This document shows positions 1 through 64,000 of a stretch of DNA of 64,000 nucleotides, one piece after another. The stretch is from NCBI GenBank assembly GCA_963744145.1, contig CAVUSO010000001.1, positions 2,062,831 through 2,126,830 of the forward strand, written 5' to 3'. The stretch's first letter is position 1; every line of letters starts with the position of its first letter. This stretch comes from an uncultured cyanobacterium (GTDB lineage: Bacteria > Cyanobacteriota > Cyanobacteriia > Cyanobacteriales > CAWUOF01). The position numbers were made by a program, and so were the translations under genes. Under the pieces are notes generated by a model that worked only from the letters and a program-made list of their open reading frames with translations, was not told the DNA's origin and made no database searches.

Positions 1-567
1 TCCTCTAATGCGATCGTGGTCTTGGAAGTTTTTGTTGGTTGGTTATTACAAGCAATTATTACTGGTTTAGCTTTTGCCAGATTCTCTCGTCCTCAAGCTC
101 AAGTTTTATTCAGCAACATTGCCGTCATTACTAATTATAATGGTATCCCAAGTCTAATGTTTCGTGTCGCTAATCAGCGGCATAATCAAATTTTACAAGC
201 CGAAATATCAGTAAGTTTATTTTGCTATGAAATTACCTTGGAAAATGAATCTATACCTCAATTTTATCAGCTAAATTTGGTTCGTAATAAATCGCCAATT
301 TTTGATTTAACCTGGAGAGTGATCCACCAGATCGATGCTAATAGTCCCCTGTATGGAATTACTCCTGAAGAACTTGTCCAAAAACAGATGGAAATTATCG
401 TCACCTTCACTGGACTAGATGAGACAGTTTCGCAAACAATTTATGCTCGTCATTCCTTTACAGCATCAGAAATCCAGTTGAATCGGCGATTTGTTGATAT
501 CATATCGGGTACTAACGGACGTCGTCAAATTGATTATGTGCGTTTTCACGAAACTATTCCAGGGTAG
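1..567 (+). CDS. Inward-rectifier (KirBac-type) potassium channel, 5'-truncated by the window edge (C-terminal cytoplasmic domain)
   Basis: Frame 1 is open from nt 1. The translation (…AFARFSRPQAQVLFSNIAVITNYNG…LVRNKSPIFDLTWRVIHQIDANSPLYGITPEEL…RHSFTASEIQLNRRFVDIISGTNGRRQIDYVRFHETIPG) is collinear with my recollection of the KirBac1.1 cytoplasmic Ig-like domain, including its xARFSRPxA…HxIDxxSPL…IDYxRF landmarks. Confidence 0.8.
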   Translation, partial: SSNAIVVLEVFVGWLLQAIITGLAFARFSRPQAQVLFSNIAVITNYNGIPSLMFRVANQRHNQILQAEISVSLFCYEITLENESIPQFYQLNLVRNKSPIFDLTWRVIHQIDANSPLYGITPEELVQKQMEIIVTFTGLDETVSQTIYARHSFTASEIQLNRRFVDIISGTNGRRQIDYVRFHETIPG

Positions 568-730
568 TTTTTTATCCCACATTCCGCAAGTCAATTTGTA
601 GTAATATACTTGGTAACAGCTAAAAGACATTGAAGCGATCGCCCGGATCAATTAATTAGGGTGCGATCGCCATTTTTTAGGTAATAAAAAAGAATTTTCT
701 CTATTGGATCGAGTAAATTTCAAAAAATAA

Positions 731-949
731 TTAAGCAATTTGTAGCCGACTAGGTTCAGGGATAGATTTACCTTCTGCTTGCCAACTTTCTAAATATATT
801 TCAATGACTTCTTCAGCATTATGAATTGCTTCTTCACGAGTTTTACCATGAGTGCAAGGCATAAAGACCCGCTCATCAAACTCTGGAATTGTCACTAAAA
901 AAAGCTGATCTTCATCAGACCATTGAATGAGCATACTATATTGACTCAT
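731..949 (-). CDS. hicB: HicB-family antitoxin (UPF0150)
   Basis: 72 aa. YSMLIQWSDEDQLFLVTIPEFDE…THGKTREEAIHNAEEVIEIYLESWQAEGKSIPEP fits the HicB N-domain consensus. It is translationally coupled to hicA. Confidence 0.7.
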   Translation of the reverse strand: MSQYSMLIQWSDEDQLFLVTIPEFDERVFMPCTHGKTREEAIHNAEEVIEIYLESWQAEGKSIPEPSRLQIA

Positions 950-1166
950 TATTATCCTCCCTTAATTCTTCTAATATAATAAGTAACTTCGCTAGTTGTT
1001 TTTCTAAGTATAATGGTACATCATCTCCATCTTGACCTGAAATAGTCAAGGTTTTTCCCAATAAAGGATGTCGCCAAAGTTCGTGACTTCCTTTACCACG
1101 TTTGGGTAGATAAACAAATCCTGCACGGGCAATCTGAATTTTTAACTCTCGAATTTTCCTAGGCAT
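936..1166 (-). CDS. hicA: HicA-family toxin (YcfA-like mRNA interferase)
   Basis: 76 aa. Motif KIRELKIQIARAGFVYLPKRGKGSHELWRHP matches the HicA consensus (KxxELIKxLxxxGW/F…KGSH). It overlaps the downstream hicB by 14 nt, the typical operon order. Confidence 0.7.
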   Translation of the reverse strand: MPRKIRELKIQIARAGFVYLPKRGKGSHELWRHPLLGKTLTISGQDGDDVPLYLEKQLAKLLIILEELREDNNESI

Positions 1167-1256
1167 GAATGTTGTTTGCCGATCGCAACTACACCAATAT
1201 TAGACTAAAATTGATTCAAACTCCGATCGCTCTTTTCTGGCGATCGCCCCATATAT

Positions 1257-4200
1257 ATGAAACGACAAGCGTTAGTTATTGGGATCAACCGCTATCCATT
1301 TTTAAAGCAGCATCTCGACGGACCCGATCGAGATGCTAATGATATTGCCAACTTGCTGGATCGTCCCCAGGAACATCCCGATGATTTTACTTGGTGTGTG
1401 GAACGCTTGCTTTCTGCCAAAATAGAAACAGAAGATAGCACAGTTAAAACAGAAGAACTGCGCGAAGCTATCCAGAATTTATTTTTACCAACTACCAAAA
1501 CGCCCCCAGAAGTAGTGTTGTTGTTTTTTGCTGGTCACGGACTGCGGAATAAAGCAGGAGAAGTTTACCTAGCTGCTAGTGATGTCTGTCCCACCAGAAA
1601 AGATAAATGGGGTTTTCCGATTGAGGAATTGCGGGAATTAATGCAAAAAAGTAAAATTCCCCAGCAGATAGTATTTCTCGATTGCTGTCATAGCGGTGAC
1701 TTAGTGAATGGGTTGACAAATTTAACAGAGCCAGAACTGCAACAATGGAACATCGGTGGGAGTCGATTAATTGTCACTGCTTGTAGAGACGATCGCACGG
1801 CTAAAGGTATTGGTAAACGCGGTGTACTTACTGAGGCACTTTTACAAGGACTCGACCCCCAAAACCGAGAAACTGGCTACTGGGTCAGCACTTACTTCCT
1901 CTACGAATTTTTAATGCGGCACATCAATTATAATCCCCTGCTCAAGGAGCAAATTCCACTATGCTATCGGTATGGAGAACCGATTAATTTTTGGATGGGG
2001 AAAGGAGAAAGCGATCGCCTCCCGACTTCAACAATAGGATGGTGGAAATCTATTTGTGAGCAACGCTTAGAACAGCAGCACGCGATCAGCAGCAAATTTT
2101 TAACAGGAATTGCCCCCAAAATTGAAGATGTTTATGTACCGCTTGGTTTGGTGGAACGCCAACAGAAAAGTCGCCAAAAAGACGGCGGTGAAATAGATGC
2201 AACGCGGGGTTCTGCTTTGTATGAAGAAACCGAAATTACCCGCCGATTCCAGCACCATGAATTTTTAGAAAATGTATTGCGACGCGGTGATAGTCCGAAA
2301 AGTAAAGGCAAACGATTAGTTATATTAGGAGAACCAGGAGCCGGAAAAACTACCTTACTTCAACAAGCATCTCGCTGGGTAGCAGCAGAAATTGAGGATG
2401 CAATTGTTTTGTGGGTTTCCCTAGCAGATTTGGGAGGAAGAAGTTTAGAGGATTATTTATTAGAAGTGTGGCTACTTGAAATAGTACGAATGGCTCTGGA
2501 AGTTAGCGTTTCTGAAACTGATAAAAAGGATTTTATTGTGCAGGTTGATCAGGGACGAGTGTGGCTGTTCCTTGACGGTGCAGATGAAATGGCAGCTAGC
2601 AAACCATTATTAAAAATTGATAAACAAATTCGCAATCCAGGTTGGTTAAATAAAGCACGAATTTTACTCACCTGTCGGCTCAATTTGTGGGATAGTGGCA
2701 GTAACCCTCTCGCTGAATTTGATGTTTACCGGACATTAGAGTTTGACTATCCGGTACAGGTAGAGCAGTTTATTAATAGTTGGTTTACTGATTTGGGTAA
2801 AACGGATGAGAAAGCAATTGCTAGAGGGCAGCAACTCTGTACTGCATTAAAAGAATCAGGAAAAGAGCGAATTCAAGATTTAGTTAAAAATCCTTTGCGG
2901 TTGACACTTTTATGCTTTACTTGGCATAAGTGGCAAGGTAAATTACCGGATACAAAAGCCGGACTTTATGAAAATTTTATCGAGCGATTTTATGAATGGA
3001 TAGAAAATAAGTTTCCGGTAACTGTTGAGAAGCAAGAACAGTTAAATAAGGCGCTGGGTGAGTTGGCGCGGGAGGCAATTGATAAAGAATTAACTCGGTT
3101 TCGCTTGCGGCGCAAGTTTGTTAGCAAGTTTTTGGGAAGTCCAAAGGATAAGAAGTCCCTCTTTTATCTGGCGTTACAGGTGGGTTGGTTGAATCAGGTA
3201 GGAGTAGATGCAGATAACCCAGATGAGCCAGTTTATGCGTTTTATCATGCCTCATTTCAGGAGTATTTTGCAGCATTAGCAGTTGAAGATTGGCAGTATT
3301 TTTTACATCACATACCGCAAAATCCGCAGTTAGGAACCTATCGAATTTTTGAGAAGCAGTGGAAACAGGTAATTTTGCTGTGGCTGGGACGTGAAAATAT
3401 ACCAAAAGACCAAAAAGAAGAGTTTATTAATGGGTTGGTAGAGTTTCATGATGGATGCAGAGGTTTTTATAAGTATCAAGCCTATTTTCTAGCGGCTGCG
3501 GGAATTGCTGAGTTCAAAACTTGTAACCGATCGCAGGAGATAGTAGCAGAGATTGTTAAGTGGGGTTTTGGTTATTTCGATAATGAAAAACAGTCATGGA
3601 TGACTTTTTATGAACCTATACCGGAAACCGCTAGGAAAGCATTAAAAGAAACCGATTCTCAAAAGGCGATCATTCTTATAACGCAGCTAATTAATACGGA
3701 TTGTTCTGAAAGTATCCGCTGGCAAGCGGCAGAAAGTTTAGGGGAAATCGACCCAGGGAATCCCCAGGCGATCGCGGTTTTCATCGACTTAATCGCTCAC
3801 TCCCATGATGAATTTACCCGTTGGAAAGCAGCAGAAGAGTTAGGGAAAATTGACCCAGGGAATCCTCAGGCGATCGCGGTTTTCATCGACTCAATCGCTC
3901 ACTCCCGTGTATATCCCCCCAGCGCAGCGGCAAAAAGGTTAGGGAAAATTGACCCAGGGAATCCCCAGGCAATCGCGGCTTTAATCGACTTAATCGCTCA
4001 CTCCCACTCCCATGATGAATATACCCGCACATCCGCAGCAAATAGTTTAGGGTACATTGCCCCAGGGAATCCCCAGGCGATCGCGGCTTTAATCGACTTA
4101 ATCACTCACTCCCATGATGAATATACCCGCAGATCCGCAGCAGATAGTTTAGGGAAAATTGACCCAGGGAATCCCCAGGCAATCACGGCTTTAATTGACT

Positions 4201-5267
4201 TAATCACTCACTCCCAAGATGAATCTATCCGCATAGAAGCAGCAGATAGTTTAGGGAAAATTGACCCAGGGAATCCCCAGACGATCGCGGCTTTAATTGA
4301 CTTAATCACTCACTCCCATGATGAAGATACCCGCAATCAAGCGGCATATAATTTAGGGAAAATTTGGTACATTGCCCCAGGGCATTCCCAGGCGATCGCG
4401 GCTTTAATCGACTTAATCGCTCACTCCCATGATGAAGATATCAGCAGGCAAGCGGCAGAAAGTTTAGGGTACATTGACCCAGGGAATCCCCAGGCGATCA
4501 CGACTTTGACTGACTTAATCGCTCGCTCCCAAGATGAATCTATCCGCATAGAAGCAGCAGATAGTTTAGGGTACATTGACCCATGGAATCCCCAGGTGAT
4601 CGCGGCTTTAATCGACTTAATCACTCACTCTCAGGATGAAAATATCCGCAGGCGAGCGGCATATAATTTAGGGAAAATAGGAAAAATTGCCCCAGGGCAT
4701 TCCCAGACGATCGCTATTTTAATTGACTTAATCGCTTACTCCCAGCATCACCACACCCGCTATCGAGCGGCAGAAAGTTTAGAGAAAATCCTGCTAGACG
4801 ATTTTATATCAGAAGGTGTTACTCTTTTGGGAGTAAGGCAAAATCAAGAAGGCTTCAAAGTTCTATGGCAATGTGCCCAAAAGATGTCCTATCCAGCTTT
4901 CTATGAAGCTTATACAGTTTCCACTCTTGAGTATTGTCAGAAGTGGCTGGAGATTAAACGAACCATCGGTGATAAGCGAGGTGAGGCAGATTATCTGATC
5001 GCAATAGGTACTTTATATCAACAAAGTCGGAAATTTCGGGAAGGACAGGCATTTCTTCAACAAGCTATATATATTTTACAGGAAATTAATGCACCTATTG
5101 ATGCTTATCCCTTTGCCCAGTGGTTAAAATCAATTATTAAATTTGCTAATGGGGGCAAGTTGCAGTTAGCTCTATGCTTTATTGCTGGTTTAATAGCATT
5201 TCCGATAGCATTTCCTTTGGCTTTGATGTGGTTTTTAGCAGTGTGGTTGTGGCGTAAATGGCATTAG
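1257..5267 (+). CDS. STAND (signalling NTPase) protein: N-terminal caspase-like peptidase C14 domain - NACHT NTPase - about 9 PBS-lyase-type HEAT repeats - C-terminal hydrophobic segment
   Basis: A caspase-type His/Cys dyad is present (FFAGHGL … FLDCCHSGD). Walker A is VILGEPGAGKTTLLQ, Walker B is WLFLDGADEM, and LLTCR matches the NACHT sensor motif. Ten copies of a ~40-aa unit (…IRxxAAxSLGKIDPGNPQAIAALIDLIxHSxDE…) are encoded by ~120-nt nucleotide repeats at 3700-4790. The final 50 aa are hydrophobic. Confidence 0.8.
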   Translation: MKRQALVIGINRYPFLKQHLDGPDRDANDIANLLDRPQEHPDDFTWCVERLLSAKIETEDSTVKTEELREAIQNLFLPTTKTPPEVVLLFFAGHGLRNKAGEVYLAASDVCPTRKDKWGFPIEELRELMQKSKIPQQIVFLDCCHSGDLVNGLTNLTEPELQQWNIGGSRLIVTACRDDRTAKGIGKRGVLTEALLQGLDPQNRETGYWVSTYFLYEFLMRHINYNPLLKEQIPLCYRYGEPINFWMGKGESDRLPTSTIGWWKSICEQRLEQQHAISSKFLTGIAPKIEDVYVPLGLVERQQKSRQKDGGEIDATRGSALYEETEITRRFQHHEFLENVLRRGDSPKSKGKRLVILGEPGAGKTTLLQQASRWVAAEIEDAIVLWVSLADLGGRSLEDYLLEVWLLEIVRMALEVSVSETDKKDFIVQVDQGRVWLFLDGADEMAASKPLLKIDKQIRNPGWLNKARILLTCRLNLWDSGSNPLAEFDVYRTLEFDYPVQVEQFINSWFTDLGKTDEKAIARGQQLCTALKESGKERIQDLVKNPLRLTLLCFTWHKWQGKLPDTKAGLYENFIERFYEWIENKFPVTVEKQEQLNKALGELAREAIDKELTRFRLRRKFVSKFLGSPKDKKSLFYLALQVGWLNQVGVDADNPDEPVYAFYHASFQEYFAALAVEDWQYFLHHIPQNPQLGTYRIFEKQWKQVILLWLGRENIPKDQKEEFINGLVEFHDGCRGFYKYQAYFLAAAGIAEFKTCNRSQEIVAEIVKWGFGYFDNEKQSWMTFYEPIPETARKALKETDSQKAIILITQLINTDCSESIRWQAAESLGEIDPGNPQAIAVFIDLIAHSHDEFTRWKAAEELGKIDPGNPQAIAVFIDSIAHSRVYPPSAAAKRLGKIDPGNPQAIAALIDLIAHSHSHDEYTRTSAANSLGYIAPGNPQAIAALIDLITHSHDEYTRRSAADSLGKIDPGNPQAITALIDLITHSQDESIRIEAADSLGKIDPGNPQTIAALIDLITHSHDEDTRNQAAYNLGKIWYIAPGHSQAIAALIDLIAHSHDEDISRQAAESLGYIDPGNPQAITTLTDLIARSQDESIRIEAADSLGYIDPWNPQVIAALIDLITHSQDENIRRRAAYNLGKIGKIAPGHSQTIAILIDLIAYSQHHHTRYRAAESLEKILLDDFISEGVTLLGVRQNQEGFKVLWQCAQKMSYPAFYEAYTVSTLEYCQKWLEIKRTIGDKRGEADYLIAIGTLYQQSRKFREGQAFLQQAIYILQEINAPIDAYPFAQWLKSIIKFANGGKLQLALCFIAGLIAFPIAFPLALMWFLAVWLWRKWH

Positions 5268-5412
5268 TATCTCAGCAGAAGAAGGGTGAAGCATTCGGAT
5301 ATAATATTACTGCCCTTCGACTACGCTCAGGGTAAAGTTTAAGCGTTCAATTTTCGCCCGAATGCTTCACCCCTACACTTAACTGAACCGTATTGCATTA
5401 AATCAAACAAAA

Positions 5413-5697
5413 ATGTCACCAAATACTCTCTTACTACCCCAATTCCAAAACCTACTCAATACGCTACCCATCGAAGGAGCAGTCCGCATCGAACTTGCCG
5501 AAGGAGTCCCGATTTTTCGAGCTTCTAGTGCTGTCCAAACTCGCATTAAGGAACTGCTCGAAAAACAAAGCTCTTTTCCCTTAACGATAGAAGAAGAACG
5601 AGAACTTGACCTTTATGAAGAAATCGACGATTACCTGAGTTTTGTTAATCGGACAATTCGCAATCTTTTTTTAGCTCAAACTCAGCTTAGTTTATAA
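5413..5697 (+). CDS. Hypothetical small protein (94 aa) flanked by two direct copies of a hairpin repeat
   Basis: Clean ORF with no recognisable motif. It sits between repeat copies at 5283-5400 and 5771-5900. Confidence 0.35.
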   Translation: MSPNTLLLPQFQNLLNTLPIEGAVRIELAEGVPIFRASSAVQTRIKELLEKQSSFPLTIEEERELDLYEEIDDYLSFVNRTIRNLFLAQTQLSL

Positions 5698-6083
5698 AGA
5701 TATCGGGGCTTTTTATTATGGGTTTAACCCTCATTGGGTGGGCAACAGTTGTCGGCTTAATCTCAATACAGTTCAGTTAATTGTAGGGGCGAAGCATTCG
5801 GGCGATAATTTATCACTTAAACCAGTTAATTTTATATCCGAATGCTTCGCCCTTCTTCTGTGCCGAGATCTCCAAAAACATTCTTAACTGAACCGTATTG
5901 TGCTTAATCTTGAATCGCGAAAGAGTTATTAATATAAGATATGCTGATCAAACCATAGGAAGACACCCGCCAGATGGCGATCGCATTCAGCCAGAAACTT
6001 AAACCGATTTCATGCTAAACTCATAGATGCAGTCTTACATTCTGGTTTCAAAAAATTAAAGATAATCAATAAGGACTAGAGCT

Positions 6084-6329
6084 ATGAGTATTGTGATCTC
6101 CGATGAAATTTTAACTATAACTCGCATGACTGAACCGGAAATGAGACAAGAAATTGCTGTTCTGCTCTTTCAGAGGGAAAAGTTGACACTTGCTCAAGCG
6201 AGTCGATTTGCTGCTATGAACCGGATTGCTTTTCAACACCTCCTCGCAAGTCGTCAAATCCCAGTACATTACGGTGTAGAAGATTTTGAACAAGACATTA
6301 AGAACTTACGGGAGATGGGTAGACTGTGA
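6084..6329 (+). CDS. UPF0175-family antitoxin-like protein
   Basis: 81 aa. EMRQEIAVLLFQREKLTLAQASRFAAMNRIAFQHLLASRQIPVHY…EDFEQDIKNL matches the UPF0175 pattern (…LSLGKAAELAGMSxxEFxxLLxxRGIPxxY…EDLExDL). Confidence 0.65.
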   Translation: MSIVISDEILTITRMTEPEMRQEIAVLLFQREKLTLAQASRFAAMNRIAFQHLLASRQIPVHYGVEDFEQDIKNLREMGRL

Positions 6330-6457
6330 TCATTGTCAGCGATCGCACAGTGATTGAAGCACTGAGTAACGAACTTGATCCAGGTGAGGCTGAGGCGATC
6401 GCTTTGGCGCTGGAACTAAAAGCCGATCAAATTTTGATTGATGAACACTTGCCCTAA
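6326..6457 (+). pseudogene. Truncated DUF3368/PIN-like toxin remnant downstream of the UPF0175 gene
   Basis: A short ORF overlapping the UPF0175 stop encodes VIIVSDRTVIEALSNELDPGEAEAIALALELKADQILIDEHLP then stops. This resembles only the C-terminal ~45 aa of DUF3368 partners (…GEAEAIALAxExxADxLLIDE). Confidence 0.45.
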
Positions 6458-6617
6458 CCTTAAAATTATCAAACACCATTTGACAGCGATCGCCTCTTAC
6501 TTCACCAACCATCACTCTTATTAAAAGCCGTTAATGCTAAAAGCAAAGAATGGGATAATTGGCAGATTTGACCCAATTAGTGCTATAGTTTAGCTTAATT
6601 CATTACAAGGAAAAGCT

Positions 6618-6827
6618 ATGGCTGAAATTACCCTAGACGAAACCAAAATCAAGGAACTGTTCAAAGCCGCAATTGTTGAGGTACTGCAAGAACAAAAAGA
6701 AGTGTTTTTTGACCTTTTAGCAGAAGCATTAGAAGATCTAGCCATAGAAAGTGCTATCAAAGAAGGTGAGAATACTGAAACAGTCAGCCGCGAGGAGATT
6801 TTCAAACTCCTGAAGAGATTACCATGA
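6618..6827 (+). CDS. Hypothetical small acidic protein (69 aa)
   Basis: An ORF with a plausible RBS context (aaggaaaagctATG). No recognisable motif. Confidence 0.35.
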   Translation: MAEITLDETKIKELFKAAIVEVLQEQKEVFFDLLAEALEDLAIESAIKEGENTETVSREEIFKLLKRLP

Positions 6828-6957
6828 ATATTGATGCTCTGTACTTATATAATCAGCTAGCGATCGCGTTTCACTCACCAACTATAAATAGCTGTAATCT
6901 AAAGGATGCGAAAAAATATTAGGCAAAGAAGACGATCGCTGATTTGATCCCAAAATA

Positions 6958-7292
6958 TTCTTAACTGAACCCTATTGTGCTATAATCTAGCTGAATCGAT
7001 TACCAAGAAAGTTTCAGTTGTTGATCAAAAACTGTCCGGACTATTGATTGATCAAGTACAGTAAGATTGTGGGACAAGCATCTTGCCTGTCCGATAAATT
7101 TGTCAGTTAAAGTCAGTTGTTAGTTATCTGTGTTGGTTGGGCAGGTTTATGATGGTGATCTGTTTGGAGCAAAATTGATTGGTGAACCTGCCCCTACAAA
7201 TCCTGGTTGATTGTGATTATAAATTCATCGATCATACATTTTATGATCTAGTTTAATCTGAAAACACGCCGCATCATAGTTCAATCCGGTTC
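6958..7292. mobile_element. MITE-like element (~335 bp) bounded by terminal inverted repeats CTTAACTGAACC…GGTTCAGTTAAG
   Basis: The left end at 6960-6980 (cttaactgaaccctattg) is the reverse complement of the right end at 7271-7292 (caatccggttcagttaagc). The interior is non-coding and carries a GGGACAAGCATCTTGCCTGTCC palindrome (7068-7092) and a long hairpin (7141-7195). The same TTAACTGAACCGTATTG terminus recurs at 5381, 5868, 18340, 47479 and 50726. Confidence 0.45.
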
Positions 7293-7541
7293 AGTTAAGC
7301 TAGGTCAGGTATATTTATCCTGATCTTGGTTACTGATGCTTGTCCGCTCGTTTACTCCTTGTTTAATCAAAAAGTCATTAAAGCTTGACATCTTTTTCAT
7401 AAATAGTAAAAATAGATACAGAACTTCTGAAAGTTTTTCAAAAGTTGCAAATTGCTCCCTGATCAGGAAACCCAGCTACTGGGACAATTTCCCTAGACTA
7501 GAGCTTAGTTAACCACTGTTAGAGACTTTTTTGGGCCAATT

Positions 7542-7952
7542 ATGCAATTAACTAATCGCGGTGTTAGCTACGAATATCGTCACCCTTCGATTGAAGTCAC
7601 GGAAGGGGAACTTCTCAACAAATACCAGAGTAGGAATGACACCTGTCATTATCCCAGACATATTCCCGTACCACATCCACCTTTAAATGTCAGCTATCGT
7701 CGCTTGGCTAATCGCTCGGCTCGAATGGGACAAACGGCTCAAGAGGAAAATGAAGCTCCAAAGTTTTTGTATATGATTGAGCATCCTTTGACTCGCGATC
7801 GCCAAGAAATTTTAACAGAAATTGCCAGGGTTCACCTGAATAATATCTGTCAAAACTTAGAACACCGTCTTCGAGTAGCTCAAGCGAAACAGGATCACGA
7901 ATTAATTAAAGTTTTGGAAGCGGAATGTCAACAACTAACTTGTTCCTTGTAA
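7542..7952 (+). CDS. DUF4278-family cyanobacterial protein
   Basis: N-terminus MQLTNRGVSYEYRHPSIEVTEGE matches the DUF4278 signature (MKLTYRGVSYEYNPP…). It is followed by a strong terminator. Confidence 0.55.
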   Translation: MQLTNRGVSYEYRHPSIEVTEGELLNKYQSRNDTCHYPRHIPVPHPPLNVSYRRLANRSARMGQTAQEENEAPKFLYMIEHPLTRDRQEILTEIARVHLNNICQNLEHRLRVAQAKQDHELIKVLEAECQQLTCSL

Positions 7953-7958
7953 AAACAT

Positions 7959-7988
7959 GAGGAGGTTTTCGATACCTCCTCTTTTTTT
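7959..7988. terminator. Bidirectional rho-independent terminator between convergent genes
   Basis: gaggaggttttcgatacctcctc hairpin (8-bp GC-rich stem) followed by TTTTTTT on the + strand and preceded by an A-run. It serves the 136-aa gene (+) and rtcB (-). Confidence 0.75.
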
Positions 7989-9849
7989 AGCCTTTTACAC
8001 AAACAACCTGCTTTAAAGTTGCTTCTATTTGCACTAAATCTGATTGCTGTTTCATCACTTCATCAATTGGCTTATAAGCCCCAGGTATTTCATCCAGAAC
8101 TCCCTGATCTTTACGACATTCTACACCCTTAGTTTGCTGAATCAAATCATCTAAAGTATAAAGATTTTTAGCCTTATTACGAGATAACAAACGCCCAGCA
8201 CCGTGGGAACAAGAGCAATAACTTTCAGCATTACCCTTACCTTTCACAATAAAAGACTTAGCTCCCATTGAACCAGGAATAATTCCATAATCTTCTAATT
8301 TCGCTCGAACTGCACCTTTGCGAGTGACATAAACCTCTTCACCAAAATGCACCTCTTTTTCTGCATAATTGTGGTGACAATTAACCTCTAATAAAGGCTT
8401 AATAGACTTTCCTCCAGCAAGATGTTTCTCAATAATCCGACGAAAACGAGCCATCATCACATCGCGATTAAAACGAGCATAATCTTGTGCCCATTGTAAA
8501 TCCCGCCAATAGGCTGCAAATTCTGGAGTTCCAGCCACAAAATAAGCTAAATCTTTATCTGGTAAAGGATTTTCTGCCAGTTTTGCTAATTCCTTAGCAG
8601 TATCAATATGACACTGAGCTAACATATTCCCAATATGGCGAGAACCAGAGTGCAACATCAGCCAAACATAGTTTTCGGTATCGAGACAAACCTCAATAAA
8701 ATGATTACCACCACCAAGAGATCCTAATTGTTTGATCGCTTTACCTTCTAAACGTTGCACACCGGGATGTAATTCTTTAAAATCACTCCATTTCTGCCAA
8801 TTAGTTACGCTTTTTTCAACATCTTTGTTTTCATTAAATCCTACTGGAATAGATGTTTCAATATCTAAGCGAATTTGTTTGAGTTTTCCCTCTAAGCGAT
8901 CGCCTACAAATGGAGTTTTAACAGCCATCATCCCACAGTTATGAACAAATATACCAGCAGTAAGAGCAAAATTACCGTATTCTGGTACTGTCAAACAGTA
9001 AACATCTTCACTATTTGATAAAGGGATAACATCTAACACTTTGTGATTATAGCCATGTTGGGATTTTCTATGGTTATGATGCCAATGAGAATTTTTTTCT
9101 ATTAGTAATCGATGATCGGAGGAATGATTCTTATTGCCCATCAATTCTAAGTTTTCTGGTCTATGAGCAAAACCATTAAAATTCTTATGATGAATAACTG
9201 TTCTTTGATTTTCAAATGAAGGTACTTTCCCCAATAATTTTGATCGGGCAATAATCCAATGTGCTTTTTGATATTTACCTGAATAATTCTGCTGGATTAA
9301 AGTATAGCCATACTTATCTGTTTTAGAATAGAATGGCATTAAAGATACACCCGCTTTGAGCTGGTTAGCTTCTTGATATGTGCCATCTCGTAGCATAAAC
9401 TGATGATCCGTCGTACATTTGATCTCTTCCCCATTATCTAGAATTACCTTTAGTAATGAAGCGTTACGACGAGTTAAGTGTGCCCTCGCTTTTGCTGCTA
9501 CTACTCTTCCACTTGGGGTACAAGAATAAACAATAAATTCTTCAGAAAGTAAAGTTAGTTCTTTGATTGGGTAAGATTTTCCGTCTGCCAGAGGAATTAA
9601 GGTATCCCCAGTAAAACAACCAATGTCCACACCCACAGCGGCAGGAATAATTGCTTCTTTGGTCGCAATTACTGATCCGACTAAAGCACCTTTACCTAAA
9701 TGCACATCTGGCATTAAAGCAATATGCTTAAATACAAATGGTAATGATGCTACATTTCTGGCCATTTTCTGCTCTTCATGGCCCAGTAAATGTCCAGCCC
9801 ATGATAAAACTGGGCTAGGTGCGGATAATTGTAACTGTTCGTAGGGCAT
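7987..9849 (-). CDS. rtcB: RNA-splicing ligase RtcB interrupted by an in-frame intein (extein about 393 aa, intein 227 aa)
   Basis: RtcB landmarks are present: MPDVHLGKGALVGSV, then AVGVDIG|C…HN|CGMM, where the conserved GVDIGCGM is split. C-terminal motifs GGGNHF, HSGSRHIG and NCHHNY follow. Confidence 0.85.
   Translation of the reverse strand: MPYEQLQLSAPSPVLSWAGHLLGHEEQKMARNVASLPFVFKHIALMPDVHLGKGALVGSVIATKEAIIPAAVGVDIGCFTGDTLIPLADGKSYPIKELTLLSEEFIVYSCTPSGRVVAAKARAHLTRRNASLLKVILDNGEEIKCTTDHQFMLRDGTYQEANQLKAGVSLMPFYSKTDKYGYTLIQQNYSGKYQKAHWIIARSKLLGKVPSFENQRTVIHHKNFNGFAHRPENLELMGNKNHSSDHRLLIEKNSHWHHNHRKSQHGYNHKVLDVIPLSNSEDVYCLTVPEYGNFALTAGIFVHNCGMMAVKTPFVGDRLEGKLKQIRLDIETSIPVGFNENKDVEKSVTNWQKWSDFKELHPGVQRLEGKAIKQLGSLGGGNHFIEVCLDTENYVWLMLHSGSRHIGNMLAQCHIDTAKELAKLAENPLPDKDLAYFVAGTPEFAAYWRDLQWAQDYARFNRDVMMARFRRIIEKHLAGGKSIKPLLEVNCHHNYAEKEVHFGEEVYVTRKGAVRAKLEDYGIIPGSMGAKSFIVKGKGNAESYCSCSHGAGRLLSRNKAKNLYTLDDLIQQTKGVECRKDQGVLDEIPGAYKPIDEVMKQQSDLVQIEATLKQVVCVKG
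8938..9618 (-). mobile_element. Intein (227 aa) with an HNH homing-endonuclease-like insert, inside rtcB
   Basis: Starts with C FTGDTLI (block A) and has CTTDHQFML (block B). It ends IFVHN followed by the extein +1 Cys (block G). Internally, HHKNFNGFAHRPENLELMGNKNH…HWHHNH fits an HNH nuclease motif. Coordinates derive from residues 78-304 of the 620-aa ORF. Confidence 0.75.
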
Positions 9850-9905
9850 GATCTTTGCTCATCTTTGTTCAGATAATTATATACTACATTAATACTACAA
9901 AATTT

Positions 9906-10295
9906 TCAAGAGGTTTCAGACCGAAGTTGATGAATATTTGTTTCCCAGTTAGCACCATCAAAAGAAATTACTTGGAACCGATCGCCCACATGGTCATCAA
10001 GACAGTGGATATTCACATCGAAACAGTCGGGATGCGATCGCGGGCGATAAAAGGAGTGAATCCCACAAATCCGGCAAAAAATATGTTTAGCAATACCTGT
10101 ATTAAAGGTATAAGTTGTTAATTCATTTTCACCTTGGAGCAGGGTAAAATTTTCCGGTGGTACAATTAAGTGTAAAAAACCTTTTTTTCGACAAATTGAA
10201 CAATTACAATCAATTGCTTGATGTTGATTGATCATAACTTGAAACCGAACTGCTCCACAGTGACAACCACCTTGATAGGTAACTAAATTTTCCAT
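9906..10295 (-). CDS. GFA-family (glutathione-dependent formaldehyde-activating / CENP-V-like) zinc-binding protein
   Basis: GGCHCGAVRF … CNCSICRKKG … CRICG cysteine pattern typical of the GFA/Mss4-like fold. Confidence 0.65.
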   Translation of the reverse strand: MENLVTYQGGCHCGAVRFQVMINQHQAIDCNCSICRKKGFLHLIVPPENFTLLQGENELTTYTFNTGIAKHIFCRICGIHSFYRPRSHPDCFDVNIHCLDDHVGDRFQVISFDGANWETNIHQLRSETS

Positions 10296-10305
10296 ATTCT
10301 GTAAA

Positions 10306-10995
10306 TTAGGAGCTAATTGTTTGGCGATCGCGATTAATTAAAATTCCTCGCATTCCTACAGTTTTAGCAGCTTGGTAATCTTCTTTATAACTATCACCAA
10401 TATGCCAAGCATTGATAGTTAAACATCGATGTTTTTTTAAGCCAACTCGAAAAATATGAGGATCAGGTTTAGCCGCACCAACTTCTGTAGAAATTGTCAC
10501 CGATGAGAAATATTTGGCTAAATCCAAAGCTTTTAAAACTGAATAAAGACGAGTATCGAAATTAGAGATCACACCGAGAGTAATCTGAGTCTGATGCAGT
10601 TGTTCTAAAACAGGTAAAACATCAGGATAAACAAACCAAGGTTTAGCAGTGGCAAAATAGGAATATAGTTCAGCAAAAAAACCGGGAAAATCGGCAAAAT
10701 CATTAATTACCCCAGCTTGTTGAAAGGTTTGGGTCGCGATCGCTTGCCACCATTCAAATTCTAAAGCGGGCACATCGGACTGATTTACTCCGGCAAATGA
10801 GGAGGAATTTGCTGATTGAAAACTCTGAGCAAAAGCTAAATTTATTTGATCAGCAGCAACCTTTACTCCAAATTGACTTGCTAAATCAGCATATACTTGA
10901 CCGACACTACCACGCACTCCAAACAAAGTGCCAACTGCATCAAAAAAAATTACCTTTGGTATTGATATTTTAATATTCATCTGTTGAGCGATCAA
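10306..10995 (-). CDS. HAD-superfamily hydrolase
   Basis: Motif I FFDAVGTLF (DxxGT). VISNFD and a late GDSYKED motif match HAD motifs III and IV. Confidence 0.65.
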   Translation of the reverse strand: MIAQQMNIKISIPKVIFFDAVGTLFGVRGSVGQVYADLASQFGVKVAADQINLAFAQSFQSANSSSFAGVNQSDVPALEFEWWQAIATQTFQQAGVINDFADFPGFFAELYSYFATAKPWFVYPDVLPVLEQLHQTQITLGVISNFDTRLYSVLKALDLAKYFSSVTISTEVGAAKPDPHIFRVGLKKHRCLTINAWHIGDSYKEDYQAAKTVGMRGILINRDRQTISS

Positions 10996-11048
10996 AAGAA
11001 AGTTTTTCGGTTCATTGCGAGAGGATTACTTTGACAATTTATTGCTGA

Positions 11049-12248
11049 TTACTTATCAGTTAATACCCAGGTAAAAATTGGTTTAGCCATCCAATTTATC
11101 CCAACTTTTAACTGATGATCTAATGTGGGCATTCGATAAAGGTAGGCTAAACGTCGAAAGACTGTAGCCCATATTCCATCTAGTTTGATTCCTAAACCGG
11201 TCAGGGTAGCATCATTAATTCCCAAAGTCATCATTTCCCCTAATTGCTGATAATGAAAAGGAAGTAAAGGTCTTCCCGTCAGAGTAGCCCAAACATTCCA
11301 AGCGACATAATCAGCTTCTTGAATTGCAACTTGAGCAGTTTGGGGCATTTTTTGTCCAGAGACATCTTGACATTCGACTAAATCACCCACACCAAAAATT
11401 TCTGGATAGTCAATCGTTTGAAGAGTAGTCGTGACAATTAATTGACCGCGTGGATTAAATTTGAGGGGCAGATCGCGCAGTGTTTGGGGGATACGGATAC
11501 CCACAGTCCAGATCGCAATATCTACCGGGATTGGATCAATCTGTCCTTTATATAAGAGGGAAATTTGATCAGCTTGAATAGAATCGACAGTAGTTTCTAA
11601 ATCAATCCAAACACCTTTATCAGCTAAAGCTTTTCTGGCGGTTTCTCGATTATATTCAGATGACGATCGCAAAATTTCACTACTTTGTTCAATTAAGCGT
11701 AAACGTCCTCTTGTTCCCAGGCGATCGGCTAGTTTACAGGCTAATTCTACACCACTATAACCAGCACCAACAATCGCAATGCGAATTTTATCTTGCTCTG
11801 ATTCTTCGGCAATTCGCAACTTTTCTTCTAAACGATAAGCATCAGCGATCGTGCGGAACCCAATAGCATATTCTGCGGCACCCTGTACCAGGTTGCTCGG
11901 AGTTTCTCCACCTAATGCTAAGACTAAGTGAGTATAGGACAATTCCAGACCATTTTGTAATTGTACCTGTTTAGCAGCAATATCAATTTTCTCTACTGCT
12001 GCTTGGATAAAGCGAATACCTGTATGAGAGAGAAGTTCAGAAAAAGCTGGGGCTATTTCCCAAGTTTGCAATTCTCCGGTCAGGAGTTCATACAGTAAAG
12101 GTGAAAATAAAAAGCGATCGTTACGATCTACTAGAATAATTTCGGGTTGTTCTGGTTTTTCCCAAGGTAATTGACTTAAACGAAGAGCTGTGTAGAGACC
12201 TCCAAATCCCCCACCTAGGATAACTATACTTCTCGGTTGTTGGGTCAT
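11049..12248 (-). CDS. Type II NADH dehydrogenase (NDH-2) / FAD-dependent pyridine nucleotide-disulfide oxidoreductase
   Basis: N-terminal IVILGGGFGGLYTA FAD-binding Rossmann motif. A second dinucleotide motif IAIVGAGYSGVELA is present. Length ~400 aa. Confidence 0.7.
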   Translation of the reverse strand: MTQQPRSIVILGGGFGGLYTALRLSQLPWEKPEQPEIILVDRNDRFLFSPLLYELLTGELQTWEIAPAFSELLSHTGIRFIQAAVEKIDIAAKQVQLQNGLELSYTHLVLALGGETPSNLVQGAAEYAIGFRTIADAYRLEEKLRIAEESEQDKIRIAIVGAGYSGVELACKLADRLGTRGRLRLIEQSSEILRSSSEYNRETARKALADKGVWIDLETTVDSIQADQISLLYKGQIDPIPVDIAIWTVGIRIPQTLRDLPLKFNPRGQLIVTTTLQTIDYPEIFGVGDLVECQDVSGQKMPQTAQVAIQEADYVAWNVWATLTGRPLLPFHYQQLGEMMTLGINDATLTGLGIKLDGIWATVFRRLAYLYRMPTLDHQLKVGINWMAKPIFTWVLTDK

Positions 12249-12329
12249 AAGTTTAGTGATTGCCTTTACTCTTTCCAGAATAGCAATTAGCGTGGAGTTG
12301 AGGTGGTTATTTTTCAGCGTGAGGGCAAA

Positions 12330-13433
12330 ATGCGACGGTTATTTTTTTATTTGCTGGTGGGTTTGTTAGTATTATGCTTAGGATCAGAAAGTGCGATCGC
12401 CAATATGTCCTCTCCCTGGAGTCCGGGAGACCCCATCGGAGAACCAGTTGGTGTTTTTCGTCAGTTAGATATTGTCACCGAAAAGTTATCCTTTGATTTG
12501 CGATCGCTGGCTCATCAAAATTCCGGTCAAGTCACTGCTACCTACCAAATTCGCAATTCGGGTAAAAGTGTGAGTGTTGATCTAGTTTTTATTTCTCCTG
12601 GGATTAAAACTGGTAATGTCACGTTAGATGACAAAAAAGTTTCTGCAAATATAATTCCTAAACCCTCTCTACCCCAGGAATGGGATCACCTGATCCAATT
12701 ACCAATTATGAGTGACAAAATCAACTGGGCTGATAGCGGTAGAATTAGCGTGAGTGGTGCTGGTGAATCTGCGCTTAGTTTTCAGACCATCTTACCAAGT
12801 GGAGAACATTCATTGCAAGTTAGCTATGAGATCAGACCGGGCACATATAATGGTAATGATATCTATCGAGAATATAATATTGGCTATTTATTAGCTCCCG
12901 CGCGATCGTGGGCTACTTTTGGTAAGTTAGATATTCAGGTGAATCTCCCCCATGGGTGGGAAGTAGTAACTACACCCTTAAAATTGCCACGTCAGGGTGA
13001 TACTTTAACCGGAAGTTTTGCGGGTCTTCCTAGTGATACGTTCGCGATCGCTACTCGTCCGACCTTGTGGTTATTTAGTTTAATTATTAGTATAATTGTC
13101 GAAGTTTCTATTTGGATAATGGGGTTAATTGCTTGTGTTTTTTTCGGGCAAAAATTAGCCCGAATCAGATATCGTGAAGGTACTATTGAATGGCTGCTCT
13201 CGACCGTTATTTTTTTCATACTCATGTTATGTGGTGGATTAATGGTGCCGTTCATCGGTCTAACCGGAGAATACTTTAGTTTATTAATTTTAGATAACGG
13301 ACATCTTTCTAGTAGTTGGTCTTATGGACAAAATATCTTGCGATTGTTAGTATTTCCCTTCATCGGTTTTGGCTTAGGTATTTTTCTCATGCCCTTTGCT
13401 TTTATTTATTGGCGTTATTTTCAAAAAACCTAA
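12330..13433 (+). CDS. Hypothetical exported/membrane protein (signal peptide, ~240-aa extracytoplasmic domain, 3-4 C-terminal TM helices)
   Basis: An ATG at 12330 with GAGGG upstream begins MRRLFFYLLVGLLVLCLGSESAIA, a signal-peptide-like sequence. The C-terminal third is strongly hydrophobic. No catalytic motif recognised. Confidence 0.45.
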   Translation: MRRLFFYLLVGLLVLCLGSESAIANMSSPWSPGDPIGEPVGVFRQLDIVTEKLSFDLRSLAHQNSGQVTATYQIRNSGKSVSVDLVFISPGIKTGNVTLDDKKVSANIIPKPSLPQEWDHLIQLPIMSDKINWADSGRISVSGAGESALSFQTILPSGEHSLQVSYEIRPGTYNGNDIYREYNIGYLLAPARSWATFGKLDIQVNLPHGWEVVTTPLKLPRQGDTLTGSFAGLPSDTFAIATRPTLWLFSLIISIIVEVSIWIMGLIACVFFGQKLARIRYREGTIEWLLSTVIFFILMLCGGLMVPFIGLTGEYFSLLILDNGHLSSSWSYGQNILRLLVFPFIGFGLGIFLMPFAFIYWRYFQKT

Positions 13434-13524
13434 AATCAAGCATGAAGCTGAAAGTAAACATCAGCGAGAATCGTTTTTGCGAGTTTCACCTGAAAATGCT
13501 CTAGATGCTAAATTGGGAACTAAC

Positions 13525-15156
13525 ATGATGAATAAATGTATTTTACTTTATACAGATGACTCAATTTTTGGGGGAGTAGCACATTATAATCACTCACTTT
13601 TATGTGGATTAGCTACAGAATTTAGTTACCAGTTGAAATACGCCCAAACCTATAATAATCGACCCTTAGCTATCCAAGAAAAAAACCTAGGAATTGAACA
13701 TATATGGTTAGATTTTGATACCTGCAAAAGCTTTAAACGGACTCTGACTAACTTAGATGATGCTCGTCAAGTTTTAGCAATTGCTAAACCTGATCTAGTC
13801 ATTTTTAGTAACGCTTGTCCTTTTTCAAATTTGGCTGCTAAAAGCGTAGTAATTGACTTAAATATTCCTTTTATTATCATTGAACATTTCACCCCCGCAT
13901 ATTTACTTGAAAATTTTGCTATCTGGTTAGATGAACTAGAGCGACATTATCATTATGCAACGACAGTTATTGCCGTTTCCCATGAAAATTTAGCGCTTTT
14001 GCATAAATTCTTTAGACTACCCAAACATCAAGGAAAAGTTATTTATAATGGACGCCCACCAGAATATTTTGAGCCAATTAGCTTATCAATTAGAAATCAT
14101 TATCGCCAGAAAATTGGGATTCCAGAAGATGCTGTAATTTGTTTTACTGCTGCTCGGGTAGAACTGGTTAAAGGTTATGAATATCAATTCCAAGCGATTC
14201 AATTACTGAAAAACTATTATTTATGGTCTAAAATTTACTTTGTCTGGAGTGGAACTGGCCATTTCGACTCCCAGCTAGAAAAATTAATCAATCAATTAGG
14301 ACTAAAAAATAAAATTAAATTTTTAGGACATTGTTGGGATGTAAAATCATGGCTCGATGCTAGCGATATTTTCATATTACCATCAAAATCTGAGGGAATG
14401 CCCTTAGCCATTATGGAAGCAATGGCTAAAGGATTACCTGTGATTGCTTCTGCGGTTAATGGGATTCCAGAAGAATTAGGAGATACCGGTCAACTCCTAA
14501 CTGATCCTAATATTAATTCTACTGCAACAGTTAATGAATTAGTCACCACAATCCAAGCTTGGGTTGAAAATCCAAAATTACGTTATTTAATTGGTCAAAA
14601 CTGTCAGAAAAGAGCAGAAGCAATGTTTACACAAGCTAGGATGGTAAAACAAATGGTGGAAACTATTGAAGAAGCTCTATTACCGCTCGGAAATTTAGCT
14701 AATTACTGGCAAAACTATGAAGTTAATACAAGGAACACAAAAACCTTAACTGAATTCATCAATCGTCTCCACAACTGTGTCAATCTTTATCGGATTGATC
14801 CGTCAAAGCAATCGATCGTTCTCGAACTCCGTCAACTACGTCAAGAATTAGCTAATTTTTGGCTAAAAGTACCTGATCATCACCTAGAAACCATTTACCA
14901 AGATCACCTCATCAAAGTCTATCAGTCTCTGATGAACTGTGGTTTTCGGAGTGAACCACTAACAGAAATGGAACAAACTTTACTCCAAGAATTAGCTAAT
15001 CAACTCAGAAAAGGATTTGAACAACCCCAAGCTCTTAATTACTTACTAGCCATCATGCTCTACTTACCCAGTGGTAAAATGCGGGTAGCTAATCCCTCAA
15101 CTAATTTACCTCAGTGGTTATTGAAAGATTATCAACAATTTTTTGAAACTGGTTGA
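13525..15156 (+). CDS. Glycosyltransferase family 4 (GT-B, group 1) with a ~150-aa C-terminal extension of unknown function
   Basis: EGMPLAIMEAMAKGLPVIAS matches the EX7E GT1/GT4 signature. The start is taken at the MMNKC ATG (13525) to avoid overlap with the upstream gene. Residues ~420-544 have no obvious GT homology. Confidence 0.65.
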   Translation: MMNKCILLYTDDSIFGGVAHYNHSLLCGLATEFSYQLKYAQTYNNRPLAIQEKNLGIEHIWLDFDTCKSFKRTLTNLDDARQVLAIAKPDLVIFSNACPFSNLAAKSVVIDLNIPFIIIEHFTPAYLLENFAIWLDELERHYHYATTVIAVSHENLALLHKFFRLPKHQGKVIYNGRPPEYFEPISLSIRNHYRQKIGIPEDAVICFTAARVELVKGYEYQFQAIQLLKNYYLWSKIYFVWSGTGHFDSQLEKLINQLGLKNKIKFLGHCWDVKSWLDASDIFILPSKSEGMPLAIMEAMAKGLPVIASAVNGIPEELGDTGQLLTDPNINSTATVNELVTTIQAWVENPKLRYLIGQNCQKRAEAMFTQARMVKQMVETIEEALLPLGNLANYWQNYEVNTRNTKTLTEFINRLHNCVNLYRIDPSKQSIVLELRQLRQELANFWLKVPDHHLETIYQDHLIKVYQSLMNCGFRSEPLTEMEQTLLQELANQLRKGFEQPQALNYLLAIMLYLPSGKMRVANPSTNLPQWLLKDYQQFFETG

Positions 15157-15354
15157 TTTTGACTCATTAAGAAAATGGAGAATAGAGCCGAGATGTCCAG
15201 ACAACAACTCCAAAAATGCAAGCTCAAGCGCCTTTTGTTGAGAAGATTGTAAAGTCATATTGCAACTCTTTGCTAAATATTGAGAGATCCGGCAAAATCT
15301 AACCAAGAAAGTCTTCTGGAAATTTAACGAAATATTACAAGGAACAAGCCAACC

Positions 15355-15666
15355 ATGAATAATCTGCAAAGATACCGCTTTGTCTGTACCCTCACCTTTG
15401 GCGATATCTACGGACAAATAATTATCTGGTTAATCGTCATCTTCCTTAGTCTAGCTTCTGCCTTAGCTTTGTGGAGTACAACTCGGCAAATATACGCATT
15501 AGCCACAATTGGCTTAATCGTCGTATTGTCCTTACCATTTCTCCTGTTTGCCTTTGTTACTACTCTGATCAATCATATTGAATTTGTTGCCATCGATAAA
15601 GAAACATCAGCACAAACCGCAGGTGCAAGTATGTCAGCACAGACCGCTATGCAAGGAACCAAATAA
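15355..15666 (+). CDS. Hypothetical small membrane protein (2 TM)
   Basis: Two hydrophobic helices in the translation. It lies in the intergenic gap between the GT gene and sdhA. Confidence 0.35.
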   Translation: MNNLQRYRFVCTLTFGDIYGQIIIWLIVIFLSLASALALWSTTRQIYALATIGLIVVLSLPFLLFAFVTTLINHIEFVAIDKETSAQTAGASMSAQTAMQGTK

Positions 15667-15787
15667 AATTGACCATTGGTCAAGATTTTGGAGATGAAAA
15701 ACCAAAACTTTCCCTACCTGATGATGGTAGGGAATCGTTTTTTCAGTAACCATAGTAATCAGTAAAATAGATCATAATTTTCCCAAA

Positions 15788-17515
15788 ATGCTAGAACATG
15801 ATGTAATTATTGTTGGTGGTGGGTTAGCTGGATGTCGCGCTGCACTAGAAATTGCTCGTACTGATCCGAGTTTAAGTATCGCTGTTGTGGCTAAAACCCA
15901 CCCAATTCGTTCCCACTCAGTTGCGGCTCAAGGGGGTATGGCTGCATCCCTGAAAAATGTCGATCCAGAAGATAGTTGGGAAGCTCATGCTTTTGATACT
16001 GTTAAAGGTTCCGATTATTTAGCTGATCAAGATGCAGTCGAAATACTTACCCGTGAAGCTCCAGATGTGGTAATTGATTTAGAACATTTGGGAGTATTGT
16101 TCTCCCGATTGCCCGATGGTCGGATTGCCCAGCGAGCATTTGGAGGTCATTCTCACAATCGGACTTGTTACGCAGCAGATAAAACTGGTCACGCGATTCT
16201 GCACGAATTGGTTAATAATCTGCGTCGTTACGGTGTCTATATATATGATGAATGGTACGTTACCCGGCTCATTTTAGAAGATGGACAAGCCAAAGGGTTG
16301 GTCATGTACCATATTCAAGACGGTCAATTAGCGATCGCGCGTGCGAAAGCGATCATGTTTGCGACTGGTGGATATGGAAGAGTTTACAATACCACCTCCA
16401 ATGATTATGCCTCGACGGGTGATGGGTTAGCCATGTCCGCGATCGCTGGTGTCCCCCTGGAAGATATGGAATTTGTCCAGTTTCATCCGACCGGATTATA
16501 TCCAGTGGGAGTGTTAATTTCCGAAGCGGTCCGGGGTGAAGGTGCTTATTTAATTAATAGTCAGGGCGATCGCTTCATGGCTAATTATGCACCTAGTCGG
16601 ATGGAATTAGCACCTCGGGATATTACTTCGCGAGCGATCACGCGGGAAATTCGGGCTCAACGAGGTATTCATGTTGATGGAAGTGCGGGGGGTCCTTTTG
16701 TTTATCTCGATTTGCGTCATCTGGGACGAGAAAAAATTATGAGTCGGATTCCCTTTTGTTGGGAAGAAGCTCATCGATTATTAGGGATTGATGCGGTAAA
16801 TCAACCTATGCCAGTACGTCCTACGGTACATTATTCTATGGGGGGAATACCTGTTGATACGGATGGAAAAGTCCGTAGTGGTGTAGATGGTTTTGTCGAT
16901 GGTTTTTTTGCTGCTGGTGAAACTGCTTGTGTTTCGGTTCATGGTGCTAACCGACTGGGTAGTAATTCCTTACTGGAATGTGTAGTATATGGAAAAAGAA
17001 CTGGTGCTGCGATCGCGAACTACGTGCAAAATCGTAAGCTTCCCGTGATCGATGAACAAAAATATCTGAGGGAAACAGAGAAATTATTTCAGTCCCTAAT
17101 CAATCAAACAGGTACAATTCGGATTGGTCAATTGCGCCAAAATTTTCAAGACTGCATGACTGATCATTGTGGGGTGTTTCGGACATCAGAAATCATGAGT
17201 CAAGGATTAACTAAGCTGGAAGAATTACAGCAACAATACTCACAAATTTACCTTGATGATAAAGGGAAACTTTGGAACACCGAAATTATCGAAGCTTTAG
17301 AATTGAGAAGCTTAATGATTGTCGGTCGATTGATTTTAACCTCTGCTTTGAACCGTCAAGAAAGTAGAGGATCTCATTGTCGGGAGGACTATATTGAACG
17401 AGATGATCAGAATTTTCTCAAGCACACACTAGCTTACTATTCTCCTACAGGAATTGAACTCCAATATTTACCTGTAAAGATTAGTATGTTTGAACCTAAA
17501 GAACGGAAGTATTAA
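15788..17515 (+). CDS. sdhA: Succinate dehydrogenase / fumarate reductase flavoprotein subunit
   Basis: VIIVGGGLAGCRAALE FAD motif. HSVAAQGG covers the covalent-FAD His region. The RxxRGEGA-type and HYSMGG motifs are present. Length 575 aa. Confidence 0.85.
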   Translation: MLEHDVIIVGGGLAGCRAALEIARTDPSLSIAVVAKTHPIRSHSVAAQGGMAASLKNVDPEDSWEAHAFDTVKGSDYLADQDAVEILTREAPDVVIDLEHLGVLFSRLPDGRIAQRAFGGHSHNRTCYAADKTGHAILHELVNNLRRYGVYIYDEWYVTRLILEDGQAKGLVMYHIQDGQLAIARAKAIMFATGGYGRVYNTTSNDYASTGDGLAMSAIAGVPLEDMEFVQFHPTGLYPVGVLISEAVRGEGAYLINSQGDRFMANYAPSRMELAPRDITSRAITREIRAQRGIHVDGSAGGPFVYLDLRHLGREKIMSRIPFCWEEAHRLLGIDAVNQPMPVRPTVHYSMGGIPVDTDGKVRSGVDGFVDGFFAAGETACVSVHGANRLGSNSLLECVVYGKRTGAAIANYVQNRKLPVIDEQKYLRETEKLFQSLINQTGTIRIGQLRQNFQDCMTDHCGVFRTSEIMSQGLTKLEELQQQYSQIYLDDKGKLWNTEIIEALELRSLMIVGRLILTSALNRQESRGSHCREDYIERDDQNFLKHTLAYYSPTGIELQYLPVKISMFEPKERKY

Positions 17516-17519
17516 ATAT

Positions 17520-17546
17520 AAGGGTGGGTAATTCCCACCCTTATTA
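17520..17546 (+). terminator. Hairpin terminator after sdhA
   Basis: aagggtggg-taatt-cccaccctt, a perfect 9-bp stem immediately 3' of the stop, followed by an AT-rich tract. Confidence 0.5.
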
Positions 17547-17574
17547 ATAAGTATTTACACACCAGTAGTAAATT

Positions 17575-18189
17575 ATGGTTAAATCCTTATCAAAACCAAA
17601 AACTTTCGCTGAATTTATCCAGTGGAAACCGGAAAATAAACACTATGAACTGCATGATGGAGCAATTATTGAAATGCCCCAACCAACAGGTGAACATGAA
17701 GATATTGTGGGATTTTTAGCGGAAAAACTGACTTTAGAATATGTTCGTCTCAACCTTCCCTATTCTATTCCAAAAACGGCGCTGGTTAAATCAGCATCAA
17801 GTGAATCAGCTTATTCACCAGATCTATTGTTAATCAACCGTTCTAATTTGATCAACGAACCTTTTTGGAAAAAAGAATCTACCGTAACTATGGGTGCATC
17901 TATTCCTTTAGTTATTGAAGTGGTTAGCACTAATTGGCGAGATGATTACTACAAAAAATATGGGGAGTATGAAGGTATAGGAATTTCCGAGTATTGGATT
18001 GTAGATTATCTGGCTCTAGGTGCTGGTAAATTTGTTGGTAATCCTAAACAACCGACTGTTTCTATTTACTTTTTAGTAGAGGGAGAATACCAAGTTAGTC
18101 AATTTAGAGGAAATGACAACATTCAATCATTAATTTTCCCAGAGTTAAGTTTAACTGCCCAACAAATATTTCGATCGGTAAGTGAATAA
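17575..18189 (+). CDS. Uma2-family (DUF820) PD-(D/E)xK endonuclease-like protein
   Basis: FAEFIQWKPENKHYELHDGAIIEMPQPTGEHEDIVGFL… matches the Uma2 N-terminal consensus. It is one of five paralogues in the window. Confidence 0.7.
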   Translation: MVKSLSKPKTFAEFIQWKPENKHYELHDGAIIEMPQPTGEHEDIVGFLAEKLTLEYVRLNLPYSIPKTALVKSASSESAYSPDLLLINRSNLINEPFWKKESTVTMGASIPLVIEVVSTNWRDDYYKKYGEYEGIGISEYWIVDYLALGAGKFVGNPKQPTVSIYFLVEGEYQVSQFRGNDNIQSLIFPELSLTAQQIFRSVSE

Positions 18190-18210
18190 GATTTATAAAC
18201 CAATGCAATT

Positions 18211-18365
18211 CAGTTACCTGTAGGGGCGAAGCATTCGGGCGACAATTTATTGCTTAAAGGGAGTTAATATTAAATCCGAATGCTTCGCCCTTCGACTCCG
18301 CTCAGGGTAAACCCTTCTTCGTCGATATCTCCCAAAACATCTATTAACTGTACCGTATTGATTTA
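18211..18365. repeat. Hairpin-bearing dispersed repeat (GGGGCGAAGCATTCGGGCG…CCGAATGCTTCGCCC + CCTTCGACTCCGCTCAGGGTAAAC + TTAACTGTACCGTATTG)
   Basis: The same composite element occurs at 5283-5400, 5771-5900, 47393-47510 and 50590-50725. Confidence 0.7.
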
Positions 18366-18404
18366 TAAATTAGGATTAAAACATTAGGGTCTATAACAAA
18401 TTTA

Positions 18405-18626
18405 TTAATCATTTTTAGCTAAAATATCTTGTAAAATTTCTGGCGTTAGCCCTCGCTGTTGTGCTTTATTAGAGATTTCTGCCATTACTTGGGTTAAACT
18501 TTTATTGTGTAGATTTTCTCTAAAAAATAATTGAATAATATAGCTTAATTTTTTCTGAATCTCAGGATTAGCCTGTTCAAATGCGGTTTTAATTTCTTCA
18601 TTAACTTCAATAATAATACTAGGCAT
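18405..18626 (-). CDS. Hypothetical small protein (73 aa), possibly an antitoxin-like component
   Basis: Compact ORF divergent from a PIN-fragment ORF. No firm motif. Confidence 0.3.
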   Translation of the reverse strand: MPSIIIEVNEEIKTAFEQANPEIQKKLSYIIQLFFRENLHNKSLTQVMAEISNKAQQRGLTPEILQDILAKND

Positions 18627-18853
18627 TGGGGTTTCTTTTGATTGTTAGCAATTTATGGTTTGATTATAACTATAGCATCAATCACAGACATATTCATCAA
18701 AAATATTTTGATTTTCCTGTAAATCTTGATAATCTTAATCGTTGGCCTATAGTTGTCATAGGAGAGTTAATTTTTGGTGCAGAATATTTTCTGGCGATCG
18801 CCCTAGCTGTTGTGCATTATAACTGGATTGGGTATGATTGCACAACAGCTTAA
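18626..18853 (+). pseudogene. VapC/PIN-domain gene fragment
   Basis: The ORF contains PIVVIGELIFGAE. The nucleotide stretch 18745-18795 is near-identical to 19340-19385 inside the intact vapC (LPIVVVGELIFGAENS). The rest of the ORF has no PIN features. Confidence 0.4.
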
Positions 18854-19053
18854 AGGAACGGGAAAAAAAGGCTTTTTATGGTATGACTAGCAATGTAATA
18901 CCTATGCGACCCACAACAGAGACTACTTGCTCAGGTATTAGGGTGATCGGTGGGTTTTTGCTCCAAATTTAGCTAAAATGTCGATAGATCCTTTAATCGT
19001 ACTATGCTTTATGGCAAAAGAGCCTAAAAAAGTTTATGACTAATCTTGAGTAG

Positions 19054-19245
19054 TTGATTCAGGAACTAGAACAAGCTCCTGATGACCTAGTACAAACAGT
19101 GCTAGATTTTTTCTATCGGGTTAAGGCAATACGCCAAAAAAATTCCCTTGCCAAATTTGCCGGAATTTTAAGTGACTCTGAAGCGGAGGAACTACAACGA
19201 GCAATTACCACCGAGTGCCGCCAGGTAGATTTTAATGAGTGGTGA
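19054..19245 (+). CDS. vapB: VapB-like antitoxin
   Basis: 63-aa acidic protein whose stop overlaps the start of the PIN gene by 11 nt. Confidence 0.55.
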   Translation: MIQELEQAPDDLVQTVLDFFYRVKAIRQKNSLAKFAGILSDSEAEELQRAITTECRQVDFNEW

Positions 19246-19627
19246 GATTGCATTAGATACCTCTGTTGCGATTCGTTTCTTGAATGGAGACGCAGCTATT
19301 ACGGAAAGAGTGTTGGCATTACCAGAAATAGTTTTGCCAATAGTTGTTGTGGGAGAGTTAATTTTTGGTGCAGAAAACTCTACCCGTCAGTTACAAAATT
19401 TGCCTCGTTATCTTGAGTTTATATCGGCTTGTGTTGTTGTACAATTAGGACAAGAAACCGCAGAAACTTATGCTAGAACTCGGTTATTGTTGAAACGCAA
19501 AGGGCGACCAATCCCCATGAATGATGTATGGATCGCTGCTCAATGCTTAGAACAGGGTTGGGTATTGGTGACAGATGATACGGATTTTAATTATGTAGAT
19601 GGATTGATATTGGAACACTGGCGTTGA
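19235..19627 (+). CDS. vapC: VapC PIN-domain toxin
   Basis: IALDTSVAIRFL (N-terminal acidic D), VVGELIFGAE and LVTDDTDF match the conserved PIN acidic residues. Length 130 aa. Confidence 0.75.
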   Translation: MSGEIALDTSVAIRFLNGDAAITERVLALPEIVLPIVVVGELIFGAENSTRQLQNLPRYLEFISACVVVQLGQETAETYARTRLLLKRKGRPIPMNDVWIAAQCLEQGWVLVTDDTDFNYVDGLILEHWR

Positions 19628-19932
19628 GAAAATTATATTCATTGCTTACTACGAACCAGACCATCAAGTTATTTATTTTTCATTCCTTATCAAAACTCAA
19701 CCTCCTGCTCACCTACCCCAGAAGCGATCGACTTTTGCCACCAACTCACTGATACTAAGCGCGATCGCATGGCTAACCAATGAACCCCTAGAAGCACCGT
19801 TAAAAGGTTTTCCACCTCATCAACCCAATCTGTTATCTGCGATTCAAACCTGGTTAGAAGAGACTTGAACAAGTGGATTTTTGCTCCAAATTGAGCTAAA
19901 ATCTCGGTAGACCATAATTCTTAATCCTCAAA

Positions 19933-20139
19933 ATGCCTCAAACTCTTGATCTCAGCGGACTCACCCCCGAACAAATCGAGCAAATTTCTCTGATGATAGA
20001 AACATTTAAAACTATCAATCAACAGCGCCACCCATTAACCCAAAAAAAACTATCAGAATTCAATCCAAATCCGTTGTTTTTTGCCAGCGAAATTCTCCAG
20101 CCATTTAATCGTACTATACTTTATGGCAAAAGAGCCTAA
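19933..20139 (+). CDS. Antitoxin-like small protein upstream of a disrupted PIN gene
   Basis: 68 aa. It overlaps the following PIN-remnant ORF out of frame. Confidence 0.35.
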   Translation: MPQTLDLSGLTPEQIEQISLMIETFKTINQQRHPLTQKKLSEFNPNPLFFASEILQPFNRTILYGKRA

Positions 20140-20287
20140 GCGAATTTATCTTGATCCCAACATTCTCGCTTATGTTGCCAATACTAAAGCCCCTCAACAG
20201 GCTGCATTTGAGTTTGCCCGCTCGCGAAGTCGAAGTTTACCCGTTCGCGGAGTCGAAGGGGTAGTCGATGTAACTTTTTTGGTTTAA
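20081..20287 (+). pseudogene. PIN-domain (VapC-like) toxin remnant truncated by repeat insertion
   Basis: MAKEPKRIYLDPNILAYVAN is a typical PIN N-terminus (xIYLDTNILIY). After ~40 aa the ORF ends in low-complexity residues and runs into the repeat cluster starting at ~20290. Confidence 0.45.
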
Positions 20288-20289
20288 TT

Positions 20290-20500
20290 GAATTGGATTT
20301 TAATATATATAGTTGATCTGTTTGTTGCATAAATGGTAAGGGCAAAGCATTTCGGTAATATTATTCTTCCCTTCGACTACGCCCCCTTCGACTACGCTCA
20401 GGGTAAACTTCGACTCCGCCCTTCGACTACGCCCTTCGACTACGCTCAGGGTAAACTCAGGGTAAACTCAGGGTAAACTCAGGGTAAACGTTTAAGTAAT
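20290..20500. repeat. Composite short-dispersed-repeat cluster (GGGCAAAGCATTTCGG hairpin arms; CCTTCGACTACGC(T/C)C units; 4 x CAGGGTAAACT 11-mers)
   Basis: It has the same architecture as the 183-bp unit of the 50726-51262 tandem array, with the internal 11-mer expanded to 4 tandem copies. Confidence 0.75.
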
Positions 20501-20583
20501 GATTGATTTGCCGAAATGCGAAAGCCCCTACCCGGATTGACCGATATCTGGCGATCGCAATTGTCTCTCCTATAATTCAGTTT

Positions 20584-21516
20584 ATGAGTATCATTGTCTT
20601 TGGTAGTATTAACCTCGACCTAATTACTACAACTCCTCGCTTCCCTCATCCTGGCGAAACTATCCAGGGCTATAATTTTTATACAGCAGGTGGTGGTAAA
20701 GGTGCAAATCAAGCTGTAGCAGCTTCCCGTCTGGGAGTCACAACCCATCTGATTGGGCGCGTTGGTGCTGATAATTTTGGCCAAGAATTATTGAGAAGTT
20801 TAGAGTCTTATGGATTAAATATTGATAATATTTTGATTGACAAAACTACTCATTCAGGTATTGCAATTATCACTGTAGAGGATGGTGGTCAAAATAATAT
20901 TATCGTTATTCCTGGAGCAAATAACTGTGTTAATGATCTAGATGTAGAGCGTTTAAAAGAAATATTACCAACAGCTACAACTTTGTTATTACAGTTAGAA
21001 ATACCTCTAGCAATTGTGCAACAATCGGCGATCGCTGCATGGGAAGCGAAGGTAAAAGTTATTCTAGATCCCGCACCTGTTCGCTCAGATATTCCCAGGG
21101 AATTATATCCATTAATTGATATTATTACTCCCAATGAAATCGAAGCTAGTCAATTGGTAGGTTTTATGGTGAATAGTCGGGAGAGTGCGATTGATGCTGC
21201 TGTTCAATTGCGTGATTGGGGTGTTAATACTGCTATTGTTAAATTGGGCGATCGAGGTGTTGTTTGTGCAACGGCTGATGAGACCTTTTTTCTTCCAGCT
21301 TTTCCAGTAGTTGCTGTTGATACAGTAGCTGCTGGTGATGCTTTTAATGGGGGACTTGTAGCAGCTTTAGATAGTGGTTTAGCTTTGCGAGATGCGGTAG
21401 TTTGGGGGACAGCAGCAGGTGCTTTATGTGTGATGAAACCTGGTGCTCAACCTGCTATGTGCGATCGCGGAACTTTTGATGCTTTTTTGGCAACTGTTCA
21501 CGGACCCAAGCTCTAA
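20584..21516 (+). CDS. rbsK: Ribokinase (PfkB carbohydrate kinase family)
   Basis: MSIIVFGSINLDL…AGGGKGANQAVAASRLG is the ribokinase N-terminal GG motif. The C-terminal DTVAAGDAFNGGL is the PfkB signature 2. Start taken at the ATG at 20584, after the repeat cluster. Confidence 0.8.
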   Translation: MSIIVFGSINLDLITTTPRFPHPGETIQGYNFYTAGGGKGANQAVAASRLGVTTHLIGRVGADNFGQELLRSLESYGLNIDNILIDKTTHSGIAIITVEDGGQNNIIVIPGANNCVNDLDVERLKEILPTATTLLLQLEIPLAIVQQSAIAAWEAKVKVILDPAPVRSDIPRELYPLIDIITPNEIEASQLVGFMVNSRESAIDAAVQLRDWGVNTAIVKLGDRGVVCATADETFFLPAFPVVAVDTVAAGDAFNGGLVAALDSGLALRDAVVWGTAAGALCVMKPGAQPAMCDRGTFDAFLATVHGPKL

Positions 21517-22126
21517 AAGCTCTCATTGTCTTATTTCTACCATCCGTATTGATTCTACTTAAATATTCGGGGATTACCTCAATGAGGGGTAAATTAGGAA
21601 AAATAGAACTAAATTTTGACTCCCTATACTTTCCATCTTCTAGCACATTAATTTGTAACTTACCTTTTTCAAATCGCCAAAGTTCAGGCACTTTTAAAGC
21701 TGCATAAATATCTGGATGAGTGCGAGAAGTTATATCTATCTCCAAGACTAAATCTGGAGGGGGATCATGGCTTAAGTCTAATTTAGATTTTCCTCTGACT
21801 AATGCTTCATTTTGGATATAGAAACAGTTATCTGGTTCTATTCCTTTCCAAGTTTCTGGGTTGGTAAAGGTAGTAGATCCCAGAGGATAAAAATCAATAT
21901 TTAGTTCTTCTAAAATAATTTCTACAAAGTTACCGATGAAGATTTTGCTAAATTCATGCTCTGGTAATGGTGTCATAATTTCTAATCTGCCGTGATCATA
22001 AGCTATTCTGGAGGTACGATGTTCTCCTAATTCATCTAAAATAGATTCAAATTCTTGCCAGGTGATCCCATCTAAAAATATTTTATGACCGGGTGGTATG
22101 TTAAATCGCTTTAATTCTAAGAGCAT
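21455..22126 (-). CDS. Uma2-family (DUF820) endonuclease-like protein
   Basis: FLDGITWQEFESILDELGEHRTSRIAYDHGRLEIMTPLPEHE… aligns with the other Uma2 paralogues at 17575, 25287 and 55950. Confidence 0.7.
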   Translation of the reverse strand: MLLELKRFNIPPGHKIFLDGITWQEFESILDELGEHRTSRIAYDHGRLEIMTPLPEHEFSKIFIGNFVEIILEELNIDFYPLGSTTFTNPETWKGIEPDNCFYIQNEALVRGKSKLDLSHDPPPDLVLEIDITSRTHPDIYAALKVPELWRFEKGKLQINVLEDGKYRESKFSSIFPNLPLIEVIPEYLSRINTDGRNKTMRAFRAWVREQLPKKHQKFRDRT

Positions 22127-22359
22127 TTTAAATCCTTGTTTGTATGTTGATAAAAATACCGGATATTATGGTGGGTTTTTTTATCCTAATTCAATCCTTA
22201 AACTAGATAAATTTGCGATCGATCTGGATCAGATTTATGATGCTGATCTAGATGTACCAATTTATGATATCATAATTGCCACGATCGCAACAGTAGTTTA
22301 AAATATTTTTTCTGAGGGGGTAGTCCCTGAATCGATAAAATTTAGATGTGTCTTAGCTT

Positions 22360-23076
22360 ATGTCTGTACCGATTGATTTAATCTTAGTTCCTCAAGGAGC
22401 AGAGTATAACTCTATTTGTCGAGGTTTAAGACTTGTTAAGGGTTTTCATCCCCAGGTGTTAGCAATTCCGATGGGTTTTCAACCATTAACTCAATATCTA
22501 GAAAAAGTTTTTACCGCTGAATATCTTGCTAATTCTGGACCATTACAAGTTCTCCTGGTGGGATTATGTGGTAGTTTAACTCCTTTGTATTCCCTTAGGG
22601 ATGTGGTACTTTATCAAGAATGTGTTTATCAGTCTGAACTGGGACTACAACAGCAAACTTGCGATCGCACTTTGACATCTCTCTTACAAGAAAAATTACC
22701 AAAACCAGTTAGCTTAGTCAAATCCTTAACTAGCGATCGATTAATTTTTTTAGCATCTGAAAAACAACAATTATGCCAAAAGTATGCTTTAGATGTTGTT
22801 GATATGGAAGGATTTGCAGCGTTAGATTTTTTTAATAAACATCACATCGCAGTAGCAATGGTGAGAGTGGTTAGTGATGATAGTAAACACAATTTACCTG
22901 ATCTTTCAGCAGCAATAAATCCAGATGGAATACTTCAACCTATCCCATTAGCGATCGGGATGATCCGACAACCCCTTGCAGCGATAAGATTAATTTATGG
23001 TTCTTTAAAAGGACTAAAAGTCTTAGAAAAAACTATCATGGAAATCTACCACCATCACCATCTTGAGGATAGATAG
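22360..23076 (+). CDS. PNP_UDP_1 / nucleoside phosphorylase-superfamily protein (MTA/SAH-nucleosidase-like)
   Basis: VDMEGFAALDF…VAMVRVVSDD resembles the MTAN-family catalytic region. The C-terminus ends HHHHLEDR, which is natural rather than a tag. Confidence 0.45.
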   Translation: MSVPIDLILVPQGAEYNSICRGLRLVKGFHPQVLAIPMGFQPLTQYLEKVFTAEYLANSGPLQVLLVGLCGSLTPLYSLRDVVLYQECVYQSELGLQQQTCDRTLTSLLQEKLPKPVSLVKSLTSDRLIFLASEKQQLCQKYALDVVDMEGFAALDFFNKHHIAVAMVRVVSDDSKHNLPDLSAAINPDGILQPIPLAIGMIRQPLAAIRLIYGSLKGLKVLEKTIMEIYHHHHLEDR

Positions 23077-23131
23077 ATAAATTCTGTATGCTGATCTATT
23101 ATATTGCCCTAATCGCTGATATAATAAAGTC

Positions 23132-23956
23132 TTGTTTAATGCTGTAAATAAAAAGGTCAAAAAACCAATGCAGAAAATTATGCAAATACTGAAAAATAAT
23201 CGTTGGGTGCGGATGGCTGTATATCTGAATACTTTTTTATTCATGATTTATGGAAGCGCTCGGATCAGGTTGGTGGATAATTCTAGCTCTAATATAACCA
23301 CAATAACTAATCCAGAAATAGTTAGTATTGCTGCTACTAGCTCATCATCAATAGATAATCTTAGTTCTGTTGCTTGGTGGCAATATAGAGTTAATAATCA
23401 AATTAAGATCAATGAAAATAAAGAACTTAATGCTTGTTTATTTGGAGATTCTATCTCTTCTCATTTAGACAATACACTGGGTAACAATAATTTTAACTTT
23501 GCTTTACCAGCAATGACTACTATTTCCTTAATCCAACAGTTAAAAATGTTAGATTTAGCTAATGTAAAATGTAAACAGGCTATTATTGCGATCGGTACAA
23601 ATGACGCTGATTCTGCTATGACAGATAATGATTTTTTCATAAATATGCGAAATATAATCACTAGAATGCGGTTAATGGGAGCAACTAAAATTATCCTGAT
23701 TCCTGCTTTTTACTCAACCCTTGAAGCTAGTCATAAACCAGAATTAGCAGCACCAATTAGTCGAGTAGAAGAAATTAATAACCTGATTAGTCTGGTAGGA
23801 AAAGTTGAAAAAGTTTTAGTTGTAGAAGAAACAATAAAACCTTTATTTGATGGACAAAAATTAAAATCAAATTTAACTATAGATGGAGTTCATCTTAACG
23901 AAGATGGTCTAAAAATTTATCGAGAATCAATCTTAAAGATAATCACAGGATCATAA
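23132..23956 (+). CDS. SGNH/GDSL-family hydrolase with N-terminal membrane anchor
   Basis: Block I FGDSISS, block III IAIGTNDA and block V DGVHLNEDG. An N-terminal hydrophobic segment is present. Confidence 0.65.
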   Translation: MFNAVNKKVKKPMQKIMQILKNNRWVRMAVYLNTFLFMIYGSARIRLVDNSSSNITTITNPEIVSIAATSSSSIDNLSSVAWWQYRVNNQIKINENKELNACLFGDSISSHLDNTLGNNNFNFALPAMTTISLIQQLKMLDLANVKCKQAIIAIGTNDADSAMTDNDFFINMRNIITRMRLMGATKIILIPAFYSTLEASHKPELAAPISRVEEINNLISLVGKVEKVLVVEETIKPLFDGQKLKSNLTIDGVHLNEDGLKIYRESILKIITGS

Positions 23957-24092
23957 ATAAGCTTGGATTGAAGCGATCGCAAGATGATCAAGAAACGATC
24001 TCCTCTATATTCAGAGCCTTTAATTTGTTGATCAGATAGCGATCATTTTAAATACCCCCTGATCAAAATCCTATATTTTTGTGAATAAGTGG

Positions 24093-25181
24093 TCAATTTA
24101 ATGCAGCTTGAAGCTTTTCATTTTTTTGCAAAATATCTACTAAACTATAGGTATCTGTACTACCTTGGATAATCTGAATATGACGATTGGGAAAATCTAT
24201 TTCGATTAAGCCATCATTGACAACATAGAAAGGTAGCATGATTGGATAACCACCTTGCTTAAAACCAGTCAATCCAAATCTTCCCACAATCTCTCCATGA
24301 ATCAGACGTTGAGTAGTGGTTATTTTGAACAGAGCTACCTTATTCAAAATCTCAGGATCAATACTGTAATAAGCTACTTGATAATCTAAAGTGTAGTCTG
24401 ATTGAGCTACATCTGGCACATCTTTAAACCACTTGGTAAATAAACTATTAACGACCAAACTATAGGGATCACTAATGCGATATCCTTCAGGATCAGCAGC
24501 ATTACCATTCAGGCAATTTTTCATCGAAGAAGTCCAAATAATCCGATCTCTAGTTCCTTCTGTTACCCGTTGAATATCAAAGTCCTTGGTCGGTCTACTA
24601 CAAGTAAGTTGAAATGTATAACTTGCTCTCATTGATTCTTTAGCAGTGATCTGATCGGTAAGTCCTGATTGAACTGATGCTTCTATTCCACCGTTCACAC
24701 TCCAACCAGTTTGGAAGCGATAATTAACTTCATTAACCGCTGTACGTGGAACTGTTGCTGTTTGGGCAATGTCCCAGAGTTGTTCAGTAGTTGGTCTAAT
24801 CTTAAAGGAAACAGAATCTTGGTAGAGAGAGCGGATCGTTGATTTAATATCTTCGCTTTCGTTTTGTTTCTTATCGTATCCCGGAGTATAGGTAATTGCA
24901 GCTTGGATCACTAGATCGATTGTTCCAGTTTGTTGTTGGAGTACCGTAACTGCAAATGTACCCGTAATTCCCGACGGTTTAATGTGTGGTTTTGATTTGA
25001 TTAAATTAATAAAATGACTTGCATCTAAATGTCCCAAGGTCAAAATTTCCAAGGGAGATTTGATCACTTCCTTAAACATATCAAACTGGACAGAAATTTC
25101 CTCTAAGTTAGCAGGAACATTAATGCGCCCCATCCCGTTTATATTGCCCATAGTTTTGGCAAAAATAAAATCTTCATTCAT
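24093..25181 (-). CDS. Hypothetical 362-aa protein. Possible beta-pore-forming-toxin-like (aerolysin/ETX-MTX2-type) fold, weakly supported
   Basis: No catalytic motif. It is Ser/Thr/Gly-rich with a stretch of alternating polar/hydrophobic residues (TAVNEVNYRFQTGWSVNGGIEASVQSGLTDQITAKESMRASYTFQLT) of the kind seen in amphipathic beta-hairpins. Confidence 0.3.
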   Translation of the reverse strand: MNEDFIFAKTMGNINGMGRINVPANLEEISVQFDMFKEVIKSPLEILTLGHLDASHFINLIKSKPHIKPSGITGTFAVTVLQQQTGTIDLVIQAAITYTPGYDKKQNESEDIKSTIRSLYQDSVSFKIRPTTEQLWDIAQTATVPRTAVNEVNYRFQTGWSVNGGIEASVQSGLTDQITAKESMRASYTFQLTCSRPTKDFDIQRVTEGTRDRIIWTSSMKNCLNGNAADPEGYRISDPYSLVVNSLFTKWFKDVPDVAQSDYTLDYQVAYYSIDPEILNKVALFKITTTQRLIHGEIVGRFGLTGFKQGGYPIMLPFYVVNDGLIEIDFPNRHIQIIQGSTDTYSLVDILQKNEKLQAALN

Positions 25182-25286
25182 CCTGATAACTCCTTTATGC
25201 TCAACAATTCAAGTTTTTAATAAGAGATTTCTAGTTACTAAATAAGAAACTCCTAATCTCATATTTCCCAATCTTCAAGCCTGTTT

Positions 25287-26051
25287 TCAATCAATTTCAT
25301 CTGGGTTTAGTCCTAGCGATCGCAAGCGTTCTGCTAATCTTTCGGCTCGTTGACGCTCTTGTTCAGCTCGTTGACGCTCTTGTTCGGCTCGTTGCTGCTC
25401 TTGTTCGACTTGTTGTTGAGCTAATACAGCACGTTGTTTAACTTCTTCAGCTTCTTGTAAGGCTGATTCTAACTTTTGATTAGTTTCACTAGGATCGTAA
25501 AATAGATTACCATTAGGATGATAAAGCTGTAATTCTTCACTTGATAAATCAAACCGAATACCTAGTCTTGGGCTTACCCAATTATTCATTTCTTCAATGA
25601 CGCATAAATTATCTTCTGCTCTTAACCAACCAGTCAAATCATTGTTTTCTGGGTCATAAAGATAGTATTCTTCGACTCCATAAATACGATAAAATTCCTG
25701 TTTTTTACTCATTGCTGATAATCTATTCCCAGGTGAAAGAATCTCAAATACTACTTGTGGGGCAATGTTTCCTTCTTCCCATTGTCGATAGGAACCTCGA
25801 TGTTTTTTTTCAGCTCCAAATACCACCATTACATCAGGAGCTTGACGAATTTTATTATTTCCTTCGACTGGATACCATAATAAATCCCCAGCAATAAATA
25901 CATTAGGTACATCTGCAAATAAGCTGACCAAATTGCAATAGATGATCGTAATCCAATAAAATTGCTTGGTATTCTCTGACATCGGGTTACCGTCGTCCTC
26001 TGGGTAAATTACTGTGGGTTTAGCGGGCGATTCTAGTTTCATCATAACCAA
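25287..26051 (-). CDS. Uma2-family (DUF820) endonuclease-like protein with C-terminal coiled-coil QRAEQER repeat tail
   Basis: The Uma2 core (FYWITIIYCNL…VVFEILSPGN) is followed by QQQVEQEQQRAEQERQRAEQERQRAERLAERL. The nucleotide sequence 25340-25440 is a 30-nt tandem repeat. Confidence 0.65.
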   Translation of the reverse strand: MVMMKLESPAKPTVIYPEDDGNPMSENTKQFYWITIIYCNLVSLFADVPNVFIAGDLLWYPVEGNNKIRQAPDVMVVFGAEKKHRGSYRQWEEGNIAPQVVFEILSPGNRLSAMSKKQEFYRIYGVEEYYLYDPENNDLTGWLRAEDNLCVIEEMNNWVSPRLGIRFDLSSEELQLYHPNGNLFYDPSETNQKLESALQEAEEVKQRAVLAQQQVEQEQQRAEQERQRAEQERQRAERLAERLRSLGLNPDEID

Positions 26052-26101
26052 ATTTTATCCATTCTCTTTAATTAAGTATAGCACAATTGCACCAAATTTT
26101 T

Positions 26102-27349
26102 TTAATGTTCAGAATCTACCCAAACAGTTTGACCACTTGTATTGATATATCTCCACTGTTGATCTACTTTCACGTAAGCTAGATCACCCTGAACAAAAGG
26201 AAAAATATCGACTTCATCAAATTCTGGTGCGATCGCGATTTGCCCAGTTTCATCCATAAATCCCCACTTTCCCTTGAGCATGATTGCTTTTAATCCATGA
26301 TAAAAACAGTAGGAATTATCAATTTTATCAAACTGTGGCTGGACAATTATTTGCCCAGCTTGATTAATAAATCCCCACTTGTTATTAATTTCTACTGCGG
26401 TGAGATATTGAGGAAAACATTTATACGATATTCTCTCAAACTGTGGTGAAATGAGAAATTCTCCCTGGTGATTAATTAGTCCATATTTGCCATTTTTGGC
26501 GGCGATCGCTAATCCTTTTGCCGAAAATATTGATAGGGCGTAAAATTGTGGTTTCGGTTCTTCTGTAAATTTTCCATCCCGATCTATATAACCCCTTTTT
26601 GTATTATAAACTACCCAAGCTTTGCCATGATAAAAATTTTCAGCCCACTCAAATTGGGGTGGAATAACAACTTGTCCATTGTGATTAATAAAACCGATAT
26701 TATTCCCAATTCTTACTTGTGCTAATCCCTCAGAAAAAAATCCCGGAGCATCAAATTGGAGTGGAATGACAATGGTGCCATGTTGATTAATATAACCCCA
26801 TTTATCGTTAATTGCCACTGCTGCTAAGTCTTCGGAAAATCCCTGGATAAAATCAAATTGAGGTGAGGTGACTATCTGTCCTTTTTCGTTAATTAATCCA
26901 ATTTTACCGTTAATTCTTACTTGGGCTAAACCATGTTTAAATTCTTCTTCACCCTGAAATTGTGGGGGAATGATTATTTTACCAGTCTGATTAATATAAC
27001 CCCATTTCCCATTCATACTTACTGGAGTTAGTGCTTCATTTCCACAGTTTAAAACTCGCTCAAATTGGGGTGCGATCACAATTTTTCCATTTTCATCGAT
27101 ACAGCCCCATTTCTGGTTAATTTTTACTAATGCTCTGTGATTAAAGAAATCTGATACTTGTTCAAATTGAGGAGCAATTACTATTTTTCCAGTTTCATCT
27201 ATATAGCCAAACTTTTGGTTTTGACGAATGATAAACCTTTGGATCATATTTTGCGACTCTCGTGATCTTGCTTGAACTCGGGCTGAATCTGCTAAAATGA
27301 TTAATGTGAGCGTGACTAAACCTAACATCCCAAATCTACCTGGTTTCAT
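26102..27349 (-). CDS. Secreted KWG (WG-containing) repeat protein, paralogue 3 of 3
   Basis: Signal peptide, then about 12 repeats of …KWGYIDxxGKIVIxPQFDxx…F.EGLA…. Confidence 0.7.
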   Translation of the reverse strand: MKPGRFGMLGLVTLTLIILADSARVQARSRESQNMIQRFIIRQNQKFGYIDETGKIVIAPQFEQVSDFFNHRALVKINQKWGCIDENGKIVIAPQFERVLNCGNEALTPVSMNGKWGYINQTGKIIIPPQFQGEEEFKHGLAQVRINGKIGLINEKGQIVTSPQFDFIQGFSEDLAAVAINDKWGYINQHGTIVIPLQFDAPGFFSEGLAQVRIGNNIGFINHNGQVVIPPQFEWAENFYHGKAWVVYNTKRGYIDRDGKFTEEPKPQFYALSIFSAKGLAIAAKNGKYGLINHQGEFLISPQFERISYKCFPQYLTAVEINNKWGFINQAGQIIVQPQFDKIDNSYCFYHGLKAIMLKGKWGFMDETGQIAIAPEFDEVDIFPFVQGDLAYVKVDQQWRYINTSGQTVWVDSEH

Positions 27350-27364
27350 TTTTATTTTCCTTGA

Positions 27365-28699
27365 TTAACTTGTCGGTTTCCAAATTAATTTACCATTTCG
27401 ATCAACATAACCCCATTTATAATCTATTTCCGGAATTACTAGTTGAAAATTAGGAGCGGTTTTGGGACTTTTTACTTCCGTATTCTCGACCTCAATTAAT
27501 CCACCTTCGATATAACTAATATGACTAAACTGAGGAGGAATAATAATTTTACCGTCCCGGTTAATAAAACCGATCTTTTGATTAACTTCGATCGCAGCAA
27601 TTCCGTTAATGAACCGACCAGCACTATTAACTGACAGATTAGCAATCACGATTTTACCAGTTTGATCAATATAATTCCATTGATTGCCGATTTTGACTGC
27701 GGCTAAACCTTCACTAAAATATGTATAGTCATTAAATTGTGGTTTAATTATAATCTGACCTTGTTTATTTACATACCCCCACTTACCACCTATTTTCACA
27801 GGTGCGATTTCTTCAACTAAATATGTGGTTTGAGTGAATATAGGTAAACTGACTAAGTTTCCAGTTTTGTCAATCAATCCATACTTATCCCCAATTTTTA
27901 CAGGTGCTATTCCTTGGTAAAAAGAATTAGCGTCATCAAACTGAGGAGGAATAACTATTTTTCCACTTTGATCAATATAACCCCATTTTTGATTAATTTC
28001 CACTGCTGCTAGTCCCTCACTAAAATCGTGATCGCTAGAACCAAAAATATCATCTCCATGGATAGGAAATTGGATCGGGATGACTAGCTTTCCTTGGGAA
28101 TTAATAAAACCATACTTATCCCCAATTTCGATCCGAGCCATCTGTTCACTAAAATAATAAAGATGATCACAATGGGGCAATTCTATAATTTTTCCTGTAT
28201 GATCAACTAATGCGCGATTTTGAGCAAGTCTTACTTGTGCTAATCCTGATTGAAAATCACTAGCTAGATCGAATTCTATGGGGATAACTATGTGACCATT
28301 TTTGTCGATAAATCCGTATTTTGATCCAATTCTGATTCTTCCTAATCCCTCTTGAAAACTATATGCTTCATCAAACTGGGGAGTAATCACTATGTTTCCG
28401 GATCTGTTGATATACCCATACTTTTTATCCACTTTTATTGCTGCTAATCCTGCGGAAAAGCGAGAAGCTTCCTGAAAATTTGGTGGGATAATAATTTTAC
28501 CAGTAGAATCAATATAACCATATTTTCCCTGTTGCTTAATCAGTAATAGTAAAGGATCTGTTTGGTTGTTTTCCCTTAGTAACAGAGACTGCTCAGGTTT
28601 TGCTAAAAGGGACTGCGATCGCAGATCAATTAGAGATATTGCACAAACAACAGCAATTCCTACACCTACCAAGATTTTGAGGTTTAATTTGCGCTTCAT
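27365..28699 (-). CDS. Secreted KWG repeat protein, paralogue 2 of 3
   Basis: Same repeat architecture. An N-terminal TM/signal segment is present. Length 444 aa. Confidence 0.7.
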   Translation of the reverse strand: MKRKLNLKILVGVGIAVVCAISLIDLRSQSLLAKPEQSLLLRENNQTDPLLLLIKQQGKYGYIDSTGKIIIPPNFQEASRFSAGLAAIKVDKKYGYINRSGNIVITPQFDEAYSFQEGLGRIRIGSKYGFIDKNGHIVIPIEFDLASDFQSGLAQVRLAQNRALVDHTGKIIELPHCDHLYYFSEQMARIEIGDKYGFINSQGKLVIPIQFPIHGDDIFGSSDHDFSEGLAAVEINQKWGYIDQSGKIVIPPQFDDANSFYQGIAPVKIGDKYGLIDKTGNLVSLPIFTQTTYLVEEIAPVKIGGKWGYVNKQGQIIIKPQFNDYTYFSEGLAAVKIGNQWNYIDQTGKIVIANLSVNSAGRFINGIAAIEVNQKIGFINRDGKIIIPPQFSHISYIEGGLIEVENTEVKSPKTAPNFQLVIPEIDYKWGYVDRNGKLIWKPTS

Positions 28700-28762
28700 A
28701 TTCCACCAGTAGAGTGATTTTTTCTAACTTAGCTCAAAAAATAGAAACTGCCAATATGTTCA

Positions 28763-29842
28763 TTACTCCTTGGGTACAAGAAAGACTATTTTTCCAGATT
28801 TATCAATAAATCCAGCTTGATCATAATTAATAACTACAGCTGCTAATCCTTCTGAAAAATCTTCTGCGTAATCAAACTGAGCGGGAATTATGAGCTTACC
28901 CGTTTGATCAATATATCCCCATTTTGAATTGATTCTTACTGCTGACAATCCTTCATGGAAATCATGAGCAAAGCCAAAATTAGATGGGATTACTAATTTT
29001 CCATTGTGATCAAAAAAACCATACATTTCATCGTCAATTCTTACCCATGCTCGGTGTTCATGGAAGTTTCCGACCACAGCATACTTAGCAGGAATAACCA
29101 TTTTTCCGGTTTGATCTATATAACCAAATTGATCACCAACTTTTACAGCTGCTAATCCTTCTTTAAAAGGAGCAGCTAAATCAAATTGTAGGGGAATGAC
29201 AAGACGACCTGTTTGATCAATATAACCACTTTTACCACGACTATAGATTACTGCTAAACCTTCGGAAAAATTATCAGCATCACTAACATATAAAGAGATG
29301 ACAATTTTGCCAGTTTTGTCAATATATTTAATCTTAGTACCAATCTCTACTTTTGCTAGTCCCTCAGAAAAATAATCTGCTCGATCAAATTGAGGTGCGA
29401 TCGCAATTTTTCCTTGCTGATTCAAATATGCCCATTTGTTATTAATTGTGACTAATACTAATCCTTCGTGGAAAGTTGCAGCAAAATCAAAATTTGGAGG
29501 AATGACAAACTTTCCCGCTCGATTAATATAGCCAATCTTATTATTTATTTGCACCCGCGCTAATCCATCAATAAACGCTCCTGCATTTTCAAATTGTGGT
29601 TGAATGACAATTTTGCCAGTTTTGTCTACATAACCCAATTGATTACCGATCTGGATTGCTACCAATTCCTCGGAAAATCCTTGATTAATCTCCACCTCTG
29701 ACTTGTTTCTATTTGAGATTTGAGCTAACTCTAGAGTCTGATTTGCTGCAATAATTTGATTTGGATAAAGCGCGATCGCTAATCCCCAACTAAGGAGATA
29801 AAGAAAAAAAATAATAGACCTGTTCATTAATGGTAAATTCAA
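28763..29842 (-). CDS. Secreted KWG repeat protein, paralogue 1 of 3
   Basis: Same repeat architecture. Signal peptide MNRSIIFFLYLLSWGLAIALYPNQIIAA. Confidence 0.7.
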   Translation of the reverse strand: MNLPLMNRSIIFFLYLLSWGLAIALYPNQIIAANQTLELAQISNRNKSEVEINQGFSEELVAIQIGNQLGYVDKTGKIVIQPQFENAGAFIDGLARVQINNKIGYINRAGKFVIPPNFDFAATFHEGLVLVTINNKWAYLNQQGKIAIAPQFDRADYFSEGLAKVEIGTKIKYIDKTGKIVISLYVSDADNFSEGLAVIYSRGKSGYIDQTGRLVIPLQFDLAAPFKEGLAAVKVGDQFGYIDQTGKMVIPAKYAVVGNFHEHRAWVRIDDEMYGFFDHNGKLVIPSNFGFAHDFHEGLSAVRINSKWGYIDQTGKLIIPAQFDYAEDFSEGLAAVVINYDQAGFIDKSGKIVFLVPKE

Positions 29843-29902
29843 AACAAGATGTTCAAATTTTAAATAATCAGCCCAATTTTCTCAAAATAAATGCGATCGC
29901 GA

Positions 29903-30253
29903 TCAATTTTCTTGTCTCCCAAATAAATGTTCTAATATGCGTTGATTTTCAGTACGAATACCTTTAATTTCGTTCATAATAACTTCAAAATTGCGTTGAC
30001 TTACTTCGTGATTTTGCTGATGGATTTCTACTAACTGCACTAAGGAGTTAACTGTCTTACGCAGTTCCGATATAGCAGCTCTTTCTGTTTGGATTTCTGA
30101 GCGCAATTCAGCGATCGCTGCTGAATTAGCTTGGATTTGGGCTGAATTAGCTTGGATTTGGGCTGAATTAGCTTGGATTTGAGCTGAATTAGCTTGAATT
30201 TGTTCTGCATTGGCTGCTATAATAGCTTCGATTCTGTCTAATCTTTCTGTCAT
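29903..30253 (-). CDS. Coiled-coil protein with 5 tandem heptads (ANSAQIQ) encoded by a 21-bp tandem DNA repeat
   Basis: DNA 30115-30200 is gctgaattagcttggatttgg repeated about 4 times. The protein is predicted to be all-helical. Confidence 0.5.
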   Translation of the reverse strand: MTERLDRIEAIIAANAEQIQANSAQIQANSAQIQANSAQIQANSAAIAELRSEIQTERAAISELRKTVNSLVQLVEIHQQNHEVSQRNFEVIMNEIKGIRTENQRILEHLFGRQEN

Positions 30254-30408
30254 GGTAATTTATCCTTTTTTATTTTCTATCTAGTCTGATTAACCTATTA
30301 TAGCTAAAAATCATTTGAAATGACCACTATTTTTAGCAATTGGGCAAGATGTAGTGATCATCAAATTCAGCACAAGTCCAGCGAACAAATAGGTACAGTT
30401 CGATTTGA

Positions 30409-32193
30409 TCATAAGCGATCGCGAAAGTATTGAGCATATAAATAACATCTTGGAGTGCAATCATTACCTTGCAATTTTACTAAACCCATGCTATTTAACT
30501 TAAATGCTAGAGTTGAGGGTAATCGCACTGGTAGATTGACAGTTACCACCTGTTGCATCGCTGATTTTAACTCTGGATATCTTTCTAAATTCCACAAATG
30601 ACGACGTAAATGATCGCTATAAATTCCGGTTTCTGTCGTAGCATCTTGAAGCAATTGATTGAGGGTGATATCTTGTTGGGCGATCGCATACATTGCTAAC
30701 CGTAATAAGTAGGGATGTCCTCCAACTAAATTCATGATTTGCTCTACATCATTAGGATGCCAATTCAATTGATAACATTCAGCTAATTTTTCCACTTGCT
30801 GGGGACTAAATTCAGTTAATTCTATTGGTAAACCAACATTAAAAGGTGACTTATTTACATCTAAGGGGATATAAACTTCGGTGGAGTGAACTACTACTAA
30901 ACGAAAATTTTTCCAAATATTACGACGTTTAGATTCTTCATGGAGAGAACGCAATAAGCCAAAAAAATCATCTGCAATTTCGGGGGATTCAAAAAGGCGA
31001 TCGACTTCATCTAATCCTAGTGTTAAAGGTTGAGATATTTCTGGTAATAAATATTCCTCAAAGTAAGCTTTACAGCTTTGATTGCTACCGATGATTTCGG
31101 CTAAATCTGCATATTTGGCTAGTTGCGATCGGTCTAATAAACCCAATTCTAAACTAACATTAGCGCAAAACCACTGTAAAAAAGCATCTGAATTGGTAAA
31201 AACCCGTTGATTAGCTAATTGAAAACTCAAAGCAACAGTTTTCAATCCTTGACTTTCTGCATAATGAATAATTCTAGCCATTAAGGAAGTTTTGCCCATC
31301 TGTCTCGGTGCTTTAATCCGAATTAGGGCTCCTGGTTGCATAATTCTTTCATAACACCTAGTTTCTATCGGGGGGCGATCGATATAAAAACGAGAGTCTA
31401 AATTTACTTGTCCTTCCGGTAATTCTGGTGCTGAAGTAGGCAAAGGATGATAATATTTAGTTACTGTTTCTTTGAAAGTTTTATTGGTAGTAATAATATT
31501 ATCCCACGCGATCGCTAACTCCTGATCATGACTTAATGTAGTGCGTTTTTCCTTAATGATATTAATAATTTTGGTAATTAAAATATCTATATTATTACCA
31601 CAGTTCCAACACCAAGGCTGAATTTCCTGTAAATATCCTAGTAAATCAAAGGAAATTTCATATTTCCAGGGCAAATTTAGACAAATTGGTAAAATTGCTG
31701 GTTTTTGCGGAGTAGTATGGTGTAACTCCCTCACTAAACGCACTTGTTCTGAGATCATTTCACTGATCCCTGTAGTCTCCGATAGCAGTAGCAAAAAATA
31801 ATCTGACTGTTTTAAATATAAGTCGGTCGGAATATGACTATTATTCACAAAAATTTCATAACCTGCTGCTTGTAAATGTTGTTGTAGCTGAAACGCGAGC
31901 AGAGCATCTGAGTGACAATAACTAAGCCAAATTTTGGTAATTATATTTGTCGTTGTTTCCGAGACAGATTTATCATCGAAATCAGCAATATCACGCCATT
32001 CTAGCCCTAAGATCCGACAAATTTCGAGGAAATTGGCAAAATCTACAGGTTTACCATTGAGAAAATTGCTGACCGTAGATTGGGCGATCGCTAAATTTTC
32101 CGCGAGAATTTTCTGACTGGGAAAACCATGTCGTAACAGAGAGGACTTGATTTTTGCGGTGTACTCTGGACGCACCTTTAGGGATCTGGACAT
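30409..32193 (-). CDS. HTH (XRE-like) - TIR-like domain - AAA_35-type P-loop NTPase protein (594 aa)
   Basis: The N-terminus LAENLAIAQSTVSNFLNGK is a helix-turn-helix. KIWLSYCHSDALLAFQLQQHLQAAGYEIFVN…DYFLLLLSE fits the TIR/TIR_2 core (flavodoxin-like βα start xFISYxxxD…L…G…vFxD). IRIKAPRQMGKTSLMARI is the Walker A of the cyanobacterial 'AAA-like' (PF14516-type) domain, and LTLGLDEVD is the Walker B. The C-terminal ~200 aa is helical. Confidence 0.6.
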   Translation of the reverse strand: MSRSLKVRPEYTAKIKSSLLRHGFPSQKILAENLAIAQSTVSNFLNGKPVDFANFLEICRILGLEWRDIADFDDKSVSETTTNIITKIWLSYCHSDALLAFQLQQHLQAAGYEIFVNNSHIPTDLYLKQSDYFLLLLSETTGISEMISEQVRLVRELHHTTPQKPAILPICLNLPWKYEISFDLLGYLQEIQPWCWNCGNNIDILITKIINIIKEKRTTLSHDQELAIAWDNIITTNKTFKETVTKYYHPLPTSAPELPEGQVNLDSRFYIDRPPIETRCYERIMQPGALIRIKAPRQMGKTSLMARIIHYAESQGLKTVALSFQLANQRVFTNSDAFLQWFCANVSLELGLLDRSQLAKYADLAEIIGSNQSCKAYFEEYLLPEISQPLTLGLDEVDRLFESPEIADDFFGLLRSLHEESKRRNIWKNFRLVVVHSTEVYIPLDVNKSPFNVGLPIELTEFSPQQVEKLAECYQLNWHPNDVEQIMNLVGGHPYLLRLAMYAIAQQDITLNQLLQDATTETGIYSDHLRRHLWNLERYPELKSAMQQVVTVNLPVRLPSTLAFKLNSMGLVKLQGNDCTPRCYLYAQYFRDRL

Positions 32194-32347
32194 TGGTCAT
32201 AAGGATGAGGACTCTCAAATCATTGTAAATGCTATTTCTGCAAAAGTCGATGAGTTTTCAAATAACTCAGTTAAGAACTCAAATAGCTATGTGGATTAAT
32301 AGAGATTAACCAGCAAATACCTAAAGGTTTTTTATCCAGAGGTTAAC

Positions 32348-32863
32348 ATGATATTTTCACCTAATTTGGTACTAGTCCAAATGAATATGTATTATATCCC
32401 TACTTTGCCTACATTTGGATTTTGTTTCCTAGCTGGAGTGATTTTGATTGGAATTGAGTTTTTTTTTACTAAAAGTTTGGGTAAAAAATATCAATTCATA
32501 TTTTTGTTGATGGGAATTAATGCCTTAATCATGGGATTTTATACTTTCAGAGGAAACATTTACGATCGGGCAATAAGTTGGCTGATCATCTATTGGATGG
32601 GGTTATCTTTTGCTACCATACTTTGGATTCGTCCGATATTATTACTAAAAGGTAAAAGAAATGTTGTTCAAGACGCAACTGAAGCTCAAACTATTGGCGA
32701 AATTTCATCGGGAAAAATTGGCAAAGTCATCTATGAAGGTTGTGTCTGGCAAGCTCGATGTGAGGATAAAACCATCACTATTTTACCTAACCAAACAGTT
32801 TATGTAATGCGACGGGAAGGTAATATTTTAATTGTTGTTCCAGTCGATTTATTTCAAATGTAG
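32348..32863 (+). CDS. NfeD-like membrane protein (short form), paralogue 1
   Basis: Three N-terminal TM helices plus a C-terminal OB-fold region (GKIGKVIYEGCVWQARCEDKTITILPNQTVYVMRREGNILIVVP), as in NfeD partners of SPFH proteins. Confidence 0.6.
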   Translation: MIFSPNLVLVQMNMYYIPTLPTFGFCFLAGVILIGIEFFFTKSLGKKYQFIFLLMGINALIMGFYTFRGNIYDRAISWLIIYWMGLSFATILWIRPILLLKGKRNVVQDATEAQTIGEISSGKIGKVIYEGCVWQARCEDKTITILPNQTVYVMRREGNILIVVPVDLFQM

Positions 32864-32866
32864 ACA

Positions 32867-33418
32867 GTGAACAATTTACTCGAACAGTATTTGATGTTGT
32901 TAATCGCTCTGGTCAATATGAACTCATTTTTTGTCTTTACTCCTCCTTGGTTTTGGCTAACAGTTGGGATTATTCTCTGTTCGTTAGAGCTATTTTTACC
33001 CAAAAATATTGCCACAAAATATCGCTTTATTGCCGTAATTATGGGGGTGAGTGCTTTGATAGTTTCCTTGATTTTGTGGCGATCGGCAATAATTCTAGGT
33101 TTTGGTTGGGAATATTCTATGTATGAAGGTTTTGAGTTTCAAATTATGTACTGGATGGGATTATCTCTGACTGGTGCTATTTGGATTCGTCCCATGTTTA
33201 TTAAGCGGAAAAAAGTTGAAATTCCGGAAGCAATAGATGCCCAAACTATTACAGAAATTGAAGCTGGAAAAAAAGGAAGAGTAATTTATGAAGGATGTTA
33301 TTGGTTAGCTTGCTGTGAAGATAAAACGATCGCGATCGCCCCCCATCAAAAAGTTTGCGTTTTGCGACGAGAAGGAAACACCTTAATTGTCGTACCAGAA
33401 GATTTGTTTCAAGTCTAG
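32867..33418 (+). CDS. NfeD-like membrane protein, paralogue 2
   Basis: Same architecture. GKKGRVIYEGCYWLACCEDKTIAIAPHQKVCVLRREGNTLIVVP. It starts 4 nt after paralogue 1. Confidence 0.6.
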   Translation: MNNLLEQYLMLLIALVNMNSFFVFTPPWFWLTVGIILCSLELFLPKNIATKYRFIAVIMGVSALIVSLILWRSAIILGFGWEYSMYEGFEFQIMYWMGLSLTGAIWIRPMFIKRKKVEIPEAIDAQTITEIEAGKKGRVIYEGCYWLACCEDKTIAIAPHQKVCVLRREGNTLIVVPEDLFQV

Positions 33419-33456
33419 TTGATCACTTTTATTACCAAAAGATTAGGAGGTTTATC

Positions 33457-33990
33457 ATGGACCAATTTTTATTAATGGTATTTATCGCCATTACTGGAAC
33501 TGCAACTCTAGGTAATAGCATTAAAATCATCAAACAAGGTGATGGTGCTTTAGTGGAAATGCTGGGTAAATATGAAGGGAAAAAGCTGCAACCTGGTTTA
33601 ACTTTTCTGATTCCTTTTATCGAACAGGTAGCTTATAAACAAACTCTCCGGGAACAAATTTTAGAAATTCCTCCCAAACCATGCACCACTGCGGACAAAT
33701 TTTCTGTTACTGTTGATTTTGTCATTTATTGGCGCATTACAGATATCGAAAAATCCTTTTATAAGGTACAAGATCTAAAAGCAGCGATGATGAATTTGTT
33801 GGTAACTTTGATTCGCACGGAAATGGCTAAATTGAAATTAGAGGATATTTTTACAGCAAGGGATGAAATCAATGAGGTAATGATCGACCAGTTAGATATT
33901 GCGACAGAACCTTGGGGAATTAAGGTAACAAGGGTGGAGTTGCGTGATTTTACGATCGGTAATAAAGTAGCTTTAGTCAAGCAGTCTTAG
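33457..33990 (+). CDS. SPFH / band-7 (stomatin/prohibitin-like) domain protein
   Basis: An ATG at 33457 preceded by AGGAGG. N-terminal TM segment. IKIIKQGDGALVEMLGKYEGKKLQPGLTFLIPFIEQV…VTVDFVIYWRITD matches the SPFH domain start. The predicted protein is short (177 aa) for the family. Confidence 0.55.
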   Translation: MDQFLLMVFIAITGTATLGNSIKIIKQGDGALVEMLGKYEGKKLQPGLTFLIPFIEQVAYKQTLREQILEIPPKPCTTADKFSVTVDFVIYWRITDIEKSFYKVQDLKAAMMNLLVTLIRTEMAKLKLEDIFTARDEINEVMIDQLDIATEPWGIKVTRVELRDFTIGNKVALVKQS

Positions 33991-34090
33991 TTGACTCGAT
34001 TAGATTTACACAATTACCATCATGAGGGCGTATATGCTACGCCCTATTTACTTAAACATGATAAAATAATAATTAAACAAGGATTAATTT

Positions 34091-36721
34091 ATGGAAAAAT
34101 CCTATCAATATCAAGTTGGTGGAAGTTTACCGGAAAATGCACCGACTTATGTAGTAAGACAAGCTGACTTTGAGTTATTCGAGTACCTGAAAGCAGGAGA
34201 GTTTTGCTATGTCCTAAATTCCCGACAAATGGGAAAATCTAGTTTGCTAGTTCGCACTATGCAAAGGTTAATTGCTGCGGGAATTTCCTGTGCTAGTATC
34301 GATATTTCGGATCTCGGTAGTAAACAAATTTCTTTAGACCAATGGTATGGTGGTGTTGCTTATAAACTGGTGAGTAGTTTTAATATCTGTGATACTGTTG
34401 AGTTTATGAATTGGTGGCGATCGCGAGAATTAATTTCTCCGGTGCAGCGTTTAAGTGATTTAATCGAAAATTTGCTTCTCACCAGACTTGCAGGAAAATT
34501 GGTAATTTTTATTGATGAAATTGATAGTGTTTTAAGTTTTAATTATTGTCTGGATGATTTTTTTGCTTTAATTCGTGCTTGCTATAATAAACGCGCTCAA
34601 AATTTAGAATATAATCGATTAACTTTTGCCCTTCTCGGAGTTGCTACACCATCAGATTTAATCGCTGATCATACCAGAACACCGTTTAATATTGGTAGAG
34701 CGATTTCTCTGAATGGTTTTAGTTTAGCAGAAGCTCAACCCTTAGCTCATGGATTAGCAGCAAAAGTAGAAAATTCTCAACAAGTTCTCGCAGATATTTT
34801 AATTTGGACAGGAGGACAGCCATTTTTAACCCAAAAACTATGTCAAATTATTCTCCATACTTCGATTTCTGATCAGCAAGATTGGTTAGAGCATTTAGTC
34901 CGATCGCATATTATTGAAAATTGGGAATATCAAGATGAACCAGTCCACATTAAAACCGTGCGTGATCGTCTCCTCAGAAATCAACAAAGGGCAAGTAAAT
35001 TACTGGGAATCTATCAAAAAATCTTACAAGATAGTAAAATAATTGCTGACGATAGCCCCGAACAAATCGAATTACAGCTATCAGGTTTAGTCGTTAAATG
35101 TCAAGGTTATTTACGGGTTAATAACCTGATATATGCGTCTATTTTTAATCAAAATTGGGTGGAAAAATCTCTGTTTGATCTGCGCCCTTATGCTGAAGTA
35201 TTAGCAGCTTGGTTAGCTTCCCAATGTCAGGATGAATCGCGATTATTACGTGGAAAAGCTTTGCAAGATGCCAGGGAATGGGCTAATCATAAAAGTTTGA
35301 GTACCCCAGATTATCAATTTTTAACTGCTAGTCAAGAATATGAATTAGCTGAATTCCGCAAAAAAGAACAACAAACCCAAATTGAAATTACTCGACTTTC
35401 CCAGGAAAAAGAATTATTAGAAAAATTAAACCAAGAACAAGAACAACGTAAATTAATAGAAAAACAACTCCGACAGGAACGGATGCTTAAAGCTGAAATA
35501 ATGGTGAGATTATCTGCTGCTTTAATCGCGATTATAGCTTTTCTGATCGGTACATTCTGGGTGAAATCATCCATTGATGATAACCGAGAAAAAATTATCT
35601 CTATCAGTTTATTTTCTGAAGCCCTATTTGAAGAAGGTAGACCCCTAGATGCCCTCAGAGAAAGTATTAAAGCTGGAATAGAATTAAAAAAATCCTTGGA
35701 TATAGATGCTGCTACTCAGATGCGGGCTTTAATGGCATTAAACCAAGCAGTTTATAGCTTTCAAGAACGAGAAAAATTGCTGGGATATACCAGTAAAGTT
35801 ACTTTTGTAAATTTCAGTCCTGATAGTCAGATCATTGCTACTGCGAATACAGATAAAACTATCAAACTTTGGCAAAAAAATGGTAAATTTCTCTCAGTTT
35901 TAGCAGGGCATGACGCTACTATTTACAGTTTGAGTTTTAGTCCAAATGGTCAGATGATCGCTTCCGCAAGTGCAGATAAAACCGTCAAACTTTGGCAGCA
36001 GAGTGGCAAATTGATTACCACTTTAAAAGGACATACTGCTGCTATTTATAGTGTTATTTTTAGCCCTAATGGTAAGTTAATTGCATCTGCTAGTGGTGAT
36101 GGAACTGTAAAAATTTGGCAACTTAATGGTAAGTTAGTTACTACTTTAAAAGATAATGATGCTCCAATTTATAGTATTAGTTTTAGTCCGGATGGTCAAA
36201 AAATTGCATCTGCTAGTGGTGATGGAACTGTAAAAATTTGGCAGTCTGATGGGAAGTTTCTTCAGATTTTAAATGAACATAATGCTGCGGTGTTAAGTGT
36301 TAGTTATAGTCCAGATGGAACTATGCTTGCTTCTGCTAGTGCTGATGGTACGGTCAGACTTTGGGAGTCAAATGGTAAACGCTTAAGTATTTTTCGACAT
36401 AAAAGTAGAGTAAATAGTATTAGTTTTAGTTCGGATAATCAGATCATTGCTTCTGCTAGTGCTGATAAAATGGTTAGATTGTGGCACCGCGATGGGACGC
36501 TAATCAAAACTTTAAAAGTTCATCAAGATCAGGTTTTAAGTGTAAATTTTAGTCTAGATGGTATGATGTTGGGTTCAGTAAGTTCTGATGGAAATGTCAT
36601 TCTTTGGAATTTACAACTTGAAGATTTGTTGAAAGCAGCTTGTCAAATTATAGGCGATCGCGATCATATTTCCCAGGTCGATCAAAATGACCTACATCTG
36701 TGCGACGGTGTTTTTAGATAG
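34091..36721 (+). CDS. AAA_35-type NTPase - coiled coil - TM helix - 8x WD40 repeat protein (876 aa)
   Basis: [22 protein letters not shown] is the same NTPase family as the TIR protein. [10 protein letters not shown] is Walker [19 protein letters not shown] coiled coil follows. The TM segment is [18 protein letters not shown]. Eight repeats of …ASASxDxTVKLW… (WD40) are present. Confidence 0.7.
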
Positions 36722-36916
36722 CATTAATACTCCTAATTTTTACCAGTAGGTGGTCTGAGCAGTCCTGGGGCGATCGCACCTAAAATCTCGAAAAAATGAT
36801 TATGCTAGTTTAAGATGTAGAATGGACTGGGAAACTCTTTTGGCAAATATTTCGTCTCAAGCCAAGGAGACTAGCGAAAACATGGCTGATTTAATTAAGT
36901 AGGAATATGTTTATTT

Positions 36917-37468
36917 ATGCGTTTAGCCTTTTTATTCCATGGAAAGACAATTGCTTTGGCTGTTACTGTGAGCCTTTTACTGGGAACGACTAATGCGTTT
37001 GCAGCAGAAACTGTAGTCCTCAAGTATGGCATATTCAGGGAATCAATATCAGTGAAGGAACTAACTACCTTTGGGGAAACTGGTGAAGTTTCTGATTCCC
37101 TAAAAGACTATTTTAATAAGTCTAAGCAAAATCCTGAAGCTATCCGTAATGCTTTAACCCAACCAATCCCAGCCAAAGTAACATTTTTAGACCGAACACT
37201 CAATAGTCGTCTCGGTGAGATTGTTCTCGATGACCTGAGTAAATTTGTTCATACTCCCTCTGGACAAGCTGACCGACAAGCATTACGAGCATCTCTGGTA
37301 CTCTCTGCTAGTAAAAGTAACCAGGTGAGTTTAATCTCAGCTATTCAAAATTATCCTACCAAAGAGGTTGAAGTTGAAGGTAAGCAAATACTTAATGCTT
37401 ATCACCGACTTCACACCCTTGGAGAACGCTTACAGGACTTGTTCGATCAGGTTGGTCAATGGTTTTGA
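36917..37468 (+). CDS. Secreted hypothetical protein (signal peptide), possibly DUF1400-like
   Basis: Signal peptide MRLAFLFHGKTIALAVTVSLLLGTTNAFA. The remainder has no catalytic motif. Confidence 0.35.
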   Translation: MRLAFLFHGKTIALAVTVSLLLGTTNAFAAETVVLKYGIFRESISVKELTTFGETGEVSDSLKDYFNKSKQNPEAIRNALTQPIPAKVTFLDRTLNSRLGEIVLDDLSKFVHTPSGQADRQALRASLVLSASKSNQVSLISAIQNYPTKEVEVEGKQILNAYHRLHTLGERLQDLFDQVGQWF

Positions 37469-38044
37469 CTTTTTTTAGTAAGCTAATGTTTCTAAGGTTT
37501 CTCGCAGATATAGACTGACTTGATGATCGAGACTAAACTCCTCGGTCCTATGCTTAGGATCTTGTTCTAATTGCCAGCGCTGAAATCCAGAAGTATTTGT
37601 GATCGTCTTTTTTAAGCTATCCCAAATCTGAGAGTCTGTTGCAGATTCATTTAACGATATCATTGGTTCTGCTGGTAAAACTGAAGGAACGCTGGTCATA
37701 AATTACCTCGGCTAATAAATTAAGAAGATCGAAAACTTTTTTTGACTACCTCTAAGCTTAACTACTTATATGTTTTCAATTAGTTAAGCTGATGTGGGCC
37801 TCAGTATTTGCTCTGCTACCTCGATTTTTTTTAAAATTTTACTCTCCTCTATGGATATATCATATCTTTACTGATTTTGGCAAGGTTCTTTTAGTTGTCA
37901 TATTATAGGAAATAGCAGATCAACTTGATTTTGGTTGGTATTCTTTACTACAAATTGCCAGAATATTACCGAAAATTTTCAACGGAGGGTGCCAAATATT
38001 CAAAAATTCGGTACAATAACTTTATCTGATTCGGTGATCTAATT

Positions 38045-40348
38045 TTGCTAATTCTTGCTGGTGCAACTCTTTTTATTAGTGCCTTTCTGCTGTTCTGGGT
38101 GCAGTTAATGGTCGCTAAAATGATTTTACCGCTTTTAGGAGGTTCTCCTGGGGTCTGGAATACTTGTCAATTTTTTTTCCAAGCCACTTTATTGTTTGGT
38201 TATGGATATTCCCATGTAACTACGCGGTGGTTAAATATTCGTCGTCAAGTGATCATTCAGATTATTTTAATTGTACTACCTTTACTAATTTTACCCATCA
38301 CTATATCTAAAAATTGGATTCCTCCCCATGATACTAATCCCATTCCTTGGCTATTACTATTGTTAATTTTATCTGTAGGATTACCCTTTTTTGTTGTCTC
38401 TACCACTGCTCCTTTAGTCCAAAAATGGTTTGCTGATAGTAATCATCCTCACGGTCATGATCCTTATTTTCTCTATACTACTAGTAATCTCGGTAGTATG
38501 TTAGGATTGATTTTCTATCCGGTGCTAATTGAACCAAATCTCTCTCTGACTAATCAAGCTTGGTTATGGACAAATGGTTACAGATTATTGATTATTTTAA
38601 TTTTTGGTTGTGTCATTTATTGGTGGCGATCGCTTCAACTAGAACCGCTTACTAAAGTAATTGAATCTCCATCTACCGCTCCCTCTCTACTTCAGCAAGC
38701 TCAATGGGTATTACTGTCTTTTTTACCATCTAGCTTACTGTTAGGAGTTACCACTTATATTACTACCGATCTAGCTGCTATTCCCCTTTTATGGGCTGGA
38801 CCATTAGCGATTTATTTATTAACATTTATTTTGACATTTGCTCGAAAAACAATTCTTCCTTATCGGACTTTCATCTCACTTTTGCCCTTAATTTTAACAT
38901 CATTGATTTTATTATTTTTGCTAAAAATAATGTCACCGATTTGGTTATTATTACCTTTACATTTAGGAGGATTTTTTGTAACTGCTTCTGTATTTCATGG
39001 AGAATTAGCAAGAAATCGTCCACAACCAGAAAATTTGACACTTTTTTATTGGTGGGTTTCCTTTGGTGGGGTGTTAGGTGGATTATTTAATGCGATCGCT
39101 GCACCATTAATATTTCCATCTGTCATGGAATATCCACTCATGATGATTGTCGCTCTATTACTATTGCAAAATCCCGACCAGGAAAAATTAGATCCGCAAC
39201 AAGTCACCCCAGATGAATTAGAACGGATCACCAATACCTTCGGACAGGAAGTAATCGCAAAATTAGCGATCCAAACTAAAGAAAAACCCGTGATTAACTC
39301 ATCAAATATTTTGAGTTTATCAAAAACTCTCCCCTTAAGCATCGGGGTCTTAAGTGGTAGTTTATTGGTGGGCTTAGAGATAGATTCTATTACTAATAAT
39401 TTACTGGGTAATGTGCTGGCTTTTAGTGTGCTAATTGGCATTTTTTATGCTTTTAAATTACCTTTTTGGCGAGTAGTAGTTGGGGTGATTTTAATTATGT
39501 TTATCAGCCATTTTTCTGTGGGAAATATGGGGGGAGTCATTAGAGCTGAACGAAGTTTTTTTGGGATTTCGAGAATATTATATGATGCAAATGGAGGTTA
39601 TCATAGTCTATTACATGGTACGACTTTACATGGTAAACAAAGTCTTGATCCTAAACGTAGTCAAGAACCCTTAACTTATTTTTATCCAACTGGACCAATT
39701 GGACAACTATTTCAAGTTTTAGCTGTTACTAAACCAACTAATATTGCGGTGCTAGGATTAGGTGTAGGGAGTTTAGCTGCTTATTCACAACCAAACCAAA
39801 ACTGGACATTTTACGAAATTGATCCGACCGTAGAAAAGTTAGCATCAGATCCGCGTTATTTTACTTTTTTACGAGACTCAAAAGCACCAGTGAAGATAGT
39901 TTTAGGTGATGGTCGTCTCCGTTTAGCTGAAGTTACTGATCACAGTTATGATATTATTTTTATGGATGCTTTTAGCTCTGATTCAATCCCAGTTCACTTA
40001 GTCACAAGAGAAGCACTGGAACTTTATTTGCAAAAATTAACTCCATCAGGACTAATTGCGATTAATATTACTAATCGTCTCATCAATCTGGAACCAGTAA
40101 TCGGAACTTTAGCCAACAATTTTGGATTATCTACCCTCCACCAATGGGAAAAAGATATTTCTGAAACAGAAAAGAACCTGGGTAAAGCACCTTCTCATTG
40201 GGTCCTATTAACTCGCGATCGCCAAAATTTTGGTAATCTTATTAATGATCCGCGTTGGGAACCAATTCCTGACTATAATACTTCTTTATGGACTGATAAT
40301 TTTTCTAATATTTTCCAAGTCCTCCGGATTTTTGACAATCCAGAGTGA
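38045..40348 (+). CDS. Polytopic membrane protein fused to a C-terminal spermidine-synthase-like (PABS, class I SAM-MTase fold) domain
   Basis: The N-terminal ~480 aa is highly hydrophobic with about 12 TM segments. The C-terminal domain has VLGLGVGSLAAY (GxGxG) and DIIFMDAFSSDSIPVHL, typical of spermidine/spermine synthase-family proteins. The true start may be a non-ATG codon upstream. Confidence 0.6.
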   Translation: MLILAGATLFISAFLLFWVQLMVAKMILPLLGGSPGVWNTCQFFFQATLLFGYGYSHVTTRWLNIRRQVIIQIILIVLPLLILPITISKNWIPPHDTNPIPWLLLLLILSVGLPFFVVSTTAPLVQKWFADSNHPHGHDPYFLYTTSNLGSMLGLIFYPVLIEPNLSLTNQAWLWTNGYRLLIILIFGCVIYWWRSLQLEPLTKVIESPSTAPSLLQQAQWVLLSFLPSSLLLGVTTYITTDLAAIPLLWAGPLAIYLLTFILTFARKTILPYRTFISLLPLILTSLILLFLLKIMSPIWLLLPLHLGGFFVTASVFHGELARNRPQPENLTLFYWWVSFGGVLGGLFNAIAAPLIFPSVMEYPLMMIVALLLLQNPDQEKLDPQQVTPDELERITNTFGQEVIAKLAIQTKEKPVINSSNILSLSKTLPLSIGVLSGSLLVGLEIDSITNNLLGNVLAFSVLIGIFYAFKLPFWRVVVGVILIMFISHFSVGNMGGVIRAERSFFGISRILYDANGGYHSLLHGTTLHGKQSLDPKRSQEPLTYFYPTGPIGQLFQVLAVTKPTNIAVLGLGVGSLAAYSQPNQNWTFYEIDPTVEKLASDPRYFTFLRDSKAPVKIVLGDGRLRLAEVTDHSYDIIFMDAFSSDSIPVHLVTREALELYLQKLTPSGLIAINITNRLINLEPVIGTLANNFGLSTLHQWEKDISETEKNLGKAPSHWVLLTRDRQNFGNLINDPRWEPIPDYNTSLWTDNFSNIFQVLRIFDNPE

Positions 40349-40562
40349 TCCCTAATTTTTACCTAAATCAGTGATTATGGTGAAAAATGTGTTAAGTTTA
40401 ATTAAGTAGCCATTCAGGATAATTAGGATGATTGAAAATAAACCCCCTCAATGGAATCTCTGTAGATTTGTAAAAACTCTTAGTTATTTTAGAGTGATCC
40501 CCTTTGTCGGTCAAATTGATTGGTTACAGCAACTTTTGGGGACAAAGACTAAACATAAAACT

Positions 40563-41993
40563 ATGTCAAACAATCAATCTAATGTGATTCTAGTAGCTGG
40601 TGCTACTGGTGGTGTTGGTAAAAGAGTAGTACAACGTTTAAGGGAACAGGGTTATCAAGTGCGATCGCTAGTCCGAAATGCTAACAAAGCTAAAGAAATT
40701 TTGGGGAATCAAGTCGAAATTGTCGAGGGAGATATTAGTATTCCAGAAACCTTAACTGCTGAAGTTACCAATAATCTCAAAGCGATCATTTGTTGTACAG
40801 GGACAAGAGTCCAACCTGTGGAAGGAGACACCCCAACTCGGGAAAAATATTATCAGGGTCTTAAATTCTATCTTCCCGAAGTTGTAGATGTACCGGAGAT
40901 GGTTGAATATAAAGGAATTCAAAACCTTTTACAAGCTACCCGTAACCAGCTAATTTCCAGTGGAATTGATCAGGAAAAAGTCGTCTTTGACTTCACCCAA
41001 CCTACTTCAGATTTATCAGCAGTTTGGGGTGCTTTAGATGATATCGTCATGGGGGGAGTGAGTGAAAGTGGAATTCGATTAGTTAACAACACCGCGATCT
41101 TTTCAGGTAATGTTTCCACAGCAAATTCCGGTGGATTTGCTTCAGTCCGAACTCGCAATTTTGAATCCCCACTAAATTTAGCCGAATACCAGGGAATCTA
41201 TATCCGGGTAAGAGGAGATGGAAAACGATATAAATTTATTCTTCGTAATGAAGACAAATGGGATAGTATTGCTTACACCTATTCCTTTGATACAGTTTAT
41301 AATATCTGGATTAATATTCCCATTCCTTTTCATGCCTTAATTCCATCATTTCGGGCTAAAACAGTAAAAAATGCCGATAAATTTGACCCTAGTAAAATCT
41401 ACTCATTGCAACTAATGTTGAGTAAATTTGAATATGATGGTGAATTAAACCCCAAATTTAAACCAGGGTTATTTCAGTTAGAAGTTGAAGCGATTAAAGC
41501 TTATGGGAGTAAAAAATTACCCTTCGACTCCCCTTCGACTACGCCCTTCGACTACGCTCAGGGTAAACTCAGGACAAGCGCTCAGGGTACACCCCAATTT
41601 ATTCACATTAGTTCTGCTGGAGTTACTCGTCCAGGAAGACCAGGAATCAATCTAGACCAAGAACCTCCTGCGGTGAGATTAAATGACCAGTTAGGAGGGA
41701 TTTTAACCTGGAAATTAAAAGGTGAAGAAGCAATTCGTAAAAGTGGAATTCCCTACACTATTATTAGACCTTGTGCTTTGACTGAAGAACCAGGAGGTCA
41801 AGCATTAACCTTCGCCCAAGGAGATAATATTAGGGGTAAAGTTAGCCGTAATGATATTGCTGATCTTTGTCTTTATATATTAAATGAACCGCAAGCAGTG
41901 AATGTTACTTTTGAGGTGAAAGAAAGTCAAAATGAAGGAGAAAATAGGAATTGGGAAACTCAGTTTGCTAGTTTGCAACCCGATTCTCCATAG
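40563..41993 (+). CDS. NAD(P)-binding (NmrA/SDR-like) protein with embedded CIA30 domain, carrying an in-frame short-dispersed-repeat insertion
   Basis: VILVAGATGGVGKRVV Rossmann motif. DDIVMGGVSESG…FSGNVSTANSGGFASVRT marks the CIA30 domain. The C-terminal half of the NAD-binding fold resumes after the insertion. Start taken at the MSNNQSNV ATG (40563). Confidence 0.65.
   Translation: MSNNQSNVILVAGATGGVGKRVVQRLREQGYQVRSLVRNANKAKEILGNQVEIVEGDISIPETLTAEVTNNLKAIICCTGTRVQPVEGDTPTREKYYQGLKFYLPEVVDVPEMVEYKGIQNLLQATRNQLISSGIDQEKVVFDFTQPTSDLSAVWGALDDIVMGGVSESGIRLVNNTAIFSGNVSTANSGGFASVRTRNFESPLNLAEYQGIYIRVRGDGKRYKFILRNEDKWDSIAYTYSFDTVYNIWINIPIPFHALIPSFRAKTVKNADKFDPSKIYSLQLMLSKFEYDGELNPKFKPGLFQLEVEAIKAYGSKKLPFDSPSTTPFDYAQGKLRTSAQGTPQFIHISSAGVTRPGRPGINLDQEPPAVRLNDQLGGILTWKLKGEEAIRKSGIPYTIIRPCALTEEPGGQALTFAQGDNIRGKVSRNDIADLCLYILNEPQAVNVTFEVKESQNEGENRNWETQFASLQPDSP
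41522..41594 (+). repeat. In-frame SDR insertion within a CDS, the same repeat as at 20370-20470 and in the 50726-51262 array
   Basis: The DNA cccttcgactccccttcgactacgcccttcgactacgctcagggtaaactcaggacaagcgctcagggtacac encodes …PFDSPSTTPFDYAQGKLRTSAQGT… in the middle of the protein. Confidence 0.7.
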
Positions 41994-42040
41994 AATCAGG
42001 TAAGATGCGATCGCAAGTAACCGTTTAGATTGATGAAAAA

Positions 42041-43054
42041 ATGAGTAATATCGAAGGTATCTACGAAATCTGCATTGGCACTTGCGATCCCTTACCTTTA
42101 ATTCAATATTGGGAGCAATTTGGTTATCGAATTGGAGATCAGGGTGAATTATCAGCCAACATAGCTAATAATTTATATGGAGTAAATTCCCGTTTACGTT
42201 CTCTGCGCTTATATCACCAAGATGCGGATCATGGTTTAGTCCGATTAATGGTATGGGATACCCCACTCAATCATGGGTTAGGAATGGACTCAATGCAAAT
42301 TAAAGGAAACCGTTGGGGAACCACATTAACGGGAGACATATTAAATATTTTAAATCATGTCGAAGCAGCGATCGCGGCAAATTTACCACTTAAATATAGC
42401 ATTCCCCACTGGGAAATAATTTATCAAAAAGAAAGAAAAAGTCGCCCATTTATTGATCCAGCAGTTGGGGTACGTGAAATGATGCTACTTCAACCATTAA
42501 CTCGACAGATATTTTTTCAGAGATTTAATTACCATCTGCCAGATTATGGGAAAATTAATGAAAGTGCATTCTTCAAAACTAGCCAAATTACCCATGCAGG
42601 GATGGTAATTCAAGATGACAGTAAAGAAACTCTCAGGTTTTACGAAGAAATACTCGGGTTAAAGAGAGTAAGAGATGACGTAGAAACTACCTATGAAAAT
42701 TCTCTAGCAGCCAGGGCAATTTTTGAGATTAAACCTCAAGAAAAGTTTCTAGTTACAGCTTTTGATGATTCTCGTTCTGTCACTACCGATTTTCATGGAG
42801 CGCGTTCAGGAAGACTTTATATCATTCGTTTTCCTGATCGGATGAATTTAACCGAAGGATTTGAGCAATCACGTCCTGGTTGTTTAGGAATGTCTTTATA
42901 TACTTATCGAGTCCAGGAAATTGAAAATTATTTAGACCGAATTAAAACAAGTAAAGTCAGAGAATTTACCGAAATTGAACAAAATGAGTTTGGAGAAAAG
43001 AGCTTTTCTTTTGTAGCACCTGATGGCTATTTTTGGACATTAATCAGCAAATGA
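42041..43054 (+). CDS. Hypothetical two-domain protein, possibly VOC/glyoxalase-like
   Basis: 337 aa, soluble. Weak resemblance to tandem βαβββ VOC modules. No firm motifs. Confidence 0.3.
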   Translation: MSNIEGIYEICIGTCDPLPLIQYWEQFGYRIGDQGELSANIANNLYGVNSRLRSLRLYHQDADHGLVRLMVWDTPLNHGLGMDSMQIKGNRWGTTLTGDILNILNHVEAAIAANLPLKYSIPHWEIIYQKERKSRPFIDPAVGVREMMLLQPLTRQIFFQRFNYHLPDYGKINESAFFKTSQITHAGMVIQDDSKETLRFYEEILGLKRVRDDVETTYENSLAARAIFEIKPQEKFLVTAFDDSRSVTTDFHGARSGRLYIIRFPDRMNLTEGFEQSRPGCLGMSLYTYRVQEIENYLDRIKTSKVREFTEIEQNEFGEKSFSFVAPDGYFWTLISK

Positions 43055-43066
43055 ATAAACAACAGC

Positions 43067-43285
43067 TTACTGATCGATAATTTTGACCCGGTTAGTTTGG
43101 AGAGAGTCAAACACCCGAGTTACTTGACGACGTTCTTCGTCAGTTAACTTGTAATCTTTGTAGTTAGAAAGGATTACAGAAGTCAGTAACAAATACTCCT
43201 GACGACTGAGCTGACCACTAGATGTGATTCGTTCTACCATTTGACTAATTAATGGGTCGGATTTATTCTGACTATTCCAGATCAT
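43067..43285 (-). CDS. Hypothetical small protein (72 aa)
   Basis: Compact ORF convergent with the upstream gene. No motif. Confidence 0.3.
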   Translation of the reverse strand: MIWNSQNKSDPLISQMVERITSSGQLSRQEYLLLTSVILSNYKDYKLTDEERRQVTRVFDSLQTNRVKIIDQ

Positions 43286-43355
43286 AATTTGCTACCATTA
43301 GATCATGACCATACCTAATTAAGTTCTTTTTTAGCATAAGGAGATGAAAGGGATG

Positions 43356-44126
43356 GAGATTTATCGGCTACAAGCCCTTACAGATAACTATATCTTCCTA
43401 CTGCATCATTCTGAACAAAATATTGCCGCAGTAGTAGATCCAGCCCAAGCAGAACCTGTCCTCAAACAACTCCAAGCTCTGGGAACTCGATTGGTCGCTA
43501 TTTTTAATACCCACCACCATCAGGATCATGTGGGTGGTAATCAAAAACTTTTATCACATTTTCCTGATGTTTGTGTTTATGGGGGAAGTCAGGATCGGGG
43601 GAGAATCCCTGGACAACAGGTGTTTTTACTAGAAAACGATCGCGTCCCTTTTGGAGATGAGACCGGAACCGTTTTTTTTATTCCTGGACATACCTATGCT
43701 CATATTGCTTATTACTTTCCACCGACAACACCAGATCAACCTGGAAATTTATTCTGTGGAGATACTCTATTTGCTGGTGGTTGTGGTCGTTTGTTTGAAG
43801 GTACTCCTGACCAGATGGTCGCTTCTTTAAGTAAACTCAAAGCTTTACCCGACCATACTTATGTCTGGTGTGCCCATGAATATACTCTGAAAAATCTGGA
43901 ATTTGCCCTGACGGTTGACAGCAATAACATGAATTTACAATCTCGTTTTGCCCAAGTCAAGGCAGCTCGCGATCGCTTAGAAGCTACTGTCCCCTCTCTG
44001 TTAGGAGTGGAAAAATTGACCAATCCGTTTTTACGTTGGGATGATCCTCACCTACAAACAGTAGTCCATGGTCAAACCCCGGTCCAAACCTTTGCCCGTT
44101 TACGGGGAATGAAGGATCGATTTTAA
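43356..44126 (+). CDS. gloB: Hydroxyacylglutathione hydrolase (glyoxalase II), metallo-beta-lactamase fold
   Basis: [10 protein letters not shown] metal-binding motif. Length ~256 aa, typical of GloB. A downstream His and Asp (GHTYAH…CGDTLF) are present. Confidence 0.75.
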
Positions 44127-44244
44127 GTATAGCTTGCGATCGCGACCCTTAGTTCGGTATAATTAAAAGTTCTGATCTAAACCAAGGGAGAGCTACTATG
44201 AAGATTTCTCTCAACCAGAACGTAAAATTGAGAATAGGAAAGTT

Positions 44245-44703
44245 ATGGCCAAACGAGTTCAGTTAGTTTTAAATCAAGATGTCAGCAAATTGGGAAAATC
44301 TGGTGATTTAGTTGAAGTTGCACCAGGATATGCTCGCAATTATCTAATTCCCCATAAGATTGCTGTTAATGCTACTCCCGGTTTGCTCAAGCAAGTAGAA
44401 AGAAAAAGAGAACAAGAGCGTCAACGTCTATTAGAAGAAAAACAACAAGCAGAAAGTCGCAAGAATGCGATCGAAGCTACAGGTAAGTTTAGCATTTCTA
44501 TGCAGGTTGGTGAAAATGAGGCGATCTTTGGTAGTGTCACTGCTTCTGATGTTGCCGAAGTAATTCAATCAGTAACTGGTCAAGAAGTAGATCGACGTGG
44601 AATTACTATTCCAGATATTCGCAAACTTGGCACCTATAAAGCGGAAATCAAACTTCACCCAGAAGTCACAGCTCAAGTGGAAATTGAAGTTGTAGCTAAT
44701 TAA
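44245..44703 (+). CDS. rplI: 50S ribosomal protein L9
   Basis: [41 protein letters not shown] is the canonical L9 N-domain. Length 152 aa. Confidence 0.9.
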
Positions 44704-44706
44704 CCA

Positions 44707-44727
44707 GGACAGTCAAGATGACTGTCC
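44707..44727 (+). terminator. Palindromic hairpin after rplI (GGACAGTCAAGATGACTGTCC)
   Basis: Perfect 9-bp stem with a 3-nt loop immediately after the stop. It belongs to the GGACAG…CTGTCC palindrome family seen at 7068, 54558, 54610, 56609 and 56652. Confidence 0.5.
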
Positions 44728-44821
44728 CACAATTGGTAATTGGTATTGATTAATATTACCAATTACCTCCATTTTCACGGTAATATGAATATTAACATCC
44801 TCCATCAACCCATGATTTACT

Positions 44822-46600
44822 GTGGCTAGCGATCGCTTACCTCCCCAAAATATCGAAGCGGAAGAAAGCATTCTGGGTGGGATTCTGTTAGATCCAGAAG
44901 CCATCACCAGAGTAGCAGAAATTCTAGCGCCAGATCAATTTTCTATTACTGCTCATCAAACTATCTATCGCGCTGCTCTCACCTTAAATAGTCAAGGGAA
45001 ACCAACTGATTTAATGAGTGTCACGAGTTGGTTAGCTGACCACCATTTGCTCGAAAAAGTTGGTGGACAAAATAAACTAGCTGACCTAGTAGATCGGACT
45101 GTCTCAGCTATAAATATTGATCAATATGCTGAGTTAGTCTTAGATAAATATATCCGTCGTAAATTAATCCATACTGGTCACGAAATTGTCGAATTAGGTT
45201 ACGAAACCTCAACGGAATTAGAAATAGTATTAGATCGCGCTGAACAGAAAATATTTAGTATTACTCAGGATCGTCCTCAATCAGGTTTAGTACCGATCAC
45301 TGATACTCTCATCCATGCTTTTCAGGATATTGAAACCTATAATCAAGGATTAGCACTACCTGGTTTACCTTGTGGTTTTTATGATTTAGACGCAATGACT
45401 GGTGGTTTTCAACCTTCTGATTTAATTATTATTGCGGGAAGACCATCCATGGGGAAAACTGCTCTTTCTGTCTGTATTGCGAGAAATATGGCAGAAATTC
45501 ATCAATTACCAGTGGCAATTTTTAGTTTAGAAATGTCAAAGGAACAACTGGTACAACGTTTATTAGCAAGTGAAGCTGGAATTGAAAGTAATCGATTACG
45601 AGCTGGAAGAGTTAGTCAATCAGAATGGGAACCTTTAAGTAGTGCGATCGGCACCTTATCGGAATTGTCAATATTTATTGATGATACTGCCAATATTACA
45701 GTGACAACAATGCGGAGTCAATCGCGTCGTCTCCAAGCAGAATTTGGGGGAAAGTTAGGATTAATTTTAATCGATTATCTGCAATTAATGGAAGGAGGAA
45801 ATAGTGATAATCGGGTGCAAGAGTTATCAAAGATTACTCGCAGTTTAAAAGGTTTAGCTCGGGAATTAAATGTGCCAATTATTGCTTTATCTCAGCTTAG
45901 TCGAGGAGTGGAAGCAAGAAATAATAAACGTCCGATGCTTTCTGATTTAAGAGAAAGTGGATGTTTAACCGGAGAAAGTTTGGTAAATTTAGCAGATCAT
46001 AATGTTATTGTACCAATTCGAGCATTAATCGGACAAGCTGGTTTTACAGTTTGGGCATTAAATCAATCTACCATGAAATTAGAAAGGGCAATGGTGAGCA
46101 ATGTCTTTTCGACCGGAATTAAGTCAGTATTTAATTTAATCACTAGATTAGGAAGTAAAATTAAAGCCACTCTCAATCACAAATTTCTCACTATCGATGG
46201 ATGGAAAAGACTAGATGAATTACAAGCAAATTTAAGGAGAAAAATTACCTTAAAAGTTGCTAATATTCTTCCATCTAATGACCTTACCAATAGCGAGGTT
46301 AATTGGGATGAGATAGTTTCCATAGAATACAGTGGAGAGGAAGAAGTATTTGACCTTTCTGTACCTAAGCTGCATAATTTTATTGCCAACAACATAATTG
46401 TTCACAATAGTATTGAACAGGATGCAGATTTAGTAATTATGCTGTATCGGGATGAGTATTATAATCCTGATACCGTCGATCGAGGATTAGCAGAGATGAT
46501 TATAGCTAAACATCGCAATGGCCCAACTGGAACTGTCAAATTATTGTTTAATCCCCAATATACTCAATTCCGCAATTTAGCTACACCTAATCGTGTTTAG
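44822..46600 (+). CDS. dnaB: Replicative DNA helicase DnaB interrupted by a 149-aa mini-intein (GTG start)
   Basis: The N-domain LPPQNIEAEESILGGILLDP is present. Walker A is GRPSMGKTALS. The H4 region …SDLRESG|C…HN|SIEQDADLV is split exactly where the Synechocystis DnaB intein sits. RNGPTG is near the C-terminus. Confidence 0.85.
   Translation: MASDRLPPQNIEAEESILGGILLDPEAITRVAEILAPDQFSITAHQTIYRAALTLNSQGKPTDLMSVTSWLADHHLLEKVGGQNKLADLVDRTVSAINIDQYAELVLDKYIRRKLIHTGHEIVELGYETSTELEIVLDRAEQKIFSITQDRPQSGLVPITDTLIHAFQDIETYNQGLALPGLPCGFYDLDAMTGGFQPSDLIIIAGRPSMGKTALSVCIARNMAEIHQLPVAIFSLEMSKEQLVQRLLASEAGIESNRLRAGRVSQSEWEPLSSAIGTLSELSIFIDDTANITVTTMRSQSRRLQAEFGGKLGLILIDYLQLMEGGNSDNRVQELSKITRSLKGLARELNVPIIALSQLSRGVEARNNKRPMLSDLRESGCLTGESLVNLADHNVIVPIRALIGQAGFTVWALNQSTMKLERAMVSNVFSTGIKSVFNLITRLGSKIKATLNHKFLTIDGWKRLDELQANLRRKITLKVANILPSNDLTNSEVNWDEIVSIEYSGEEEVFDLSVPKLHNFIANNIIVHNSIEQDADLVIMLYRDEYYNPDTVDRGLAEMIIAKHRNGPTGTVKLLFNPQYTQFRNLATPNRV
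45962..46408 (+). mobile_element. DnaB mini-intein (no endonuclease domain)
   Basis: Begins CLTGESLV (block A) and ends IIVHN followed by the extein +1 Ser. It is 149 aa, too short for a homing endonuclease. Coordinates derive from residues 381-529. Confidence 0.75.
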
Positions 46601-46651
46601 GAGCTGATCATGGTTGATTTTTTGCTCATCCCCAACCATGACCATGAGGTT

Positions 46652-47218
46652 TTAGCTTACACCTAATAATTCCACATCGAAAATGAGAGTAGCGTTGGGA
46701 GGGATCACACCACCTGCTCCCCGACTACCATAACCCAATTCAGGTGGAATAATTAATTTCCGACGTCCACCAACTTTCATCGTCGCGATCCCTTCATCCC
46801 AACCTTGAATCACTTGGCCCACGCCCAGGCGAAACTTGAAAGGAGTATTTCGATCGCGAGAACTATCAAACTTGGTGCCATTTTCTAGAGTCCCCGTGTA
46901 GTGGACTTCTACCGTCTGTCCAGGTTGCGGAGTAGCACCAGTACCCTCTTTTATATCTGTATATTTAAGTCCGGAACTAGTTGTCGTCACTTGATCATCA
47001 TTGCTCATTTCTTTATTACCGCTATTGTCAGAATTTGGTGCTGTCGAGGGAGAATTTTCAGCTACCAGTGGACGGGTTTGAGTAGTTGTTACTGCTTGAG
47101 GTAAAGTTTCTGGACTTGATGTTGCATTCACAACTTGCCGATCGCCCTGAAATTGGGCAAAGACAATTAACAACAAACAAGCTAGCATTACACCTAAGCT
47201 AATTAAAATTGCCCGCAC
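46652..47218 (-). CDS. FKBP-type peptidyl-prolyl cis-trans isomerase with N-terminal signal/anchor
   Basis: The C-terminal domain ([41 protein letters not shown]…[10 protein letters not shown]) is a canonical FKBP. The N-terminus is hydrophobic, then a Thr/Ser/Pro-rich linker. Confidence 0.8.
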
Positions 47219-47392
47219 ATCAAACCTCCAGCTTGAATTAGTAAAGAATTAACTGCACCAACATAACATTTCTGGCGTTGCTTAATCAGGGTATGAAAAT
47301 CAATCGGGGTGCATGGCCATGCGCCCCGGGCTCTCATTGCCTTATGCCCCTACAAATTATTTATTCATACCGTAAATCAGCAACGCCCTAAT

Positions 47393-47510
47393 TCTAATCT
47401 GAGCGATCGGGTAAACTCAGGGCAAGGCTCAGGGTAAAGTTTGATTGTTCAATTGTCGCTAAATATGCTTCATCCCTACACTTAACTGAACTGTATTGAG
47501 CGATCGTCAA
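47393..47510. repeat. Dispersed repeat copy (CTCAGGGTAAAC units + TTAACTGAACTGTATTG terminus)
   Basis: It shares the 3' module with the elements at 5283-5400 and 18211-18365. Confidence 0.55.
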
Positions 47511-47557
47511 CTTGAATCACACCTAAGAATTATCCAACCAAAGATATTAGATAAAGC

Positions 47558-47935
47558 TTATAAAGACAAAGCAAGAGATTGGGTTGGCAAATCCTGAATC
47601 TTTGTCAACTGCTGATCATTGGTTAGTAATGTTGCCTCTAAACTAAGGGTTGTGGCTACGATAATAGCATCGGGGAGTTTTAACTTGTATTGTCGTCGCC
47701 ATTGAATAGCTAGATTTTTGATCACGTCATTAATATTAATGATAGTCAAATGACTTAAAAAACTATAAATTAGCTGTGCTTCAGCATCACTTAATCCGGG
47801 ATAAGATAACAGTTCCATCTCTGTAATGATAGAAACAAAATAAAGACCAGAAGGGAAAGGCTGCTCTAAGCGATTTCCCAAATGGTAGAGAGCAATATTG
47901 GTATCTACAACCAAACGAGGTAACGTTAGAGCCAT
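47558..47935 (-). CDS. vapC: VapC PIN-domain toxin
   Basis: LVVDTNIALYHL (N-terminal D), …EMEL…, LTNDQQL. Length 125 aa. Overlaps the upstream antitoxin gene by 10 nt. Confidence 0.65.
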   Translation of the reverse strand: MALTLPRLVVDTNIALYHLGNRLEQPFPSGLYFVSIITEMELLSYPGLSDAEAQLIYSFLSHLTIININDVIKNLAIQWRRQYKLKLPDAIIVATTLSLEATLLTNDQQLTKIQDLPTQSLALSL

Positions 47936-48159
47936 CCGTTTCTTACCTCACGTTGATACTCTAAAGGGTCAAGTGTTAGTTTAATACTGCCAGCATAATC
48001 CGCTAATTTCTGAGAAGACCCTACATCATTTTTAGAGCTAACCTCCTGCTCATATTGTTGTAACAACGCCTCAATTTTTTGCCAATCTTGGTAATTAATA
48101 ATCACCGCCACAGGATTAAAAGTTTCATCCATGACAATTTGCTTTTTAATCGATCGCAT
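47926..48159 (-). CDS. vapB: Antitoxin partner of VapC (Phd/YefM- or VapB-like)
   Basis: 77 aa. It overlaps the toxin start and has the typical N-terminal β-strand …VAVIINYQDWQKIEALL. Confidence 0.5.
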   Translation of the reverse strand: MRSIKKQIVMDETFNPVAVIINYQDWQKIEALLQQYEQEVSSKNDVGSSQKLADYAGSIKLTLDPLEYQREVRNGWL

Positions 48160-48283
48160 AACCTCAATCCTCCTTAAATTCCTTATATATGCTAGTCTGT
48201 AAGGCCAGATGGGTTATGTCTCGACTACCCTTCGACTCCCCCTTCGACGATCCTCTGGGCAAGACTCTGATTTTGAGAAGATT

Positions 48284-48607
48284 TTAACGCCACAGTTTAT
48301 TTTCCAGATCACGCACCTGTCGTTCTAGACGGTCTAATCTCCCTCGGAGTTCATCCATTTCTGATTGACGAGGGACACCTAAGTCTTGCATCGCATTACG
48401 CAATTGACGCTGCATTTGGGCTTCAAATCCACCCTGTTCTGTCTTCATCTGCTGCATCAGGTCATCAACAAAACTTTTAGCCTGGTCTGGATTAAGTTTA
48501 CCATCTTTGACCCATTCATCGCTCACTTCCCGAATTTTTTCCGCTACTAATGAAGTAGTACCAATTCCAATCATGAGCAACTGTTTGATCCAGTTATTGC
48601 TATCCAT
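48284..48607 (-). CDS. Phasin-family (PHA-granule-associated-like) protein
   Basis: IGIGTTSLVAEKIREVSDEWVKDGKLNPDQAKSFVDDLMQQ… resembles the phasin family annotated in many cyanobacteria. C-terminal coiled coil. Confidence 0.5.
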   Translation of the reverse strand: MDSNNWIKQLLMIGIGTTSLVAEKIREVSDEWVKDGKLNPDQAKSFVDDLMQQMKTEQGGFEAQMQRQLRNAMQDLGVPRQSEMDELRGRLDRLERQVRDLENKLWR

Positions 48608-48743
48608 GCTGTGTTCCTGTTACTTTTTTAGCAAAGGGAGTTGAGCTGAGGTCTGCTAACCGACAATCTCCGGTACTTCCCCTCGCTCAGTCCAGGCTTA
48701 AATTATATTCTGTCATCAAATTTGCAGATTAGTCACTGATTAT

Positions 48744-49088
48744 ATGGCTGATTGTCCCCATTGTCATCAATCAATCCCCAGTCAGGCGATCGCTTGTCCC
48801 TACTGTCGGACGATCCTCAAAGCTTATGGTCATCCGGGGATTCCCCTTTATCACTCTCACAGTACAGAATTTCTCTGTCAGAGTTGCACCTATCATGAGG
48901 ATAATAGCTGTACCTTTCCTCAACGTCCTTTTGCTCGGGAATGTACTCTTTATTGCGATCGCTCCCAACCTCTGACTCAACCCCAATTTTCTCCTCCAGG
49001 ATTCCGACTGAGAATTTGGTGGGAAAGTTACCAAATTTGGGTAATTCTGCTGGTGATCTTAATTATCAGTTTACTCCTTTCTTTATAA
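48744..49088 (+). CDS. Zinc-ribbon protein with C-terminal TM anchor
   Basis: CPHCHQ…CPYCRT and further C-x2-C pairs. The C-terminal WVILLVILIISLLLSL is hydrophobic. Confidence 0.4.
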   Translation: MADCPHCHQSIPSQAIACPYCRTILKAYGHPGIPLYHSHSTEFLCQSCTYHEDNSCTFPQRPFARECTLYCDRSQPLTQPQFSPPGFRLRIWWESYQIWVILLVILIISLLLSL

Positions 49089-50543
49089 CCCAATGATCAC
49101 TCCACTACGAGATGGTAGACTTAAGGTTAAATAATCGGATTCTCCTTGACGAGACCAAGCAATGTCTCCTGCACCATATAATAACTGATCGGGCTGAGAT
49201 TTTAAGGCAGTTACGGCAAAATTAACTGTTTCAGGATTATTACCAATATTTACAGCAACAATAATTTCTTCTGTTGCTAAAATCCGGGCAAAAACATAAA
49301 CATTTGTTTCGGCAAAAAGTACCTGATAAGCACCCGTCCGAAGAGCAGGATATTGGTGACGTAGAGCGATTAATTTTTGATGATATGCCAAAACCTCCCT
49401 ATTCCAATTAGATTCTAAGGGAAAACCACGCCGAGAATCCGGATCTAAACGACCTGGTAAACCAACTTCATCCCCATAGTAAATACTCGGAGCGCCGGGA
49501 TAGGTTAATAATAATAATGTGGCTAAGTGAACACTACTTTGATCATCTTTAGCGATCGAAATTAGTCTTGCTGTATCATGACTAGCTAATAAATTGAGTT
49601 GAGTTAGTTGAATTTCCCAAGGGTATAATTTCAGTAAATCTTCGATTTTTTTAGCATATTCATCAGCTAACAAAGCTGGATAAGGTTGATAAGCACGATC
49701 CTTGACTAAATCCATCTCCACCCGATCGCCCGTAGTAAAAGCAATTGTTGGTGCTGTAAATAAATAATTCATTACCCCATCAAATTGATGACCATCTAAC
49801 CAGATCCGAGCATCAGTCCAAACTTCACCAACAATATAAGCTTCTGGATTAATTGCTTTGACGCGATCGCGAAATTCTTGCCAAAATCCGGAAACTTTAA
49901 TCTCATAAGGTACATCTAATCTCCAACCATCAATGCCGAATTGAATCCAATATTCGGCAATTTGCATGAGATATTCCCGCACTTCTGGATTATTATGATT
50001 AAATACGGGTAAAGCGCGATTACCTGCCCAACCTTGATAATTAGCAGGAAAATCACCATTATAGGCACAAATCGGCCATTGGTCAACTTTAAACCAATTG
50101 AGCCAAGGTGAATGAGGACCATTTTCTAGAATATCATGAAAACCGAAAAACCCACGACTAGCATGATTAAACACACCATCCAGCACAACTTTAATTTGTC
50201 GTTGATGCGCTGCATCTAGTAATTCTTGAAAAGCCTGATTTCCGCCCAAAACGGGATCGACTTGATAATAATCATGGGTATGATAACGATGATTACAAGC
50301 AGATTGAAAAATCGGTGTAAAATAAATTGCATTAATACCTAAACTTTGCAAATAATCTAATTTTTCAATTACCCCCCATAAATCACCACCTTTATAACCT
50401 TGTAAAGTAGGAAGCGCATCCCAATCTTCCCAAGTAGCATTTTGTAGTAATCGCTGGTGTGATTTTTGACTTTTGGCAAATCGATCTGGAAAAATTTGAT
50501 AAAAAACCGCGTGTTTAACCCAATCTGGGGTATAAATTCCCAT
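49083..50543 (-). CDS. GH13 alpha-amylase-family glycoside hydrolase (alpha-glucosidase/maltodextrinase-like)
   Basis: GH13 conserved regions: GINAIYFTPIF, VVLDGVFNHAS, GWRLDV, YIVGEVW, LLASHD. Confidence 0.8.
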   Translation of the reverse strand: MGIYTPDWVKHAVFYQIFPDRFAKSQKSHQRLLQNATWEDWDALPTLQGYKGGDLWGVIEKLDYLQSLGINAIYFTPIFQSACNHRYHTHDYYQVDPVLGGNQAFQELLDAAHQRQIKVVLDGVFNHASRGFFGFHDILENGPHSPWLNWFKVDQWPICAYNGDFPANYQGWAGNRALPVFNHNNPEVREYLMQIAEYWIQFGIDGWRLDVPYEIKVSGFWQEFRDRVKAINPEAYIVGEVWTDARIWLDGHQFDGVMNYLFTAPTIAFTTGDRVEMDLVKDRAYQPYPALLADEYAKKIEDLLKLYPWEIQLTQLNLLASHDTARLISIAKDDQSSVHLATLLLLTYPGAPSIYYGDEVGLPGRLDPDSRRGFPLESNWNREVLAYHQKLIALRHQYPALRTGAYQVLFAETNVYVFARILATEEIIVAVNIGNNPETVNFAVTALKSQPDQLLYGAGDIAWSRQGESDYLTLSLPSRSGVIIGL

Positions 50544-50589
50544 TCATCTAGCCTCCCAGGATACAACTTTTTCAGAAAATTAGGTCAAT

Positions 50590-50725
50590 TTAATCCAATC
50601 CGGTTCTAGGAGCAAAGCATTCGGGCGATAATTAATCGCTTAAATCCGTTAATATTATATCCGAATGCTGATGCCGTAGGCATCGCTACGCGAACGCCCT
50701 TCTTCTTCGATATCTCCTAAAAACG
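50590..50725. repeat. Hairpin repeat copy (AGCAAAGCATTCGGGCG…ATCCGAATGCT) preceding the tandem array
   Basis: Same family as the copies at 5771 and 18211. The 3' arm is degenerate. Confidence 0.55.
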
Positions 50726-51262
50726 CCTTAACTGAATGTATTTTAATATCTAGTTGATCTGTTGGCTGCATACATGGTGAGGGCAAAGCATTTCGGTAAT
50801 ATTATGCTTCCCTTCGACTACGCCCTTCGACTCCGCTCAGGGTAAACTCAGGGTAAACGTTTCAACCATCATTTATGCGCCGAAATGCTTTGCCCCTACG
50901 GTTAACGCCTTAACTGAATGTATTTTAATATCTAGTTGATCTGTTGGCTGCATACATGGTGAGGGCAAAGCATTTCGGTAATATTATGCTTCCCTTCGAC
51001 TACGCCCTTCGACTCCGCTCAGGGTAAACTCAGGGTAAACGTTTCAACCATCATTTATGCGCCGAAATGCTTTGCCCCTACGGTTAACGCCTTAACTGAA
51101 TGTATTTTAATATCTAGTTGATCTGTTGGCTGCATACATGGTGAGGGCAAAGCATTTCGGTAATATTATGCTTCCCTTCGACTACGCCCTTCGACTCCGC
51201 TCAGGGTAAACTCAGGGTAAACGTTTCAGCCATCATTTATGCGCCGAAATGCTTTGCCCCTA
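50726..51262. repeat. Tandem array: 3 copies of a 182-183-bp composite unit (long hairpin arms GGGCAAAGCATTTCGG / CCGAAATGCTTTGCCC flanking SDR units)
   Basis: Unit starts (cttaactgaatgtattttaatatctagttgatctg) are at 50726, 50909 and 51091. The copies are near-identical. The array has no unique spacers, so it is not a CRISPR. Confidence 0.85.
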
Positions 51263-51295
51263 CTTTCTATATCAGCTACCGCAGTAGGAGATATT

Positions 51296-51583
51296 TCAAT
51301 CTGGTAAACCATATTTTTCGTGGAGTTCTGCAAATGCTTGTTTTAGAGGTATCCCTTTTCCTTGCTCAAATTCTGCCATACTTTTGCCGATACCCACAAT
51401 CGACTCCAGTAACTCAATCCGATCGAGAAGTTGCTGGTAACCTTCAGCATCTTGAACAACAGCAGCAGCTTTACCATTAACAGTCAGAACTATTGGGGCT
51501 TTAGTTTCTTTAAGTCTTGTCAGGAAAGCTTTCGCACCCCGTTGGAACTCGGAGAGAGGATAGATGTCACTCAAACTGAGCAT
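51296..51583 (-). CDS. Phd/YefM-family antitoxin (orphan; no toxin ORF downstream)
   Basis: PLSEFQRGAKAFLTRLKETKAPIVLTVNGKAAAVVQDAEGYQQLLDRIELLE is a canonical Phd/YefM sequence. Its 3' neighbour is the tandem repeat array rather than a toxin. Confidence 0.7.
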   Translation of the reverse strand: MLSLSDIYPLSEFQRGAKAFLTRLKETKAPIVLTVNGKAAAVVQDAEGYQQLLDRIELLESIVGIGKSMAEFEQGKGIPLKQAFAELHEKYGLPD

Positions 51584-51832
51584 AATATTTTCAAAAAATT
51601 ATTTGATAATTTCATGCTAACAGTTGGCAATTGTTTTGTCTATGGTGCGATCGCGAAGCGTTGCGGCTCTTGGGATCGTTTGTTTGTGGGGTAGCCCGCT
51701 TGGGAGAATTTGGCAGGGTGATTGCTGCGATCGGAGAATTATCATTCCTAAATGGCGATTTAATCACAGAATTGAACCCAATACAGTGACACTATAACTA
51801 TAATAGAATCAATTCCTCTCCTCTCAAACACC

Positions 51833-52090
51833 ATGCAAATTATTTTGCCACCTGAAGCCGAAGCCCTCGTACAGCGTCAACTTATGAGTGGCAAATATCA
51901 AAGCGCGATCGAAGTTATCCTCGCGGGTATTCAACTACTCGAACAGCCAGAAGATATTTATCAGGGACGACTCTCTGAACTCCAACGAGATGCAATGCTT
52001 GGCTGGGAAGCATCCCAACGCGGTCAAGTTGTAGATGGTCCGACAGCTATAGAACAAATTCGTACTAATCTACGATCGGACAAGATGTAG
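51833..52090 (+). CDS. ParD-like (RHH, PF03693-type) antitoxin (orphan)
   Basis: LPPEAEALVQRQLMSGKYQSAIEVILAGIQLLEQ matches ParD/UPF0156. No ParE-like ORF follows. Confidence 0.55.
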   Translation: MQIILPPEAEALVQRQLMSGKYQSAIEVILAGIQLLEQPEDIYQGRLSELQRDAMLGWEASQRGQVVDGPTAIEQIRTNLRSDKM

Positions 52091-52188
52091 AATCGAGATT
52101 TATCAACTCTGTTCACAGATGAAGAAATTTAATCAAAAATAAAATCTCGATCAGCAGGGGCGTATCAACCTACGCCCCAAATTTTTAG

Positions 52189-52560
52189 TTATAAAGAATC
52201 TAGATCAAGCGATCGCGATCCACCTTTTTCTAACTGATTTAACAGTTTACCTAACTGCACCCAAACTAACCCAGCAATCAGCACCGTTAGTGGTAAAGAA
52301 AGCTGGTAGGACATAGTTTTCGGAAACCCAAAAACCTCTAATCCAGCCGATAAAAATAAACCAATTCCGATCGTAATCCCCAAAAAAGGAATTCCTAATA
52401 ACGTCCCTTGGATATTAGATAGAGAATGGGTAGAACGGTTTTTTGACCACTCATGTACCTGTTGTTTGAGACTTGATTGAAATGCTAACCCTGATGTTAA
52501 AGCAATTAGCAGCCCAGCTAACAGTAAAACATAGGGAGGGTCAGGAAAATAATAGTACAA
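52189..52560 (-). CDS. Hypothetical small membrane protein (3-4 TM)
   Basis: Hydrophobicity pattern only. Confidence 0.35.
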   Translation of the reverse strand: MYYYFPDPPYVLLLAGLLIALTSGLAFQSSLKQQVHEWSKNRSTHSLSNIQGTLLGIPFLGITIGIGLFLSAGLEVFGFPKTMSYQLSLPLTVLIAGLVWVQLGKLLNQLEKGGSRSLDLDSL

Positions 52561-52596
52561 GTAGGCACTCCTTACATCAGATTAACTACACTAAAT

Positions 52597-54348
52597 TCAC
52601 TTCTGATTAAACGCTGTAAAAGCAACTGTTGGCAATACCGTAGCTGCTCCCTCCGTCGAAAATCCAGCTAACGCACCTAAAGCCGCATTCCACCAACGAG
52701 ATGGTTGTAAATCATCTTTAACTAAGTCCCATAAACGACGAACTTCTTCTGTGTGAAGACGATCATCTTCAATCAATGCAAGTAACAATTGTTTGCGGAG
52801 AAATGCTCCTTCATCAGAAAGTAAATATTGTAACCCCATCCCCGCAGTTGGTAGTAGATCAAATTTAGTATCTGAACGGGCGATCGCGATCATATTTTCC
52901 AGTCTTTCCCACTGAAATTTACCATTTTTAAACAATACATTAATTAGGCGTCGGCGCAACTCGGGCGATTCTCCCATCAGTAAACGTCTGGCTACATAAG
53001 GATAGGCAACTTCGACAATTTTGAAGTCCGGATTTATGCTTAAGGCTAATCCTTCCTGTGTCACTAAAGAGCGAATAATTAAAGCAAACTTCGCGGGTAC
53101 ACGGAAAGGATAATCATACATTAACTCACTAAAGCGATCGGTAATAGTTTTGAAGTTAAAATCCCGGACTTTTTCGCCGATAATATCCCCCAATACGGAT
53201 TCTAAAGCTGGCACAATCGGCAGAATATCGGTTTCTGGGGTCAGAAAACCTAATTTCACAAAGTCTTCAGCTAAATCTAGATAGTCTTTATTGATCAGAT
53301 GTACTACGGCATCTACTAAATTTTCTTTAGTAGTTTCCTCCAATTGATCCATCATCCCAAAATCAATATAAGCCATTCTCCCACTGTGGATCAAATGACC
53401 AGAATTTGCTTCACCCTCAACCGTACATTGAGGTGGAAGAGCAAAAAGATTACCTGGATGGGGGTCAGCATGGAAAAATCCGTATTCTAACAGTTGCTGT
53501 AATCCCGAAGTTACACCGATCCGAATCAGTGCATCTGGATCTAACCCCGCTTGGGCAAGTTTGTGAGCGTCAGTCAGTTTAAATCCATGAATCCATTCTA
53601 GAGTCAGAACGCGGTTACTACTATAACGCCAGTAGATCCTCGGTACTTTGATATTAGGCTCATTGCGGAAATTGGCGGCAAATTTTTCGGCGTTACGACC
53701 TTCATTGTGATAATCTATTTCTTCAAATAGTTTGATGCCAAATTCATCGACAATCAAACTTAAATCATGCCCAAGATTTAAGGGTAGCCAGGGAGCCATC
53801 CAACTAGCAGCCCAGCGCATGAGATATAAGTCTAAAGTTAGTGTGGGTAGTAAATTAGGACGTTGAACTTTGACCGCTACTTCTTCACCACTGTGCAGAC
53901 GAGCTTGATAAACTTGTCCCAAACTAGCCGCAGCAACGGGAATGGGGGAAATTTGCTGATAAATCTCTTCAATGGTTCGCTCTAGTTCAGTTTCGATCAA
54001 CTCCAGTGCGATCGCATTATCAAAGGGCGGAAGTTGGTCTTGTAACTTCACTAACTCTTCTAAATAGTCTTTGTGAATTAAATCCGGTCTGGTGGACAAA
54101 GCTTGACCAACTTTGATAAAAGTAGGGCCAAGGTCTGTCAAAATATGCCGGAGCTGCTCGGCTCGCTGAGATTTATGTTCCCCCGCTTGATGTTGCCATT
54201 GATCCCAGAGGAAACCCAGCATAAATCCCGCAAAATTCCAAAAAATGCTTAACATTCGCCAGAAAGCTTGCCAAGGACGACGACGATAATAGCGGGCGAT
54301 CGCTTCTGGATCGTAACGCTTCATCTGAGCGAGTGGATGCTGACTCAC
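52597..54348 (-). CDS. ABC1/UbiB/ADCK-family atypical kinase
   Basis: PIPVAAASLGQVYQARLHSGEEVAVKVQRPN (AAASxAQVH…VAVKVQxP), HADPHPGN and IDFGMM are all present, as in ABC1 kinases. Confidence 0.8.
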   Translation of the reverse strand: MSQHPLAQMKRYDPEAIARYYRRRPWQAFWRMLSIFWNFAGFMLGFLWDQWQHQAGEHKSQRAEQLRHILTDLGPTFIKVGQALSTRPDLIHKDYLEELVKLQDQLPPFDNAIALELIETELERTIEEIYQQISPIPVAAASLGQVYQARLHSGEEVAVKVQRPNLLPTLTLDLYLMRWAASWMAPWLPLNLGHDLSLIVDEFGIKLFEEIDYHNEGRNAEKFAANFRNEPNIKVPRIYWRYSSNRVLTLEWIHGFKLTDAHKLAQAGLDPDALIRIGVTSGLQQLLEYGFFHADPHPGNLFALPPQCTVEGEANSGHLIHSGRMAYIDFGMMDQLEETTKENLVDAVVHLINKDYLDLAEDFVKLGFLTPETDILPIVPALESVLGDIIGEKVRDFNFKTITDRFSELMYDYPFRVPAKFALIIRSLVTQEGLALSINPDFKIVEVAYPYVARRLLMGESPELRRRLINVLFKNGKFQWERLENMIAIARSDTKFDLLPTAGMGLQYLLSDEGAFLRKQLLLALIEDDRLHTEEVRRLWDLVKDDLQPSRWWNAALGALAGFSTEGAATVLPTVAFTAFNQK

Positions 54349-54534
54349 GCTTTCAGTGCCTCTAAAAGTAATTTTTTTGAACTTATTTAAACATTACCCG
54401 TTTAGCTAGGCTAACGAGTTAAATTAACTGTTTATATTTTTTGATCAGTTTACAAAACTATATACTATTTAGCACCTACTTTTGCCCTAATTTAACAATC
54501 TTTTCCGTAAAAATGCCTATTCCCTCAATTAACC

Positions 54535-54660
54535 TATTTAATTCTGGGAAAGATTGTGGGACAGACATCTTGTCTGTCCAATAAACTATTTAATTCTGGG
54601 AAAAATTGTGGGACAGACATCTTGTCTGTCCAATAAACTATTTAATTCTGGGAAAAATTG
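54535..54660. repeat. About 2.4 tandem copies of a 53-bp unit containing the perfect palindrome GGGACAGACATCTTGTCTGTCC
   Basis: The palindromes are at 54558-54579 and 54610-54631. The array lies between the 3' end of the aminotransferase gene and the 5' region of the ABC1 kinase gene. Confidence 0.75.
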
Positions 54661-54684
54661 TTGGACTGATGGTAGGAGAAACCC

Positions 54685-55872
54685 CTAATTCTCCGAGAGG
54701 AATAATAAAGAATCTTTTAAGCCATACACAATTTGCTCTTGTTCAGTTACCGACAGTTCGGGAAACATTGGTAAAGACAAAACCTCGTGGGATATTTGTT
54801 CAGCGATCGGGAATTGACCCGGTTGATAGCCCAAATTTTGGTAAACTGACTGTAAATGGAGTGGAATTGGATAGTAGACCATCGAATTAATTCCCCGTTT
54901 TTGCAACTGGACTTGGATCGAGTCTCTTAGTCTAATCGGGGATAGGGCATCTTGACTTTTCAGGCGAATTGTGTATTGATTCCAGACAGCTTGACCTCCG
55001 ACTGGTTCTTGGGGCAGAATTATTCCTGGAACGGGATTAAGTAATTGATGATAACGGGTAGCGATCGCGCGACGTGCATCATTCCACAGATCTAGGTAAC
55101 GTAACTTAATTTGCAGAATTGCAGCTTGGAGAGAATCCAAGCGACTATTGATACCAGTTTCTTCATGATAATAACGCTGACGACTACCATGTTCCTTCAA
55201 CATTCGCATTTTCGCCGCGAGGGTAGAATCGGATGTAGTGCAAGCTCCTCCATCACCACAAGCACCGAGATTTTTGGTGGGGAAAAAACTAAAACAACCA
55301 ATATCACCCATACTACCCACTTTTTGACCAGCCCACTCCGCCCCAATTGCTTGGGCACAATCTTCAATGACAGGGATACCGCGATCGCGAGCAATGGACA
55401 TTAAACTCGTCATTTCGACGGGATGTCCAAACAAATGGACTGGAATGATTGCCCGAGTTTTAGGGGTAATAGCTGCGGCTAATTGATTGACATTTATATT
55501 AAAAGTTTGGGGGTAAATATCCACAAAAACTGGTGTAGCCCCAGTAATGCTAATTACCTCAGCTGTAGCAATAAAGGTAAAAGGTGTGGTGATCACCTCA
55601 TCTCCAGGACCAATATTCAGAGCGCGTAAAGCCAGGTATAAGGCATCAGTACCAGAATTACAGGTTATACATTGAGAAACACCAATGTAACTAGCTAACT
55701 GTTGCTCAAAGTCTTGGACTACGGGACCACCAATATAGCGTCCAGAGGACAAAACTTTTAACACCGCAGCATTAACCTCTTCACCAATTATTGCGTACTG
55801 CCTGGTTAAGTCAAGGGTTGGTATGTTATTCACTCGCGCTACACCATAATTTTGCATTATCCATAACATCAA
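54685..55872 (-). CDS. DegT/DnrJ/EryC1/StrS-family PLP-dependent sugar aminotransferase
   Basis: GDEVITTPFTFIATAEVI and the FFPTKNLG lysine region are present. Length ~390 aa. The start may be an internal Met. Confidence 0.8.
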   Translation of the reverse strand: MMLWIMQNYGVARVNNIPTLDLTRQYAIIGEEVNAAVLKVLSSGRYIGGPVVQDFEQQLASYIGVSQCITCNSGTDALYLALRALNIGPGDEVITTPFTFIATAEVISITGATPVFVDIYPQTFNINVNQLAAAITPKTRAIIPVHLFGHPVEMTSLMSIARDRGIPVIEDCAQAIGAEWAGQKVGSMGDIGCFSFFPTKNLGACGDGGACTTSDSTLAAKMRMLKEHGSRQRYYHEETGINSRLDSLQAAILQIKLRYLDLWNDARRAIATRYHQLLNPVPGIILPQEPVGGQAVWNQYTIRLKSQDALSPIRLRDSIQVQLQKRGINSMVYYPIPLHLQSVYQNLGYQPGQFPIAEQISHEVLSLPMFPELSVTEQEQIVYGLKDSLLFLSEN

Positions 55873-55949
55873 ATTTCGTTCAGAATGGAAACTAGGGTGG
55901 CTAGTGCTATGTCAAAATTGAACCAGCTACCCAGAAAAGTCCTGCAAGT

Positions 55950-56588
55950 ATGAGCGTTACTGTTTCCATTCAAGCTATTGTCCTTACCCCAGGTAGTCAT
56001 ATTACTATCCCTAATCTCTCTTGGCAAGATTTTGAAAGTATCCTGGCTGATTTAGGAGAAAAACGCAATACCCGTTTCGCTTATTATCAAGGTATTCTGG
56101 AAATTATGTCCCCGTTAGCATTACATGAACGTCCTCATCGAATTATTGGGGATATTGTCAAAACTCTGCTTGATCTCCAAGGACGTAATTGGGAAGATTT
56201 TGGCTCTACCACTCTCAAACGTCCCCAAATTGCTGGGATTGAACCTGATACCTGTTTCTATATTCAGAATGCTGACCGGATGCAAGGTTGTACCAATCTT
56301 AATTTAGCAGACTACCCACCTCCGGATTTGGCGATCGAGTGTGATGTGACCTCAAAAACAACTTTAGGTGCTTATACTGAGCTGGGAGTTCCTGAACTAT
56401 GGATTTATAGTGATCGTCAACTAAAAATTTACCTTCTTGATAATGATAACTATCATGAATCTCTGATCGGTTTAAGTTTTCCTGATCTTCCCTTAACTAC
56501 CATGATTCCCCAGCTAGTTGAACAAGCGATTAATCTGGGAACTAGTCAAATGCTGCGGGGTTTAAAAAATCAATTTCGCTCGGAATAG
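55950..56588 (+). CDS. Uma2-family (DUF820) endonuclease-like protein
   Basis: ITIPNLSWQDFESILADLGEKRNTRFAYYQGILEIMSPLALHE… and IECDVTS (PD-(D/E)xK-like) are present. Confidence 0.7.
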   Translation: MSVTVSIQAIVLTPGSHITIPNLSWQDFESILADLGEKRNTRFAYYQGILEIMSPLALHERPHRIIGDIVKTLLDLQGRNWEDFGSTTLKRPQIAGIEPDTCFYIQNADRMQGCTNLNLADYPPPDLAIECDVTSKTTLGAYTELGVPELWIYSDRQLKIYLLDNDNYHESLIGLSFPDLPLTTMIPQLVEQAINLGTSQMLRGLKNQFRSE

Positions 56589-56709
56589 ACCTCTTGCAAA
56601 AATAAATAGGACAGGCAAGATGCCTGTCCCACCAGAATCAATAACTTTTGTGGGACAGGCATCTTGCCTGTCAATAACATAGATCAATAAGGACTTTTGC
56701 AAGAGGTCT
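56587..56709. repeat. Compound palindromic element: 15-bp inverted repeats (AGACCTCTTGCAAAA / TTTTGCAAGAGGTCT) enclosing two GGACAGGCA(A/T)GATGCCTGTCC hairpins
   Basis: The inverted repeats are at 56587-56601 and 56695-56709. The hairpins are at 56609-56629 and 56652-56672. The element lies in the intergenic region between the Uma2 and FetB-like genes. Confidence 0.7.
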
Positions 56710-56742
56710 AATGAATCGCAGTTTTCCTTACTCCAAAAAACA

Positions 56743-57519
56743 GTGAATGTTATTCAATTAGATATTACTCAATTATTAATCGCCGCAGGATTGATGCTGA
56801 TGGCGATCGCGCTTTCGGCTTGGGAAAAGCTAGGATTAGAATGGAATTTGGCACTTGCTACTGGTCGAACGATCATTCAACTTTTAGTGGTCGGGTATGT
56901 TCTCGAAATAGTTTTTGCTTTCAAAAATCCTTGGGCAGTGTTAACTATTTTGGTAATAATGTTAACGATCGCTACTCTAGTTACTCGGAATCGGATTGGC
57001 AAAAAGATACCGAGGTCGTTACCATTAGTATGGGGTGCAATTTTTGTCAGTACAGCCATCACTTTGAGTTATACTATTTTCCTAGTAATTCGACCAGAAA
57101 TTTGGTATGAACCAAAATATATTGTGCCCTTAGCTGGAATAGTTTTGGGTAATGCAATGAATTCAGCTGCGATCGCTGGAGAACGTCTGGTGAGTACAAT
57201 TTGTTCTAGTTATCTAGAAATTGAAACTCATTTAAGTTTAGGTGCTACCCCACAACAATCGATTACCCAATATCGTCAAGAAGCGATCAAAGCTGGACTG
57301 ATTCCCATTCTGAATCAAATGATGGTGGTGGGTGTAGTCACCTTACCAGGAACCATTACTGGACAATTACTGGGGGATGTGAGTCCTCTGAATGCCGCAG
57401 CTTATCAAATGCTGATCATGTTTATGTTAGCTTTTACAAGCTTAGTTGCTACTGTCATCCTGACTCACGGTCTTTATCGACAGTTTTTTAATTCCGCAGC
57501 TCAATTGCTCAGATATTAG
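56743..57519 (+). CDS. UPF0014/FetB(YbbM)-family ABC-type permease
   Basis: 258 aa, about 7 TM. The sequence pattern (…GLEWNLALATGRTIIQLLVVGYVLE…LGATPQQSITQYRQEAIKAGLIP…) resembles FetB/YbbM iron-export permeases. Confidence 0.5.
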   Translation: MNVIQLDITQLLIAAGLMLMAIALSAWEKLGLEWNLALATGRTIIQLLVVGYVLEIVFAFKNPWAVLTILVIMLTIATLVTRNRIGKKIPRSLPLVWGAIFVSTAITLSYTIFLVIRPEIWYEPKYIVPLAGIVLGNAMNSAAIAGERLVSTICSSYLEIETHLSLGATPQQSITQYRQEAIKAGLIPILNQMMVVGVVTLPGTITGQLLGDVSPLNAAAYQMLIMFMLAFTSLVATVILTHGLYRQFFNSAAQLLRY

Positions 57520-57530
57520 TTCCCTAGCAC

Positions 57531-59366
57531 CTAATTTTTTGGTTCGTGAGTACCAATTAAATAACCATCCGGAGCATAAGTTTCTAGAGGTAACTGAGCA
57601 TTATCGCTAATGGTTTCAAGCGCATCTTCTAAAGAACGCAAATGTTCGATGATGCCAGCACGAGTTTTGATATCATCAGTTGCACCTAAAGTAGAAATCG
57701 TTTCCTTATAATCAGAAGTAATCCGCACTTTGATTTTATCTCGACTGGCAATAAAAGAACAAATCGTGGGCGAACCAGAACAAATTTGGCTTAAATCATG
57801 ATTGGTTTGCTGTAAAATATTCGCCCATTTCAAACTATTTTCAGCTTGCTTTAACGCATCTGTATAGGAAACTATTAACTGTTGAGCTTGATGATAATAA
57901 AAAGTTTCAGAAGGAATTTGCTGGGCATAAATTAAAGCTCGGTTCCAATTCGCGATCGCTTTATTCCATTGATTATCTTGTTCCCAATTTTTGGCAAGGA
58001 AAGCAAAGTTGACTGATTGAGTATAATTAGTGATCGCTAATTTTTCTTGATTATGGCGATCGCGAGCTTTAATTAATTTAGCTTGGTAAGGGGTTAATAA
58101 TTCTTGCGCTTCAGTAAACCCCATCGTTCCCGGAGGGATGGCTTTAAGTAAATCTACAGCTTTTTGCCAGGTTGATTCGACCGATTGCCAATTTTCTCTC
58201 GATACGGCAATTCCTTGAGCTGCTTCGGCACCATGAGCGGTTGATTGAGCTAGACTTAGTTGTTTTTGTGATTGTTCTTCTGCTCGTAAACGTGAATTGA
58301 CCGTCTTGAGATTAATGCGATACTCCTGTAATTTTTGTTGAGCGAGTGGATATAAATTATTACTAGAGGGAATTTTTTCGAGTTTATCGATCGCTTCTTG
58401 CCATAATATTTGCAAATCTGACCACATCTGCAAGGAATGGGGTACATTTTCACCTGCTTGAACTGCGGCTCCAACCAAGCGTCCGGCAGTGACTAATTGT
58501 TCCAGAGTAGTCAGTTGGGTTTGATCGGTAGCTAATAATTTTTGGGCAGAGGAATAGTAACTAGACCAGAAGGGGATCGGTCTTAACATCGCTGTTGCGA
58601 CTGCTAATTGCTGTGTAGCTTTGACTAACCCTTCCTGGGATTTATCTAACTCAATCGTTTTCGCTGACTCCTGACTTAAGACTTGCGCTGTATCGATCGC
58701 ATTACACTTACCCACCACACAGGGACGATTGAATAGGTAAATTAGTCCTAGGGTAATTAAGAAACCAAGACTAGCTCCAGCTAACACAGCAATTGCGGGT
58801 GTAACTACAAAAGAATCCTGGCTAATTTCTGCGGGATCTTCTTCAGTAATTACGGTTTCGCTACTAGCATCTGGTAAAGTAACTATCTCTGGGTTAACTT
58901 CTGAGATGGGCTGTTGGGGTTCTAGCAGCGTTGCTGGTTCCCTTGGTTCTGGTTCTTGATCGTCAGTTGCTAATTGAGCCAATTCCGTGATGCTGTTCAA
59001 ACTTGCTGGACTCTGAGCAATCGAGTCCAACCTCACATTAGACTCAGTTGGTGGAGACCAAGGTTGAGGTTTAAAAGTAAAAGTATGAAAAGAATAAGGT
59101 TGTTTTTGTCCCGTAACTCGCAAATAGAGTCGGACTTGCTGGGTCAATTCGATCGCTTGAGTTAAGATTGCTTGTTGCAAAGTAGCAAAGGTTTGTTGTT
59201 GATCGGGTGCTACTTCTGCTGGATGTTGAGCAAGAACCATCAAAGTTCCTTTCTTCAGGACACACTGAATCTGAATTGGAACATAATGAGATAATTCTGC
59301 GAGTAAACGCTCTTGTAAAAATTGCCCTAAAGCTTGTAGCTCATTTTGCTTTACTGCTGTTTTCAT
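57531..59366 (-). CDS. Hypothetical bitopic membrane protein (611 aa; ~190-aa cytoplasmic N-domain, 1 TM, ~390-aa helical periplasmic domain)
   Basis: Long clean ORF with a single TM (AIAVLAGASLGFLITLGLIYLF). The C-terminal domain is helical and TPR-like. Confidence 0.45.
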   Translation of the reverse strand: MKTAVKQNELQALGQFLQERLLAELSHYVPIQIQCVLKKGTLMVLAQHPAEVAPDQQQTFATLQQAILTQAIELTQQVRLYLRVTGQKQPYSFHTFTFKPQPWSPPTESNVRLDSIAQSPASLNSITELAQLATDDQEPEPREPATLLEPQQPISEVNPEIVTLPDASSETVITEEDPAEISQDSFVVTPAIAVLAGASLGFLITLGLIYLFNRPCVVGKCNAIDTAQVLSQESAKTIELDKSQEGLVKATQQLAVATAMLRPIPFWSSYYSSAQKLLATDQTQLTTLEQLVTAGRLVGAAVQAGENVPHSLQMWSDLQILWQEAIDKLEKIPSSNNLYPLAQQKLQEYRINLKTVNSRLRAEEQSQKQLSLAQSTAHGAEAAQGIAVSRENWQSVESTWQKAVDLLKAIPPGTMGFTEAQELLTPYQAKLIKARDRHNQEKLAITNYTQSVNFAFLAKNWEQDNQWNKAIANWNRALIYAQQIPSETFYYHQAQQLIVSYTDALKQAENSLKWANILQQTNHDLSQICSGSPTICSFIASRDKIKVRITSDYKETISTLGATDDIKTRAGIIEHLRSLEDALETISDNAQLPLETYAPDGYLIGTHEPKN

Positions 59367-59591
59367 GGGACTATACTAATTAATGAATTTTTGCTGATCG
59401 TGAATCAGGTTTTAGACCATCATGTCAGTGTTGAGATTTTTCTGAATGATATGGCTAAAGTAAAGTAAGTACAAGTCTTGATTAGTTGATTTATTGATAA
59501 TTTTGGCCAAGTTGATGTTTTCATCAATGAGGCGAGGCGACCAGTAAGTGGGCCAATACCAAATTAAGCATGAAAAATTACAGGGAAAAAA

Positions 59592-60860
59592 ATGGATTTA
59601 TTAGAATATCAAGCCAAAGAATTATTTCAGGAAAAGGGGATTCCCATCCTACCATCTCAAAGGATTGACCATCCAAGAGACTTAAAAAACTTAAAAATTC
59701 CCTATCCGGTGGTACTGAAGTCTCAAGTCCACGCGGGTGGACGTGGGAGAGCTGGAGGAATTAAGTTTGTCCAAAATACCATCGATGCGATCGCAGCTGC
59801 CCAAAAAATTTTTAGTTTGTCCATTATGGATGAATATCCCCAAGTTCTGTTAGCAGAAGCTAAGTATAATACTGACCAAGAATTTTATCTAGCTGTGGTT
59901 CTTAATGCTAGCGCCAAAAGACCTGTACTTTTAGGTTCCCAACAGGGTGGAATGGAAACCGAAGCATTGAACAATCCTGCTCAAATGGTAGTGGTAGATC
60001 AAGAATTTACTCCTTTTTATGCGCGACGTTTGGCCCTAAAGATGGGCTTAAAAGGGGCATTAATTCAGTCGGTGAGTGGAATTGTTGAGAAAATGTATCA
60101 ACTATTTATTGAACAAGATTTGGATCTAGTAGAAATTAATCCCCTAGGAATTAGTCCAACGGGTGAAGTAATGGCTTTAGATGGTAAAGTAACAGCTAAT
60201 GATTATGCCCTAGGACGTTACCCAAATTTAGCAGCACTAAGGACTAAAAATGGACTTAAGATTTCGGAAAAACATGGGGAGATCAAAATAGAAAAATATT
60301 TCAGAAATGCTAATTTTGGCGAATTAGAAGGTAATATTGGGATAATTTGTAATGGTACAGGATTAGTAATGGCTACGTTAGATTTAGTTTATCAAGCTGG
60401 AGGTAAACCAGCCAGTTTTGTGAATATAGGTGGTCATCCTGATTATCAGACCTGGACTCCGGACTTGACAGAATCCATTGAACAAGGCTTGGAGCTAATT
60501 ACTCAAAATAAAAATGTTAAAGTTGTGCTAGTAAATCTTATAGGTAGTGCTACTACTAGTGACGAAATTGCGGAAACTATTGTTGCCTATGTACAACGTA
60601 AAAATCGTCCAAATAGTAATTCTCCCCTGCGCGATCCTTTGCTCCGTAATAATCCCAATGATTTAGCAAATATTGATATCAATTTAGGTTCATCTGTACC
60701 GTTAAGTTATCGTAAAAATCGTTTTCCTAGTTTGATTGTACGTTTGATTGGTAAAAATATCGAGAAAGCTCAAGAGCAGTTAAGTTACCTGCAAATTCCC
60801 ATGCTAGAAAATTTAGAAGATGCAGTTGCTCAAGCAGTTGCTGTAGGAGCAAAAAATTGA
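59592..60860 (+). CDS. sucC: Succinyl-CoA synthetase beta subunit (ATP-grasp), with an extended C-terminus
   Basis: MDLLEYQAKELFQEKGIPI…VVLKSQVHAGGRGRAGGIKF is the canonical SucC N-terminus. The GIICNGTGLVMATLD CoA-ligase domain is present. Confidence 0.8.
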   Translation: MDLLEYQAKELFQEKGIPILPSQRIDHPRDLKNLKIPYPVVLKSQVHAGGRGRAGGIKFVQNTIDAIAAAQKIFSLSIMDEYPQVLLAEAKYNTDQEFYLAVVLNASAKRPVLLGSQQGGMETEALNNPAQMVVVDQEFTPFYARRLALKMGLKGALIQSVSGIVEKMYQLFIEQDLDLVEINPLGISPTGEVMALDGKVTANDYALGRYPNLAALRTKNGLKISEKHGEIKIEKYFRNANFGELEGNIGIICNGTGLVMATLDLVYQAGGKPASFVNIGGHPDYQTWTPDLTESIEQGLELITQNKNVKVVLVNLIGSATTSDEIAETIVAYVQRKNRPNSNSPLRDPLLRNNPNDLANIDINLGSSVPLSYRKNRFPSLIVRLIGKNIEKAQEQLSYLQIPMLENLEDAVAQAVAVGAKN

Positions 60861-60968
60861 TTCTTCAAGGGTTAAATCAGGTAATTTTTCCCGAATAATT
60901 ATGGTATAAAAAATTTTGTACTAATAGTTAAAGCTAACATTTATCAGGGTTGTGAGGAGGATTTTGAG

Positions 60969-61871
60969 ATGAAATTAACGCCAGAAAGTCCAGTTCTGGT
61001 ACAGGGAATTACCGAAATCCAAGCTGCTAAACAGGTGGAGTTAATGACAGCTTATGGGACTAAAATAGTTGCCGGAATTAGTCCGGGGGAAGGGGGTCAA
61101 GAATTACAAGGAATTCAGATTTTTGATATGGTAGAACAGGCACTACCTGTAGTCGGTGCTGTTGATACTACGATTATCTTTGTTCCACCTTATTTAGCTT
61201 TAGATGCAGCTTTAGAAGCGATTGCCGCAGGAATTCGCCAAATTGTGCTAATTAGTGAAGGGATACCTCCCTTAGATATGGTTCACTTAATTAGAAAAGC
61301 AGAAGCAACAGAAACCATGTTGGTTGGTCCTAATTCTCCGGGCATAATCATTCCGGAAAAATTACTACTAGGGACTCATCCCACGGAAATATATACTCCG
61401 GGAAAGGTAGGAATTATTAGTCGTTGTAGCACCCTCACCTATGAAGTTGCTTTACAGTTAACTCAAGCAGGTTTAGGACAATCCATTAGTATTGGAATTG
61501 GTGGAGATGCCATAGTTGGTTCTTCTTTTGCTCAATGGTTAGAAATTTTAGATGAAGATGACAATACAGAAGTGATTGTTTTAGTTGGAGATAATAGCGG
61601 TAATAGTGAAGAAATAGCTACTCGCTACATTACCGAAGCGATCGATAAACCAGTAATTGCTTATATTGCTGGTCGTCATGCTCCTCCGGAAAAAATTCTT
61701 GGTCATGCTAATACAATTATTGCTTCCTTTAATGCAGAATTAAGCACGGAAGTAGGTCGAGTTGAAAGCAAACTTGCAGCTTTTGCCAAAGCTAAAATTC
61801 CTGTAGCCGAACGTCCGTCAGAAATTCCAGCTTTGGTGAAAAAGGCACTGAAAAAGAAAAGGCATAAATAG
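60969..61871 (+). CDS. sucD: Succinyl-CoA synthetase alpha subunit
   Basis: CoA-binding N-domain (VLVQGITEIQAAKQ…). The IISRCSTLTYE/SISIGIGGD region contains the SucD active-site His loop. Confidence 0.75.
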   Translation: MKLTPESPVLVQGITEIQAAKQVELMTAYGTKIVAGISPGEGGQELQGIQIFDMVEQALPVVGAVDTTIIFVPPYLALDAALEAIAAGIRQIVLISEGIPPLDMVHLIRKAEATETMLVGPNSPGIIIPEKLLLGTHPTEIYTPGKVGIISRCSTLTYEVALQLTQAGLGQSISIGIGGDAIVGSSFAQWLEILDEDDNTEVIVLVGDNSGNSEEIATRYITEAIDKPVIAYIAGRHAPPEKILGHANTIIASFNAELSTEVGRVESKLAAFAKAKIPVAERPSEIPALVKKALKKKRHK

Positions 61872-61965
61872 TTAGTAAATTCTTATTTATTGCCTGTTAA
61901 TAAAGCTTGGGATGCTGATTCACCCGCAATCCGAATTTTTTGGGTTAATTTAATGCTAAATAAAC

Positions 61966-63564
61966 TCAAAATTGGCAAAAACATAAAAACATGATGACCA
62001 TGAGGGTAGCTGTTGTCCATAATACTTGATTTTTTGTTTTCATCAATAGCATTATTTGAGCAATTACAGCGTAGATCAAAATTGCTATCCCTAAGGAACC
62101 CATACAAATTATGGCTTGAGTTTTATCCTGACTTTCGGTGCCAATTAAAATGTAGAATAAGGTGGGGATAATCGCGATGATCAAATTAATTGCGATCGCT
62201 AAAATTGCCGGACTTTTTTCACCCCACAACAAATCTGAGACGATCGACTGTTTCCACCACTTTTGACCAATTGATTTTTGCTGATACCTAGCCCAATCCT
62301 GTAAGCTTTGACGCTGAGGTGAGAGCATCATAATTAGCCCCAAAAACATCAGCAGATTTACAACTAAGAAAGGTAAATCGCTTAAGTGACTTCTTCCGAG
62401 GTAGAAAAATCCGAGGATGATTATTTCAAAACAAGCGACAAACAAATAACTTTGTCTTTTATTAAAAATAGTCGCTTCTGAATTGCGAAAGCAACGTAAT
62501 AATCCCAGCCAAATCCACCCAGTCCAACAAATATAATTACCTAGGATTAGACTAGCTAAAATGACAATATTCTGACCAATCGGTAAGTCAAACCATTGCC
62601 ATTCTAATAAACTTTTATAGGAAAAATATAATTCTCCTATAGAGGAAAAATGTCCTTTATCTATTTCTACTACATATTGTGAGTGAAACGCCATATATGG
62701 AATATATACCGTAGGATAAAATAAATTAAACCAGTCGGTTACCTGATGATTAATTGGCTGATTAGAGCTAGACAATGTTTGGGATGTAAATCCCAACAAA
62801 GTTAAAACTAAACCACTTCCTAACCAGGATTGAAATCCATTTAACCCAGAACTAACTAGCCCAAATAACATGGCAGCACTATAGAAAAAGAGGCAACTAG
62901 CAGCTAAAATCCCATAGAAACTGAAAATTATCCAGACTGGAATTTGGGCTGATAAACCAGCACATAGATGTAAGGGGATCGTGAGAATAATTCCCCAATA
63001 AAGTAAACTCGGAACTCCTAGTAATTTTCCCACAAAAATTTTATAGGTTGACTGGGGACTGAGTCTAATAAAATTCAGAGTTCCTCGACGTTCTTCTTGA
63101 GTAATATCGTTGATTAGTAGATAAATACCGATCGTTAATAAAGCAAACACACTAATAAAGCTCAACCACAGAAAGATATCGAACCACCAGTGAGACCACT
63201 CAATAGTGGGATGTCCATTTGTCAGTAAACATTCCCGACTGATATTAGATCCTGTTGGTGGTGGTGGTGGTGGTGGTAAATGCCGTAAATATTCCCGACT
63301 GATACTGGGTGGTGGTGCAGGCAAATTCCGAACCCTGGAAACACTGTGTGATACATAATGGAAACTTAAGTAATTATCAGGATTGCAATCATTTCCTATC
63401 AAATAGCCATATAATTTAGTCCAAAAAGATAAAATGGTGTAGATTTGACTAAATAAGGATATCCCCGTGGCGATCGCGACGGAATTCCGATTCAACCGAC
63501 CTTTAATTTCTCGGTATAACTGAGGGTTCCAGTTAGCAATTTTTTCGAGCCACAGTAGATTCAT
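61966..63564 (-). CDS. Hypothetical polytopic membrane protein with a poly-proline tract, probably frameshifted at its 3' end
   Basis: About 12 TM segments and a PPPPPPPTGS tract. After its stop, a different frame (ORF 61883..62107) encodes …MFLPILSLFSIKLTQKIRIAGESASQALL, which parallels the 63574..63843 ORF. Confidence 0.45.
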   Translation of the reverse strand: MNLLWLEKIANWNPQLYREIKGRLNRNSVAIATGISLFSQIYTILSFWTKLYGYLIGNDCNPDNYLSFHYVSHSVSRVRNLPAPPPSISREYLRHLPPPPPPPTGSNISRECLLTNGHPTIEWSHWWFDIFLWLSFISVFALLTIGIYLLINDITQEERRGTLNFIRLSPQSTYKIFVGKLLGVPSLLYWGIILTIPLHLCAGLSAQIPVWIIFSFYGILAASCLFFYSAAMLFGLVSSGLNGFQSWLGSGLVLTLLGFTSQTLSSSNQPINHQVTDWFNLFYPTVYIPYMAFHSQYVVEIDKGHFSSIGELYFSYKSLLEWQWFDLPIGQNIVILASLILGNYICWTGWIWLGLLRCFRNSEATIFNKRQSYLFVACFEIIILGFFYLGRSHLSDLPFLVVNLLMFLGLIMMLSPQRQSLQDWARYQQKSIGQKWWKQSIVSDLLWGEKSPAILAIAINLIIAIIPTLFYILIGTESQDKTQAIICMGSLGIAILIYAVIAQIMLLMKTKNQVLWTTATLMVIMFLCFCQF

Positions 63565-63573
63565 GTTATTTAC

Positions 63574-63843
63574 CTATTTTTCCATTAACAGATTTTTAGA
63601 ACCTGATTCACCTAAAATCTGAATTTGTTGAGTTAACTTCACACTCAATAAACTCAAAACACTTAACTGACCAAGCAAACATAGCAATATAGTCATTCCT
63701 CCCACCTTTGAGATTTCCACTAAAGGAAAAGCCGATAGCAACCAAACCGCAGGATATTCGTCTGGATTAACAGATAATAATGAAAAGAGCATCAGTGGTA
63801 AAAACATAATTACCATCAAGGTGATGCTTGCCCAATTTTGCAA
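63574..63843 (-). CDS. Small membrane ORF resembling the C-terminal tail of the downstream paralogue (TTG start; possibly a remnant)
   Basis: …ITLMVIMFLPLMLFS…SVKLTQQIQILGESGSKNLL mirrors the tail after the 532-aa gene. Its 3' flank (63565-63660) is similar in sequence to 61872-61990. Confidence 0.3.
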   Translation of the reverse strand: MQNWASITLMVIMFLPLMLFSLLSVNPDEYPAVWLLSAFPLVEISKVGGMTILLCLLGQLSVLSLLSVKLTQQIQILGESGSKNLLMEK

Positions 63844-64000
63844 ACTTTGGCACTGAGATTATAGAATTATAATTACACCAAAAAACAGGCATAGATGGAA
63901 AATTACTAAAGGAACATAACGAAAATAATTATTAGAGAAAGAAAGATAACCATTATCCCCATAGTAAACTATTCCCAAAGAGTAAAACACCATCACTATG

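Follow-up and report, generated by a model that had tools for sequence, protein, structure and literature searches.

A 72-nt in-frame insert that parses as three nested 24-nt repeat units in a cyanobacterial gene

Short bacterial repeats and the 24-nt unit

The small dispersed repeats SDR1-8 of Nostoc punctiforme and its relatives (Elhai et al. 2008, Genome Res 18:1484) reportedly measure 21-27 nt per unit, which makes them much smaller than MITEs, and are dispersed in filamentous cyanobacteria; they are said to sit inside other repeats and inside each other, with no linked transposase. To our knowledge, the colonisation of genes in frame by selfish repeats is textbook matter only for the ~150-bp elements of Rickettsia. 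These palindromic elements (RPE) span ~100-150 bp, are limited to Rickettsia (Ogata et al. 2000; PMC10969869, PMC3184786) and insert in frame in unrelated, often essential genes, where they add a fold-compatible extra peptide (PMC10969869, PMC3184786). REP/REPIN sequences are palindromes tagged with GTAG or CGTC and mobilised by RAYT transposases (PMC3733652, PMC3116915), while the cyanobacterial MITEs (Nezha, MaeMITE and the Anabaena MITEs with ORF fusions) measure 100-400 bp and have terminal inverted repeats and fixed target-site duplications (PMC3184786).

The unit described here has the consensus CCCTTCGACTMCG|CTCAGGGTAAA (two halves, 24 nt) and is nearest in kind to the cyanobacterial small dispersed repeats and to the in-frame elements of Rickettsia. 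It resembles the former in length (24 nt, within their range of 21-27 nt), with intergenic arrays in exact multiples of 24 nt, in dispersal, with eight loci and ~17 unit-equivalents in the whole 64-kb stretch of DNA analysed (hereafter the window), seven of the eight loci being intergenic, and in nesting, as units lie within one another and in the loops of hairpin elements; the likeness is one of features. Unlike those repeats, it extends well beyond the cyanobacteria and recurs in frame within conserved genes. SDR5, a 21-mer associated with HIP1, is a different repeat from the 24-nt unit.

With RPE, the unit shares in-frame positions in conserved genes at structurally permissive sites, but size and the missing palindrome set it apart, as it is 24 nt long, shows no significant fold, nests in itself and occurs in many phyla. 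Like REP/REPIN sequences it is short, abundant, mostly intergenic and at times intragenic, but it carries neither palindrome nor tag; the likeness to GTAG REPs belongs to the hairpin elements that host units (GTAG plus stem), which are separate from the unit itself. It is comparable to MITEs as a non-autonomous repeat able to fuse in frame with genes, whereas terminal inverted repeats are missing and junction repeats vary from 0 to 7 nt. Being exactly eight codons long, free of stops in 4/6 frames and devoid of a significant fold, the unit is not a MITE, REP or RPE. STRR heptamers were likewise rejected, as the sub-periods of the unit are 13 and 11 nt, and the HIP1 octamer GCGATCGC is absent from it.

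The host gene and its insert

The product of the host gene is an NAD(P)-binding Rossmann protein, an At5g02240-like atypical SDR protein whose fold is interrupted by a CIA30/NDUFAF1-like domain. By Pfam, CIA30 covers aa 187-353 and NAD_binding_10/NmrA covers aa 51-125 and aa 385-488, and Foldseek returned 1ybm/1xq6 and 7zkq_A as structural matches; the AlphaFold model is of no more than moderate quality (mean pLDDT 70, pTM 0.52). The closest orthologue in the comparison is 69% identical, and the 119 other best homologues, from many genera, range from 61 to 69% identity. The gene and the parts of its insert are as follows.

40428..41993 (+): host gene, 521 aa (ORF, Pfam and Foldseek)
41520..41591 (+): 72-nt in-frame insert, peptide PFDSPSTTPFDYAQGKLRTSAQGT (orthologue gap, codon comparison, pLDDT)
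41520..41530 (+): outer unit (split after nt 11), 5' part CCCTTCGACTC (read from the sequence)
41531..41543 (+): middle unit (split after nt 13), 5' half CCCTTCGACTACG (read from the sequence)
41544..41567 (+): inner unit, perfect 24-mer CCCTTCGACTACGCTCAGGGTAAA, PFDYAQGK (exact match)
41568..41578 (+): middle unit, 3' half CTCAGGACAAG, GACAAG variant (read from the sequence)
41579..41591 (+): outer unit, 3' part CGCTCAGGGTACA, 11+13 = 24 nt (read from the sequence)

The open reading frame translates through the insert as ...AYGSKKL-PFDSPSTTPFDYAQGKLRTSAQGT-PQFIHISS..., and tryptic peptides predicted from this translation are LPFDSPSTTPFDYAQGK or TSAQGTPQFIHISSAGVTRPGR. Alignment with orthologues, which a first-pass annotation had proposed for defining the boundaries, delimited exactly 24 aa or 72 nt (aa 365-388), with a gap in 19/19 aligned orthologues, and the edges were checked at the codon level by comparison with L112. 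At the empty site the closest orthologue reads aaa cta|cct caa ttt. Within the common CCC, the insert can be shifted by 0-3 nt, and the coordinates 41522-41594 given by that annotation are thus equivalent to ours. Its placement of the repeat in frame between the CIA30 domain and the C-terminal Rossmann half agrees with the Pfam borders and the unbroken frame. It had also named the same peptide at the same place in distant orthologues as the case against an insertion; neither the insert nor any related peptide occupies the site in any of the 119 other best homologues (0/119), and where the linker spacing is measurable it amounts to 34 residues in the host protein only and to 9-11 in the others. 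Judged from these alignments, the insert is lineage-specific and derived rather than ancestral.

The insert sits in a linker, predicted to be disordered, that joins the CIA30 domain and the second Rossmann half (pLDDT 26-48, coil between strands E347-359 and E390-394 in the AlphaFold model), and both the frame and the two flanking domains are unbroken around it. On these grounds, it is reasonable to infer that the protein bears the insert as a tolerated linker peptide.

The nesting into three units had escaped the first-pass annotation, as had the spread of the repeat beyond one genome. The 72 nt parse exactly as 11+13, 13+11 and 24 nt, and the encoded peptide can be written as PFDS[PSTT[PFDYAQGK]LRTS]AQGT. 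The inner unit is consensus-perfect, whereas in the outer and middle units the 3' halves deviate from the consensus, which fits either a greater age of these units or the en-bloc copy of a nested variant array; the GACAAG variant is known from other genomes too, as judged by sequence comparison. In sense orientation and codon phase 0, the unit encodes PFD[SY]AQGK, a hydrophilic, Pro- and Gly-rich peptide, and because it comprises exactly eight codons, any number of nested or tandem copies preserves the reading frame. A hairpin or palindromic nature was ruled out, as neither the unit (dG -1.1 kcal/mol, z = 0.06) nor the whole insert (z = 1.29) folds beyond shuffled controls, and the fold test detected no inverted repeat within the unit.

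Other copies in the window and the origin of the insert

A 30-mer taken from the insert has 6 matches in the window at <=3 mismatches, compared to 0 in 100 shuffles, and the repeat DNA quoted for this gene by the first-pass annotation is indeed present. The 24-mer itself, exact or with 1 mismatch, lies at 5313, 18288, 20384, 20432, 41544, 50823, 51005 and 51187, and the inner unit of the insert is identical over its 24 nt to the copies at 5313, 20384 and 20432. The following features were assigned outside the host gene.

5313..5336 (+): lone intergenic unit, located in the loop of a hairpin element with a 15-bp stem at 5275-5385 (match; fold z = -5.5)
5838..5862 (+): hairpin element copy X, matching site without a unit (empty), CCGAATGCTTCG|CCCTTCTTC (copy comparison)
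18288..18311 (+): hairpin element copy Y, filled site with one intergenic unit at the 3' foot (copy comparison)
20200..20262 (-): degenerate cluster of variant units (sequence comparison)
20369..20488 (+): intergenic array of exactly 120 nt, five nested units in a hairpin-element loop (parse)
47409..47438 (+): partial array of 3' halves only, in a hairpin-element remnant (sequence comparison)
48221..48263 (+): degenerate intergenic units (sequence comparison)
50722..51263 (+): 182-nt block, three times in tandem, each a 17-bp-stem hairpin element (fold z = -3.05)

The hairpin elements that host units in the window start with GTAG followed by the stem (GTAGGGGCGAAGCATTCGG). Each loop of the three 182-nt blocks holds two nested units (50810-50857, 50992-51039 and 51174-51221), and the half-site words of the arrays are balanced, with AABB for those of two units and AABAAABBBB for that of 20369..20488. 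The first-pass annotation had described the clusters at 20290-20500 and 50726-51262 as made up of this repeat; both contain it, but neither is built solely of it, since units account for 120 nt of the former and for 48 nt per 182-nt block of the latter, in either case in hairpin-element loops. Its main claim, that the repeat was inserted into coding sequence, gains support from the empty orthologue site, from the identity to intergenic copies, from a related unit that differs between Planktothrix strains and from the paralogous hairpin copies X and Y, which differ by exactly one 24-nt unit with CCCTTC as junction repeat.

Taken together, we consider it likely that a small dispersed repeat, 24 nt long and non-palindromic, gave rise to the 72 nt by lineage-specific insertion, with three units that were nested stepwise and are carried as a linker. 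A new unit would enter an existing one, usually between its two halves, so that the outer unit (split after nt 11) would come to enclose the middle unit (split after nt 13) and this in turn the intact inner unit; the units presumably arrived one after another and were probably copied in trans. The same copy-in process would build both the insert in the gene and the nested intergenic arrays. In the gene it would have hit the linker of ~6 residues that leads from the CIA30 domain back into the Rossmann fold, which would leave both domains intact, with the insert as a longer flexible linker that is probably translated and harmless.

The junctions have 3-6 nt in common with the unit (CCC in the gene, CCCTTC in copies X/Y), which is at least as compatible with a templated insertion guided by microhomology as with classical transposition, and the base 3' of the unit is C in 70/98 instances compared to 17/98 in the control. 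Apart from this C, neither a fixed target-site duplication nor a target motif was found, with junction repeats of 0-7 nt. No linked transposase or RAYT emerged either, as no protein family recurs within ~4-8 kb of the units at 108 loci; the all-vs-all comparison of 1,638 ORFs from these loci returned only aminoacyl-tRNA synthetase, GTPase and similar paralogue groups. Given that no trans-acting enzyme, fixed duplication or motif was found, we infer the term "mobile element" from the pattern.

The same insert could possibly stem from a single en-bloc event, in which the gene received a copy of a ready-nested three-unit array from another place in the genome, through illegitimate recombination, gene conversion or polymerase template switching via the CCC microhomology. 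The shared junction nucleotides and the frequent C after the unit are in line with such a copy, possible donor arrays with nested units are present within the window, and the variant 3' halves of the outer and middle units are also found elsewhere. However, no second identical 72-nt block exists within the 64-kb window, and a perfect inner unit within diverged outer ones is what stepwise nesting predicts. The number of events is the sole difference between this scenario and stepwise nesting.

We regard it as very unlikely that replication slippage expanded a motif already residing in the gene, with an incidental likeness to the dispersed repeat. TRF does report a 13-nt period with 3.1 copies at 41520-41557, and tandem AB-AB arrays occur in other genomes, but the orthologue site offers no seed motif beyond CC[CT], the inner 24 nt recur identically at three intergenic positions, the total is exactly 3 x 24 nt, and nesting, unlike slippage, explains the 11/13-nt asymmetry of the outer unit, with CG shifted to the far side. 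Slightly less credible still is that assembly or sequencing produced the insert as an artefact, or that the gene is a decaying pseudogene and the insert irrelevant to it. Repeats can mislead assemblers and only one genome carries the host protein (cluster of 1), whereas the source contig spans 7.63 Mb, the 521-aa frame is intact with all orthologue-invariant residues kept on both sides, and similar in-frame units recur in independent assemblies and isolates (e.g., P0168). An ancestral linker that the intergenic repeats merely happen to resemble can practically be dismissed: no supporting evidence was found, the homologues compared refute it through their empty sites and short spacing, and the chance expectation of the DNA match is 0 (100 shuffles). 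Stepwise nesting of a dispersed unit remains our preferred reading.

Occurrence of the unit in other genomes

The exact 22-mer core of the unit was found at >108 loci in about a dozen phyla, and in 0 of 5,426 E. coli genomes. Copies frequently read in frame as PFD[SY]AQGK in LepA, FtsH, ValRS, AtpD, RNase R and PolA, are also in frame in XerC/D, and lie inside RNase P RNA and beside tRNA genes as well. Within ORFs of >=300 aa, units show a frame bias of 17:3:5:1 (p = 3e-5). At the LepA site with an in-frame unit, 27/30 nearest homologues have no insertion, and the other three (3/30) carry unrelated insertions in the same loop.

Searches with Rfam gave no match at gathering thresholds on the window, and the matches on 21 loci were confined to tRNAs, RNase P and unrelated sRNAs, with no family spanning the unit; the peptide and DNA strings of the unit were not found in the full-text literature. 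Phages were discarded as a vector (3 matches among 2.9 million viral contigs and no credible one among 50,697 phage records). An origin from tRNA is unsupported: a T-loop-like TTCGA and a D-arm-like GCTCAG-GGTA are present in the unit, but in a spacing unlike that of tRNA.

A bolder reading, which we put forward only tentatively, is that the unit could be a pan-bacterial, ultra-small and previously uncharacterised insertion element, non-palindromic and exactly eight codons long, with a core (CTTCGACT...GCTCAGG) conserved nearly base for base from Patescibacteria to Cyanobacteria. Such an element would enter hairpin loops, structured-RNA genes and the loops or linkers of essential proteins, and would spread by a conserved host-level or horizontally shared mechanism other than a classical transposase. 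Under this pan-bacterial reading, the recurrent junctions of units with duplications of tRNA T-loops/3' ends and with tRNA 5' ends may be a pointer to how it spreads.

The module inserted here is a single 24-nt unit, frame-preserving by construction and able to nest in itself, so that protein linkers can grow in eight-residue steps. If the cross-phylum distribution holds, unrelated bacteria have had PFD[SY]AQGK written into LepA, FtsH, aminoacyl-tRNA synthetases, ATP synthase beta and RNase P RNA; the unit would then be a general but so far overlooked origin of indels in conserved proteins, and of spurious "hypothetical proteins" in metagenomes, and would point to an insertion mechanism acting far below the size of any known transposable element. 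In practical terms, the unit readily marks permissive loop sites in proteins.

In other genomes, the flanks of units are enriched for inverted and direct repeats, and Planktothrix strains differ by the presence or absence of 33 nt in frame that comprise a related unit.

The in-frame insert and its host protein

The DNA quoted in the first-pass annotation is indeed present in the window, and an ORF of 521 aa (40428..41993, +) reads through the repeat. In the encoded protein, Pfam places the CIA30 domain at aa 187-353, and the match to the NAD(P)-binding Rossmann family is split between aa 51-125 and aa 385-488, which indicates that the CIA30 domain is an insertion in the Rossmann fold. These Pfam limits bear out the position that the annotation had given the repeat, between the CIA30 domain and the C-terminal Rossmann half, and put it at the point where the chain re-enters that fold. 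An AlphaFold2 model based on a 20-sequence alignment (mean pLDDT 70, pTM 0.52) predicts that the insert (72 nt, 24 aa; 41520-41591) lies in coil linking the final CIA30 strand (E347-359) to a strand of the Rossmann fold (E390-394), with block pLDDT values of 33, 26 and 48 over the insert, 83 preceding it and 75 following it. Using Foldseek, the two Rossmann halves matched Arabidopsis At5g02240 (1ybm/1xq6, target TM ~0.8), and the middle domain matched NDUFAF1 (7zkq_A), an assembly factor of complex I. Orthologues have a linker of about six residues, and we infer that its lengthening may be harmless to the window protein.

A search of ~5.8 billion proteins with the window protein returned, apart from the protein itself, homologues that share no more than 69% identity with it; they occur in Microcoleus, Kamptonema, Ancylothrix and Coleofasciculus, among others. 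These are mostly 472-505 aa long (one has 526 aa), and the window protein, encoded on a contig of 7.63 Mb, forms a cluster of one. Alignment with 19 homologues revealed one clean 24-residue block, PFDSPSTTPFDYAQGKLRTSAQGT, opposite a gap and flanked by ...AYGxxxL and PQF[IV]x[IV]SSAGVTRP. A linker spacing of 34 occurs only in the window protein, compared to 9-11 residues in the other homologues where it is measurable. At the DNA level, aaa cta / cct caa ttt in the nearest orthologue corresponds to aaa tta / 72 nt / ccc caa ttt in the window. The same peptide at the same position in distant orthologues had been named as the sign of an ancestral sequence; among the 119 other homologues listed (≤69% identity), none carries a related peptide at this site. 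Judged from these alignments, the insert peptide is not ancestral, the closest homologue in the collections being only 69% identical.

Nested units and hairpin elements in the window

The insert consists of three 24-nt units, each nested in the next.

41520-41530 plus 41579-41591 (+): outer unit, CCCTTCGACTC^CGCTCAGGGTACA
41531-41543 plus 41568-41578 (+): middle unit, CCCTTCGACTACG^CTCAGGACAAG
41544-41567 (+): inner unit, intact, CCCTTCGACTACGCTCAGGGTAAA

The peptide mirrors this nesting, PFDS[PSTT[PFDYAQGK]LRTS]AQGT. The left part of the outer unit has 11 nt and the right part, bearing a displaced CG, has 13 nt. Slippage of 13-nt and 11-nt sub-repeats leaves this 11/13 split unexplained, whereas nesting explains it simply.

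A 30-mer from the insert showed six matches in the window at up to three mismatches, compared to none in 100 dinucleotide-preserving shuffles, and copies of the 24-mer CCCTTCGACTACGCTCAGGGTAAA with no more than one mismatch start at 5313, 18288, 20384, 20432, 41544, 50823, 51005 and 51187. Of the eight repeat-bearing loci in the window, the insert is the only one within an ORF of at least 90 aa. All unit-bearing loci, which are few as independent loci, are on the + strand except for a degenerate cluster at 20200-20262. The intergenic arrays follow the same nesting rule as the insert.

50810-50857 (+): array of 48 nt, C-variant unit within A-variant unit
20369-20488 (+): array of exactly 120 nt, half-site word AABAAABBBB, balanced

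Read by eye, the 120-nt array comprises five units, with three entry points behind nt 13 and one behind nt 2.

The window also contains a family of hairpin elements, including paralogous copies X and Y, which differ by exactly one unit.

5275-5385, 5786-5853, 18223-18291, 20337-20530, 50608-50690, 50722-51263: hairpin-element family
5775-5880: copy X, without the unit, CCGAATGCTTCG directly followed by CCCTTCTTC
18212-18340: copy Y, with the unit, GCTTCG followed by CCCTTCGACTCCGCTCAGGGTAAA and CCCTTCTTC

Unit and target have the 6-nt CCCTTC in common in this comparison, and the pair provides evidence that units apparently come and go within this genome. In a third paralogue, copy Z, another insert of 26 nt, GATGCCGTAGGCATCGCTACGCGAAC (50670-50695, internal palindrome), takes the place that the unit has in copy Y; with one copy in the window, it likely represents a second small-repeat family. 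The hairpin elements have stems of 15-17 bp (e.g., GTAGGGGCGAAGCATTCGG / CCGAATGCTTCGCCC) and a GTAG-like tag, and one of them recurs three times in tandem as a 182-nt block. Their folds reach z = -3.05 and -5.5 versus shuffled controls, and it is these elements, not the unit occupying their loops or 3' foot, that resemble REP/REPIN elements. Neither the unit (dG -1.1, z = 0.06) nor the 72-nt insert (z = 1.29) showed structure beyond shuffled controls; hence the unit does not qualify as a palindrome of the REP, MITE or RPE type. Two further tandem repeats lie within ORFs.

3716-4789 (ORF 1257-5267): 102-nt period, ~9-10 copies, each with the HIP1 octamer GCGATCGC
35910-36348 (ORF 34091-36721): 123-nt period, 3.6 copies, consensus WD40-like in appearance

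Distribution and in-frame copies in other genomes

Scanning one genome per species, at least 108 loci matched CTTCGACTMCGCTCAGGGTAAA exactly, against a chance expectation of ~0.1 match in 596 Gb by our arithmetic.

Loci per group among the at least 108 listed (approximate, assigned by reading record titles)
Bacteroidota: ~26
Patescibacteria/CPR: ~23
Chloroflexota: ~17
Gammaproteobacteria: ~8
Cyanobacteria: ~7
Planctomycetota: ~6
Acidobacteriota: ~5
Deltaproteobacteria-type: ~5

Further matches listed come from Omnitrophota, Nitrospirota, Gemmatimonadota, Zixibacteria and others, and the list includes isolates of Arenibacter, Chryseobacterium, Aequorivita, Nodularia and Scytonema. Flanks are unrelated from locus to locus, so that the common object is a unit of ~24 nt. 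In variant copies at the same loci, CTTCGACT and GCTCAGG are conserved, and differences fall at position 11 and at positions 20-24. Plasmid matches are nearly all cyanobacterial; 5,426 complete E. coli genomes contained no match, phage records no credible one, and 2.9 million viral contigs three. At seven loci from several phyla (L011, L023, L062, L071, L080, L096, L110), the unit is central in other widespread hairpin repeats of the GTCATCCYGAGC…GAAGGAT and GTCATTGCGAG…CGAAGCAATCTC types. These types contain the words CCTTCG and GCTCAGG on the opposite strand, a hint that they and the unit are related members of a larger superfamily of small repeats.

About one quarter of the exact matches listed fall in ORFs of at least 300 aa. 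Pfam confirmed FtsH, ValRS, ATP synthase beta, DNA polymerase I, a XerC/D-type recombinase and RNase R as carriers, and ORF translations added LepA, IleRS, a LeuRS-like protein, PurL and PurA. It came as a surprise that one 24-nt unit is so widely spread and present in essential genes. In the Pfam-checked proteins, the unit is mostly interdomain or at domain edges, for example between the AAA domain and the lid of FtsH or between the 5'-3' exonuclease and the following domain of PolA; in AtpD it lies within the N-terminal barrel. For a Saccharibacteria LepA, whose PFDSAQGK is also present in the independent NCBI assembly P0168, the 30 nearest homologues (68-80% identity) comprise 27 that lack an insertion at the site and three with unrelated ones in that loop. 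The unit is stop-free in four of six frames, and long ORFs use PFDxAQGK 17 times, PSTxLRV three times, FTLSxVEG five times and YPERSRR once (p = 3e-5 versus equal use), the favoured frame being hydrophilic.

In two plasmids of Planktothrix agardhii with 97% identity across the region, a small hypothetical gene (L115 384-700, L116 385-660) differs by a 33-nt in-frame insert, whose opening matches nt 1 to 18-20 of the unit, and additionally by one copy of an 18-nt tandem repeat. On the Trichlorobacter lovleyi plasmid pIAE1, which has three unit matches, an IS91-like transposase gene (L113 2917-4284) has a sul1/qacEdelta1 segment as its neighbour and contains the unit in the reverse frame (…PALSVVEG…) near the C-terminus. 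PurL (FGAM synthase) of a Flavobacteriaceae MAG (L029, OZ255723.1) contains, besides PFDSAQGK, a second, longer insert (…TLSLASPEQSRRVEGEMTCTELSRSK…SSRSFGTPRNDK…), which looks like a composite of unit variants in antisense and a further repeat family that is also widespread.

Flanks, candidate mechanism and RNA gene links

No protein family was found to recur in the 8-kb loci listed around units, which makes the units non-autonomous at best, and neither a terminal inverted repeat nor a fixed target-site duplication was found for them. Across 98 unique unit instances, a C directly follows the unit in 70 (control, 17/98) and junction repeats of at least 3 nt occur in eight (control, 1/98). Flanking inverted repeats of at least 6 bp (8/98; 1.4 expected) and direct repeats of at least 6 nt (7/98; 0.4 expected) are in excess, indicating that units tend toward hairpin loops and the interiors of other repeats. 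Three empty/filled comparisons gave junction repeats of 6 nt (CCCTTC), 3 nt (CCC) and ~5-6 nt. Templated copy-in, guided by microhomology and acting where loops expose single strands, would account for these junctions no less well than a transposase. As a candidate model, we consider it most likely that a 24-nt unit would be copied in trans and would preferentially enter loops, its own centre included.

The SDRs of Nostocales (Elhai 2008) are reportedly very small (21-27 nt) nested repeats, and the unit behaves like one; it is not SDR5, a 21-mer associated with HIP1. Membership among RPEs, MITEs or REPs was rejected, as the unit lacks the defining features of each. No account of this unit was found in the searchable full-text literature, and we regard the finding itself as solid. 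In-frame gene fusion is on record for RPEs, ERIC, BOX/RUP and Anabaena MITEs (RPEs: PMC10969869, PMC3184786; MITEs: PMC3184786), and the outcome of the window insertion looks like that of RPEs.

No tRNA gene was found in the window. Elsewhere, at six loci (five Bacteroidota, one gammaproteobacterial) involving five different tRNAs, an intact tRNA gene is followed, 50-110 nt downstream, by the unit in antisense orientation.

L030 1560-1778: tRNA-Asn
L073 1850-2193: tRNA-Thr
L006 180-389: tRNA-His
L036 5600-5820: tRNA-His
L020 6257-6487: tRNA-Asp
L002 6332-6560: tRNA-Lys

At these loci, the unit adjoins a directly repeated copy of the end of the same tRNA (last T-loop bases, 3' T-stem and acceptor strand) with GAGAAG and a short complementary strand ahead; in L073 the block is duplicated in tandem. 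In Arenibacter, the sequence past the repeat equals that past a second, uninterrupted tRNA-Asn copy, which implies that a ~100-nt block with a replacement tRNA 3' end is located there. Integrative elements likewise replace tRNA 3' ends, and the block resembles a miniature attL/attR-ended integrant. In two CPR genomes the unit contacts the first base of a tRNA gene, and in another it lies in the 5' region of an RNase P RNA gene.

L004: unit 39-60, tRNA-Leu 60-146
L059: unit 4428-4449, tRNA-Glu 4450-4521
L094: unit ~1250-1271, inside RNase P RNA gene 889-1292

The RNase P RNA match in L094 spans 404 nt, compared to 367 positions in the Rfam model.

Follow-up and report, generated by a model that had tools for sequence, protein, structure and literature searches.

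The dnaB gene in the window, by which is meant the whole 64,000-nucleotide stretch of DNA that was analyzed, is interrupted in frame by an insert of 149 codons, which, judging from its sequence, is very probably a class 1 cis-splicing mini-intein in the H4 motif of the chromosomal DnaB that has arisen by deletion. The matches of the insert in Pfam, NCBIfam and the PDB put the intein reading far beyond chance. Because this site often harbors natural mini-inteins, the window intein is an ordinary case; it belongs to a large family, within which it is specific to its lineage. The features of the locus are compiled in Table 1.

Table 1. Features of the dnaB locus, numbered from the first nucleotide of the window
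Feature	Coordinates	Strand	Description
rplI (ribosomal protein L9)	44245..44703	+	Directly upstream of dnaB; assigned by Pfam
dnaB precursor ORF	44822..46600	+	592 aa plus stop codon, GTG start; replicative DNA helicase with one intein
[quoted passage not shown]
Mini-intein	45962..46408	+	149 aa, precursor residues 381-529; putative class 1 HINT domain that lacks a homing endonuclease
Cys1, block A nucleophile	45962..45964	+	TGT; sole cysteine of the intein
Block B, T70-L-N-H73 (TxxH motif)	46169..46180	+	His73 is aligned to the mutated position of Ssp DnaB 6FRE
Linker, intein residues 88-112	46223..46297	+	QANLRRKITLKVANILPSNDLTNSE; deletion junction at ~89/90, from profile and multiple alignment
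Blocks F and G	46337..46408	+	EEEVFDLSVPKLHNFIANNIIVHN; last residues His148-Asn149 (Asn149 is AAT, 46406-46408)
C-extein	46409..46597	+	63 aa; Ser+1 (AGT, 46409-46411) comes first, in SIEQDAD; DnaB H4 DNA-binding motif

The intein begins with CLTGESLV… after …SDLRESG and ends with …IIVHN before SIEQDADLV…, and it displays the characters by which a class 1 intein is recognized: a cysteine at position 1, the TxxH motif, a penultimate histidine followed by a terminal asparagine, a serine at +1, a predicted HINT fold and insertion in frame, together with the restoration of the conserved host sequence when the intein is removed. The Ssp DnaB entry 6FRE is described as an H73A mutant, and its residue opposite the window His73 in the alignment is alanine, which identifies His73 as the histidine of block B. 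The C-terminal part contains the block F stretch EEVFDLSVPKLHNF, the string …VFDLSVPKLHNFIANNIIVH148-N149 runs up to Ser+1, and the intein scores 30.7 bits with the TIGR01443 intein_Cterm model (cut-off 15.6). In the full precursor, Pfam recognizes the DnaB N-terminal domain (E=3e-31), DnaB_C as a gapped match to residues 181-585 (E=1.3e-105) and Intein_splicing at residues 389-529 (E=2.6e-29), and NCBIfam recognizes TIGR00665 DnaB (E=1.6e-200) and both intein_Nterm and intein_Cterm above their cut-offs. Among sequences with solved structures, the NpuDnaB intein 4O1R comes closest (E=8e-54), followed by the Ssp DnaB intein 1MI8/6FRx (~1e-44). The GC content of the intein, 33.6%, is somewhat below that of the exteins, 38.6%. 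An intein of 149 aa with these junctions had been described in the initial annotation, and the re-translation agrees with it; the span that had been given, 44822-46600, is correct for the dnaB ORF and comprises the whole gene, not the intein. The alignment to the Ssp and Npu DnaB inteins, which had been put forward as a check, leaves blocks A, B, F and G intact and retains the terminal His-Asn and Ser+1.

A HINT fold is common to BIL domains, class 3 inteins and split inteins as well, and structures of BIL domains and class 3 inteins do occur, far down, in the list of Foldseek matches. Nevertheless, it is exceedingly improbable that the insert belongs to one of these types instead of the class 1 mini-inteins: it has Cys1, the terminal His-Asn and Ser+1, it is inserted in frame where inteins are canonically found, within one continuous ORF, and it is 51-62% (structural alignment) and ~58-69% (sequence alignment) identical to two class 1 DnaB inteins. 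A BIL domain is further at odds with an insert that has Ser+1 and a terminal His-Asn and resides in an essential protein, within a motif that is highly conserved, and a split intein is at odds with the one open frame of 592 codons.

The insertion point lies between the Gly of RESG and the Ser of SIEQD, and the allele is thus the one shared with the DnaB intein of Synechocystis sp. PCC 6803 (Ssp), which has the same insertion point LRESG/…/SIEQD (slashes mark the junctions). The junction was checked through PDB chains with native flanks: 6FRH, 6FRG and 6FRE, which contain the Ssp DnaB mini-intein variant M86, read LRES(G)/[C1A]ISGDSL…IIVH[N→A]/SIEQD, and the window sequence, LRESG/CLTGESL…IIVHN/SIEQD, matches the flanks of these chains residue for residue in the alignment, which bears out the earlier statement that the junction is that of the Synechocystis intein. 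Three intein sites have been described in DnaB, with site b in the P-loop (Novikova et al. PMC4760082; Kelley et al. PMC6195587), and the assignment of the C-extein sequence SIEQDAD to the H4 motif follows PMC4760082 and PMC6195587. The window site belongs to the H4 pair and is site 'a' or 'c' in the nomenclature of PMC4760082. The distribution of the sites was surveyed in the best 80 cyanobacterial loci, supplemented with the best 120 protein matches obtained with the full precursor as query. The same junction is occupied in 31 of the 80 loci, and an intein exactly two residues upstream (RE/C…SHN/SG[AS]IEQD) is present in seven, consistent with the H4 pair described in these papers. A full-text literature search yielded no match for the junction peptide SIEQD together with DnaB.

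The host gene has the appearance of an orthodox dnaB. A stop codon is located in frame three codons 5' of the GTG, and the start is sound, as …RLPPQNIEAEE… is the same starting stretch as in the homologues. In 62 of the 80 related loci, dnaB is preceded by a gene for L9 in the same orientation, and this conserved rplI-dnaB arrangement indicates that the window gene encodes the chromosomal replicative helicase. With its P-loop, GRPSMGKT, unbroken, this DnaB contains a single intein. The exteins, when joined, form a DnaB of 443 aa (~50 kDa, compared with ~66 kDa for the precursor) that reads RESGSIEQDAD across the junction, and the expected junction peptide of the spliced protein is …LRESGSIEQDADLV…. 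Among the uninterrupted cyanobacterial alleles, RESGSIEQD is found in 39 of 42 and RESGAIEQD in the other three.

The window intein would have been derived from a LAGLIDADG-bearing intein of 429 aa, of the kind that occupies the same site in other cyanobacteria. Eleven cyanobacterial inteins of this length from the same DnaB site, which contain the two LAGLIDADG motifs LLGHLIGDGC and FLRHLWSTDG, were used as the profile reference. Residues 1-89 of the window intein align with profile positions 1-89, and residues 88-149 align with positions 365-429; positions 90-366 (~277, including both LAGLIDADG motifs) and three further residues are missing. The Pfam search of the intein gave no LAGLIDADG, HNH or other endonuclease match even at E<=1, and with no such domain separating blocks B and F the element is a mini-intein, as the initial annotation had rightly noted. 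The ~277 residues at profile positions 90-366 would have been lost in a single internal deletion, with a second one of 3 aa close by. As the endonuclease region is lost, homing would no longer be possible, and the intein would persist because only a precise excision leaves the essential helicase intact. The deletion map was drawn from local hmmsearch domains and the core identities were calculated with fixed N89+C40 cores; hmmalign in glocal mode placed the C-terminal half wrongly because the deletion is large. On these alignments the linker is a remnant of the insert of the full-length intein, not new sequence. [quoted passage not shown]

The DnaB site constitutes a natural series of empty, full-length and many mini-intein alleles, to which the window locus adds one more data point. 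Of the 80 loci, 42 have no intein at the site, 20 have a natural mini-intein (141-215 aa) and 11 the full 429-aa intein; in the remaining seven the intein is found at the neighboring H4 site. The best 120 protein matches add minis of 136-245 aa. When the minis are mapped on the full-length profile, ~25 different pairs of deletion endpoints emerge, and thus the endonuclease has been lost many times independently, as expected under the established homing-cycle model. The splicing core of the window intein is at most ~78% identical to that of any other intein, full-length or mini. Natural minis at the same site include those of Planktothrix (141 aa), Dolichospermum/Aphanizomenon (137 aa), Microcystis sp. 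T1-4 (142 aa) and Nostoc/Phormidium/Floridaenema (172-189 aa); they share with the window intein the family and the loss of the endonuclease by internal deletion, and they differ from it in that each lineage has its own endpoints and in that their cores are no more than ~78% identical to the window core. In addition, DnaB of Planktothrix and of the Nostocales examples contains a second, endonuclease-bearing intein in the P-loop (GRPSMGK/C…HN/T), which the window DnaB does not have.

The textbook mini-inteins of DnaB are those of Ssp and Npu, and it should be noted that both are laboratory products. The native Ssp DnaB intein has 429 aa and a LAGLIDADG endonuclease (PMC6213604), and the 154-aa Ssp mini (PDB 1MI8) was engineered by deletion of 275 residues, which leaves 106 N-terminal and 48 C-terminal residues (PMC6213604), whereas the window intein is natural and retains 89 and 60. 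The Ssp intein shares with the window intein the class 1 residues, including His73, and the HINT fold, with TM scores of 0.80-0.91 and an identity of 51-58%. The closest solved structure is that of the Nostoc punctiforme (Npu) DnaB intein, 4O1R, which has the same site and chemistry and is 62-69% identical to the window intein. It is not a natural mini-intein, since the literature describes it as the engineered deletion NpuDnaBΔ290 (139 aa), an efficient cis-splicer in experiment. [quoted passage not shown] The Ssp and Npu minis that had been proposed as comparators are engineered deletions of 429-aa inteins (Ssp 106N+48C, Npu Δ290), and it is for this reason that the word natural, which the initial annotation had applied to the window intein, has a real meaning. 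The accompanying suggestion of a useful compact splicing element does not carry far. Natural minis are widespread at the DnaB site, which weakens the argument from usefulness and novelty alike, and NpuDnaBΔ290 and the characterized gp41-1 intein (125 aa) are both smaller. Thus, the window intein is neither the smallest nor functionally distinct, and as an engineering part it has no clear advantage over NpuDnaBΔ290, the Ssp DnaB mini or gp41-1.

The left boundary of the deletion is atypical. Its endpoint, position 89, is the most N-terminal one sampled, with those of the other natural minis at 91-156 and those of the engineered minis at 101 and 106, and the conserved strand EHL(C/A)LPR, which comes after GWKRLDEL, was lost with the deletion. 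A few further natural minis also have no LP strand, for example an intein of 136 aa with …RLDQLRQEMALKVVDSHIDWDE. The AlphaFold model of the window intein, built from a 17-sequence alignment, has a pLDDT of 78 and a pTM of 0.72, and only one of the five models exceeds a pLDDT of 62. In a Foldseek search against the PDB the best match is 4O1R (E=2.7e-18, target-normalized TM 0.93, rmsd 1.6 Å), followed by the Ssp DnaB structures and then by other inteins; almost every one of the 50 matches listed is an intein or a HINT domain. The Npu mini-intein was also modeled with AlphaFold as a control, and there HLALP forms a β-strand at chain residues 95-99 with a pLDDT of 94. In the model of the window intein, the linker segment ITLKVA (intein residues 95-100) is predicted as a strand at the corresponding point of the chain, in the least confident region (pLDDT 54-62). 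Because of the low pLDDT, and because other minis have no LP strand either, a role of ITLKVA as a stand-in for the lost strand is suggestive only. It is an unlikely reading of these models that the deepest sampled cut into the N-terminal lobe was compensated by a refilling of the place of the lost strand, so that a naturally re-wired HINT domain would have resulted. If this were true, an unrelated sequence would be able to fill a strand position, and the window intein would be a new natural template for the design of minimal or split inteins. The odd boundary could also tell which linker elements of the HINT domain are dispensable.

From the sequence we infer both the splicing chemistry of the window intein and its activity in vivo. 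The 592-aa precursor would be translated first, and Cys1 would undergo an N-to-S acyl shift at the Gly(-1)-Cys1 bond, assisted by Thr70 and His73 of block B. The resulting thioester would be attacked by Ser+1 to give a branched ester, Asn149 would cyclize to a succinimide with the assistance of His148 and so free the 149-aa intein, and an O-to-N shift would establish a normal peptide bond in the 443-aa DnaB with the sequence RESGSIEQDAD. Compared with the nearest relatives, the identity is 73-78% in the splicing core and 75-81% in the exteins of these proteins; the similarity of these values points to comparable purifying selection, and a core that is conserved like the helicase argues that the intein still splices. 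Activity is also favored by the intact catalytic residues, the open frame and the location of an essential single-locus gene in conserved synteny. In the weighing of the class 1 cis-splicing reading, the efficient splicing of the engineered NpuDnaB mini-intein, which has a similar architecture, was counted for it; the left endpoint as the deepest sampled, the loss of the conserved strand and the low pLDDT of the linker were counted against it, as was the view of 64 kb of a ~7.6-Mb genome, in which a second, intein-free dnaB is possible.

The same observations can be read as signs of a decayed, splicing-dead remnant, which would require either that this copy of dnaB does not function and a different helicase gene takes its place, or that the H4 loop tolerates an insert of 149 aa. 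The deletion has taken a strand that most other minis of the site have kept, the confidence of the linker model is low, and only part of the genome is in view. However, a dead remnant is highly improbable for an insert with all catalytic residues intact and an open frame, with a core as conserved as its exteins and a host gene in the conserved rplI-dnaB position. Moreover, H4 is a DNA-binding loop (PMC4760082), in which a permanent insert of 149 aa would be unlikely to be tolerated.

An intein that splices might, in turn, control replication after translation, as a conditional switch that senses stress; such a role has been proposed for mycobacterial DnaBi1. The mycobacterial DnaB inteins reside in the same helicase, and they are likened to the window intein by description, not by sequence. 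Msm DnaBi2 and Mtu DnaBi are class 1 inteins in the H4 motif (site a) with Ser+1, and Msm DnaBi2 retains its endonuclease, while Msm DnaBi1 is a class 3 intein at the P-loop site b that is redox-sensitive via a second cysteine (PMC6195587). The inhibition of M. smegmatis DnaBi1 by oxidative stress (PMC6195587) and the persistence of the intein after endonuclease loss in many cyanobacterial lineages would fit such a switch. The window intein, unlike Msm DnaBi1, has no second cysteine, and with Cys1 as its only cysteine a disulfide trap of the DnaBi1 type within the intein is impossible, so that a redox switch of this kind is excluded. Persistence is equally well explained by the difficulty of precise deletion, and 42 of the 80 relatives do without any intein at the site. 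Regulation of replication by this intein is, on balance, quite improbable, and the preferred reading remains that of a mini-intein that is simply spliced out.

For annotation, the consequence is that the mature helicase would have 443 aa, not 592 aa, and that the strain has, besides the DnaB intein, at least one more, as the intein that had been reported in RtcB is real too. The precursor is a singleton at 90% clustering. Among the matches listed, the closest exteins are those of Microcoleus sp. FACHB-672 with 81% identity, followed, in terms of best-segment extein identity, by Coleofasciculus sp. H7-2 (79%) and Oscillatoria princeps (78%), and the genome scan contained, among its listed matches, no locus with an extein identity above ~80%. 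The Rfam search of the window gave no match, and promoter-like and terminator-like matches around dnaB are in no excess over shuffled sequence. The HIP1 octamer GCGATCGC, a mark of a cyanobacterium, occurs in the window in 74 copies, compared with 0.3 expected.

Among the 80 best related cyanobacterial dnaB loci and 130 proteins, the natural mini-inteins at the insertion point that the window's DnaB mini-intein occupies in the DNA-binding motif H4 range in length from 136 to 245 aa, and their deletion endpoints form about 25 distinct pairs. Several of them, e.g., at loci L006, L008 and L025 and in protein P0122, have kept the first LAGLIDADG motif alone. The natural mini-inteins at this site are a graded series of endonuclease decay.

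A neighboring position in the same motif, two residues upstream (…RE|C…GIVSHN|SG[AS]IEQD), is occupied by an intein in seven of the 80 best related loci, of which one (L023) carries a mini-intein and six carry full-length inteins. This matches the published spacing of the DnaB intein sites a and c, both of which lie in motif H4, two residues apart (PMC4760082, PMC6195587).

It should be noted that five of the proteins matching the full DnaB precursor (P0012, P0014, P0029, P0041 and P0069, Planktothrix, Aphanizomenon and Sphaerospermopsis among them) contain two inteins. The first, of 347-426 aa, contains an endonuclease and interrupts the P-loop (GRPSMGK|CLS…CVHN|T), and the second is a natural mini-intein of 136-144 aa at the H4 site of the window's DnaB. 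The P-loop of the window's DnaB, in contrast, is intact.

The window encodes a further intein, in the tRNA-splicing ligase RtcB, with the junctions …AAVGVDIG|CFTGDTL…GIFVHN|CGMMAV and Cys as the +1 residue. Its insert, in which the HNH-like stretch VIHHKNFNGFAHRPENLELMGNKNHSSDH lies, is possibly an HNH endonuclease that is small or in decay; no HNH family was matched in Pfam at E<=1.

Features of the window and, in the last row, of related loci
Feature	Coordinates	Strand	Details
RtcB tRNA-splicing ligase	7987..9849	-	620 aa; Pfam RtcB E=7e-119
RtcB intein	about 8938..9618	-	227 aa; Pfam Intein_splicing E=2e-18
rplI-dnaB spacer	44704..44770		two perfect hairpins
Caspase-NACHT-HEAT repeats protein	1257..5267	+	1336 aa
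HTH-TIR-AAA_35 protein	30409..32193	-	594 aa
AAA_35-WD40 protein	34091..36721	+	876 aa
Long ORF	38045..40348	+	767 aa
Long ORF	57531..59366	-	611 aa
Long ORF	61966..63564	-	532 aa
Long ORF	12303..13433	+	376 aa
Two short overlapping ORFs	47558..48159	-	77 aa, then 125 aa
Upstream-site intein loci L023, L035, L036, L037, L047, L056, L079	about 3001-5600		dnaB match, locus coordinates

In the rplI-dnaB spacer, one hairpin (GGACAGTCA-aga-TGACTGTCC) immediately follows the rplI stop codon and the other (GGTAATTGGTA…TACCAATTACC) lies about 25 nt beyond it. Neither was called in a consensus terminator scan, because both lack a T-run. Across the 64 kb there are 74 copies of the HIP1 octamer GCGATCGC, compared with about 0.3 expected from base composition, and one of them (about 44829-44836) overlaps the dnaB start region.

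Elsewhere, the window holds three large multidomain signaling or NTPase proteins (caspase-NACHT-HEAT, HTH-TIR-AAA_35 and AAA_35-WD40). Proteins of this kind are reminiscent of conflict or programmed-cell-death-like systems in filamentous cyanobacteria. The four long ORFs matched no Pfam family at E<=1e-5, and the two short overlapping ORFs look like a putative toxin-antitoxin pair.

What the first reader, a model, noticed from the sequence alone, without database searches (positions are those of the whole stretch)
50590..51262. Three tandem 183-bp composite repeat units and a dispersed hairpin-repeat family
The unit (cttaactgaatgtattttaatatctagttgatctg…gggcaaagcatttcgg…ccttcgactacgcccttcgactccgctcagggtaaactcagggtaaac…ccgaaatgctttgccc…) contains a ~16-bp perfect inverted repeat enclosing SDR units, so each copy can form a long stem-loop. 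Related single copies are at 20290-20500, 5283-5400, 5771-5900, 18211-18365 and 47393-47510. They share the TTAACTGAAC(C/T)GTATTG end and a GCGAAGCATTCGG/CCGAATGCTTCGC hairpin. The array replaces the expected toxin gene downstream of an orphan Phd antitoxin (51296..51583). The elements look like a family of MITEs or small RNA-like structured repeats with local amplification.
Basis: seen in the sequence. Interest (0 to 1): 0.5.

Follow-up and report, generated by a model that had tools for sequence, protein, structure and literature searches.

The report
Tandemly triplicated decayed cyanobacterial MITE
A 182-bp piece of a small, non-coding "jumping DNA" element common in filamentous cyanobacteria has been copied three times head to tail and has replaced most of a toxin gene; it is real, but it is an ordinary kind of selfish repeat and not a new genetic system.

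Summary
The array is 50722-51263, the period is 182 (not 183), and there are three copies; units 1 and 2 are identical and unit 3 has one internal substitution. 50596-50744 is a separate, decayed element abutting the array.

The dispersed relatives are a MITE family. Complete copies (5764-5900; 18201-18360) are 137 bp plus or minus a 24-nt insert. They have 17-18-nt terminal inverted repeats (CAATACNGTTCAGTTAAG) and 9/10-matching 10-bp target-site duplications. The same ends bound a 1.5-kb IS4-family insertion sequence with an exact 10-bp duplication in a metagenome contig. They also bound short MITEs in three Nostoc species.

The MITE core is a GTAG-tagged hairpin with a 15-16-bp perfect stem and three compensatory arm variants. 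A plasmid of Allocoleopsis, a cyanobacterium outside Nostocales, carries the same hairpin. Hairpin loops carry 24-nt SDR-type mini-insertions.

The 182-bp unit is a one-ended, SDR-loaded derivative, amplified by tandem duplication, not transposition.

The array abuts codon 17 of a ParE-family toxin gene whose other 99 codons are gone, leaving an orphan Phd antitoxin.

There is no Rfam match and no promoter or terminator signal. Verdict: a new member of a known kind, of low interest.

The parts
50596..50744 (+). Degenerate type-A MITE copy abutting the array. The left end CAATCCGGTTC lacks 9 nt, the right hairpin arm is broken by a 26-nt palindromic insert, and the right end is TTAACTGAATGTATTTT.
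   Evidence: Sequence; alignment with the other copies; BLAST 90.9% over 55 nt to 5792-5846; fold.
50722..50903 (+). Tandem unit 1 (182 nt). It consists of the 23-nt MITE right end, a 35-nt spacer, the hairpin with SDR-loaded loop, and CTACGGTT.
50904..51085 (+). Tandem unit 2, identical to unit 1.
51086..51263 (+). Tandem unit 3 (178 nt). It has one substitution at 51229 and ends at CTAC directly against the toxin remnant.
50781..50895 (.). Hairpin of unit 1: 16-bp perfect arms at 50781-50796 and 50880-50895, 83-nt loop. The same hairpin lies at 50963-51077 and 51145-51259.
50810..50858 (+). SDR cluster in the loop: CCCTTCGACTACG, CCCTTCGACTCCG, CTCAGGGTAAA x2. It repeats at 50992-51040 and 51174-51222.
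   Evidence: the repeat finder family D8; pattern search.
51262..51312 (-). Remnant of a ParE-family toxin gene: codons 1-17, MVYQIEISPTAVADIES. The start overlaps the Phd stop by 17 nt.
   Evidence: Intact 116-aa partners are seen in L069, L070 and L071.
51296..51583 (-). Phd/YefM antitoxin gene (95 aa), now without a toxin.
   Evidence: Pfam PF02604, E = 3.9e-11; homologues.
49083..50543 (-). GH13 alpha-amylase-family gene. Its start codon lies 53 nt from the repeat complex, so the repeats occupy its upstream region.
5764..5900 (+). Complete type-A MITE (137 bp). Ends are CAATACAGTTCAGTTAA and TTAACTGAACCGTATTG. Flanking 10-mers GGCTTAATCT and TGCTTAATCT match at 9 of 10 positions.
18201..18360 (+). 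Complete type-A MITE carrying one 24-nt SDR insert after the right arm. Flanking 10-mers ATTTATAAAC and ATTTATAAAT match at 9 of 10 positions.
5276..5395 (-). Type-A copy truncated at one end. It has a 24-nt SDR in the loop and compensatory arm variants GGGTGAAGCATTCGG / CCGAATGCTTCACCC.
47393..47498 (-). Half copy: one end motif, one hairpin arm, and SDR units where the loop would be.
20283..20539 (+). Single copy of the array's own subtype (type B). It has a larger SDR cluster, a decayed right arm and a remnant of the end motif (CCGGATTG).
6925..6977 (+). Solo right-end fragment of the family. A further solo end lies at 7282-7299 on the other strand.
41520..41592 (+). The same SDR units inserted in frame inside a CIA30 / NAD-binding gene (40428-41993).

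Best explanation
The locus is a stack of selfish repeats of kinds already known from filamentous cyanobacteria. It was then amplified locally.

Layer 1 is a non-autonomous MITE. It is 137 bp long, has 17-18-nt terminal inverted repeats CAATACNGTTCAGTTAAG, and makes a 10-bp target duplication. It is moved in trans by an IS4-family DDE transposase that recognises those ends. In size and duplication length it is Nezha-like.

Layer 2 is the MITE's core, a GTAG-tagged hairpin with a 15-16-bp stem. Its pairing is kept through compensatory changes.

Layer 3 is a set of 24-nt SDR-type mini-insertions and their 11- and 13-nt slippage products. They sit mostly in the hairpin loop.

The 182-bp unit is a decayed derivative with one recognisable end. 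It can no longer transpose. It lay next to another decayed copy whose end motif points the same way.

Inferred history:
1. An illegitimate join at a 3-nt AAC microhomology made the first duplication.
2. Unequal homologous exchange made the third copy.
3. A deletion removed codons 18-116 of the neighbouring ParE toxin gene. It ended at the GTAG end of the last hairpin, where 3 nt (GTA) are shared with the toxin sequence. This left an orphan Phd antitoxin.

Shown here: the repeats, the ends, the duplications, the IS4 partner type, the hairpins and the toxin truncation.
Inferred: the order and mechanism of the duplication and deletion events, and that an active transposase exists or existed in this genome.
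For: Array and near-identity of units.

MITE features.
- End motif 7 times against 0.19 expected.
- Two complete copies with flanking 10-mers matching at 9 of 10.
- The same ends with exact 10-bp duplications around short elements in three Nostoc species: L010 GGTTATAGTC, L016 CCCCATAGAC, L006 CACTTAAGTG.
- The same 18-nt ends bound a 1513-bp element at L068 9371-10883. It has the exact 10-bp duplication AGAGCTATAC, and its ORF hits Nterm_IS4 (1.5e-17) and DDE_Tnp_1 (1.9e-15).
- A second copy of that transposase (87.6% identical) lies beside the same end motif in L066.

Literature. Nezha is about 130-170 bp, shares its ends with ISNpu3 (PMC3184786) and has a 10-bp direct repeat (PMC6042816).

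Hairpin.
- All copies fold with 15-17-bp perfect stems, z from -4.2 to -7.6.
- Three arm variants each change on both sides.
- The same module is 80.5% identical over 74 nt on the Allocoleopsis PCC 7113 plasmid.
- It occurs as short-loop palindromes in L062.

The unit is a fragment, not a transposing element.
- It is 91% identical to the single copy at 20283-20539, while the three units are 99-100% identical to each other.
- Each junction re-uses the 23-nt end of the neighbouring copy.

Toxin truncation.

Independent read support. The Logan contig L002 matches 51234-54582 exactly. It therefore begins at the first 31-mer unique to the right flank, so the read graph branches at the unit end.
Against: - No IS4 transposase lies in the 64-kb window (tblastn). 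The rest of the genome could not be read, so a partner in this organism is unproven.
- The interior of the MITE is unrelated to the interior of the IS; only the 18-nt ends are shared.
- Neither complete copy has a perfectly matching 10-bp duplication (9 of 10 in both).
- The 182-bp unit has only one degenerate end motif and no duplication of its own, so its membership rests on homology of the hairpin, the loop and one end.
- The junction GGTT can also be read as 4 nt of filler, so the exact duplication path is uncertain.
- No closely related genome was available for an empty-site comparison. The best amylase homologue is 78% identical, and none of the 53 amylase loci carries the Phd gene.
Confidence: 0.8

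Rival explanations
1. The mobile or maintained unit is the GTAG-tagged hairpin itself, a REP/REPIN-like element handled by a RAYT-type (IS200/IS605-like HUH) tyrosine transposase. The end motifs are passengers or preferred targets. Both the array and the toxin-gene breakpoint arose by cleavage and joining at GTAG.
For: - The hairpin starts with GTAG in the A copies and ends with CTAC in the array units.
- The toxin breakpoint and the end of every unit fall exactly at that tetranucleotide.
- The same stem occurs without the MITE ends in Allocoleopsis and as classic short-loop palindromes, several per 8 kb, in L062.
- Arms co-vary.
- GTAG-tagged REPs are reported in filamentous cyanobacteria (PMC3733652).
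Against: - Complete copies in the window carry inverted ends and 10-bp duplications, the signature of DDE transposition and not of HUH single-strand transposition.
- Loops here are 36-83 nt, far longer than in REPs.
- No RAYT gene was seen among the window proteins scanned.
- The REP that flanks the Nostoc punctiforme RAYT is a different sequence, GTTGGGTT...AACCCAAC (PMC3116915 supplement).
Confidence: 0.1
2. The three units are a tandem array of small structured RNA genes or a cis-regulatory RNA upstream of the amylase gene, in the manner of the NsiR1 arrays of Nostocales.
For: - Each unit folds into a long stable stem-loop.
- Arm changes are compensatory.
- The array lies on the transcribed path between phd and the amylase gene, which are on the same strand. 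It is therefore probably transcribed at least by read-through.
Against: - No Rfam family matches at the gathering threshold in the window, nor at E up to 10 in 50400-51700 apart from one chance hit outside the array.
- No promoter-like site inside the array and no terminator-like site.
- Dispersed copies lie in both orientations and carry transposon hallmarks.
- The B-specific 26-mer is absent from metagenome contigs.
- Palindromic DNA elements keep pairing without any RNA role.
Confidence: 0.06
3. The copy number is an assembly artefact: the true locus has one or two units.
For: - Units 1 and 2 are identical.
- Short-k assemblies of run ERR11571142 break on both sides of the locus.
Against: - The Logan contig on the right begins exactly where 31-mers become unique. 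The reads therefore contain the unit end in at least two contexts, the junction and the flank.
- Unit 3 carries a private substitution.
- The source contig is 7.63 Mb, which suggests long reads.
- The run may be the one used for the assembly, so this is not fully independent.
Confidence: 0.05

Closest known systems
Nezha and related IS4-type MITEs of Anabaena and Nostoc (Zhou et al. 2008; summarised in PMC3184786 and PMC6042816)
   Same: - Host group.
- Size: 137 bp here, against about 130-170 bp.
- 10-bp direct repeat at insertion.
- Terminal inverted repeats shared with a full-length insertion sequence.
- Stable predicted secondary structure.
- Intergenic copies.
   Different: The Nezha and ISNpu3 end sequences could not be retrieved, so identity of the ends is untested. 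The array unit is a one-ended derivative amplified in tandem, which is not described for Nezha in the texts I could read.
IS4-family insertion sequence in metagenome contigs JAESFT010000177.1 (L068) and Ga0326734_1033156 (L066)
   Same: Identical 18-nt ends, CAATACGGTTCAGTTAAG, and a 10-bp target duplication.
   Different: It is 1513 bp and encodes the transposase. Its interior is unrelated to the MITE interior. It was not found in the window.
GTAG-tagged REPs and REPINs (PMC3733652; PMC3116915)
   Same: A GTAG tag at one end of a palindrome, a high copy number in some genomes (L062), arms that stay complementary, and arrangement within larger repeats.
   Different: Long loops, embedding between DDE-type inverted ends with target duplications, no linked RAYT gene seen, and a sequence different from the RAYT-flanking REP of Nostoc punctiforme.
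Small dispersed repeats (SDR) of Nostoc punctiforme and relatives (Elhai et al. 2008, Genome Res 18:1484; recalled from memory, paper not held)
   Same: Units of 21-27 nt (24 here), dispersed, nested inside hairpin or MITE-like contexts, and also inserted in frame in genes.
   Different: Sequence identity to SDR1-8 was not testable. Here the 24-mer also breaks into 13- and 11-nt sub-units that expand in tandem.
Minisatellite inside a MITE of Porphyromonas gingivalis (PMC4596501)
   Same: Tandem repetition arising within or from a MITE.
   Different: A different organism, element and scale; known to me only from the abstract.

Membership tests
MITE (IS4-derived, Nezha-like) | Terminal inverted repeats | tested here: met
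   Ends CAATACAGTTCAGTTAA / TTAACTGAACCGTATTG at 5764-5900, and CAATGCAATTCAGTTA / TTAACTGTACCGTATTG at 18201-18360. The 182-bp array unit has only one degenerate end.
MITE (IS4-derived, Nezha-like) | Target-site duplication of fixed length | tested here: met
   10-bp flanks match at 9 of 10 for both complete window copies. They are exact 10-bp repeats for same-ended elements in L006, L010, L016 and L068. The array units have none.
MITE (IS4-derived, Nezha-like) | Small, non-coding, multicopy | tested here: met
   137 bp; the only ORF of 40 aa or more listed across 50544-51295 is a 43-aa frame at 50655-50786; seven loci in 64 kb.
MITE (IS4-derived, Nezha-like) | Ends shared with an autonomous insertion sequence | tested here: met
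   L068 9371-10883 has identical 18-nt ends, with Nterm_IS4 and DDE_Tnp_1 in its ORF. Presence of such an IS in this genome was not testable; there is none in the window.
MITE (IS4-derived, Nezha-like) | End sequence identical to published Nezha or ISNpu3 | not testable with these tools
   The Nezha paper, Wolk 2010 and the A. variabilis chromosome were not available. Only size and the 10-bp repeat could be compared.
REP / REPIN with RAYT | GTAG at one end of the palindrome | tested here: met
   GTAGGGGCGAAGC... in the A copies and ...GCCCCTAC in the array units.
REP / REPIN with RAYT | Short palindrome (about 20-40 bp) or a doublet of such palindromes | tested here: not met
   In the window the arms are 15-16 bp, separated by 36-83 nt. 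Short-loop versions exist only in L062.
REP / REPIN with RAYT | Linked RAYT (Y1/HUH) transposase gene | tested here: inconclusive
   None among the 17 window proteins scanned. The whole genome is not available.
SDR (Elhai 2008) | Dispersed unit of 21-27 nt inserted into otherwise conserved sequence | tested here: met
   A 24-nt insert distinguishes 18201-18360 from 5764-5900. An in-frame cluster lies in a gene. There are 8 matches against 0.00 expected.
SDR (Elhai 2008) | Sequence belongs to one of SDR1-8 | not testable with these tools
   The paper is not held. The string search of the library gave only chance primer hits.
Tandem sRNA gene array (NsiR1-like) or other Rfam family | Match to a curated RNA family; promoter and terminator per unit | tested here: not met
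   No Rfam match. No promoter-like site in the array and no terminator-like site.
Type II Phd-ParE toxin-antitoxin pair | Antitoxin gene followed by an overlapping intact toxin gene | tested here: not met
   Phd is intact. The toxin keeps 17 of 116 codons. Intact pairs are seen in L069, L070 and L071.

The most novel reading that the evidence does not exclude
The smallest layer, the 24-nt SDR unit, may be inserted by microhomology-primed copying of exactly one period of a periodic (tandem or circular) 24-nt template, and it is not confined to cyanobacterial chromosomes.

In the MITE at 18201-18360 the insert is 24 nt flanked by the 6-nt repeat CCCTTC. In an SU10-like phage gene of 65% G+C the insert is 24 nt flanked by GTGAAC / GTAAAC. 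The two inserts are circular permutations of the same 24-mer. The phage copy is identical over 25 nt to the copies in this 38.5% G+C window. Homologues of the phage protein carry 0, 1 or 2 units.

If this holds up, the array studied here sits on top of a very small, widely distributed insertion process whose mechanism has been open since 2008.
Probability: 0.2. Interest if true: 0.65.

Novelty: new member of a known kind. Interest (0 to 1): 0.22.

Why it matters
For this genome it is mainly annotation hygiene.
- The region should be labelled as MITE- and SDR-derived repeats plus a truncated ParE pseudogene, not as a gene or an RNA locus.
- The array is a likely site of strain-to-strain length variation and of assembly breaks.

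It is also a clean example of how repeat-associated rearrangement turns a toxin-antitoxin pair into an orphan antitoxin, and of repeats taking over the upstream region of a housekeeping gene.

The wider point is the three-level nesting: IS4-type ends, a GTAG hairpin and 24-nt SDRs. Together with the SDR side observation, this touches the unresolved question of how very small repeats move.

Tried and rejected
- Rfam at the gathering threshold on the whole window and at E up to 10 on 50400-51700: nothing relevant.
- blastn of 50583-51300 against PLSDB plasmids: no match.
- The B-specific 26-mer against metagenome contigs: no match.
- SDR and hairpin patterns in about 770 kb of other cyanobacterial loci: essentially absent.
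- Full-text search for six sequence strings: only chance primer hits.
- Elhai 2008 and Wolk 2010 are not held. The MUSTv2 supplements are not held. The text of the Di Nocera paper does not print the cyanobacterial GTAG consensus. Membership in named families Nezha, SDR1-8 and GTAG-12/15/16 could therefore not be settled by sequence.
- Empty-site comparison. The closest amylase homologues are 74-78% identical, and none of 53 loci has Phd or the ABC1 kinase nearby. The Gloeotrichia Phd loci (94% identical) sit in a different context.
- Sequencing-adapter contamination. I considered this for the end motif, because I recall the nanopore adapter as sharing GTTCAGTTA and CGTATTG in another arrangement. 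I rejected it: the motif bounds elements with exact target duplications in the Nostoc assemblies L006, L010 and L016.
- Remnants of the toxin 3' part elsewhere in the window: none.

Full report
WHAT IS THERE

Tandem Repeats Finder reports one array at 50722-51263 with period 182, 3.0 copies, 99% matches and score 1077. The repeat finder gives three in-register 182-nt copies starting at 50722, 50904 and 51086. Units 1 and 2 are identical. Unit 3 has one internal substitution (51229) and stops 4 nt short, at CTAC.

Each unit contains a 16-bp perfect inverted repeat: GGGCAAAGCATTTCGG at 50781-50796 and CCGAAATGCTTTGCCC at 50880-50895. The 83-nt loop between the arms holds a 49-nt cluster of short repeats, CCCTTCGACTACG, CCCTTCGACTCCG and CTCAGGGTAAA twice. 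The unit folds around this stem (-53.7 kcal/mol, z = -3.6).

The stretch 50596-50744 is a separate, decayed element. Its last 23 nt are also the first 23 nt of the repeat unit.

THE DISPERSED FAMILY IS A MITE

The 17-nt end motif occurs 7 times in the window against 0.19 expected. The hairpin arm occurs 7 times against 0.06 expected.

Two copies are complete.
- 5764-5900 is 137 bp. Its ends are CAATACAGTTCAGTTAA and TTAACTGAACCGTATTG. Its flanking 10-mers are GGCTTAATCT and TGCTTAATCT.
- 18201-18360 is the same element plus a 24-nt insert. Its flanking 10-mers are ATTTATAAAC and ATTTATAAAT.

The other copies are partial.
- 5276-5395 is truncated at one end.
- 47393-47498 is a half copy.
- 6925-6977 and 7282-7299 are solo ends.
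- 20283-20539 is the only other copy of the array's own subtype. It is 91% identical over 105 nt.

All lie between genes.

The same 18-nt ends bound short elements with exact 10-bp duplications in three Nostoc species: L010, L016 and L006.

A pattern built from the extended end seen in two IMG/VR contigs found a 1513-bp element in a metagenome contig, L068 9371-10883. That element has identical inverted ends and an exact 10-bp duplication, AGAGCTATAC. Its ORF carries Nterm_IS4 and DDE_Tnp_1. A second, 87.6%-identical copy of the transposase lies beside the same end motif in L066.

So the ends are those of an IS4-family insertion sequence, and the small elements are its non-autonomous derivatives. 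The literature describes Nezha in Anabaena and Nostoc as about 130-170 bp, with ends like ISNpu3 and a 10-bp direct repeat (PMC3184786, PMC6042816). The match in size and duplication length is good. I could not obtain the published end sequence.

THE CORE HAIRPIN

In the orientation that starts with GTAG, the complete copies read GTAGGGGCGAAGCATTCGG, a loop of 36-37 nt, then CCGAATGCTTCGCCC. Every copy folds with a 15-17-bp perfect stem.

Three arm variants exist, and each is changed on both sides:
- GGGCGAAGCATTCGG
- GGGTGAAGCATTCGG
- GGGCAAAGCATTTCGG

The module, loop included, is 80.5% identical over 74 nt to a site on a plasmid of Allocoleopsis franciscana PCC 7113, which is not a member of Nostocales. 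The same stem appears several times as a short-loop, GTAG-tagged palindrome in an 8-kb contig of 56% G+C.

The hairpin is therefore older and more widespread than this MITE, and it looks REP-like. I found no linked RAYT gene. The REP that flanks the Nostoc punctiforme RAYT is a different sequence. This stays a rival reading, not the main one.

THE ARRAY IS A TANDEM DUPLICATION OF A DEAD COPY

The unit has one degenerate end motif (TTAACTGAATGTATTTT), no second end beyond TTAAC, and no target duplication. The units are 99-100% identical to each other but only 91% identical to the single copy at 20283-20539.

Each junction reads CCCCTAC-GG-TTAAC-GCC-TTAACTGAATG. This is the start of the unit's own right end, joined at AAC to the 23-nt right end of the neighbouring decayed copy.

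My inference:
1. One illegitimate join occurred at a short microhomology.
2. One unequal exchange followed.

A reading with 4 nt of filler (GGTT) cannot be excluded.

The Logan contig L002 from run ERR11571142 matches 51234-54582 exactly. It therefore starts at the first 31-mer that is unique to the right flank. This shows that the reads contain the unit end in more than one context.

THE TOXIN GENE

Phd (51296-51583, minus strand) is intact. In Floridanema and Calothrix relatives, a 116-aa ParE-family toxin gene starts 17 nt before the Phd stop.

The window has that start and the first 17 codons, MVYQIEISPTAVADIES. Nucleotide homology ends at 51261/51262, where the last hairpin begins. No other part of the toxin is present in the window.

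The two sequences share GTA at the junction.

In two Gloeotrichia genomes and one metagenome contig, the toxin next to a 90-94%-identical Phd is also broken, by a stop codon or a frameshift.

WHAT IT IS NOT

- No Rfam family matches.
- The array has no promoter-like site, and there is no terminator-like site.
- The array lies between phd and the amylase gene on the same strand, 53 nt from the amylase start. It is probably transcribed by read-through and may affect amylase expression. That is speculation.

SOURCE AND LIMITS

The window comes from a 7.63-Mb contig of a Nostocales-like cyanobacterium. It has 38.5% G+C and many GCGATCGC sites. No close relative is present in the collections. The array subtype and the SDR units were not found in other loci. 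No empty-site comparison was possible.

VERDICT

The finding is real and correctly read in outline by the first stage. It belongs to known kinds of selfish DNA. The only lead with some novelty is the side observation on the 24-nt units, recorded under things noticed in passing.

Noticed in passing
L074 729-950; L075 3001-3198; L076 344-589; L077 584-829 (compare window 18289-18312): The exact 25-mer CCCTTCGACTACGCTCAGGGTAAAC of the window's SDR units occurs in frame in a small gene of an SU10-like phage structural module of 65% G+C. Homologues carry 0, 1 or 2 units at that site, and a GC-richer variant sits at the C-terminus. The insert is 24 nt flanked by GTGAAC / GTAAAC. In the window MITE it is 24 nt flanked by CCCTTC, a circular permutation of the same unit.
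   Followed up: partly
window 41520-41592: A cluster of the same SDR units (about 73 nt) sits in frame inside a CIA30 / NAD_binding_10 gene (40428-41993), between the two domains. It encodes ...PFDSPSTTPFDYAQGKLRTSAQGT....
   Followed up: partly
L056 8272-8625, L057 8272-8625, L060 1430-1630: The ParE toxin next to the closest Phd homologues (two Gloeotrichia echinulata genomes and one metagenome contig) is also a pseudogene, with an in-frame stop or a frameshift. This antitoxin lineage has lost its toxin repeatedly, and by different routes.
   Followed up: partly
window 51833-52090: A second small antitoxin-like gene (ParD/RHH, Pfam E = 1.1e-5) lies 250 nt from phd on the other strand. No toxin gene follows it; the next gene is on the opposite strand.
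   Followed up: no
window 54530-54666, 56610-56672, 7069-7101, 44707-44734: Another dispersed palindromic repeat family, GTGGGACAGGCAAGATGCCTGTCCCAC. It includes a 52-bp tandem (2.6 copies) and a 23-bp perfect inverted pair. The Logan contig L002 breaks inside the tandem.
   Followed up: no
window 3716-4789 and 26200-29700: Long in-gene tandem repeats of period 102 nt (34 codons) lie in a 1336-aa ORF and in three adjacent minus-strand ORFs. A 123-nt period lies at 35802-36607. These are repeat proteins, unrelated to the finding.
   Followed up: no
window 50615-50644 and 47443: The Logan contig L001 ends at 50644, although 31-mers there are unique within the window. It also ends at 47443, inside SDR units. 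This suggests further near-identical MITE copies elsewhere in the genome.
   Followed up: no
L019 2070-2150; L015 4346-4420: In Nostoc loci the same CAATACGGTTCAGTTAAG end is followed by the GTAG-tagged GTTGGGTT...AACCCAAC palindrome. That palindrome flanks the Nostoc punctiforme RAYT according to the PMC3116915 supplement. IS4-type ends therefore pair with different REP-like cores in different lineages.
   Followed up: no
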